IMG/VR virus record: IMGVR_UViG_3300020045_013484
Location: 1 to 34,444 of that record
Direction: 5' to 3' (one strand)
Source of the DNA: a virus
Taxonomy: Duplodnaviria; Caudoviricetes
DNA: 34,444 nucleotides
In this document: positions 1 through 34,444 of the stretch, piece by piece
Position numbering within the stretch: the stretch's first letter is position 1
Layout: the number at the start of each line of letters is the position of its first letter
Made by a program: the position numbers and the translations under genes
The notes under the pieces: generated by a model
Seen by the model: the letters and a program-made list of their open reading frames with translations, nothing else
What the model was told of the DNA's origin: nothing
The model's database searches: none

Positions 1-1
1 C

Positions 2-109
2 ATACTGCTTTGTATTCCTTTTGTTTTCCTTCTTCTACAACATAAAACCAATTTTTAACAGTTACTATACATTTCATTTTTTTTCTCCTTTTGTTTTTTA
101 TTTTTTTAA
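2..109. repeat. Direct duplicate of 825-931 at the contig start (probable chimera)
   Basis: Identical to 825-931 apart from a 1-nt T-run length difference; abuts the 3' end of the tyrosine recombinase gene. Confidence 0.9.
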
Positions 110-619
110 ATCTTGATTAGTTCCTATATACCTTAGTGTTATTGCTGGACTTGTATGGTTATAAAGTTCCTGCAGGAATGCGATATCTTTTGTCTTTTGA
201 TAATAATGGTAACCAAAAGTCTTTCTTAATGTGTGACAAGCCACTTTTTCCATTGCCATTTCACTAGAGATTACTTTAAGTATTTGGTGTATTCTTTGTC
301 TTGTTAAGGGCTTATTGTTTCCCTGTCTACTTTTTATCAAATAATCATTGTCATTTTTTCCTTCAATATATTTTTTAAGACCTTTTTTTAAATGTGGATT
401 AATTGAAATCCTTTTTAATTTGCTGGTCTTTTGTTCAATAAGTTCTATATGACTTTTGTTTCTTACGTCCTTAACTTTTAATTTTGTTAAATCAGATACT
501 CTTAATCCTGTATAAATGCCTAATAAAAAAAGAATGTGCTCCCGTTCTCCAATGGATTCCATTCTTTCCTCAAATTCTATAACCTGCTCCATATTCCTTA
601 TTGGGTCAACTGCTTTCAT
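98..619 (-). CDS. Small catalytic-domain-only tyrosine recombinase (C-terminus possibly clipped by the chimera)
   Basis: GLRVSD (R), EQKT (K), HTLRKT (HxxR), NHTS (H), LRYIG (Y); GAGGTG RBS. Confidence 0.93.
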   Translation of the reverse strand: MKAVDPIRNMEQVIEFEERMESIGEREHILFLLGIYTGLRVSDLTKLKVKDVRNKSHIELIEQKTSKLKRISINPHLKKGLKKYIEGKNDNDYLIKSRQGNNKPLTRQRIHQILKVISSEMAMEKVACHTLRKTFGYHYYQKTKDIAFLQELYNHTSPAITLRYIGTNQDLKK

Positions 620-633
620 AAGTCCACCTCAAT

Positions 634-900
634 TTATTCGGCAACATATATTGAGCTTTCGCCTGTAATTTTTACATACTCTTTCATATCCCAATTTCTT
701 ATTTCTGATTCTTTTGGAATTTCTGCTTCAATAGGTACAATTGCCACAACTTCTGTAATATTAATAAAAATTGGTTTTTCTTTACCTACTCTTACTCCCT
801 GTTCATTTTGAATTGTTTCTCCATATACTGCTTTGTATTCCTTTTGTTTTCCTTCTTCTACAACATAAAACCAATTTTTAACAGTTACTATACATTTCAT
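634..900 (-). CDS. Phage hypothetical protein
   Basis: 88-aa ORF, AGGAG RBS, coupled to the upstream ORF. Confidence 0.75.
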   Translation of the reverse strand: MKCIVTVKNWFYVVEEGKQKEYKAVYGETIQNEQGVRVGKEKPIFINITEVVAIVPIEAEIPKESEIRNWDMKEYVKITGESSIYVAE

Positions 901-1289
901 TTTTTTCTCCTTTTGTTTTTTATTTTTTTAACTTCTTCAATATTTTCAATTTTATTTATAACTGTAATGTCTTGTCCAGTAGCAAAATCAATTCCAAATT
1001 TATATTTAGGAAATTCTCTATTTAAAGTACTTTTACTAATAAAAATAAGAAAAGTTTCAACATCTACGTTTAAAGAACATGCATTGTGAAAAATTTTTAA
1101 ATAATCTTCAAATTGAAATTTTTCTACAATATCATAAGGCTTAGTAAAATTTATTATTGCATGAATACCTTTAACTACTTCTTCACACGAAAAGAAGGTG
1201 CTCCTATGAATCTTTTCTGCAATTTCAGATACTTTTTCAATATATTCATCTTTAATTTTTCCTTTGAAAAATACTGTATATCCATTCAT
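897..1289 (-). CDS. Hypothetical protein
   Basis: AAGGAGG RBS before ATG at 1289 (MNGYTVFF), preferred over the track start at 1349. Confidence 0.75.
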   Translation of the reverse strand: MNGYTVFFKGKIKDEYIEKVSEIAEKIHRSTFFSCEEVVKGIHAIINFTKPYDIVEKFQFEDYLKIFHNACSLNVDVETFLIFISKSTLNREFPKYKFGIDFATGQDITVINKIENIEEVKKIKNKRRKK

Positions 1290-1314
1290 TAAAAAACCTC
1301 CTTGAAATAACCTT

Positions 1315-1432
1315 TCAGTTTGACATATCTTATATTCTGTTAAACTCACAAAACTTTTTTAGTGTAGTATTTTCAATAGTTGTATTTAATTTTAATTATC
1401 AGTTTAACACAGCAAAAATAAAGTTAAACTCA
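1315..1432. other. Two tandem dif-like (11-6-11) recombinase-type sites
   Basis: TCAGTTTGAC-N14-GTTAAACTCA (1315-1348) and TCAGTTTAAC-N14-GTTAAACTCA (1399-1432), 84 bp apart. Confidence 0.55.
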
Positions 1433-1598
1433 TAGTAAAAATAAAATAAGTTATTGAATTCCCTATTTTCTTCATCACATAAAAAAATCCCTAAAGAATT
1501 TTAATCTATAAGGCTTTTTCAATATTAAGGAAGTATACATATTAGGAGTATAGCACGATTAATTTGTTTTTATGTATCAATATTTTATCAAATATTTA

Positions 1599-1868
1599 TC
1601 ACAATGAAAAATTACCAATTTTATGTCTTGTATTTTCAAATTCTTTTCTTAATTTTTCTTTTACATCTTCTTTTGTTTTTAGATTAAATAAATCCATATT
1701 TTCTTGAGTTAAATCAAAAGTTATTACTTTTGTATTTCCACAACTAAGAAAATCAGAAGTATCATTCCTTTCTTTTTCTGTTTCAAATATTCCAAAAGTA
1801 ACTTTTTCAGATATTCTATTTTCTGCAATTTCTACTAAACTACTTTGTAAACAATAAAAAACTATCAT
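1599..1868 (-). CDS. Hypothetical protein
   Basis: 89-aa ORF directly following 1869..2273, GAGGGG RBS. Confidence 0.7.
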   Translation of the reverse strand: MIVFYCLQSSLVEIAENRISEKVTFGIFETEKERNDTSDFLSCGNTKVITFDLTQENMDLFNLKTKEDVKEKLRKEFENTRHKIGNFSL

Positions 1869-2273
1869 CTATTCGTTCCCCTCAATCTTTCTTAATTGTT
1901 CAGCTTTTATTTGTGTTCTATTGAAACATCTTTGACCTTCTAAGTGTCCACTTGTAACAATTACGTATATATCCACCTCAATATAGTTATCTTTTCTAAT
2001 ACGAGATATAAAACCTCTCCCACCGTATAATTTATGGTTTTTATCTATAATTTCTATAAAATCATCAACTTTAAATTGTTCTTTTGGTTCTTTTGGTTCT
2101 TCCAATTCCTCATACATTTTTATTAGTTCATTAACTTTATCCTCGAACTTTTCAAAAGTTTCATTAAAATTACTTTTTCCTTGTTTTCTACCATTGCTCA
2201 TTAAAGTTAATTTTTTATCTATTTTTAATAAATCAGTTAAAGTTGTTTTAAACTTCTTAACATCTTTTGCCAT
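1869..2273 (-). CDS. Hypothetical protein with KOW/SH3-like C-terminal segment
   Basis: FKVDDFIEII...GGRGFISRI pattern; AGGTGG RBS. Confidence 0.7.
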   Translation of the reverse strand: MAKDVKKFKTTLTDLLKIDKKLTLMSNGRKQGKSNFNETFEKFEDKVNELIKMYEELEEPKEPKEQFKVDDFIEIIDKNHKLYGGRGFISRIRKDNYIEVDIYVIVTSGHLEGQRCFNRTQIKAEQLRKIEGNE

Positions 2274-2563
2274 ATTCCACCTACTTTCACATTATTTTTT
2301 TTCTCATAATAAAGCTCTTTTAGTTTTAAATTATCAATACTTTTGCATTCAGAAGAATAAAATTTCTCTTTTCCATTATCAAATTTTACTCTTATAGGAA
2401 AACAGGCTTTTGCATAGTAAGGGTAAAATAAATCTTTATTTTGAACTACTGTTCCCCAACCATATTTTAAAGAATAAACTCTATATCCTAATTTCAAATC
2501 TAAATTTAGTTGTAATTGATTTAAAGCTTTTATTTCTGGCTTATACATATCAAAAAGTGTCAT
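2237..2563 (-). CDS. Hypothetical protein, SH3-like
   Basis: LKLGYRVYSLKYGWGTVV...IRVKFDNG pattern. Confidence 0.7.
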   Translation of the reverse strand: MTLFDMYKPEIKALNQLQLNLDLKLGYRVYSLKYGWGTVVQNKDLFYPYYAKACFPIRVKFDNGKEKFYSSECKSIDNLKLKELYYEKKNNVKVGGIWQKMLRSLKQL

Positions 2564-2840
2564 TTTTTACACCTAATTTTAAGCTTGCTTGTGCTTCAAA
2601 TTGTTTCGGTTCATCTTTTGGAGGATTTGTTGAGTAATATTCAACAATGTTTTTACTAATTTCTTCAATAGTTCTTTTATTAATTGTTTCTGCGACATTA
2701 ATACGTTTTATAAGTCCATTTTTTTCTTTTGGCTCTCCATTATCTCTATTAAATTCTACGTCTTTAAATTCTCCTAATAATTTTCCATCAACAAAAATTT
2801 TACCTTTGCCTTTATAAATCTTAGTTGTATTTTTTGCCAT
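2550..2840 (-). CDS. Hypothetical protein with tail-tube-like N-terminus
   Basis: GGGGA RBS; N-terminus aligns with 24023..24439. Confidence 0.7.
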   Translation of the reverse strand: MAKNTTKIYKGKGKIFVDGKLLGEFKDVEFNRDNGEPKEKNGLIKRINVAETINKRTIEEISKNIVEYYSTNPPKDEPKQFEAQASLKLGVKNDTF

Positions 2841-2849
2841 TATTTCCCC

Positions 2850-3062
2850 CTAAAATAAAACTACTTTTTTATTATAAATATAATTAAGTCCTTCATCAAA
2901 ATTTATAGTTCTTTTGCTGATTTCTCCTGCCAAATCCATTTTAAAAATTAACTCATTAAATATTTTATGAGTTGTGATAAAAAAATCAAAAGTTCTATTC
3001 TCAATCATTTTTTTTATATACTCTAAATCATCTTTTTCCTCAATAATTAAAGCTTCTTTCAA
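2850..3062 (-). CDS. Hypothetical protein
   Basis: AGGAGTGA RBS before TTG at 3062. Confidence 0.7.
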   Translation of the reverse strand: MKEALIIEEKDDLEYIKKMIENRTFDFFITTHKIFNELIFKMDLAGEISKRTINFDEGLNYIYNKKVVLF

Positions 3063-3093
3063 TTTATCACTCCTATTTTTAATTTTTATAAGT

Positions 3094-3595
3094 AAAAAAA
3101 CCAAGATGTTTTAACAAATTGGCTTCGAGCATATCTCACGACATTCTCTATTTTTTTTAGTGAAGTTAGACGACCTCATTATTTGAGTTTAAGGAGTTCT
3201 CAAATTTCATTTCTAGTGTTTATTTTAGAGTTAAACTACTTTGACTTTTAAAACTCTAAGCCGATTTTTTTTAAAGTGTTAATCGGGTTATGTAAGGCAC
3301 TTTTTACTTTTTTTCCAAAAAGTATAAAAATCATGTTTTCAGATTTTACAAGGAAACTTCTGATTTGGTTGCTCAATAGCATAGTCTATTGAAAAGGCCT
3401 CTGCCTTTTAATGGGTCATATCCTTTCCTCACTAACTTTAAGGTAACAGCACCTTATACAATACACAAAGATTTATGAACTCTATAAGATGTTACGTAAC
3501 CCTAACCCCAAGTTTACGTTTGATTGACCTCTCTGACTAAACTTCTGAACCTGCGTCAATCTTCCTTTTTAACCAAATCGTGACAGATTTACTGG
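3094..3595 (-). ncRNA. Candidate large structured non-coding RNA
   Basis: ~500 nt without an ORF; about 10 local hairpins plus long-range helices; G-U pairs work on the minus strand; ends in a hairpin plus U7 at 3094-3125. Confidence 0.6.
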
Positions 3596-4033
3596 TTAAT
3601 AATTTATACAACTTTTTACATAATTTGTCAACTCTTTTAAAACTTCAATATTAAATCTTTTAATAGTTCTTTCAATCTTTTCTTGAACTATTTTTTTTAC
3701 TTCTTCTTTATCAAATTTAAATTTTTTTAATCCTAAATGTTTTACTTGTGTATTTAAATATATATCTTCCAAAACTTCATAAACTTCTTCAAAATCTGAA
3801 TCATTTATTTGCATAGCCATTAAAACATTATCACCAAATTCCTCATTACAATCATATATTAACTTTTGTCTACCATTAACTTTTTCAAATTCTAAATTGC
3901 CAATTATACTTTTAATATCAAATTTTCTAAGTTCCATTAATGCAATATTTAGTTCCAAATATTCCTCTTGAGCTTTTAACTTTTGTTTTTCTGCTCCAAA
4001 ATATAAATATATTAACTGTGCTTTTTCTCTCAT
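3596..4033 (-). CDS. MazG-like nucleotide pyrophosphohydrolase
   Basis: FGAEKQKLKAQEEYLEL and EEFGD motifs (EExxE...ExxD) of all-alpha NTP pyrophosphatases. Confidence 0.6.
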   Translation of the reverse strand: MREKAQLIYLYFGAEKQKLKAQEEYLELNIALMELRKFDIKSIIGNLEFEKVNGRQKLIYDCNEEFGDNVLMAMQINDSDFEEVYEVLEDIYLNTQVKHLGLKKFKFDKEEVKKIVQEKIERTIKRFNIEVLKELTNYVKSCINY

Positions 4034-4485
4034 TATTCCCCCTTAATTTTTTTAAAAAAAGTATCTATTTTCAATAAAAATATTTCAAAATAATTATACA
4101 TAATTTTTCCAAATTTATTTACTGCAAAACTTAGTTCTACACTTTCCATGAAAATAAGTTTCTTAATGTTATTGTTATAAAATAAATAATAAAGCTCCTC
4201 TATGTATTCTTTATTCCAGCCTTTTTTTAAATAATGTTCTAGTAGTTCTTCTGAAAGCCCATGTTTTTTATTTATTAAATTTTGTAGATGTTCTTTATAA
4301 TCTCCTGCAGGTCTGGGATATAAAACTATTAAATTTAATAGCTTAACTCCCTTAAGATTTTCTTCATTATTTACAAGTAATACATCTCTTTGATTTATAG
4401 ACCTTAAACCGTATAATTCTAAAAGTTTTATAGCTGGAATATAATGTTCTCCTGCAAAACAACTTATCAAAACATATTTAATCAT
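4033..4485 (-). CDS. Hypothetical protein
   Basis: 150-aa ORF, translationally coupled, GGAGG RBS. Confidence 0.75.
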   Translation of the reverse strand: MIKYVLISCFAGEHYIPAIKLLELYGLRSINQRDVLLVNNEENLKGVKLLNLIVLYPRPAGDYKEHLQNLINKKHGLSEELLEHYLKKGWNKEYIEELYYLFYNNNIKKLIFMESVELSFAVNKFGKIMYNYFEIFLLKIDTFFKKIKGE

Positions 4486-4922
4486 TAGCCCTCCTTATAG
4501 CTGTTAACCCCTTGATATAAAGTAAACTCATTATAATTAAGTTTGAATATCTGCTTATCTTTATTAAATTCAGCACTTATTAAATTATCTCTCATGCTTT
4601 TATTGTTTATATGTACACCGTATTTGTTATTTAAGATACTAAATACTTTTTTATTTTTCATGGGAATTAATTCAACTTTTTCATAATTTAAATCTTTAAC
4701 ATAAATAAAATTTTCTATAAATACATTGAGTAAATTTACATGTATTTTTTTATTTTTATAAAAACTATTTAGTGTATTTATGCAATCTTTTATATGCTCT
4801 ATATTTTTACTTGTGGTTTCTAAAAATATATAGCCATTATAAATATAATTCTCTTTAATTGTATTCATATCGTCAAAATTAATTATATGTTTAACTAAAA
4901 ATCTAACTTCATCATTTGTCAT
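4485..4922 (-). CDS. Hypothetical protein
   Basis: 145-aa ORF, AGGGGA RBS. Confidence 0.75.
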   Translation of the reverse strand: MTNDEVRFLVKHIINFDDMNTIKENYIYNGYIFLETTSKNIEHIKDCINTLNSFYKNKKIHVNLLNVFIENFIYVKDLNYEKVELIPMKNKKVFSILNNKYGVHINNKSMRDNLISAEFNKDKQIFKLNYNEFTLYQGVNSYKEG

Positions 4923-5279
4923 TTATTCCCCTTTCAGCTCGTAAGCTGTGCAAAAGCTTGTTTCATGATTTTTAACTAAATAACTTTTGCTTTTGCATAG
5001 CTCAAAACTTTTACAACTTAAACAATTTTTTAACTCTACTTTTTTATTTTCTGCAAGGATCTTATTTACTCTCAAATAATAATGATTCCCATGTTTATCT
5101 TTTTTAGATTGTTGGTTATTATTAGCATTAAATATTTGAATAGTTTCTTCTTTTTTATTCTTGGTATAAACTACAATTTCATTTATCCTATTTTCTTTTA
5201 CTATAAAGGTTTCTATAAGTTCTTTATTACTATCATAGCCATAAAGCTTGTCATTTTCTTTTTTGTCCTTAAAAGCCAT
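4923..5279 (-). CDS. Hypothetical protein with C-terminal Cys cluster
   Basis: CLSC...C...C motif; ATG at 5279 after GGTGGAG. Confidence 0.7.
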   Translation of the reverse strand: MAFKDKKENDKLYGYDSNKELIETFIVKENRINEIVVYTKNKKEETIQIFNANNNQQSKKDKHGNHYYLRVNKILAENKKVELKNCLSCKSFELCKSKSYLVKNHETSFCTAYELKGE

Positions 5280-5344
5280 TAACTCCACCAGCTACTTACT
5301 GAAGTTAAAAGTATTAATGCAATTATTGATAAAAATAACCTCAT
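5279..5344 (-). CDS. 21-aa hydrophobic peptide MRLFLSIIALILLTSVSSWWS
   Basis: AAGGAG RBS; ATGA and TAATG overlaps with both neighbours; fills the gap exactly. Confidence 0.55.
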   Translation of the reverse strand: MRLFLSIIALILLTSVSSWWS

Positions 5345-5745
5345 TCTAGCTCCTTGTGGGCTTGTGTTGCTGTTTTACAATAATCTAAGTAATCTAAACC
5401 TATTCTTTCGCCACCGTTGCTGTCGTCCACTTGGTAGCCATTAAAACGTATAACATTGTCAAATTTTTGTATTTTCATGTTTATTTCCATAACAAGTTGT
5501 TTTATATCTCTACTAACCGAATTTATAGTTGTATTTGATATTCCACCTTCTTCAATCCATTTCATACGTCTTTCAAGAATATTTACTATATCACAAGTTT
5601 CCTCAAGCATATCCAATGCTCCGTCCCTGTAAATATCCCTATCTCCGTATTTTTTATGTCCCCAAATTGCTCTAGCTTCTCTTAACGTTTCTATTTCCTC
5701 ATTTGTTAATCCCATTACTCTTGGTTGAAATTTTGTATTTCCCAT
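5341..5745 (-). CDS. Putative all-alpha NTP-pyrophosphatase-fold phage protein
   Basis: GHKKYG...DMLEETCDIVNIL pattern; AGGAGG RBS. Confidence 0.5.
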   Translation of the reverse strand: MGNTKFQPRVMGLTNEEIETLREARAIWGHKKYGDRDIYRDGALDMLEETCDIVNILERRMKWIEEGGISNTTINSVSRDIKQLVMEINMKIQKFDNVIRFNGYQVDDSNGGERIGLDYLDYCKTATQAHKELE

Positions 5746-5753
5746 TGTTCCTC

Positions 5754-5894
5754 CTAATCTTTTATCATCATAATATTGAATGAATATATTTTTGTATCTC
5801 TTTCGTGTGCATTTTTTAAGATAATATCAAGTTCTTTTTCAGCTTCTATTTTATTATCTGTGTCAAAAACTATTTCAACTAATACTTTTGTCAT
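5754..5894 (-). CDS. Small hypothetical protein (46 aa)
   Basis: MTKVLVEIVFDTDN...; AGGGGAG RBS; fills the intergenic gap. Confidence 0.65.
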   Translation of the reverse strand: MTKVLVEIVFDTDNKIEAEKELDIILKNAHERDTKIYSFNIMMIKD

Positions 5895-6071
5895 TTACTC
5901 CCCTTTCCAAATTTTATTAACTCTTTCAAGTCTTTTATAATACTTTTGAGCTACTTTAAAACATCTGTTGAGTACTGCATTTTCAATTTTATAATCAATC
6001 TTTTCAATAATTCTTTTATACTGTTTATATTTTTTTAAAGCTAGGATATACCAAGCTAATTTTTTAATCAT
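5895..6071 (-). CDS. Small basic hypothetical protein
   Basis: ORF coupled to its neighbours. Confidence 0.6.
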   Translation of the reverse strand: MIKKLAWYILALKKYKQYKRIIEKIDYKIENAVLNRCFKVAQKYYKRLERVNKIWKGE

Positions 6072-6909
6072 TAGACCACTCAACTTTTACAGTTCCTCTA
6101 ACTTTTGCAACTGATTTTAAAATATAAAAATCTTTATCATGATTTAATATTGCAAGTCTTTCGGCTTCTTTTTCTGCTGTTTCTAATTTTGTAAATAATG
6201 ACATATCACAAGTCGGATTATAAACATAATAGTATTCTATATTAATAATTTGTTCTAATTGATTTTCATTGAAATCTACTATTTCTCCGTTTTCTAAAGT
6301 TATTGAGTATATTGAGTTTTTGCAAGGGTAGTCAATAATTCCTAGAGCTCCTCTATATCTTCGTATATCACTTTTTATAATTTTTACTCTATCGCCACTT
6401 TTATATTTTGTAGTTTGTACATTGAGATTTTTTGTTTCTTCCCAATCAATATGATTTTTATAATAAGCAATACCATTTGAAAGATATATTTTTTCATCTT
6501 TAAAATTAGGATTTATATTTATGCTTTCAACTTTTAATATTTCTTCTAATCCTAATGCTTTAAATTTTCTACCAACTTCAAGTTCAAAAGGCTCTTCATG
6601 TTGCTTGTCCTCAACTTTTTTAATATAATCTTTATGTTGAATTACAGCAATATTTTCTAAATATATTCCGATTGTACTGTCTACTACAAATATTATTACT
6701 CCTATTTTTCCAGTTAAATTATTTAAATTATTATATCCATTAGCTAAAATTTTTACTTTATCCCCAATTTTAAATTCTTTATTTAATTTTTTATCTGTTC
6801 TTTTTATAATTTTTTTTGTTATTTCTTGAAGTTCTTCAAATTCTAATTTAAAAATTTGTTCTGTCATAAATTTTCCAAACTCTATTGCTGCTTTTTCAAT
6901 ATTTTCCAA
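6064..6909 (-). CDS. Protein with repeated KOW/SH3-like modules
   Basis: FKIGDKVKI, LEVGRKFK and YKSGDRVKI repeats; GGAGG RBS before TTG at 6909. Confidence 0.7.
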   Translation of the reverse strand: MENIEKAAIEFGKFMTEQIFKLEFEELQEITKKIIKRTDKKLNKEFKIGDKVKILANGYNNLNNLTGKIGVIIFVVDSTIGIYLENIAVIQHKDYIKKVEDKQHEEPFELEVGRKFKALGLEEILKVESININPNFKDEKIYLSNGIAYYKNHIDWEETKNLNVQTTKYKSGDRVKIIKSDIRRYRGALGIIDYPCKNSIYSITLENGEIVDFNENQLEQIINIEYYYVYNPTCDMSLFTKLETAEKEAERLAILNHDKDFYILKSVAKVRGTVKVEWSND

Positions 6910-7657
6910 CTGTAAACCTCCATTTTTTAAGGGCTTATAAGGCATACCAGTAGCCCTATAAACCCTTTGAGATATTTCATTTTAAACTAAACATAAGCGA
7001 TAAAATTACAGATATTCCAACATTTTTTTAATCAGTAAAGCTTTATTTAAAGTATCAACACCTGTTCCGTTCAAGTGCTAATATCAAAAGAAGTTTATTT
7101 ATTATTATTAGTTAAAGATTTGTTTTTACTTAATTTCATATTAGAAATACTGTCCATTCCCATCATTAATTCCAAAATTTCTAATTCTTCTTTTGTATAT
7201 TCTTTTTGCTGCTCTTCTTCCTGTTTTTCTTCATAAACTTTAATATGCTCATTTCCAAACTTAAAAACAGAAGCTTTTAACACTAAACTTAAATGATAGT
7301 TATAATATTTAAAATCACTAATAATTAAATCATAAGTATCTTGAGTACATTTTATTCTAAAGCTATACTTATTTTCTCTTTTTTGAGAACCATAATAATA
7401 TTTTAGTCCATACGAACTCATAATACGGTGCATTAATATTTTTTCATATTCATTTTTAGGTATTAATCTGAACATTAGTATTTCTAGCTCTTTTAATTCA
7501 TTTTCTTCAATTTTATATTGTTCTTTTAATTCAATATACCTTTCTTCCCAGCTCTTTCTTCTAAAGTTAAAGAATCATCATCAATCATATTTCTTATTTT
7601 CAACAATTTATGTTTTATTTTTTCTTGTTTTCCCAACTGTAAACCTCCATTTTTTAA
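6906..7657. repeat. 25-bp direct repeat (6906-6930, 7633-7657) containing RBS and TTG start
   Basis: Exact CCAACTGTAAACCTCCATTTTTTAA in both places. Confidence 0.9.
7095..7636 (-). pseudogene. Frameshifted ~180-aa gene (DUF2786-like N-terminus); true pseudogene or sequencing indel
   Basis: GGAGG-TTG at 7636 reads MGKQEKIKHKLLKIRNM...EER; another frame continues WEERYIELKEQYKI... into the 7095..7475 ORF; 542 nt, one base short of a whole number of codons. Confidence 0.6.
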
Positions 7658-7664
7658 AGAATCT

Positions 7665-7844
7665 TCATTTTATAACTGCTGTATTAATTTGTTTATAAAA
7701 TAAATAAACTTTTTCTTTTTTAACTTCTAAACTATCATATTTCATTCTTAGTTCTCCGTAAATTAAAAATTTTTCACCTTTTTCAACTACAGTTTTGCAT
7801 TCTTTTTTTTGCAGCATAATTTTTAAAATATCTTTATCGTCCAT
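7665..7844 (-). CDS. Small hypothetical protein (59 aa)
   Basis: AGGAGGA RBS, MDDKDILKIMLQKKECK...; below the ORF-track size cutoff. Confidence 0.7.
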   Translation of the reverse strand: MDDKDILKIMLQKKECKTVVEKGEKFLIYGELRMKYDSLEVKKEKVYLFYKQINTAVIK

Positions 7845-7864
7845 ATATCCTCCTAAATTATTTT

Positions 7865-8308
7865 TTATAAATCTAACTTATAAAATAAAGCCCAAAGCCC
7901 TTTTTCATTAAGAAGCTCTAAAGCTTCTTTTCTTCTTCTGTGCATTGTAGCACTTGAAAGATTAAGTTCTTCTTGTATTTGATTATTGGTTTTATTTTCA
8001 ATGTAACCTAAATTGATAACTCCAAATAATTCATCTCCGTTTTTTTCCTGCTTTAATTCTGCAATTTCTGAAAGTATTTGGTCTGCAATTTTTTTCGTTT
8101 CTGCTGCTTTTTGAAGCAATTCTTCTTTTTTTATAATTGATAATTCTAAAGCTGCATTTCCTGTTATGTATTTACATGAACGTTTTCCTTCGCCTATACC
8201 ATTATAAGAAATCGCTTTTAAAGTTTCTATTTCAGCGTTAGCACAAACTATTAAAGACTTTTCTTTGTTTCTAATCTTTTTGTAATTCTTTAAAACCTGT
8301 TCGACCAT
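7865..8308 (-). CDS. RinA/ArpU-like late transcriptional activator
   Basis: C-terminal sigma70-r4-like HTH (KTNNQIQEELNLSSATMHRRRKEAL) after an N-terminal coiled coil. Confidence 0.7.
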   Translation of the reverse strand: MVEQVLKNYKKIRNKEKSLIVCANAEIETLKAISYNGIGEGKRSCKYITGNAALELSIIKKEELLQKAAETKKIADQILSEIAELKQEKNGDELFGVINLGYIENKTNNQIQEELNLSSATMHRRRKEALELLNEKGLWALFYKLDL

Positions 8309-8380
8309 TTGAACAACTCCCTATTTTTATAAAGTGCCAACGCTGACACTTTTAAAATTATAAGTGTCTTTATGACACAA

Positions 8381-9238
8381 TTAAGCTAAAAAATTTCTGA
8401 ATTTATCCTTATCTATTTTCCTTCTACTTTCCCCTATTACTGCAATTGGATAACACATTTCAATTATCCTATCCCTAATACGTCCTTTACTATCAAAGTT
8501 TTTTATAAATTCACATTGGCTTTTATCTATTGAAAAATTTAAATTTGTAGTAATTATCATGCTTTTTTCTGCTCTGTATCTAGTATCAATCAAACTGAAT
8601 AGTTTTTCCTCAACCCATTCACTATATTTTTCAGTTCCTAGGTCATCTAAACACAATAAATCAACTTCTCTAACTGCTTTTAGTATTTCTTCCTCAACCT
8701 TTGGAGCTTCGTTTAAATCGATTTTGAGCTTGTTTAAATACTGCTTTAAACTCATAACTAATACAGTTTTTTTATTTTCGATTAAATAATTAGTAACAAA
8801 AGCCATTAAAGTTGTTTTCCCTGTTCCTGCATTCCCATGCAACAAAACCCCTTGAGCTTCATCTTTTATAAGAAAAACTTTTGCGTACTTAAACATTGTA
8901 TTCTCGTATTTATCCATTGTTTCAATATCTGAAAATTTTGCTTTTTCAAACTTTGTATCTATTACTGAAATTTCTTTATATTTTTTATTAAAATTTCCCA
9001 TGGCTTTCAATCTGTTTTCTTCTATTGTTTTTTCAATTGTTAAACTAATTTCTTTGTTTTTTTCTTCCTCAACTTTATCAGCATAACAATTACAGTTTGG
9101 CATATAGAAATAAATTATTTTGTCGCTCCCTCTATCACGAGTTAAAAAACTCATAAAACTAGGAATTTCAATATATTCTATTCCACATTTTTCGCAAATA
9201 CATTTTTCTTTTGCTTTAAAATAAAACTCTTTTTTCAA
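8381..9238 (-). CDS. DnaC/IstB-like AAA+ helicase loader
   Basis: CEKC...CNC zinc motif, Walker A GNAGTGKT, Walker B LLCLDDLG, IITTN. Confidence 0.92.
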   Translation of the reverse strand: MKKEFYFKAKEKCICEKCGIEYIEIPSFMSFLTRDRGSDKIIYFYMPNCNCYADKVEEEKNKEISLTIEKTIEENRLKAMGNFNKKYKEISVIDTKFEKAKFSDIETMDKYENTMFKYAKVFLIKDEAQGVLLHGNAGTGKTTLMAFVTNYLIENKKTVLVMSLKQYLNKLKIDLNEAPKVEEEILKAVREVDLLCLDDLGTEKYSEWVEEKLFSLIDTRYRAEKSMIITTNLNFSIDKSQCEFIKNFDSKGRIRDRIIEMCYPIAVIGESRRKIDKDKFRNFLA

Positions 9239-9239
9239 T

Positions 9240-10025
9240 TTACACCTCTTCTAAAACATCATTAAAACTTGTATCATGTTTTGTTTCTTCATAATTTCCT
9301 ATTTTTTGAGGTTCTACTACTGGAGCAACTTCTTTATAAACTTCATCTAAATAATCAGCACAAATTAAATCTTCGCTATCTTTTTTCTTTTGTCCGAAAA
9401 GCTCTGATAAAGGTCTAATTTTTATTTTGTAATCTCCTTTATTTTTTGTAGCTTCAACCTTCTTACTGTGACGGTCTATAATTCTTAATAAATACTTTAA
9501 GTCTAATTTATAGGTCTTAATAGCTTTATCAATTGCTTTTCGTATTGGTATAGTTAATTCTTTATGCTTTATTAAATTTGGTTTTGTTAAATAATAGTTA
9601 TAAACATATATATATATATTTATATCTGTGTTTATATCTGTGTTTATATCTGGTATTGGTTCCACGGTTTGCGTATTTCCATTTAACGTTCCCGTTAAAT
9701 CCATTTCACCGTTTGCGTAAATGCATTTCACCGTTTTGGTTAGTGCATACCATTTTGTACGGTCATAAGAAAGCTTGTTAAAATTTCCAGTTTTAACTGC
9801 TCCTTTTTCTTCAAGACTTTTTAAAATTCTCTCTATTTGTCTTGGTGTCCAGTAAGGAAATAATTTTGTAAAAGCTTTAACAGAATTATAAGTCCAGTAA
9901 TCTCCTTCATAAAAATGTTTTTCATTGGCTTCATTTTTTTCTATCCAAAAGTACAAATTTTCAATTATTATGGCATTTTCAACGCCATATAATTTAGCTG
10001 CTGTAACATTAAAACTATGATTCAT
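9240..10025 (-). CDS. Phage replication initiator (replisome organizer, wHTH)
   Basis: HSFNV..AKLYG...YWTYNS...FPYW...DRTKWY N-terminal pattern; lies upstream of the DnaC-like gene; contains internal repeats. Confidence 0.85.
   Translation of the reverse strand: MNHSFNVTAAKLYGVENAIIIENLYFWIEKNEANEKHFYEGDYWTYNSVKAFTKLFPYWTPRQIERILKSLEEKGAVKTGNFNKLSYDRTKWYALTKTVKCIYANGEMDLTGTLNGNTQTVEPIPDINTDINTDINIYIYVYNYYLTKPNLIKHKELTIPIRKAIDKAIKTYKLDLKYLLRIIDRHSKKVEATKNKGDYKIKIRPLSELFGQKKKDSEDLICADYLDEVYKEVAPVVEPQKIGNYEETKHDTSFNDVLEEV
9605..9745. other. Putative replication origin inside the initiator gene
   Basis: (AT)n run; 12-bp repeats TTTATATCTGTG (9619-9652); 22-bp-period iterons (CATTTCACCGTTT at 9702 and 9724; GTTTGCGTA at 9667 and 9711). 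Confidence 0.65.
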
Positions 10026-10176
10026 GTATACTCCTTTCTTTTATATTATTTTGAAACTTTTCATCTTGTTTTGTGTCTTTAAGACACTTTTCAATTAAAA
10101 AAAAATTTGCAAAATCTAAAGCTAAACTATTAAAGTTTATATCTTTTTTTGTGTAAAAATTTTCAAAAGTTCTCAT
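10015..10176 (-). CDS. Small hypothetical protein
   Basis: AAGGGGA RBS before ATG at 10176. Confidence 0.55.
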   Translation of the reverse strand: MRTFENFYTKKDINFNSLALDFANFFLIEKCLKDTKQDEKFQNNIKERSIHES

Positions 10177-10186
10177 AAATTTCCCC

Positions 10187-10372
10187 TTAAAATAATTCTT
10201 CAATACTCCTATTGAAGTATTTTGATATTTTTTTCAAATTCAAAATAGAAGGTTCTCTATGACCTATCTCGTAACAAGCATAAGTACTTCTATTGATTCC
10301 AAGTTCTTTTGCCACTTGGTCTTGTGACAACTTTTTTTCTTTTCTAGCTGCAATTAATCTTTCTTTCCTCAC
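10187..10372 (-). CDS. Xre/Cro-family HTH regulator
   Basis: RKEKKLSQDQVAKELGINRSTYACYEIGHREPS; AAGGAGGT RBS. Confidence 0.93.
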   Translation of the reverse strand: MRKERLIAARKEKKLSQDQVAKELGINRSTYACYEIGHREPSILNLKKISKYFNRSIEELF

Positions 10373-10423
10373 AGTACCTCCTTGTTATAGAGCAACTTAT
10401 TACAAAAGTTGACCTTTAGAAAC

Positions 10424-10454
10424 ATTTTAATCTATTTAGTTACTAAAAGCAACA
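10424..10454 (-). promoter_or_regulatory. Sigma-A promoter of the HTH/replication operon with overlapping operator
   Basis: TTGCTT-17-TAAAAT (10452-10424); GTTGC-N5-GTAAC over the -35. Confidence 0.7.
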
Positions 10455-10480
10455 TCTTTTTGAAAACTTTTACACATTTA

Positions 10481-10606
10481 TTATAATGCTCCTAATTTTT
10501 TTAATTCTTCAAAAGTACAGTTTTTACCGTACTTATGCATAAGAACTCTTAAATCCATTTGAATAAACCACCAATTTGATTTTACTGTTGTTTTTCTTTT
10601 CCCCAT
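10481..10606 (-). CDS. Small hypothetical protein (41 aa)
   Basis: GGGGGT RBS, MGKRKTTVKSNWWFIQ... Confidence 0.55.
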   Translation of the reverse strand: MGKRKTTVKSNWWFIQMDLRVLMHKYGKNCTFEELKKLGAL

Positions 10607-10628
10607 TGTGCATACCCCCATAAATTTT

Positions 10629-10790
10629 TTATTTATTTTTACATAATTTCATTTGTTTAAATTGTTTATTTATAAGTTTTGCTTGTTTTTCTCCTGTAAG
10701 GTTTTTAATCTCTTGCTTCATAGCTCTGAAATAATATATTCTTTCAGCTAATGCTAACTTTAAAAGTTCTTTATTATTTAGTAGTACCAT
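10629..10790 (-). CDS. Small hypothetical protein (53 aa)
   Basis: AGGGGGT RBS, MVLLNNKELLKLALAERI... Confidence 0.65.
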   Translation of the reverse strand: MVLLNNKELLKLALAERIYYFRAMKQEIKNLTGEKQAKLINKQFKQMKLCKNK

Positions 10791-10852
10791 TTTTACCCCC
10801 TGTTAAATTTAATTACTTAATACCTCCCTCACTTGAGAGAAGCATTAAATAA

Positions 10853-11074
10853 TTAAATCCATTTTCCATTACCTAAAAAATGTTTGTGATTTTCTACAAA
10901 TTTTATACATTCTTTTCTATATTGTTCTTTATCACTATAATTTTTTGAATGTATTTCAATTTCGTTTGGCACTTCGTATAAACTAATTTTTTCATCATCA
11001 GTCATTGTTATAAACTCAAATAATTTACCTTTTTTTAAATCATGTAAAATTTCATCTTTAAAAGACATTTTCAT
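10853..11074 (-). CDS. Early hypothetical protein
   Basis: 73-aa ORF between hairpin repeats, AGGGGGT RBS. Confidence 0.7.
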   Translation of the reverse strand: MKMSFKDEILHDLKKGKLFEFITMTDDEKISLYEVPNEIEIHSKNYSDKEQYRKECIKFVENHKHFLGNGKWI

Positions 11075-11133
11075 TACCCCCTGTTTAATTTAATTACTTA
11101 ATACCGAGCTTGTGTAAGCCCAGCATTAAAGAA

Positions 11134-11826
11134 TTAATAATCTGCATTTGATAATCTAGTATTGCAATCATCTTCGTAAATCTCTAAACCGATAATGTTT
11201 GTTTTATTGAAATATGCTTTTAAAAGTCTTTTTTCAAAAGAATCCATTATTCCTAACCTAAATAGTCCTTTAACTTCTTTGCTTTCAATTTTTAAATCTA
11301 ATAATTTATTTGTTTTTTTACATATTCTAAATATATATTTAGCATTATATTTACTATATACTCCACTATCTTCATCTATGTAAATAGACGCCCAAGCATG
11401 AAATTCATTATCAATTTCTAAAAAGAAATGTTTATCATAGTCATCTTCATCATCATTCATATTACTTTTTCTAAAATTTTCTATTAAGTCCACTAACTGT
11501 ATTTCCTGTTCTGTTTCAAAAAATTCTTTTGTACTTTCATATACCAAATTTTGTAATTCATTCTTTTCTATACAATCCATAACATTTATAATTTGTTCTT
11601 TAAAAAACTCTCCGTATCCCTTAAAAGTAATATTTTTTACCTCTTCGCCTGCTGTTTCAATAAATTTCTTTTCAATAATTTTTCTAAAATCCCAACTTTC
11701 TAACGAATTTTTTATTGATTTGTTTAAAGTTTCTTCAAGCCCTTTTCTTATTTGCTGTCTTACAAAATCCTCATTCTCTAATTTTTTTAACTCTTCTTGA
11801 TAAATTTCAGAAACATTGATATTCAT
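11134..11826 (-). CDS. Early acidic hypothetical protein
   Basis: 230-aa ORF between identical repeats, GGAGGT RBS. Confidence 0.85.
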   Translation of the reverse strand: MNINVSEIYQEELKKLENEDFVRQQIRKGLEETLNKSIKNSLESWDFRKIIEKKFIETAGEEVKNITFKGYGEFFKEQIINVMDCIEKNELQNLVYESTKEFFETEQEIQLVDLIENFRKSNMNDDEDDYDKHFFLEIDNEFHAWASIYIDEDSGVYSKYNAKYIFRICKKTNKLLDLKIESKEVKGLFRLGIMDSFEKRLLKAYFNKTNIIGLEIYEDDCNTRLSNADY

Positions 11827-11909
11827 TGTGTAACCTCCAGTTTAAAGCCAATTAGGCTATTTAATTACTTAATACCGAGCTTGTGTAAGCCCAGCATTAA
11901 AGAATTAAA

Positions 11910-12143
11910 CTAATTTTCTTTAATTTCTTTTAAAACAAACCCTTGCTCTTGTTCACTTTTTAAAAAGAATTGAAACCAATCTTCTAATTCTTCAATATTT
12001 TTTAACTTTTTAGTTAAAGAATTTGCAGGGTCATACCCTGATATAAAAAAATTATAAGATACTTTAAAATACATATCTTTTGTTTCATAAGAGATAAAAC
12101 ACTCGTCTTTTTTATCGTTAATTAATAAAGCTCTTTTTTTCAT
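11910..12143 (-). CDS. Early hypothetical protein
   Basis: AAGGAG RBS before ATG at 12143. Confidence 0.7.
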   Translation of the reverse strand: MKKRALLINDKKDECFISYETKDMYFKVSYNFFISGYDPANSLTKKLKNIEELEDWFQFFLKSEQEQGFVLKEIKEN

Positions 12144-12210
12144 CTTAACCACTCCTTTTTATTTAATTGCTTAATACCTCCCCCAGCAGGAGAAGCATTA
12201 AAGAATTAAA

Positions 12211-12507
12211 TTACTCTCCCATATATTCAATCACTTGTTTTGTACACTCTTCAAAATTTCCATTTTCATCAACTTTATAATCTTCTTCACAGGTAAATAT
12301 GAAGCATTGTGGATTTTCACTTTTAGTTTCCCAACCCTTTAACTCATAACATATTTGGTATCTAGCCCAATCCTTACCACTTGTCAAAAGTTCTTTATTA
12401 GCTGTTTCAATTTCTGTTTTTACTTCTTCCCATATTGGATTTTCAATTCTTGCTCTTTTGTTATAATCTTCTTTAAACTCTTCAAAACTTTTGTATTCTT
12501 TTTCCAT
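12211..12507 (-). CDS. First early hypothetical protein
   Basis: Acidic ORF just downstream of the leftward promoter; start uncertain (12507, 12513 or 12546). Confidence 0.7.
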   Translation of the reverse strand: MEKEYKSFEEFKEDYNKRARIENPIWEEVKTEIETANKELLTSGKDWARYQICYELKGWETKSENPQCFIFTCEEDYKVDENGNFEECTKQVIEYMGE

Positions 12508-12560
12508 TTTCATTACCGCCAGTTTTATTTGTGTCGCTTTACGCAACTTCTTATATAATA

Positions 12561-12591
12561 AGTATATTACATTTTTCTACAAATTGCAACA
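12561..12591 (-). promoter_or_regulatory. Leftward early sigma-A promoter with operator
   Basis: TTGCAA-17-TATACT (12589-12561); TGTTGC-AATTT-GTAGA over the -35. Confidence 0.75.
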
Positions 12592-12651
12592 ATTATTTTA
12601 CTTTTTTTACAAGTTTTTACATTATATTTTATGAACTATTGATTCTATTAG

Positions 12652-12682
12652 TGTTGCAATGAGCAACAATTTAATATATAAT
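12652..12682 (+). promoter_or_regulatory. Integrase sigma-A promoter with palindromic operator
   Basis: TTGCAA-17-TATAAT (12654-12682); TGTTGC-AATGA-GCAACA (12652-12668). Confidence 0.8.
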
Positions 12683-12712
12683 GTAATTAATAAATAAGAA
12701 TGAGGTTTTAAA

Positions 12713-14239
12713 ATGAAGGCTTTTATATATTGTAGGTATTCAAGTGACAATCAAAATTTCTTATCAATCGAAGCTCAAAACAGGGCAATAGAGGAATTTT
12801 GCATTAAAGAAGATATTCAAATAATAAAAAAATATTATGATGAAGCTCAATCAGCTAGAACTGACAACCGAACTAATTTTTTATTAATGTTTGATGAAAT
12901 GTTAATATATAAACCCGATTATGTAATAGTTCATAAATTAGATAGATTTGCACGTAATCGTTATGATAGTGCTTTTTATAGAAAAAAATTAGAAAACAAC
13001 GGCACAAAATTAATATCAGTTTTAGAGCCAAACGAAGATACTCCAGAAAATTTAATTTTAACTGGAATACTTGAAACCATGGCCGAGTATTACTCTAAAA
13101 ATTTGGCTAGAGAAGTAAAAAAAGGAATGAAGGAAACTGCTCTACAATGTAAACACAATGGAGGAACTGCTCCGACTGGCTATGATGTTGCAAAAGATAA
13201 AACTTATATAATAAATGAAAATGAATCTGAAATAGTGAGAAATATTTTTAAATTATACTTAGAAAATTTTGGTTATATAGGAATTTCAAAAGAATTGAAT
13301 GCATTAGGATTTAAGACAAAAAAAGGCGTGCCATTTGGTAAAAATTCTATTCGTAAAATTTTAACTAATGAAAAATATACAGGGCTTTTTATATTTGCTA
13401 AAGGCAAGGAAAATGAAATAAAAATAGAAAATGGAATCCCTCAAATTATAGACCAAGAAACTTTTCAAAAGGTTCAACATAAACTTAGTTTACATAAGCC
13501 AAAACCAAGGGTAAATCAAAAAAACTATTTCATGTTAACAGGATATATAAAGTGTGGAGAATGTGGAGGGGCTTTTGTAGGAAATAGTACTGCTGCTGGA
13601 AGGAATAACAAAAGATATAATATATATACTTGCAGCACTAAAATAAATAAAAAGACCTGTAAAAATAAAGATATTAGGCAAGAACTTATAGAAAGTTATG
13701 TAATTGAAGAATTGCAAAATAAAGTTTTTTCAGATAATGCAATAAATGAGATTGCCGAAAAAATGATTAAATATACTAAGATTGAAATGAGTGGACAAAT
13801 AGAAGAAAAAAGCAGGCTTGAAGAAGCTAAAAAACAAACTCAAATTAAAATTGATAAACTCTTTGATTTATACCTTGATGGAGATATTGAAAAAAGTGCT
13901 ATATCTGAAAAGATAAACACTCTTAAAAACGATTTAAACGGCATTTCTGAACGTTTGTTTAAGTTAGACGTGTCTTTTGTTGGGAAGATAGACAAAAACG
14001 CTTTTGTGGCATTCTTGAAGCTCTCACGAGATACTTTAAAAGACAATGACACAAAAATTAAAAGAAAGATAATAGAAACCTTTGTTGAAAAAATTATAGT
14101 TTTTGACAAAAAAGTGGAAGTCTATTTTAATATTACTGATAAGGTTGGTGGAGGCGAGGGGCTACATAGACTATCAGTAAAAATAAAGGGTTCAATTTCA
14201 AAAAAAGACTTGTTTAATATACTTAAAAAAAGTGCATAG
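12713..14239 (+). CDS. int: Large serine recombinase (integrase)
   Basis: YCRYSS catalytic Ser, VHKLDRFARN, recombinase domain, CGECG...C...C zinc ribbon, coiled coil. Confidence 0.97.
   Translation: MKAFIYCRYSSDNQNFLSIEAQNRAIEEFCIKEDIQIIKKYYDEAQSARTDNRTNFLLMFDEMLIYKPDYVIVHKLDRFARNRYDSAFYRKKLENNGTKLISVLEPNEDTPENLILTGILETMAEYYSKNLAREVKKGMKETALQCKHNGGTAPTGYDVAKDKTYIINENESEIVRNIFKLYLENFGYIGISKELNALGFKTKKGVPFGKNSIRKILTNEKYTGLFIFAKGKENEIKIENGIPQIIDQETFQKVQHKLSLHKPKPRVNQKNYFMLTGYIKCGECGGAFVGNSTAAGRNNKRYNIYTCSTKINKKTCKNKDIRQELIESYVIEELQNKVFSDNAINEIAEKMIKYTKIEMSGQIEEKSRLEEAKKQTQIKIDKLFDLYLDGDIEKSAISEKINTLKNDLNGISERLFKLDVSFVGKIDKNAFVAFLKLSRDTLKDNDTKIKRKIIETFVEKIIVFDKKVEVYFNITDKVGGGEGLHRLSVKIKGSISKKDLFNILKKSA
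14133..14180. other. attP inside the integrase gene; core resembles a tmRNA 3' end
   Basis: Perfect 9-bp inverted repeat TTACTGATA/TATCAGTAA bounding 48 bp; centre lies in TGGTGGAGGCGAGGGG (reverse complement CCCCTCGCCTCCACCA). Confidence 0.8.
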
Positions 14240-14246
14240 GAAATAT

Positions 14247-14273
14247 AAAAAAAGTGCCATTGCTGGCACTTTT
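14247..14273. terminator. Bidirectional intrinsic terminator between int and the endolysin gene
   Basis: AAAAGTGCCA-TTGC-TGGCACTTTT between convergent genes. Confidence 0.8.
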
Positions 14274-14284
14274 AATTTTAACTA

Positions 14285-14875
14285 TTAAACTTTTATTATA
14301 GTTCCTTCAAATCCTGCTTTTTTAAGTTTTTCAATTAATGCTTTTGCATTTGCTTCATCTTTAAAAGCTCCTACTTGAACTTTGTAAATAGAATTTACCT
14401 TTGGAACTTCTACAAGCTTCGCCTTAAAAGCTTTCCACCTAGCCCAATCGTTTAAGCTAAAACTAGCAGGGCAATTCTTACCCGAAGCGTCAAAATGTCT
14501 TACAATGCTTTCTAGTGGTATATTGTATTTTTTCATTAATGACTTAACAAGCTCAATTGTATTTGCTTCTGTGATAGGTGTAACAGTTCCATTAACTCTG
14601 CACATTTCAATCCCTATTGAATTGTGATTTGTTATAATCTTAGTGCCTTTATTATCTCCAACGTGCCAAGCTGCATTTAAATCCTCTACTACTTGGACAA
14701 TTGAATCATTATCTACAAAATAATGGGCTGAAGCATTTCTTCCGTCAACTGAAAAATAATTTGCGTTTGCTTCTGCTGAATCTGTAGTATTTCCAGTATC
14801 ATGAATAACAATATATTTTATATTGTTATCATCTGAATGATTGAATTTTGAGTTTTTTTTTGTAATTGGTAACAT
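14285..14875 (-). CDS. Endolysin: N-acetylmuramoyl-L-alanine amidase (Amidase_2) plus SPOR domain
   Basis: YIVIHDT, ASAHYFVD, AWHVG, SIGIEMC, RHFDASGKNCP; C-terminal YKVQVGAFKDEANA. Confidence 0.95.
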   Translation of the reverse strand: MLPITKKNSKFNHSDDNNIKYIVIHDTGNTTDSAEANANYFSVDGRNASAHYFVDNDSIVQVVEDLNAAWHVGDNKGTKIITNHNSIGIEMCRVNGTVTPITEANTIELVKSLMKKYNIPLESIVRHFDASGKNCPASFSLNDWARWKAFKAKLVEVPKVNSIYKVQVGAFKDEANAKALIEKLKKAGFEGTIIKV

Positions 14876-14911
14876 GAAATCACTCCTAAAATTTTATTTT
14901 TTGTAATAAAA

Positions 14912-14934
14912 AAAAGTGCCACGGTGGCACTTTT
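14912..14934. repeat. GTGCCACSGTGGCAC palindrome, copy 1 (terminator-like on the minus strand)
   Basis: Core 14916-14930, followed by U8 on the minus strand. Confidence 0.85.
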
Positions 14935-15126
14935 CTATTTTTCTATTTTTTCATTAGTATTTTTCCCATGCTGATAATTGAAATAATTATTAAGAACTAA
15001 AATAATAATACCTGTTACAGTTTCCCTTTCAAGTTTTCCTTGAAGTGCTAAAACTGCAAAAACAAATATAATTATTAGAGTTATAATGCTTTTAATTTCT
15101 AATAATTTCATAAGTTTTTCTCTCAT
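14935..15126 (-). CDS. Holin
   Basis: 63 aa, two hydrophobic segments, charged tail, immediately upstream of the endolysin. Confidence 0.8.
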   Translation of the reverse strand: MREKLMKLLEIKSIITLIIIFVFAVLALQGKLERETVTGIIILVLNNYFNYQHGKNTNEKIEK

Positions 15127-15512
15127 AGTTTTACTCCTAGTTTCATAAATACGGCTCCCATAACTGCCCCAACTATAGCGATTAAAATATAATTTTTAAC
15201 TTGTTTTTCTCTTTCGTGCGCTTCTTTCCCTGGCTCTCTTTCAAGAGTGTCAATTCTGTCCTCGTGGTCTTTAAAATTAGTTGAAAAGTCTTTAAATTGC
15301 TCTGCCATGCTTTCAACTGCCACACCTAGCTTATATATTGCTAAAGTTTGCTCCCCGATTTCATTCAGTCTTTTGTGAGCTGACTTTGTAGAACTCTCGA
15401 ACTCTTTAGCTTGTAGTTGTAGCTCTATTGTTATATCTTTCAACTTTTCGACATCTTCTTCCGATTTCTCAAGTCTGAATGTGTGTTCTAATTGGCATTT
15501 CCCGCAATCCAT
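15123..15512 (-). CDS. XhlA-like lysis-associated coiled-coil membrane protein
   Basis: SAHKRLNE motif, coiled coil, C-terminal TM helix, in the lysis cassette. Confidence 0.65.
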   Translation of the reverse strand: MDCGKCQLEHTFRLEKSEEDVEKLKDITIELQLQAKEFESSTKSAHKRLNEIGEQTLAIYKLGVAVESMAEQFKDFSTNFKDHEDRIDTLEREPGKEAHEREKQVKNYILIAIVGAVMGAVFMKLGVKL

Positions 15513-15538
15513 TCTTTCCCCTTTCTAGTATTAAGCAT

Positions 15539-15561
15539 AAAAAAGAGTGTATAAGCACTCT
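15539..15561 (-). terminator. Intrinsic terminator after the tail genes
   Basis: AGAGTG-CTTATA-CACTCT followed by a T run. Confidence 0.55.
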
Positions 15562-16050
15562 CTATAAACTTGCTAATTCTGTTCTTAATTTTTTAGCTTG
15601 CGTTTCTAGTTCAGCTAATTTAGCTTTATCCCAATCGGTACCTAATCCGCTTAGAATTGCTCTAAGAGGTCTTACGGTTTGGGTATCTATACTATCTAAT
15701 TCAGTATATATTTCTGATTTTCTAAGCTCTGAACTGTAAACCCACTCTGAACTATTCCACACATGATAATCGCTAGGTTTTTCAACTTTGGTTAGTTGGT
15801 TATCTGAGATAATTTCTCCATCTTCAAGTGATAAATCTCCATTGATTTTTTTCTCTTCTGTAGTAAGTATTCTTTCATTTATCCAATCCGTACCATCAAA
15901 TTTTGTTAGATAACCTTCTTTTATAATTGGCTCTTTTTCTGTTGAGTTTCCAGGAATTAGCCAATCACCTGTTATTTGGCATTTGTCTGAATCGTCTAGT
16001 TCTGTAATTCCTATTAAATAACAATTTTCATCAAAATTAAAAACTTTCAT
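15562..16050 (-). CDS. Tail fibre assembly chaperone (Tfa-like)
   Basis: WLIPGNSTEKEP...FDGTDW...HVWNSSEWV pattern; directly downstream of the fibre gene. Confidence 0.75.
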   Translation of the reverse strand: MKVFNFDENCYLIGITELDDSDKCQITGDWLIPGNSTEKEPIIKEGYLTKFDGTDWINERILTTEEKKINGDLSLEDGEIISDNQLTKVEKPSDYHVWNSSEWVYSSELRKSEIYTELDSIDTQTVRPLRAILSGLGTDWDKAKLAELETQAKKLRTELASL

Positions 16051-16061
16051 TTATTACCCCC

Positions 16062-17441
16062 TTAGTATTTTATAATTGCCATTAATGCAATATTTTTTGG
16101 TCTTGTTTCTGCCCCACCACTAATTTGGGTATATGCTATTGCCCCAGAAGCTGTCTGCCCAAGTCCAGAAGTAGTTGTGTCATTTCCATTATTTAAATTA
16201 GATTTAATCATTCCATGTGCATGTGCCTTTAATTCATCATCTTGATAACTTCCAAGTGTTCTTCCACTATCAAGTCCCCTACTTTCATCAAGCCCTCTTA
16301 CAAATACACCTCTTAAGTCTGGTAGATTGAATGTAGTAGAACCATCGCCACCTCCGTAAATTGTGCCTATTTTTGCAAACAAATTGGAATAAGTTGTCCT
16401 TGAAACTGTTGCACCATTACATTTCAAATAACCGTAAGGTACTGTTGAAAATGGTATATAATCAATTCTGCCTATCAAGTCTATTTCTTTTCCTCTTGAT
16501 TGCAAAACTGGAACTGGCAAAACTGTTAAATCTGAAACGTAAATACTTCCTAAGCTAACTTGTGCAATAGCAATTAAACTTTGAGTTGTGCATATAGCTT
16601 CTACCTCAACAAAACCTCTGTACATATCTGCATAAGTAACTGATTTTTCAATATAACATTCAATATTTGTACCATTTTGCGACCAATCTGAAATCCTAAA
16701 TTCATTAGCTCCCAAATTTTCAATAGAAGTATATGAGCTTTGTTGTGTTATTGTTGAACCGTCCGCAAGAATTGAGCTTGTTTTTTCTAATATTCCAGCT
16801 TGATTTGTAGACGCATAATCTCCACCTATTCTGACTTTAATAATACCTGCAAAAGAATTAGAAGCTGTTACAGGAAAACTAATTTTAACTTTTTGGTTAG
16901 CTATACTTGTACTAAATGCTGGCAATGTAAAAAACTTTTTAAATTCATTTTGATTTATATAATTTGATAATAAATCTAATGATAATATAGTTTTAATCTC
17001 TGCTACTGTCTTTTTAACTGCTGTACTTGCACCACTTCCGACTAAAAAATCATTTGCTGCTGTAAAAAGTGAAAGATTGACTTTTTTATCAAGTTCAACT
17101 TTGGCTGTTGCTGGAGTAACTACCTTTGCTGCGTCCGTTCCTGTCGTGACTTCTGCTGCTGTAGCTAATTGCACAACTCCTGTTGCTGCTGTAGTAGCTG
17201 CATTAATTCCAAGAATTGTTTTTGTTTCTGCTAAAGTCTTTTTAACTGCTGTACTTGCACCACTTCCGACTAAAAAATCATTTGCTGCTGTTATTAGAGA
17301 TTTTTGTATTTTACCGTCCTCTAAACCTTTTAAAGCTAAATCTATTTTTGACATATCTGAATTATAATCAACTCTTTTTTCAGAATCTCCACCAACATAC
17401 TGATTTAATAAATAATTTGCTGTTTTATTTGTACTTGGCAA
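16062..17441 (-). CDS. Tail fibre with C-terminal tail-collar domain
   Basis: PYGYLKCNGATVSRTTYSNLFAKIG...GDGSTTFNLPDLRG...ETRPKNIA; ATTAATGVVQLAT fibre repeat. Confidence 0.9.
   Translation of the reverse strand: MPSTNKTANYLLNQYVGGDSEKRVDYNSDMSKIDLALKGLEDGKIQKSLITAANDFLVGSGASTAVKKTLAETKTILGINAATTAATGVVQLATAAEVTTGTDAAKVVTPATAKVELDKKVNLSLFTAANDFLVGSGASTAVKKTVAEIKTILSLDLLSNYINQNEFKKFFTLPAFSTSIANQKVKISFPVTASNSFAGIIKVRIGGDYASTNQAGILEKTSSILADGSTITQQSSYTSIENLGANEFRISDWSQNGTNIECYIEKSVTYADMYRGFVEVEAICTTQSLIAIAQVSLGSIYVSDLTVLPVPVLQSRGKEIDLIGRIDYIPFSTVPYGYLKCNGATVSRTTYSNLFAKIGTIYGGGDGSTTFNLPDLRGVFVRGLDESRGLDSGRTLGSYQDDELKAHAHGMIKSNLNNGNDTTTSGLGQTASGAIAYTQISGGAETRPKNIALMAIIKY
17008..17291. repeat. Exact 56-bp in-frame duplication in the tail fibre gene (17008-17063, 17236-17291)
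   Basis: Encodes TAANDFLVGSGASTAVKKT twice, 228 bp apart. Confidence 0.9.
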
Positions 17442-17454
17442 TTTTTCATCTCCT

Positions 17455-18015
17455 TTATGGTTTTACTATTGTTATTTCATAGTTGTCCCAAGTTAAATTT
17501 TTACTATCTACATAATCCCAAGTCATATTCCAACTATCCCATAAATCCCAATAAAGATAATTGAAAATATAATCAACTAATAAATAGGCTGGTTTTACTT
17601 TATCTAAAGCTTTTTTTAATGCGTCAACATCGGAAGGGATACCAGCTAAACTCTTAAATCCAATCCTTATAAGACTATTTACAAAGTCTACTGAAACCTC
17701 TCCAGCTTTCCATGAATTGCAAACAGATTGTATTAAGTCTGCGTCACATTTTCCTTTTGATTTCCATTTTGCTTGAATTATTGAGTTTTTTTCCTCTGTA
17801 GTTAAACCTTCTCTGAAAGTTATATCAAGTGTTTTTGCATAAATTGGAATCCCTAAATCTTCATCTAAAGAATCAAAAAAAGTATTTCTCACGATTTTTG
17901 CACCTAATTCTTCCAAACTATCTAATTCAATTCCTAACATATTACACAAATTCAAAATATAAGGATCTTTTAGCAAAATCTTATTGAAATTTTTGATTAA
18001 ATCATCTTTTCTCAT
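17455..18015 (-). CDS. Baseplate wedge protein (XkdU/YmfQ, DUF2313-like)
   Basis: Follows the baseplate J gene; VKPAYL motif; Trp-repeat C-terminus. Confidence 0.75.
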   Translation of the reverse strand: MRKDDLIKNFNKILLKDPYILNLCNMLGIELDSLEELGAKIVRNTFFDSLDEDLGIPIYAKTLDITFREGLTTEEKNSIIQAKWKSKGKCDADLIQSVCNSWKAGEVSVDFVNSLIRIGFKSLAGIPSDVDALKKALDKVKPAYLLVDYIFNYLYWDLWDSWNMTWDYVDSKNLTWDNYEITIVKP

Positions 18016-19091
18016 ATAGTAACACTTCCTAAAACTGCAACCTCTTCACTTGCTAATATAATGTTTGCTGTAGTTCCATTCAGCGTTAGACTGCTAACGT
18101 CCAAAACTCCTTCAATATTAACTATAATAGCTGAAATTTTGGCATAAGAAACATAATTTATTGTTTCATGAAAAGCAATTTCTTGAAAATATTTTGTAAT
18201 AGCTTCGACAATAGCAAGTCTAATTTGTTCAGTAGTATAATTAGCTGATTTTGTGATAGTTGCGACTACATTACAAGTTTTTTGTGTTCCTGCTGCTATT
18301 GTGCAATAACTTCCAAGGGCTGCTTGTCCGTATCCTTTACCCCATTTTGAAACGTCAATCGGGTCAATGTAAGTCTGTGTATCTGAAACTAAATTAACAG
18401 AAGCAGGAAGCATATTATCATTCAAAATAACTACTTTCACACTATTATTTCCGTTCCAAGTTGGGAAAACTTTAGCCCTACCAACTCCTGCGACTTCCCT
18501 AGCCCATTTTTCAAAATGATAAATATTATTACTTGTCGCTGGCTTTCTTACATCATCAAGGTATCTTTCAAGTAAACTCTCACGGCTTTCAGCTTCAAAA
18601 CCATCATAGCTGGCTTCCAAATTTGTAACTCCTGTTATACCTTCAAGAGTTACTGGAATTTGTATAATACTTTCAGTTCCTACCATTCCAATAGTTCCAG
18701 CTTCTAAGCATTCAGCTTTTACAGTTCCAATCAAATTTATAACTATTGTTTCATTTGCTTTAAAAAGTACTTTATTAAGTGTAGAAAATAAATCCCCTTC
18801 GTTAACTGTTCCTTGACCTGTCACGGTCAAAACTACTTGTGCTGGAGTTGCTTCTTTTCTTATAATTCCTCTTCTAGTTCTTGCTTCAATCATTAACTCT
18901 TCTAAGGTCATATTTTCAGGATTTAATTTACTTTGTAATGCTTCTGTATATGTTTCTTGAATTGCTAGTTCGATTGCATTGACTTTTATAATTTCATAAG
19001 TTAAAAAACCTGCTGTATCTTTTTCATATTCACTTGGTAAATTGCTCTTTTGTCTATCAAAAATTATTTGTTCTTTTTCGGTCAATTTCAC
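18012..19091 (-). CDS. Baseplate J/gp47 family (XkdT-like)
   Basis: GFEAESRESLLERY...WAREVAGVGRAKVFPTWNG. Confidence 0.92.
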   Translation of the reverse strand: MKLTEKEQIIFDRQKSNLPSEYEKDTAGFLTYEIIKVNAIELAIQETYTEALQSKLNPENMTLEELMIEARTRRGIIRKEATPAQVVLTVTGQGTVNEGDLFSTLNKVLFKANETIVINLIGTVKAECLEAGTIGMVGTESIIQIPVTLEGITGVTNLEASYDGFEAESRESLLERYLDDVRKPATSNNIYHFEKWAREVAGVGRAKVFPTWNGNNSVKVVILNDNMLPASVNLVSDTQTYIDPIDVSKWGKGYGQAALGSYCTIAAGTQKTCNVVATITKSANYTTEQIRLAIVEAITKYFQEIAFHETINYVSYAKISAIIVNIEGVLDVSSLTLNGTTANIILASEEVAVLGSVTI

Positions 19092-19558
19092 ACCACCTCT
19101 GATATTGCAATAGTTGAACTATCTGCTAAATTAACATTGAAAGATACTTCTAATTTTGTGCTACTTAATACAGCTTCAAAATTATCAACTGGATTAACTG
19201 AATCAACTAAGCTTATTTTTTTTAGATTATCTTTCAATTCTCTTTTAAGTTCTGATAAAATAAATCCTTGTGAAACTTTGATACCTTTGAAATTAAAATA
19301 AGTCATTCCAAAATCTGTGTCTTCATAAATTTTAAATTTGTCTAATTCAGTTCTAAGAAGTACTTGAATAAACATTTGAATTTTTTCTTCAATAGTTTCA
19401 GCAATTTTTACTTTACCGTTTTCAATAACCACTCTTGCTTCATTTTCTTCATTGAAAGTCATCATAAAAACTGTTCCAATGTTTTTTGATACTGTTTCAC
19501 TTGTACTTTGAGCATTAATAGAAGATATTATATTGTCTAAATCTAAGCTGGGTAACAT
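19088..19558 (-). CDS. Baseplate protein (XkdS/DUF2634-like)
   Basis: Synteny; LRTE...IY...FG pattern. Confidence 0.7.
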   Translation of the reverse strand: MLPSLDLDNIISSINAQSTSETVSKNIGTVFMMTFNEENEARVVIENGKVKIAETIEEKIQMFIQVLLRTELDKFKIYEDTDFGMTYFNFKGIKVSQGFILSELKRELKDNLKKISLVDSVNPVDNFEAVLSSTKLEVSFNVNLADSSTIAISEVV

Positions 19559-19559
19559 A

Positions 19560-19994
19560 TTACACCTTCCTTACTTTGTAATCTAAAAACCAAATTTGTT
19601 CATCAATAGTTGGACTTAATTTTACTAAATCCCCTTTTTTCAAAGTGTCTACAAATTTAATAGTTCCTTCGCTAGTGAATGAATTGTCATTTAATTTTAT
19701 ATCGTGTTGGTGTCCAAGTGGATTTTCTGTAGCTTGTCCAGTAACTCCAGCTTTGGCAAGTTCTGTTTTTGAATTTAAAGTCATTGTTCCTTCAATTTCA
19801 AAAGTTCTTTCATAATCATCAAGTAATATTTCATTAATATATAAATTATCTGAATCTAAAATTACTTGACCGTCCAAAATTGATATTTCAAGATTTGGAG
19901 ATTCTTTTATAACTTTTCCTAAAATATTTCCGATTAAATTTTTATTTTCTCTTTTTTTAAATTCTTTTGCAAGTTGAACTTGATAATCACTCAT
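19560..19994 (-). CDS. Baseplate spike (XkdR/DUF2577-like)
   Basis: GKVI..SPNLEI, HQH metal motif, LKKGDLV; synteny. Confidence 0.7.
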   Translation of the reverse strand: MSDYQVQLAKEFKKRENKNLIGNILGKVIKESPNLEISILDGQVILDSDNLYINEILLDDYERTFEIEGTMTLNSKTELAKAGVTGQATENPLGHQHDIKLNDNSFTSEGTIKFVDTLKKGDLVKLSPTIDEQIWFLDYKVRKV

Positions 19995-20987
19995 TTAAAC
20001 CTCCTCTTTAATCACAATAGTTGTTTTATGAATCTTATTATCATAAGTATGATTAGAAGATTGAATGATAAATTTTCCTGTTATATCGAAAGTTGAATTT
20101 GTTAAATTAATTATTCGGCCTGACCTCAAAATATCATTTCCTAATAAATCAAGAGTTATATCAGTTTGAACCCTGTTAAGCTCTTTAAGTTTATTTTTAG
20201 CGATATTTTCAGTTTCTGATTTATTTTTTCCCTGCTCTGTTGAAACTTCTTGTAATAATCCATAAAGTTTTATGTTTACAGGGTCATCTTTTGTTACTTT
20301 TATGCTACTATCTTTTTCATCATCAGATGTTATTAAAATACTATTTCTCATATTTTGTATTGATTCTTTTTTGCTTATATTTCCAATTGCTGTAAGTACA
20401 TCAATACTCTTAGCATTTTCATAAGGCTGAAAAGTAGCATTAACTATTAAATCTGTATATTTTTCTATATAGAGCTTTCCTTCTCGTGTTTCAAGTCTGA
20501 ATTTATAACCAAGCTCTTTTTCTGCTTGTGTAAGAATATCTTTTATAATTTCTGCAATAGTTTTATCTTTATATATTTTAGAAATTTTAGTATTGATTTT
20601 TGTAATACTACCAATTGGCATATTAAAAACTTTGCATAATTGCGTTATGGCTTCACTTGCAGCAATTTTTTTAAATTGCTTTACTGTTTTACTTTGATTA
20701 AGATAAAACGCATAATCAAAAGCTGTTACGCTTTTACCGTACCTACTCCAGTCAAGGTCTGTAATAATTCCCCTAAATACTTCTTTTGAATTATTTGAAA
20801 GTATTATTTTATCCCCAATTTTGATATAGTCTTTTAAATTTTTATCATCTCTGTTTCTTGCTGAATCAAAACTTAATTGAGTTCCTAAAGTGTCAACATT
20901 ATCGCTCCAGGAAAGATTTCCTATAAGTTTTGTTATATCCCTTGTTTTTGTATCGTCTTTAGCTAATATTAGAGTATAATTATCCAT
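19995..20987 (-). CDS. Baseplate hub (XkdQ/YqbQ-like)
   Basis: GD.I.L...VFRGII...AFD...YL...YGLLQEV pattern; synteny. Confidence 0.8.
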   Translation of the reverse strand: MDNYTLILAKDDTKTRDITKLIGNLSWSDNVDTLGTQLSFDSARNRDDKNLKDYIKIGDKIILSNNSKEVFRGIITDLDWSRYGKSVTAFDYAFYLNQSKTVKQFKKIAASEAITQLCKVFNMPIGSITKINTKISKIYKDKTIAEIIKDILTQAEKELGYKFRLETREGKLYIEKYTDLIVNATFQPYENAKSIDVLTAIGNISKKESIQNMRNSILITSDDEKDSSIKVTKDDPVNIKLYGLLQEVSTEQGKNKSETENIAKNKLKELNRVQTDITLDLLGNDILRSGRIINLTNSTFDITGKFIIQSSNHTYDNKIHKTTIVIKEEV

Positions 20988-20988
20988 G

Positions 20989-21393
20989 TTAAACACCATA
21001 TTCTTTCAAATCAAGAGTATATTTTATGTTTTCAACTGAATTGAAGTTATAAGTAAAATTCTCTATACTGCATAACATATTCACTAATTCTTTTCCACTT
21101 TCAAGGCTCATTACAATCCTAATCGGAACATTTTTACCTTGCCATTTATTAAAAAAATCCACGTATTTTATACCTTCTACGCTTCCAGCTTTCGCCCATG
21201 TTTCTTTGTTTTTTGGAAATATTGAGCTAATACTTAAACTTCTAAGACCTTTATCTCCTAATAAATTAAGAGTTCCAGCGTTAATAGTCTGAAACTCTTC
21301 GTTTTTACTTGGATTGTTTAAATTTGTATCTCTTGGAATAATAGGAAATTCAAGGATTTCTTTATTATTATTTGCACTTACTGTTATATTCAT
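20989..21393 (-). CDS. Tail tube initiator (XkdP-like, no LysM)
   Basis: Follows the tape measure gene; SSIFP...YTLDLKEY. Confidence 0.7.
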   Translation of the reverse strand: MNITVSANNNKEILEFPIIPRDTNLNNPSKNEEFQTINAGTLNLLGDKGLRSLSISSIFPKNKETWAKAGSVEGIKYVDFFNKWQGKNVPIRIVMSLESGKELVNMLCSIENFTYNFNSVENIKYTLDLKEYGV

Positions 21394-23360
21394 TCTGTAA
21401 CCACCATATTTCCTCCGATTTGATTTATGATTTCAACAATAGCTTTTGAAACTTTTTCTTTGAAATCATCAAATCCGTAAACATCTCCTTGGATAACAAC
21501 TTCAATTTTACTTTCTTTTTTATTAGAATTAACAGTTTTTTGAGTAGTAGAATTATTTGAAATTGTATTATTTTTAGTTGTGTTTAAATTTGAATTTTGA
21601 TTATTAATTGAATTATTAGTTGTATTATTAGTTGAACTATTTGTATTATTAGTTGAATTATTAAGCTGTGTTAAAGAACTTTTTTTATCAACATTTATAT
21701 TTTGTAAATTTCCTTTAGTATTACCATTTTTATTAATAATTCCATTTGCTTGTGCCAATAAATCTTTTGACCTTTGAGAATTATTCAAAGGAATTGCAAT
21801 TTCTGCACCAGCTTCTCCAAAAATACTAGCTTTTGTAGCTATTCCACCTTTTGCATACATTTGTAAAGGCTTTTTACCTGTTACGGTTTTTGTAGTATTT
21901 GTTGTAGTTACTTTTATATTTTTATCGCCACCACCAAATAATTTACCAACCCAGCCTGCAGCGTCCTTTAATGGACTTACTAAGCTTGTTATTTTATCCC
22001 ATAATGCTTGTGTTTTTGAGATAAATCCGTCCCATATACCTTTTACCATTTCGGGAATAGTTAGTACAAAAGAACTAAATCCTTTTAATTTATCCCATAA
22101 ACCTTGCACAATGTTCCTAAAAGTTTCTGATTTATTATAAGCTAATACTAGCCCTGCAACCAAAAGAGTAATTACACCGATAACAACACCAATTGGGTTT
22201 GCTTTCATTGCAGCATTCCATGCCCATTGAGCTATTGTCATAGCATTAACTTTTATTGCTCCTGTTGCCAAAACTCCAGCTTTTATAGTTTCTGCAATAG
22301 CAAAAGCCTTGGTATATACAGTTTGGGCGATTGTAATTGCTTTATATGCTAAAAATGCTGTTACAACTGTGCTTACTATTGGAACTATAGTACTCCAATT
22401 ATTTTTGAAAAAATTATAAACTTCTGTAATTCTTATAATTATTTCTTTGATTATAGCTACCATTTTTGCTACTGCTGCTGTAACTTGTGTAGCGATTCTG
22501 TCAATAGTTCCATCTGAACTCCATTTCGTAAGTGCGTCACCGACTACTAAAATTTTTGATTTTAATTGCTCATAGATAGAACCCTGTTTAATGCTTCCGT
22601 CTTTTGTGATACCCATAATATTTGCAAGAGCTGACTTTGAAACTCCTGTAATAGTACTCCAAATTCCTTTCATAGTTCCAGCTTGTTTAGCCATACCACC
22701 TGCAAATTTATCATTCATCAAGCTAAACATTGCTTTATTGAATTTTTCTTGGTCTGTTATTTGACCTTTTTTATTAACTACTAATCCAAGCCTTAACTTT
22801 TCAGCTTGTTTTATAATCATATCTTTACTTATTCCGAACTCTTTAAGCCTTTCTAATGATCCTGTCTGTCCATCTGCAATTGCTTCCACGGCTTGGTCTA
22901 ATGATTTTCCCATTACGGAAGCCATATCCCCAATTGAAGGTAATACTTCTTTAGCTGTTAAGCCATAACTTTGTAATTTCACTATACCTTCTGTGATTTC
23001 TTTTGTTTCAAAAGGCGTGGCGTTTGCAAAATCACTCCCCCAGCTTAAAAGTTCTTTAGCTTTTTTACTATCTTTCATTACTGTTTCAAGTGTAAGCCTA
23101 AACCCTTCTAAATCCATTGCTTCCGTAAGTGAAGTTTTGGCGACAAATCCTGCAGCTATTCCTGCTGCTGCTCCTCCCCATTTAGCAAAATTTTTGACTA
23201 CATTTGAAGTAGTATTTTTCACGCTTTCACTAAATTTTTTAACTTGATTAATAGTTCTTTGTACTTCTCGATTAACTCCCCTTGTACTTTCTGCAATTCT
23301 CCTTGCAGGAGCTGTGAACTGGTCACGTAAGGATATAATCGTTGCGATTGTTCTACTCAT
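21390..23360 (-). CDS. Tape measure protein
   Basis: FANATPFE, ANPIGVVI...AYNKSETFRNIV, YAKGG...GEAGAE..IPL motifs. Confidence 0.92.
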   Translation of the reverse strand: MSRTIATIISLRDQFTAPARRIAESTRGVNREVQRTINQVKKFSESVKNTTSNVVKNFAKWGGAAAGIAAGFVAKTSLTEAMDLEGFRLTLETVMKDSKKAKELLSWGSDFANATPFETKEITEGIVKLQSYGLTAKEVLPSIGDMASVMGKSLDQAVEAIADGQTGSLERLKEFGISKDMIIKQAEKLRLGLVVNKKGQITDQEKFNKAMFSLMNDKFAGGMAKQAGTMKGIWSTITGVSKSALANIMGITKDGSIKQGSIYEQLKSKILVVGDALTKWSSDGTIDRIATQVTAAVAKMVAIIKEIIIRITEVYNFFKNNWSTIVPIVSTVVTAFLAYKAITIAQTVYTKAFAIAETIKAGVLATGAIKVNAMTIAQWAWNAAMKANPIGVVIGVITLLVAGLVLAYNKSETFRNIVQGLWDKLKGFSSFVLTIPEMVKGIWDGFISKTQALWDKITSLVSPLKDAAGWVGKLFGGGDKNIKVTTTNTTKTVTGKKPLQMYAKGGIATKASIFGEAGAEIAIPLNNSQRSKDLLAQANGIINKNGNTKGNLQNINVDKKSSLTQLNNSTNNTNSSTNNTTNNSINNQNSNLNTTKNNTISNNSTTQKTVNSNKKESKIEVVIQGDVYGFDDFKEKVSKAIVEIINQIGGNMVVTE

Positions 23361-23527
23361 TATCCACCTCCAAATCTTTTGGCTTCTTCTTCTTCAAACT
23401 TATTTTTTGCATGAATATAAAAAAACTTTTCAACATGACTAGCATTTAATAATTTGCTTAAATCATGTCCTCTACAGACCAAAAAGGCTACGCAATTAAA
23501 CCAGCCTTCTTGGTCTATTAGTTTTTT
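23360..23527 (-). CDS. -1 frameshift extension of the tail assembly chaperone (gpGT-like)
   Basis: Slippery A AAA AAC (23527-23521), 15-bp hairpin (23476-23516), open -1 frame ending in TAATG at the tape measure start. Confidence 0.85.
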   Translation of the reverse strand, partial: KKLIDQEGWFNCVAFLVCRGHDLSKLLNASHVEKFFYIHAKNKFEEEEAKRFGGG

Positions 23528-23943
23528 ATTTCTTCTGAAACCTCTACAGATATTTTACTTCCTTCTGCTTTATCTGAAATTTCTGCTGCAAGTCTATTTG
23601 TTTCTTCAATTCCAAAAATAATTATTGGAGTTTCTAAAGGGTCTTTAATTCCTAATTTTTCTCTTAATTCTGAACTTTGAAGAAATAAACAACAATTATA
23701 AACTAAATCTTTGCTGGCTTCTGTAATTCCAATCAAATCAACTCTTGCGTTTTCTCCTGTTCCGACACAATTGGAAACTTCGTCTAAGTATTTTAATAGC
23801 TGATTTGAAGAAGGTCTTTTGAAATTAATTAAACCATAATCTTTCACTTCAATATCAAAATTTTCCTCTCTACTTTCATGCTTTTTAAGTGCTTTTGATA
23901 TAAACATTTCTAAATTCGTTTTGTTTTCTAATGCTTTACTCAT
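23518..23943 (-). CDS. Tail assembly chaperone (XkdN-like)
   Basis: Between tube and tape measure genes; ends EEIKN at the slippery site. Confidence 0.85.
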   Translation of the reverse strand: MSKALENKTNLEMFISKALKKHESREENFDIEVKDYGLINFKRPSSNQLLKYLDEVSNCVGTGENARVDLIGITEASKDLVYNCCLFLQSSELREKLGIKDPLETPIIIFGIEETNRLAAEISDKAEGSKISVEVSEEIKN

Positions 23944-23962
23944 TTTTTCCTCCTAATAAAAT

Positions 23963-24015
23963 AAACCCCTTAAAATAAAAAGTGCCACCGTGGCACTCTC
24001 AAGAATAAGGGGTTT
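23963..24015. repeat. Palindrome copy 2 nested in an outer AAACCCCTTA/TAAGGGGTTT stem
   Basis: Core 23982-23996, after the tail tube gene. Confidence 0.8.
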
Positions 24016-24022
24016 TATATTT

Positions 24023-24439
24023 TTATACTAATACTTCATAATCTCTTGCTTTTACCGATAATTCAATTTCAGTAATTTTTTTATTTTCATAATCTGTAAG
24101 TGGGAACTTTTCAACTGTAACATCTTTATATAGCTTGCTTTCAAACATTAAAGTTTCATTATTTTCCTCTTTTGCAATAACATCAAATTCAAAACCTTTT
24201 TTCTCTGTTGATAACTCTTTAAGAATATCTTCATTTCCTTTTTTTCTCATAGTGATAGTTCCTTCAAGACTAAAACCAACCCATACTTGGATTTTTCCAT
24301 GACCATTTGGGTCGTCTACTTCCTCATATTCATTTGTTTTTTCAATCTTTACTTTGTACACTTCCCCATACTCAACACCGTCAATCCAAAGTTTTCCTTT
24401 ACCTTTCCAGTACTTATCGCCTTTATTATTTCTAGCCAT
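24023..24439 (-). CDS. Tail tube protein (XkdM-like)
   Basis: GKLWIDG..YGE...EYEEV...GFSLEGTITMRK; follows the sheath gene. Confidence 0.85.
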   Translation of the reverse strand: MARNNKGDKYWKGKGKLWIDGVEYGEVYKVKIEKTNEYEEVDDPNGHGKIQVWVGFSLEGTITMRKKGNEDILKELSTEKKGFEFDVIAKEENNETLMFESKLYKDVTVEKFPLTDYENKKITEIELSVKARDYEVLV

Positions 24440-24455
24440 TGATTAAATCCTCCTC

Positions 24456-25553
24456 TTACATGAATATATTAAATGTAAAATCTTCTGTAGCATTTAATAT
24501 TTTTATACTTCCTTTAAGCAAAACTTGAGTTCCCACAGTCATTGTCATAGCTTTGTTGTCGTCCCAGCCATTAACAACTTCTTCGCCATACTTAGGGATA
24601 TTTAATAATCTTTGTGCTTCAATGTCAATTTCTGCCGTATTGTCATAGTTAGGGTCAAGTATCAAATCATTCTCAAGACCTTCAAAATATGCTTTTATAG
24701 CTCCAACTAATAACAATTGATTATCTGCATAGTTTTTATATTTTCCTTTGAATGAATTGTTCCAAGTGTCATAAATATCGCAAAATATTAAATCCATACT
24801 TTCGATAATTATGATAAATTTCATGTCGTCCGTTACGTCTTGAGCTGTTGTTACAAGTGAATTTACTGCTCTTGAAACTTTTACTTGTCCGTCCTCACTA
24901 TATAACATGAATTTTCCTAAATTTACTGCTGCTGCTAGGTCTGCTGGCTCTTCCACATTTGAAAATTTACCTAGTACTTTTGCAATAGCTGACATTGTTA
25001 ACGGAAGCCCAGCTAAATATCCAAGTAAATAAGATACTGCTTTTTCCCCTGTTTGTTGTCCTCTTGAATCTGAAAAAGTCACTTTTGCATTTGCAAAATT
25101 TACAATGTGCATATGATCTGGAGTAGTAGCATTAAATACTAATGCTTTATATCTTTTTTTGTTGTTTGTATTTTCTGCTTTAACAAAAGATACTAATGCG
25201 TCATGGTCTGCTGTTGCTGCTGTTGCTATCCCTATCCAACAATTCCTAGGGGCTTTCCCTCTAACTGCTGTCAATAAGTCTGCTAAAACTCCAGCTATGT
25301 CCATTCTAGCTACTATAAGCTTTAATGGTGTACCTTCGAGAGCGTCTTTGATATACTGCAAGTTTGTAGCTGTATATTTTGCTATTTCAGTACTTGTCAA
25401 ATCTGCTGAACTTCTATACTCTGCAAAAGTAAAAGTTTTGTTTGTGTCATCTTTGATTAAAAGAATCGCAACCCCTTTTTTACCCCTTGAAACTGCCGAA
25501 ACTCCCAGCCCTTTAAAAATAATATTAATACTTGGTGTACCTATTGCTGCCAT
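24456..25553 (-). CDS. Tail sheath protein (XkdK-like)
   Basis: GTPSINIIFK...VKVSRAVNSLVT...IIESMDLI...GKYKN. Confidence 0.92.
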   Translation of the reverse strand: MAAIGTPSINIIFKGLGVSAVSRGKKGVAILLIKDDTNKTFTFAEYRSSADLTSTEIAKYTATNLQYIKDALEGTPLKLIVARMDIAGVLADLLTAVRGKAPRNCWIGIATAATADHDALVSFVKAENTNNKKRYKALVFNATTPDHMHIVNFANAKVTFSDSRGQQTGEKAVSYLLGYLAGLPLTMSAIAKVLGKFSNVEEPADLAAAVNLGKFMLYSEDGQVKVSRAVNSLVTTAQDVTDDMKFIIIIESMDLIFCDIYDTWNNSFKGKYKNYADNQLLLVGAIKAYFEGLENDLILDPNYDNTAEIDIEAQRLLNIPKYGEEVVNGWDDNKAMTMTVGTQVLLKGSIKILNATEDFTFNIFM

Positions 25554-26008
25554 GTTAATCCTCCTTCGTTCATTTTCATTTCTATTTCTTCCATATTTTC
25601 AACATTATCAACTCTTTCATAATCTTCATTGAAACTAATGTCAAAATAGCAATGTAATACTTTATCTACAATATCAAATTCAACATCTTCATAAATTTCA
25701 ATGTTAAAATTATCATTGATTTTAATTAAGTTATTCTCAATAAAAATTTCTGTAAGTGAATCAATCATGTTAAGATTTTCAATTTTATTTTTATCTTTTT
25801 TAGTAGCAAAATAATAAATCCTAACTGTTTGATTTTTATCAATACTTTTAGTCATGAAATCACTAGCTTTTATATTGTCTAATGTAGTCATAAAAGAAGG
25901 TCTTACTATCTTTTCCTCAACATCACTCTCACTTAAAATCTCTATTGCAGGAAATTTGCTTTGTATTTTTTCATTTACTGCCTTTAAAATATCAATATAT
26001 TTAATCAT
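25541..26008 (-). CDS. Tail terminator/completion protein
   Basis: RPSF...IVDKVLHCYFD pattern; synteny. Confidence 0.7.
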   Translation of the reverse strand: MIKYIDILKAVNEKIQSKFPAIEILSESDVEEKIVRPSFMTTLDNIKASDFMTKSIDKNQTVRIYYFATKKDKNKIENLNMIDSLTEIFIENNLIKINDNFNIEIYEDVEFDIVDKVLHCYFDISFNEDYERVDNVENMEEIEMKMNEGGLTWQQ

Positions 26009-26017
26009 TTTTACCTC

Positions 26018-26497
26018 TTATGTTAGACCTTTTTTAAGAACTTCATCAATAAAATCTTTTGTATCAGCATAGTGTGTTCCTTCAAAATCTGCTGCTGCCT
26101 TTTCCATAAAATGCTCTCCAGCAACAAATCCAACCTCTGCACCTTGACCTCTCCGTTCACTCTCTCCTTCTTTTAAGTTTTTACCTCTTTTAAGGATTCT
26201 GTGGCCGTCATTTAATAAATGGTGGTGTGGAGCACTACTATATGACCTTGCAGCCCAATCTCCAGCATATTTATAAACTTTTCCAACTTTGATTTTTTTA
26301 TTTTTTACTTTGTCCTTTAAACCGTTATGACTTGCATTAGTGTCGGTATGATTGAATGAAGCTTTTAACCTGTCATTCTGTTTTTTACTTAATTTTCTAC
26401 CTTGTTTTTTAAGAAATTTTTTAATTTCTTTTCCACCTTTAAAATCATTAGCCATTTTTAATAAATCTCTTTCATAAGCGTCAAATTCATTTGCCAT
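26018..26497 (-). CDS. HK97 gp10-like neck protein
   Basis: SAPHHHLLNDGHR...GFVAGEHFMEKA. Confidence 0.75.
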   Translation of the reverse strand: MANEFDAYERDLLKMANDFKGGKEIKKFLKKQGRKLSKKQNDRLKASFNHTDTNASHNGLKDKVKNKKIKVGKVYKYAGDWAARSYSSAPHHHLLNDGHRILKRGKNLKEGESERRGQGAEVGFVAGEHFMEKAAADFEGTHYADTKDFIDEVLKKGLT

Positions 26498-26505
26498 TTT
26501 TCCAC

Positions 26506-26841
26506 CTACTCGTAAATAATTTTACATAAAAATTCTAAGAATGAATTATTTTTCATATCTTCAAGGAAATAAACAACCTCATATTTGATACCGTTTTTCA
26601 TGAAAAACATATCAATAGAAGGTTCTTTTATTGATAGTTTTCTACACCTAATAACTGCTGAAAACTCTATTTCCTCAACGTCTGTATTTCCCATTTTATT
26701 GACTTTTCCAGTTTTAGGAGTTACTTTACACCAAAGGTCTTTTAATTTTCCTGCTGTTCTTTCAGTTTCTCCCAAAATATTTTTATTGTCTGTCATTCCC
26801 CAAAGTTCTACTTTATTTTTTAAATCTGCTGAAAATTGCAC
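26506..26841 (-). CDS. Head closure protein (SPP1 gp16-like)
   Basis: LKNKVELW...LWCKV...YEVVY; synteny. Confidence 0.75.
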   Translation of the reverse strand: MQFSADLKNKVELWGMTDNKNILGETERTAGKLKDLWCKVTPKTGKVNKMGNTDVEEIEFSAVIRCRKLSIKEPSIDMFFMKNGIKYEVVYFLEDMKNNSFLEFLCKIIYE

Positions 26842-27149
26842 TAAGACCACCTCATTTGAGCCATGAATGATGAAATAATGTATTTTATTTTCTCACTTGC
26901 TGCACTACTTGAAACATCATTTGAAAAAACTCTATTATCAAATAAACTTTGAACTGTCATCAAAATAACTATTTTAGCCATTTTAATGAATTTTTCATCT
27001 TCTATCTTTGTACTATAATCATCAATAGCTCCCTCGAGGTGTACTTCTGCTGCTTCAATACATAATCCAAGAAAAGTATCTTCATCATCATAATCAATTT
27101 TAAGAGCTTCTTTAGCAAGTTCAATTGTTACTATTGCAATATTAACCAC
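26841..27149 (-). CDS. Head-tail connector (HK97 gp6-like)
   Basis: AKEALKIDYDDED...IEAA...LFDNR. Confidence 0.88.
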   Translation of the reverse strand: MVNIAIVTIELAKEALKIDYDDEDTFLGLCIEAAEVHLEGAIDDYSTKIEDEKFIKMAKIVILMTVQSLFDNRVFSNDVSSSAASEKIKYIISSFMAQMRWS

Positions 27150-27153
27150 CCCT

Positions 27154-27498
27154 TTAAATTTCAGCCATTGTCAAGCCTACAAAAGTTCTATTTGTTCCCC
27201 TGCCTGTAGTTGTAATTGTGATTTTTTCATTTGCATTCATAACAATATTTAAGTTACTTCCTGTTCCTTCTTTAATACTATTAGAAAAATCACAAGTCAA
27301 TAAAACTCTTCCACTATCCCCTGTTATTCTACAAGAACCTTGATTTCCATTACCATTAATCAATATGCCTTTTACAATATAGTGTTTTCCAGTTGCAGGA
27401 GTTTTTAAAATTACTGTATCGCCTATAAATTCATCAGAATTACTTCTAGTATTAAATGAAACATCTGTCAAATATGCTGTTTGTTGCCATGTTTCCAT
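27154..27498 (-). CDS. Hypothetical virion-associated beta-rich protein
   Basis: 114-aa ORF in the head module, AAGGTTGGG RBS. Confidence 0.65.
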   Translation of the reverse strand: METWQQTAYLTDVSFNTRSNSDEFIGDTVILKTPATGKHYIVKGILINGNGNQGSCRITGDSGRVLLTCDFSNSIKEGTGSNLNIVMNANEKITITTTGRGTNRTFVGLTMAEI

Positions 27499-27512
27499 AT
27501 TCCCAACCTTTC

Positions 27513-27533
27513 AAAGTGCCACGGTGGCACTTT
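27513..27533. repeat. Palindrome copy 3
   Basis: AAAGTGCCACGGTGGCACTTT, core 27516-27530. Confidence 0.85.
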
Positions 27534-27534
27534 A

Positions 27535-27993
27535 TTATTTTGTAGCTTCTGCTTCTGCTATTTTCTTTTCAAGAGTTTCATCTTTGAAATTAGACAATAC
27601 ACCTTTTATTCCAAGTTCTTCTGCTTTTGAAATTAATCTAGCTCTTTTTTCTTCTTCCGTTTCTTCTGTGTTTATTTCAGAAGGATTTTCTAAATCTGTT
27701 TTTATATCTCCAGCAGGTAAATAATTTTCATTTCCGTTTTTTGAATTTTTAAAATCATAAATGCAATCTTCAATAATATTTGTATCCATTTTTTCAGTTT
27801 CCCCTATAAGTCCAAGTTCTTTGAATTTATTTATAAGAGCTTCTCTATATTGGTCTTTTGCAGGTTCTAAACTTTCAGCATAACCAAATTCAATTAATTT
27901 TTTTGCTGTGTTTTCTGATAATTCTCTTTCCTGTCCTTTTTTAAAATGTTCATAACCTGTGCCATTACAATCTTGTACGCATTTTACCTTCAC
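27535..27993 (-). CDS. Head-associated accessory protein with C-terminal Rho-N/HeH-like helix pair
   Basis: AGGAGG-GTG start at 27993; KKG...E.....AKKLIEFGYAE and LISKAEELGI...ETLEKKI patterns. Confidence 0.6.
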   Translation of the reverse strand: MKVKCVQDCNGTGYEHFKKGQERELSENTAKKLIEFGYAESLEPAKDQYREALINKFKELGLIGETEKMDTNIIEDCIYDFKNSKNGNENYLPAGDIKTDLENPSEINTEETEEEKRARLISKAEELGIKGVLSNFKDETLEKKIAEAEATK

Positions 27994-28019
27994 TTTAAAA
28001 CCTCCTAAACTTTTTTTTA

Positions 28020-28295
28020 TTACTTTTTTTCTTTTATTTTTATTGTTAATTTGTAGATATAGAAAAATGCTGTTACATACTCCCAAAATTCAATTTTCCC
28101 ATTTTGATTTCTGTCTATTTTGAAGATTTTTTTAATCAAAGCTCCAATGTCATCAATACCAAGTTGTTTATCTTCGTTTTGGTCTAATGCTTCTTTAATA
28201 TCTGCTCCTAGTTCTTCTGCTCCAACTTCCAATTTTATTTCAGTTTCTAATATAATCGGTTTGAAAATCTTTTTAATATTATCGAAAAAACTCAT
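28020..28295 (-). CDS. EF-hand (Ca2+-binding loop) protein
   Basis: GGAGGT-ATG at 28295; loops DQNEDKQLGIDD and DRNQNGKIEFWE. Confidence 0.65.
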   Translation of the reverse strand: MSFFDNIKKIFKPIILETEIKLEVGAEELGADIKEALDQNEDKQLGIDDIGALIKKIFKIDRNQNGKIEFWEYVTAFFYIYKLTIKIKEKK

Positions 28296-28302
28296 AATAA
28301 AT

Positions 28303-28464
28303 CTACCTCCAAAGTACAAATAATGATACAAAAATAATAGATACAATTGATAAAATATACATACAATCTTTAGTACTGAACTTTAATTCTTGTGCAATTT
28401 CTTTGCTTTTAAAATTGCTTGTTGTACTATAAAACTCTCCAAAATATTTTCTAATTCTTTTCAT
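28303..28464 (-). CDS. Small C-terminally anchored membrane protein
   Basis: AGGAGG-ATG at 28464; YILSIVSIIFVSLFVLW TM segment. Confidence 0.6.
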   Translation of the reverse strand: MKRIRKYFGEFYSTTSNFKSKEIAQELKFSTKDCMYILSIVSIIFVSLFVLWR

Positions 28465-28481
28465 AAGTCCTCCTAAAAGAA

Positions 28482-28508
28482 AAAATAAAAAGTGCCACGG
28501 TGGCACTT
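28482..28508 (-). terminator. Palindrome copy 4; terminator after the capsid gene
   Basis: Core 28492-28506, followed by TTTTTATTTTT on the minus strand. Confidence 0.75.
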
Positions 28509-28512
28509 CTTA

Positions 28513-29679
28513 TTAAACTACTATTTCTCCATAAATTACTGCTGCACTATCAACTTTTTTAGCGTCAAATCTCATTATAGCTCTTATATCAGTTCTGTTT
28601 TTCTTGAATGAATCCCCACCAACATTTGTTGCTAATAAAGACATTTGTTGTCTGTCAAAAACAGTAATAAGCTCTTTTAAATCTCCAATTACAACAGGGG
28701 CTTTTTTAGTTGTAACCTCTCCTACTGTAGTACTTACAGTTTTTAAAACTTTATTTGAAACTTTTACAACTCTTCTACCATCGACCATTTTGAAAGCTGA
28801 GTTTTGTGGGTCTTTTTCTAAAATATAATTTCCGTCTAAATCTTTTAATTTATTGAATTTACTATAAGAATCTTGGTTCATAAAAATTAAAGATTTTAAT
28901 GATATTGCTGGGTCAAGTGATATATCTAAAATATCTTTTATATCATCTATATCCTCAACAGCAGTTTTTGGAAGTGTTGCCAAAACATCTAAAATTAATT
29001 TATTAGTAGTTGCTACATTCTTTTTAGCTAACCACTTATTTAAATATGGTTTTAAAGATGTAGAATCAGACATTAGATTATTTGGAACTGGTAAAATTCC
29101 TCCTCTATCTTCTATTGTATAAGTAATATTATTTATTTTAGGAGTATCTGTATCTTGCACATCGTTTCCTTCTGTGAATTTTTCAAAAGGTATATATTCT
29201 GCGTCAACTTCTATGTTTCTACTTCCAGATAGTGTGTTAACAGTTTCAACATTAACATACTCAAGAAGTGGCAAAAATTCTCTTGTTAATTCTTTTATTT
29301 CAGTTTGTTGGTCTTTAGGTATTGCATGCCCTCCATCTTCTCCTGTGCTTGAAGAAAGTGCATTTTGAACAAGTAAAGCTTCTTGCTCTGCTGTTATTTT
29401 TTTTCCTGCAAGTGCATTATAAAAAGCTGTATCATAATCATCTTTTGGGTCTAGTAATTTATTTTGTGGATTTCCTGCACCTTTTTTCATTTCTGCTTCA
29501 AGGTCTAATTTCTCTTGATTTTCAATATTTTCTTGCATAGCAATTTTAGCTTTTAAGGCTTCAATCTCTGCTGACCTATTGTTTATTTCCTCTGCTGTTA
29601 CCCCTACTTTGTCAACTAAGGCTTTTGATTCTGCGATTAATACATTTAACTGTGCTCTCATTTGTTGTGATTTTGTCAT
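28513..29679 (-). CDS. Major capsid protein, HK97 family
   Basis: N-terminal coiled-coil delta domain; DGGHAIP...KLKDLDGNYIL...GDLKE...RAIMRFD. Confidence 0.95.
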   Translation of the reverse strand: MTKSQQMRAQLNVLIAESKALVDKVGVTAEEINNRSAEIEALKAKIAMQENIENQEKLDLEAEMKKGAGNPQNKLLDPKDDYDTAFYNALAGKKITAEQEALLVQNALSSSTGEDGGHAIPKDQQTEIKELTREFLPLLEYVNVETVNTLSGSRNIEVDAEYIPFEKFTEGNDVQDTDTPKINNITYTIEDRGGILPVPNNLMSDSTSLKPYLNKWLAKKNVATTNKLILDVLATLPKTAVEDIDDIKDILDISLDPAISLKSLIFMNQDSYSKFNKLKDLDGNYILEKDPQNSAFKMVDGRRVVKVSNKVLKTVSTTVGEVTTKKAPVVIGDLKELITVFDRQQMSLLATNVGGDSFKKNRTDIRAIMRFDAKKVDSAAVIYGEIVV

Positions 29680-29706
29680 CTTTTTAAATCCTCCTACGTT
29701 TTATTA

Positions 29707-30396
29707 TTATTTGATTATTGCTAGATTAAGTTTTGCTTTTGCTAAATCCAAAGCTTGATTTTCTAAATTTGGCTTATTCATATTATTGAACATCAATTCA
29801 TTACGAAGCTTATTTATAAGCATTTGTGGAATAGTTTCCCCAATATCAAAACTGTTTTTAAATATATTTTGATTATCTACAAACATAATTTCATCTGCAA
29901 AACCTAGTTCAATTGCTTTCTGTGCTGTCATATACGTTTCATTGTTCATTAACTGCAATAATTCGTTATGTTCTTTCCCTGTTTTAAGCTTATAAACATT
30001 AGAAATTGAAGTATTAAGACCTTTTAAAATTTCTGCTCCAAGCTGCATATCATTATAATCGCCTTGAAAAGTTCCACTTACATTGTGAATCATCATTTGT
30101 GCAGGTGGCGACATTAATATTTTTTTTCCTGCAAGAGCAATGACACTTGCTGAACTTCCTGCCATTCCAGTTACTTTAACCGTAACATTTCCATATTCTT
30201 TTAATGCTGTGTAAATATCAAAACCTGCGAATACTGAACCACCCCCCGAATTAATATAAACTTCAAGTTCTTCCCCAGCTACTGCATTTTTTATCATGTT
30301 CTTTACTTTGTTTGGGCTTGTGTAGTCCATTTCAGCCCAATCGTAATAAATTGCATAATCGTTTGGGATAATTGCACCCTCAATATTAATCTTCAC
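29707..30396 (-). CDS. ClpP-type prohead maturation protease
   Basis: INSGGGSVFAG, AGSSASVIALAG, MMIHN, ETYMTAQKAIELGFAD. Confidence 0.95.
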   Translation of the reverse strand: MKINIEGAIIPNDYAIYYDWAEMDYTSPNKVKNMIKNAVAGEELEVYINSGGGSVFAGFDIYTALKEYGNVTVKVTGMAGSSASVIALAGKKILMSPPAQMMIHNVSGTFQGDYNDMQLGAEILKGLNTSISNVYKLKTGKEHNELLQLMNNETYMTAQKAIELGFADEIMFVDNQNIFKNSFDIGETIPQMLINKLRNELMFNNMNKPNLENQALDLAKAKLNLAIIK

Positions 30397-31646
30397 TATT
30401 TACTTCCTCCTTTCGCCCATTGCGTTCCGACTTGATTTAACTTTATAAAATTACCGTTTCCGATAAGTACATCTGCTTCGTCCATATAAGGTAAATCTTC
30501 ACTTTCACGAGCTTCATTTGGTGTCGTTACAAAATTATTAATATTTTTTGCATTAACTTCTGCCCTTGTTTTACTATCCATTTCAAATAGTACTTTTTTA
30601 TTGATTTCAAGCCTTATACCTTTTTTTATATCCTGCAAAATTAAAAGCTTATAAGTTACTTCTTGATTATAATTATTGAAACTTGACTGTAACGTATTGA
30701 CATAAAAATCTAATTGCTGTGTTTCAGAATTGCTATAACTTGATTTATCATAGTTATTAATCACGTTTGGCTTTATTCCGAAGGCTGCTGCAATTTGTAA
30801 AGCTGACATCTTATTATTATCAAAGAATTGAGCGTCACTAAGCTTCATATCAAGTGTTTGTGCTGTAATTCCAAGAGGTAAAGGAATAAATTTTCCTGTT
30901 CCTACTGTACTAGAATAACTTTCAATTTTTGCAGCAAGTTTTGCTTCTTTTGTGCTGTCCAAATCTCCAGTATAATTTAAAATTACTTTTCCACCGAACA
31001 TATTATTTGAATATAATTTTTGCAAGAACTGTTCAGCACTCAACTGTGATTTAATTGTGCTTTTTAGCATATCTTTTATTGAAATTCCAACTATTCCTTG
31101 AAAAGAAAATGCACTTTTAAAATGAAGTATCTCATCTGAAAAGAATTTATATTGCTTTCCTGTTTGACTATCACTCCATACATACCAAATAGAGTTTTTA
31201 TCTCCAAAAATCCCTTTATCATCTCTCCAAATTTGCATTTCATTAGCTGGCAATATCCAAAGTCCTGTTATTCTTCCATTTAAAACTTCAATATAAGAAT
31301 AAGCATTTCCATAATGATTTTTATGAAATTCCATACAACTCCAAAAATCTGCTGCTGTATAGTGAGGATTAGGTCTTAAATTCAATAAATAATCAATTTC
31401 ACTATCAAATAACTTTTCTTTTCCCTTTTTTTCTGTCTTTTGGAGTTTCTCCCAAGGCATTTTTGAGGTAGTTTTACATAAATGGCTCATGCAAGTAAAA
31501 TAAGTAACTTCATTTAGTTCTGTTTGGCTTGATACATTTGTTGTATCAATTCCTAAACCTGCTAAAAATTGAGCTGCCATAGGGTCTGATAATGTGAACC
31601 CTACGGATTCATTTTTAATCTGAAAAAAATCTTTTAAAAATCCCAA
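30396..31646 (-). CDS. Portal protein, HK97 family
   Basis: LLNLRPNP, YGNAY, ILHFK, IAAAFGIKP, SYSNSE, TPNEARE. Confidence 0.96.
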   Translation of the reverse strand: MGFLKDFFQIKNESVGFTLSDPMAAQFLAGLGIDTTNVSSQTELNEVTYFTCMSHLCKTTSKMPWEKLQKTEKKGKEKLFDSEIDYLLNLRPNPHYTAADFWSCMEFHKNHYGNAYSYIEVLNGRITGLWILPANEMQIWRDDKGIFGDKNSIWYVWSDSQTGKQYKFFSDEILHFKSAFSFQGIVGISIKDMLKSTIKSQLSAEQFLQKLYSNNMFGGKVILNYTGDLDSTKEAKLAAKIESYSSTVGTGKFIPLPLGITAQTLDMKLSDAQFFDNNKMSALQIAAAFGIKPNVINNYDKSSYSNSETQQLDFYVNTLQSSFNNYNQEVTYKLLILQDIKKGIRLEINKKVLFEMDSKTRAEVNAKNINNFVTTPNEARESEDLPYMDEADVLIGNGNFIKLNQVGTQWAKGGSK

Positions 31647-31661
31647 TTTTTCACCCCCTTT

Positions 31662-31874
31662 CTATTTTTTTTCTGTTGGCAATCTAGCAAAAATAAAAGC
31701 TAGAAAAATTAAACTTATTCCTGCAACATAAAATCCAGCTACATAGTTAATTAAAAAAGTAGCGTATACAATAAAAAATAATCCTAAAATAAATAATATT
31801 TCGGGATTATTTTTCTTGAATAATTCTTTAATTTTTTTAATTCGTGCCACCGTGGCACTTTTAATTTTTTTCAT
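31662..31874 (-). CDS. Small two-TM protein between terL and portal
   Basis: EILFILGLFFIVYATFLINYVAGFYVAGISLIFLA. Confidence 0.7.
   Translation of the reverse strand: MKKIKSATVARIKKIKELFKKNNPEILFILGLFFIVYATFLINYVAGFYVAGISLIFLAFIFARLPTEKK
31844..31858. repeat. Palindrome copy 5, inside coding sequence
   Basis: GTGCCACCGTGGCAC encoding SATVAR. Confidence 0.85.
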
Positions 31875-32145
31875 TTGACCACCCACAATCTTTTTTATAA
31901 GCACTACATTTTTTCATTTTTTTCGTTAAATAAACACCTGTAAATAAACATTTATTTTGTTGAAAACTATAATATATACAACTATTACATAAGTTCTTAT
32001 TTTTTATTTTGTTTATGTATTTTTTTAATTTATTTTTAATTTTATTTTCTTTTGATTTTTGATACAACAGTTTTAAATAATGCAATATCAAATCATATAT
32101 AAATCTTGATATAAAAAAAGCTATAAATAGTTTTAGAAATGTCAT
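31861..32145 (-). CDS. Membrane-anchored protein with C-terminal Cys cluster
   Basis: GGAGGT-ATG at 32145; N-terminal hydrophobic helix; CNSC...C...C. Confidence 0.6.
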   Translation of the reverse strand: MTFLKLFIAFFISRFIYDLILHYLKLLYQKSKENKIKNKLKKYINKIKNKNLCNSCIYYSFQQNKCLFTGVYLTKKMKKCSAYKKDCGWSNEKN

Positions 32146-32146
32146 T

Positions 32147-33874
32147 CTAACCTCCATAAAGTCTATCCAAATAATCATCTGAAAGATATTTATTTAAATC
32201 TAATTGGAACTCGTGGTATTGAGCTAATTTAAAAGCTCCTAACATCGCGTCAACTGGGTCAATCCTTTTTGTTGTAGCGTCTTTGTCTATTTTTATAAGT
32301 CCATTTAATTGTTTTGTAATTGCATTTGCCATTGAAAAATTTAAAACTGGATTATGCTCATATATGACATTCTCACAAAGTATTTGTTCCCTAAATCCTA
32401 CTGTACTTTCATTCAATGATTTTTGTGATTGATATACTTCTACAACTTCATAACCTTGATTTGCTAAATCCATCATTAATTTTGAAGCATTTGAAGGGTC
32501 AAAACATAACGTTTTTATGATAAGACCTTTATCTTCACAAAACTTTTTAAAATATGTAATTACCTTTTCTTGGTCTACAATTGGACTATCTGTTACAGTT
32601 ATAAATCCTTGTCTTTCCCATGCTGTATAAGGGGCTTTATCTGTTCTTTCCCTTTCAAGTAGTTTTTCAGTACTCGGAACAAAAGAATGTGAAAAACAAT
32701 AATATTTTGCTACTCCTGCAACCATTAAAGGAATTATAAAAGCTACGCTTGTTAAATCTATCTTCGCTGACATATCAAAACCTATATAAACACTATTACC
32801 TTTCAAAATTTCCCATGGCATATTTTTTACTTCACATTTTTTTAATTTTGACATATCCATATATCCATTATCTTTTGCTTGTAACCAAGTATTACAAGTC
32901 TTTGTCAAAAATGCTGTCATTTTTTCGGGTATTTCATTTGCTATTTTTAAAGAATCTAATATCCCTTGTACACCAACTTCATAACTGCAAACAATTGGAT
33001 TTGCTTTTGAAATATTATCAATAGATAATTTATCTCCTATATCCATTTCTAAAATATCTACAAAATAACTATCATTTTCAATATCAATATTTTCATTTAA
33101 TATATCTGAACAATATTTATATTCTTGTGTATAACATGGTTTATTCAAGTCAAATCCTGCTGTAGTAATAATTAAAAGTAAAGGATTTCTTCTTGCCTTT
33201 GCTCCTGTATCATGCATATCATAGAAGCCTGTATCCTCGTGCAAATGGTATTCATCAAGACAAGTTGTATTTGGGTTTTCTCCATCTCCTGTTTTACCAT
33301 CTTCTTTAGAAAGTGGCTCAATGTAAGAACCTGTTTTTATGTGTTCTATTTTTACAACTGTCAATTTAAACTTGTTTTTTAATTTAGATTTTTTTAGCAT
33401 TAATTTACATTCGTTGAATATTATTTTAGATTGCCTTTTTTTTATCCCGGCACAATAGCTTTCAATAAGTTCATTGTATTTAACGCTTATATAACTAATT
33501 TCATAAAGCAAAATTCCTGCTAACAATTGAGATTTAGCGTTTTTTCTTCCAACGATTATTAGAGCTTTTTTAAATCTTCTATTCCCTTGACTATCTAACC
33601 AACCATATAATTGACAAGCAATAAATTTTTGCCAAGTTGTCAAGTGTATCGGTTGCCCTGCTATTATCCCTTTACTGTGCCTTAAATTTGTAAACCAGTT
33701 CACTATCTTTTGAGCTTCGTACTCGTTCCAAGACCAAAAAAATAAAGGGTCATTTACTTCCCTTTCAATATCTTTTAAAAATCTTTTACAAGCTTGTTTA
33801 TGTTTTTTACCACTTATTATTTTTCCATTTATACAGTCATTAGAATAATCTATTAATTCCTGTTTTAAAGTCAT
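32147..33874 (-). CDS. terL: Terminase large subunit
   Basis: LTTWQKF, GRKNAKS Walker A, LDEYH Walker B, IITTAG, GFDMS, RIDPVDA. Confidence 0.97.
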   Translation of the reverse strand: MTLKQELIDYSNDCINGKIISGKKHKQACKRFLKDIEREVNDPLFFWSWNEYEAQKIVNWFTNLRHSKGIIAGQPIHLTTWQKFIACQLYGWLDSQGNRRFKKALIIVGRKNAKSQLLAGILLYEISYISVKYNELIESYCAGIKKRQSKIIFNECKLMLKKSKLKNKFKLTVVKIEHIKTGSYIEPLSKEDGKTGDGENPNTTCLDEYHLHEDTGFYDMHDTGAKARRNPLLLIITTAGFDLNKPCYTQEYKYCSDILNENIDIENDSYFVDILEMDIGDKLSIDNISKANPIVCSYEVGVQGILDSLKIANEIPEKMTAFLTKTCNTWLQAKDNGYMDMSKLKKCEVKNMPWEILKGNSVYIGFDMSAKIDLTSVAFIIPLMVAGVAKYYCFSHSFVPSTEKLLERERTDKAPYTAWERQGFITVTDSPIVDQEKVITYFKKFCEDKGLIIKTLCFDPSNASKLMMDLANQGYEVVEVYQSQKSLNESTVGFREQILCENVIYEHNPVLNFSMANAITKQLNGLIKIDKDATTKRIDPVDAMLGAFKLAQYHEFQLDLNKYLSDDYLDRLYGG

Positions 33875-34218
33875 TATAAATCACCGAATTCATTATCGTC
33901 AGGCTTTTTCTCTCCTAATTTTAAAGCTGCTATTTTTAATCTACTGTCTATTGTTAATCCTAAAAGACTTGAATACTTTTTCATCTCCTCAGAATATTTA
34001 ATTTGTATTTTTATTAAAGGATTTTCAACAATGTTTGCTCCACCGAACTTATTTATATGTGTAACTGTCAAGGGTTCGTCTTTTAATTGGTTTGTCACAT
34101 CAATATAACTTGAAAACGCATTACAGTAAGTTCCTAAATTGTTGTAATCTAAATTGCTAATAAATTTTAGTTCTTTGAACTGTTCATTTAGTCTTTTCCA
34201 TTCTTTTTTTGCCAAATT
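33874..34218 (-). CDS. terS: Terminase small subunit (P27 family), C-terminal part
   Basis: AKKEWKRL...LGTYCNAFS...NPLIKIQ...LGLTIDSR. Confidence 0.88.
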   Translation of the reverse strand, partial: NLAKKEWKRLNEQFKELKFISNLDYNNLGTYCNAFSSYIDVTNQLKDEPLTVTHINKFGGANIVENPLIKIQIKYSEEMKKYSSLLGLTIDSRLKIAALKLGEKKPDDNEFGDL

Positions 34219-34444
34219 CAGAGCAAAAGGGGGTAAAATTATGAAAAAATAGTTGGAGGTGATAACATGAGTAAAATTAGAAAACCGCTGGAACTTCAAG
34301 AAGGACACTTGACAAAACAACAGATTGAAGAAAGAGAACAGCAGGAAGAAATGGTTCAAGTAGGTTCGGAACAACTCAAAAAAACACCTTTATGGCTTAG
34401 GGATAATTTGGCAAAAAAAGAATGGAAAAGACTAAATGAACAGT
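34179..34444. repeat. 40-bp inverted duplication at the contig end (34179-34218 vs 34405-34444)
   Basis: Exact reverse complements; the second copy runs to the last base. Confidence 0.92.
34267..34444 (+). CDS. terS: Terminase small subunit N-terminus, inverted
   Basis: GGAGGTG RBS; MSKIRKPLELQEGHLTKQQIEERE...PLWLRDNLAKKEWKRLNEQ overlaps the minus-strand part. Confidence 0.85.
   Translation, partial: MSKIRKPLELQEGHLTKQQIEEREQQEEMVQVGSEQLKKTPLWLRDNLAKKEWKRLNEQ

Follow-up and report, generated by a model that had tools for sequence, protein, structure and literature searches.

A Predicted Noncoding RNA Gene of About 500 Nucleotides in an AT-Rich Temperate Myovirus

The largest stretch free of open reading frames (ORFs) in the phage genome described here likely encodes a folded noncoding RNA of about 500 bases, because promoter-like and terminator-like sequences bracket it and it is rich in hairpins. 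The noncoding RNA gene is probably real and is probably neither a ROOL nor a GOLLD RNA. Its shape and job are predictions, since no catalogued family matched and no relative was found. The window, meaning the whole stretch of DNA analysed, covers all 34,444 bases of the source record, which is linear, 89% complete by CheckV, and 28.6% G+C.

By its PHROGs annotation, the phage is a temperate myovirus. A serine integrase gene lies on the plus strand (12713-14239), and the minus strand holds the replication genes, a middle region that is uncharacterised, and the genes for head, contractile tail, and lysis. A small tyrosine recombinase of 173 aa is encoded at the end of the middle region (98-619, minus strand), so that this 173-aa enzyme and a large serine integrase occur in one phage. 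No repressor gene was recognised beside the serine integrase, and ARAGORN found no tRNA or tmRNA gene in the window. Among cultured phages, the tail sheath is closest to that of Fusobacterium phage phiHugo (42%), the integrase to that of a Moorella phage (41%), and the terminase to those of Geobacillus phages (45%); the host would be an AT-rich member of the Bacillota or Fusobacteriota.

A near-identical hairpin, AGTGCC, 3-7 nt, GGCAC, recurs on the minus strand at gene junctions of the late region, and long U-tracts follow four of its copies. It is missing from the other loci examined, from the genome of a related contig (L082, below), and from phiHugo. It is a candidate for a shared terminator family or for the site of one regulator. 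Its positions are as follows.

Near 31860, 28508, 27532, 23997, 14932, and 14271, minus strand: repeated late-region hairpin
Near 8350, minus strand: weaker copy of the same hairpin

The Gap and Its Boundaries

The gap spans 3063-3595 (533 nt) and is, as originally predicted, the biggest ORF-free stretch of the genome; the runner-up is 256 nt. Its lower edge depends on where the downstream gene begins, which was set at TTG 3062, after an AGGAG site, a choice backed by a homologue of 70 aa. The features in and around the gap are the following.

3596..4033, minus strand: upstream gene, 145 aa, ending at the gap edge
3603..3631, minus strand: predicted promoter of the sigma-70/sigma-A type (TTGACA-17-TATAAA), within the final codons of the upstream gene
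3094..3597, minus strand: predicted noncoding RNA, about 504 nt, both ends predicted
3094..3126, minus strand: intrinsic-terminator-like hairpin plus U7, of modest strength
2850..3062, minus strand: 70-aa gene with its own AGGAG site, directly after the terminator; one homologue at 58%
2871-2899, minus strand: another promoter-like sequence (10/12), within the final part of the 70-aa gene and directed at the genes that lie toward the tyrosine recombinase

The promoter is the sole 11/12 match on the 34.4-kb minus strand and one of four when both strands are counted. Because shuffling yields about two such matches per strand, at random places, the weight of the match rests on its position. The predicted +1, 6-7 nt after the -10 box, falls at 3597-3596, no more than a few bases from the edge of the gap. 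A stock promoter scan missed the site because it requires T at the last position. Both the -35 and the -10 box are covered by a 21-bp direct repeat in two copies (3599-3639), which may represent an operator or a duplication from which the promoter arose. At the other end, the RNA had been expected to finish in a hairpin plus U7, and the sequence has one: the hairpin at 3126-3094 has a predicted energy of -9.1 kcal/mol, although a strict terminator scan did not report it. The RNA had also been described as lying within the middle operon. With a promoter-like site at its 5' edge, it would not be just a part of that operon, and a discrete gene of about 500 nt has better support than in the original prediction.

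The G+C content of the gap is 32.3%, as compared to 25.9% in bases 1-12546; the four next-largest gaps range from 18 to 27%, and the fifth reaches 32.5%. A small peptide gene was rejected as the content of the gap, as the longest minus-strand frame has 44 codons and lacks a ribosome site. Small ORFs in the RNA lack a clear ribosome site, save one of three codons noticed by eye.

The upstream gene product is possibly MazG-like, which we treat as a lead only. Its three relatives match it at 47-49%, and the homology reaches only to codon 129, which lies 15 nt short of the -35 box. In contig L082, which carries one of these relatives, the next gene begins 134 nt farther on, and no similarity to the RNA is present. 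This contig is a phage-like, AT-rich sequence of 39.7 kb filed in a Saccharibacteria bin, possibly by mis-binning. The promoter and terminator bracket, the rise in G+C, and the lack of the RNA in L082 together give promoter, RNA, and terminator the look of an optional cassette, which would be a noncoding counterpart of a phage moron.

The same layout has another reading, in which the promoter drives the 70-aa gene (3062-2850), with the 500 nt as a cis-acting leader, either an attenuator or an RNA antitoxin. We consider this possible but doubtful. A sigma-A promoter, a structured RNA, an intrinsic terminator, and a gene follow one another in the same way in RCd22-abiF of the C. difficile phi027 prophage, as described in the accessible text of PMC12373285, and type III toxin-antitoxin loci share the layout. 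The second promoter, 10/12 at 2899 and placed after the small gene, makes the 70-aa gene a one-gene unit, and CCAA/UUGG words (3597-93, 3576-71, 3370-65, 3123-19, and 3104-3099) could pair to open the terminator; alternative folds are found within 4 kcal/mol. The modest terminator and the presence, 30 nt farther on, of a gene that has its own ribosome site count against a separate RNA gene and fit a leader too. However, RCd22 is only about 130 nt long and holds two copies of an Rfam motif, whereas there is no tandem repeat inside this RNA; 500 nt is long for a leader to 70 codons; no Rfam riboswitch or leader matched; and the small protein has no defence-family hit. Membership in the type III toxin-antitoxin or AbiF type found no support, the RNA body being free of tandem repeats and the 70-aa gene giving no recognised toxin hit. 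Searches of Pfam, PHROG, and PADLOC returned nothing for the 70-aa product.

Local Hairpins and Global Fold

The original prediction described the gap as filled with helices, and all 20 of the stem strings that it listed are present where it placed them. The gap contains nine perfect local Watson-Crick stems of at least 7 bp within 40 nt, some of them mutually exclusive, as compared to 1.35 ± 1.12 in dinucleotide shuffles; for stems of at least 6 bp, the count is 17 versus 5.2. Neither count is reached by any of 200 shuffles. The excess of stems (z 5.9) lies above those of 12 of 12 ROOL controls (maximum 4.5), 17 of 17 gaps from other phages (maximum 3.4), and 15 of 15 tiles of the same phage (maximum 3.3). 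The raw stem count is equalled by one of 68 tiles, a low-complexity one at 31501. Base pairs with a probability above 0.8 number 102, as compared to 52 ± 21 in 78 shuffles (maximum 92), which indicates a well-defined ensemble.

Folding energies tested against dinucleotide shuffles, a check proposed with the original prediction, give z values of -3.21 and -3.10 for the minus strand, where 0 of 100 shuffles are as stable, and -1.35 for the plus strand, where 9 of 100 are. From this difference, the element must read on the minus strand. With DNA parameters the asymmetry between strands is smaller (z -2.65 versus -2.02) than when the sequence is folded as RNA. The z value is not diagnostic of a structured RNA, as one ROOL control scores -1.07 and 1 of 18 tiles of the same phage scores -3.19. 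In phiHugo (L191), a gap of 573 nt between the holin and integrase genes (18930-19502) reaches z values of -5.1 to -5.5 and folds as a row of long hairpins, which are probably terminators around an attachment site.

That phiHugo gap, whose z of -5.5 arises from stacked terminator-like hairpins, lends some support to the view that the present gap is ordinary intergenic DNA, in which terminators, decayed hairpins, and protein-binding palindromes cluster by chance behind a promoter. A portion of the gap is identical to the 5' arm of the phage's repeated terminator, folding with DNA parameters is above shuffles on both strands, no homologue was found, and the long-range helices are at chance level. 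We nevertheless regard chance clustering as unlikely. The hairpins lack U-tracts except for the last, the promoter and terminator bracket the gap exactly, G+C goes up rather than down within it, and the stem excess beats that of all 17 gaps from other phages.

The claim of an approximately 500-nt ornate RNA thus divides. The discrete gene stands on its promoter, terminator, and local stems, whereas the long-range layer does not rise above chance. Helices of -12 kcal/mol or better number 9, as compared to 8.7 in shuffles (101 of 200 have as many), and the best long-range duplex is equalled in 51 of 217 shuffles. The end-closing TCACGA stem and the GATTTGGTT and GATTGAC stems are missing from the minimum-energy fold (-117.4 kcal/mol). 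Forcing them gives -113.9 and -112.0 kcal/mol for stems imposed singly and -107.7 kcal/mol for all three, a cost of 9.7 kcal/mol. Nor do the suggested pseudoknots rise above chance. With the UAAGGUGC pairing imposed, the fold reaches -105.6 kcal/mol, a cost of 11.8 kcal/mol. Alternative folds lie within 4 kcal/mol of the best, and adding 100 upstream bases switches the ensemble to a long rod over 3567-3350, so the fold is boundary-dependent. On a single sequence, the ornate layer, multi-junction and pseudoknotted, and the status of a new class are unproven. The elements of the predicted fold are the following.

3588-3549 and 3544-3510, minus strand: two 5' hairpins of the best fold, pair probabilities 0.8-0.86, boundary-dependent
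3438..3505, minus strand: long irregular hairpin of 27 pairs, in both unconstrained folds, probabilities 0.75-1.0
3157..3435, minus strand: predicted multibranch domain with closing arm 3435-3409 / 3181-3157, most helices above 0.85
3408-3393, 3392-3373, 3324-3305 (GGAA tetraloop), 3286-3261, 3259-3225, and 3205-3181, minus strand: predicted hairpins in the multibranch domain
3188..3198, minus strand: hairpin loop with an anti-Shine-Dalgarno-like CUCCUU, predicted unpaired

The two 5' hairpins (3510-3588) compete with the GATTTGGTT/AACCAAATC and GATTGAC/GTCAATC stems, and the closing arm of the multibranch domain is not above chance. The RNA also contains a 10-nt self-complementary word (3494-3503), which is at about the chance level estimated for 500 nt and is a possible dimer contact.

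Family Tests and Searches for Relatives

The original prediction offered a divergent ROOL or GOLLD member, or a new class, and proposed a comparison with Rfam. That comparison returned nothing relevant at E<=1 over the window or at E<=10 over the 681-nt region 3040-3720, and searches with the ROOL, GOLLD, group I intron, OLE, and RNase P type B models one at a time gave no match at E<=10. For ROOL (RF03087), whose covariance-model cut-off is 99.1 bits, the single-family run had silent controls; in the Rfam positive controls one ROOL scored 130 bits and 20 of 20 submitted loci exceeded the cut-off.

A likeness seen by eye between 3435-3297 and the middle of the Rfam ROOL consensus (CAAUAGAC, CCAA..AGUUU.CCUUG) led to the gathering of a ROOL set for profile comparison. 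A motif scan yielded 77 loci, from which 20 were picked by eye and aligned, selected on the words UGAAG, UAUAA, and AGUAGCC. With a profile from 17 of 21 ROOLs, this RNA scores -7.2 bits, and 27 of 100 shuffles score as high; all four held-out ROOLs score above all 100 shuffles. The profile from all 21 sequences gives no alignment to this RNA. For core-only profiles, 65 of 300 and 56 of 300 shuffles reach its score, as compared to 0 of 300 for the control. With profile scores at about the level of shuffles, the ROOL core words UGAAG, UAUAA, and AGUAGCC were not recovered in order.

These scores and the blank Rfam result led us to reject ROOL membership, and a highly divergent ROOL or GOLLD member now seems barely credible. 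The size is near the ROOL mean of 581 nt given in the accessible text of PMC5737381, and the likeness to the consensus middle is suggestive to the eye, but the two look-alike words leave no room for ROOL's two hairpins.

For GOLLD (RF02032), which is marked by a conserved 3' domain, the 416-position model gave no match at E<=10 among six candidates, in a run made without a true GOLLD control. The OLE model (RF01071) produced no candidate, its control genomes being equally silent, and the Rfam-wide runs gave no OLE hit. The RNA contains a GAGGUCA/UGACCC pairing that is P7-like, which we take to resemble group I introns. A group I intron (RF00028) was nonetheless rejected, with no match at E<=10 while the controls were detected and only about 36 nt where P4-P6 would sit. 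RNase P RNA type B (RF00011), with its P4 pseudoknot, was likewise rejected, with no match at E<=10 and controls detected. A CsrB-like sponge was set aside because only four GGA words, one of them in a loop, were counted by eye. Among the ROOL loci, one (L173, approximately 452-1045, minus strand) contains a tRNA gene (619-691) inside a linker; such tRNA embedding is described for GOLLD in the accessible text of PMC12990946.

Nucleotide searches found no relative of the RNA. One blastn search against phages returned no homologue and another returned 15 records with pieces of at most 45 nt; a search against plasmids returned 27 records with pieces of at most 50 nt. Motif scans, which depend on exact words whose conservation was guessed, gave no related locus among 36, 6, and 2 from viral contigs or among 8 from metagenome contigs. 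An nhmmer search over 81 loci recovered only the window itself, and complete records of phages that are related or carry ROOL (sets of 5 and 47) contain only matches of 14-23 nt. Bacterial DNA was represented by one genome and three plasmids. Given the guessed words and the sparse coverage of bacterial genomes, this blank result is evidence of little weight.

The flanking genes are nearly as isolated. In collections of billions, the upstream protein has three relatives, the 70-aa protein has one clear relative, and the gene at 4033-4485 has none. The upstream gene has no relative in viral contigs, and neither flanking gene has one in cultured phages. By these counts of protein relatives, the phage lineage is rare. 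In the literature, no paper describing this RNA was found, as judged by titles in a coverage that mostly excludes subscription papers. Five short motifs of the RNA are missing from six supplement files of the viral structured-RNA survey PMC10690425, and the candidates in the accessible part of that survey are 29-151 nt long.

Proposed Action and Comparison with Known RNAs

The reading that we favor, with about even confidence, is an accessory noncoding RNA gene of about 500 nt that is driven by a host-type promoter and acts through its fold, ROOL/GOLLD-like in kind without being a member. In this scheme, host RNA polymerase would transcribe from the promoter-like site at 3631-3603. Expression would be expected in the lysogen, since a consensus housekeeping promoter needs no phage activator, and most transcripts would stop at the hairpin-U7 at 3094. 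The product would fold into about a dozen hairpins: three at the 5' end, about six in a multibranch domain, and the terminator at the 3' end. By analogy with ROOL and GOLLD, it may then serve in trans as a stable scaffold or as a decoy that binds proteins, and it might self-assemble or bind a partner. The sequence offers no kissing-loop or partner support for the scaffold step. The scheme is built on a single sequence, and the window lacks a tRNA, unlike the frequent ROOL/GOLLD neighbourhood.

Action in trans by base pairing was also considered. One feature bears on it.

3296..3312, minus strand: 17 nt complementary to the repeated late-region terminator hairpins (3' arm and U-tract), recognised post hoc

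In such a mechanism, 3312-3296 would pair with the repeated late terminators and alter read-through, and the CUCCUU loop would pair with ribosome-binding sites. The best contiguous duplex of the RNA with the minus strand (17 bp, -23.8) is at the terminator that follows the major capsid gene, the third-best is at the one following the tail tube gene, and the match to the terminator set is reached by 8 of 500 shuffles and by none of 59 other windows. That test was post hoc, made once the match had been seen. Shuffled RNA gives a genome-wide best duplex averaging -24.6 (40 shuffles), so the strength is ordinary; any U-tract can pair with an A-rich RNA; part of the segment is already paired in the predicted fold; and no paper titled on such a phage RNA was found. 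We judge this mechanism improbable. A bolder version is more speculative still. In it, an uncatalogued class of about 500 nt would form a multi-domain particle, made from the prophage's strongest host-type promoter, whose exposed strand would grip late terminators and time virion gene expression in trans.

The favored reading, an accessory RNA gene acting through its fold, can be set beside several known systems. RNAIII of S. aureus is an AT-rich RNA of about 500 nt that forms a string of hairpins with pyrimidine-rich anti-Shine-Dalgarno loops. It is encoded on the chromosome, acts as an effector of quorum sensing, has several C-rich loops, and contains a peptide gene. The present RNA shares the length, the AT-richness, and the hairpin string; it has no Rfam match and only one anti-Shine-Dalgarno-like loop. 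With RCd22/abiF it shares a prophage unit of promoter, structured RNA, terminator, and gene. RCd22, however, measures about 130 nt and has two abiF motifs ahead of the AbiF toxin, whereas here 500 nt without repeats precede a 70-aa gene without a family.

The closest comparison in kind is with the very large structured RNAs of bacteria and phages, which are few, and two of which form RNA-only cages of unexplained purpose. ROOL and GOLLD occur in prophages (PMC5737381, accessible text) and form cages (PMC12286853, accessible text); the ROOL RNA of L. salivarius is described in the available part of PMC5643018 as an abundant transcript separate from the downstream gene, and such large RNAs are reviewed in PMC12990946. 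Like ROOL, the present RNA is a large (approximately 500-600 nt) intergenic RNA from a phage of low-G+C bacteria; it differs in having neither sequence or profile similarity nor tRNA neighbours, and six junctions and three pseudoknots are features of ROOL. Like GOLLD, it is a large structured RNA that would be borne by a prophage; it differs in lacking a match to the 416-position model, and many GOLLD RNAs are longer than 800 nt and are found close to tRNAs (PMC12286853, accessible text). If the prediction is true, an unrelated RNA of the same size, cleanly bounded by promoter and terminator and carried as an optional cassette, would provide a compact test of whether abundance and assembly are shared without shared sequence, a value limited by its being a single sequence from an uncultured phage. 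Large structured phage RNAs are already known as a kind; what is new here is a sequence outside the catalogued families.
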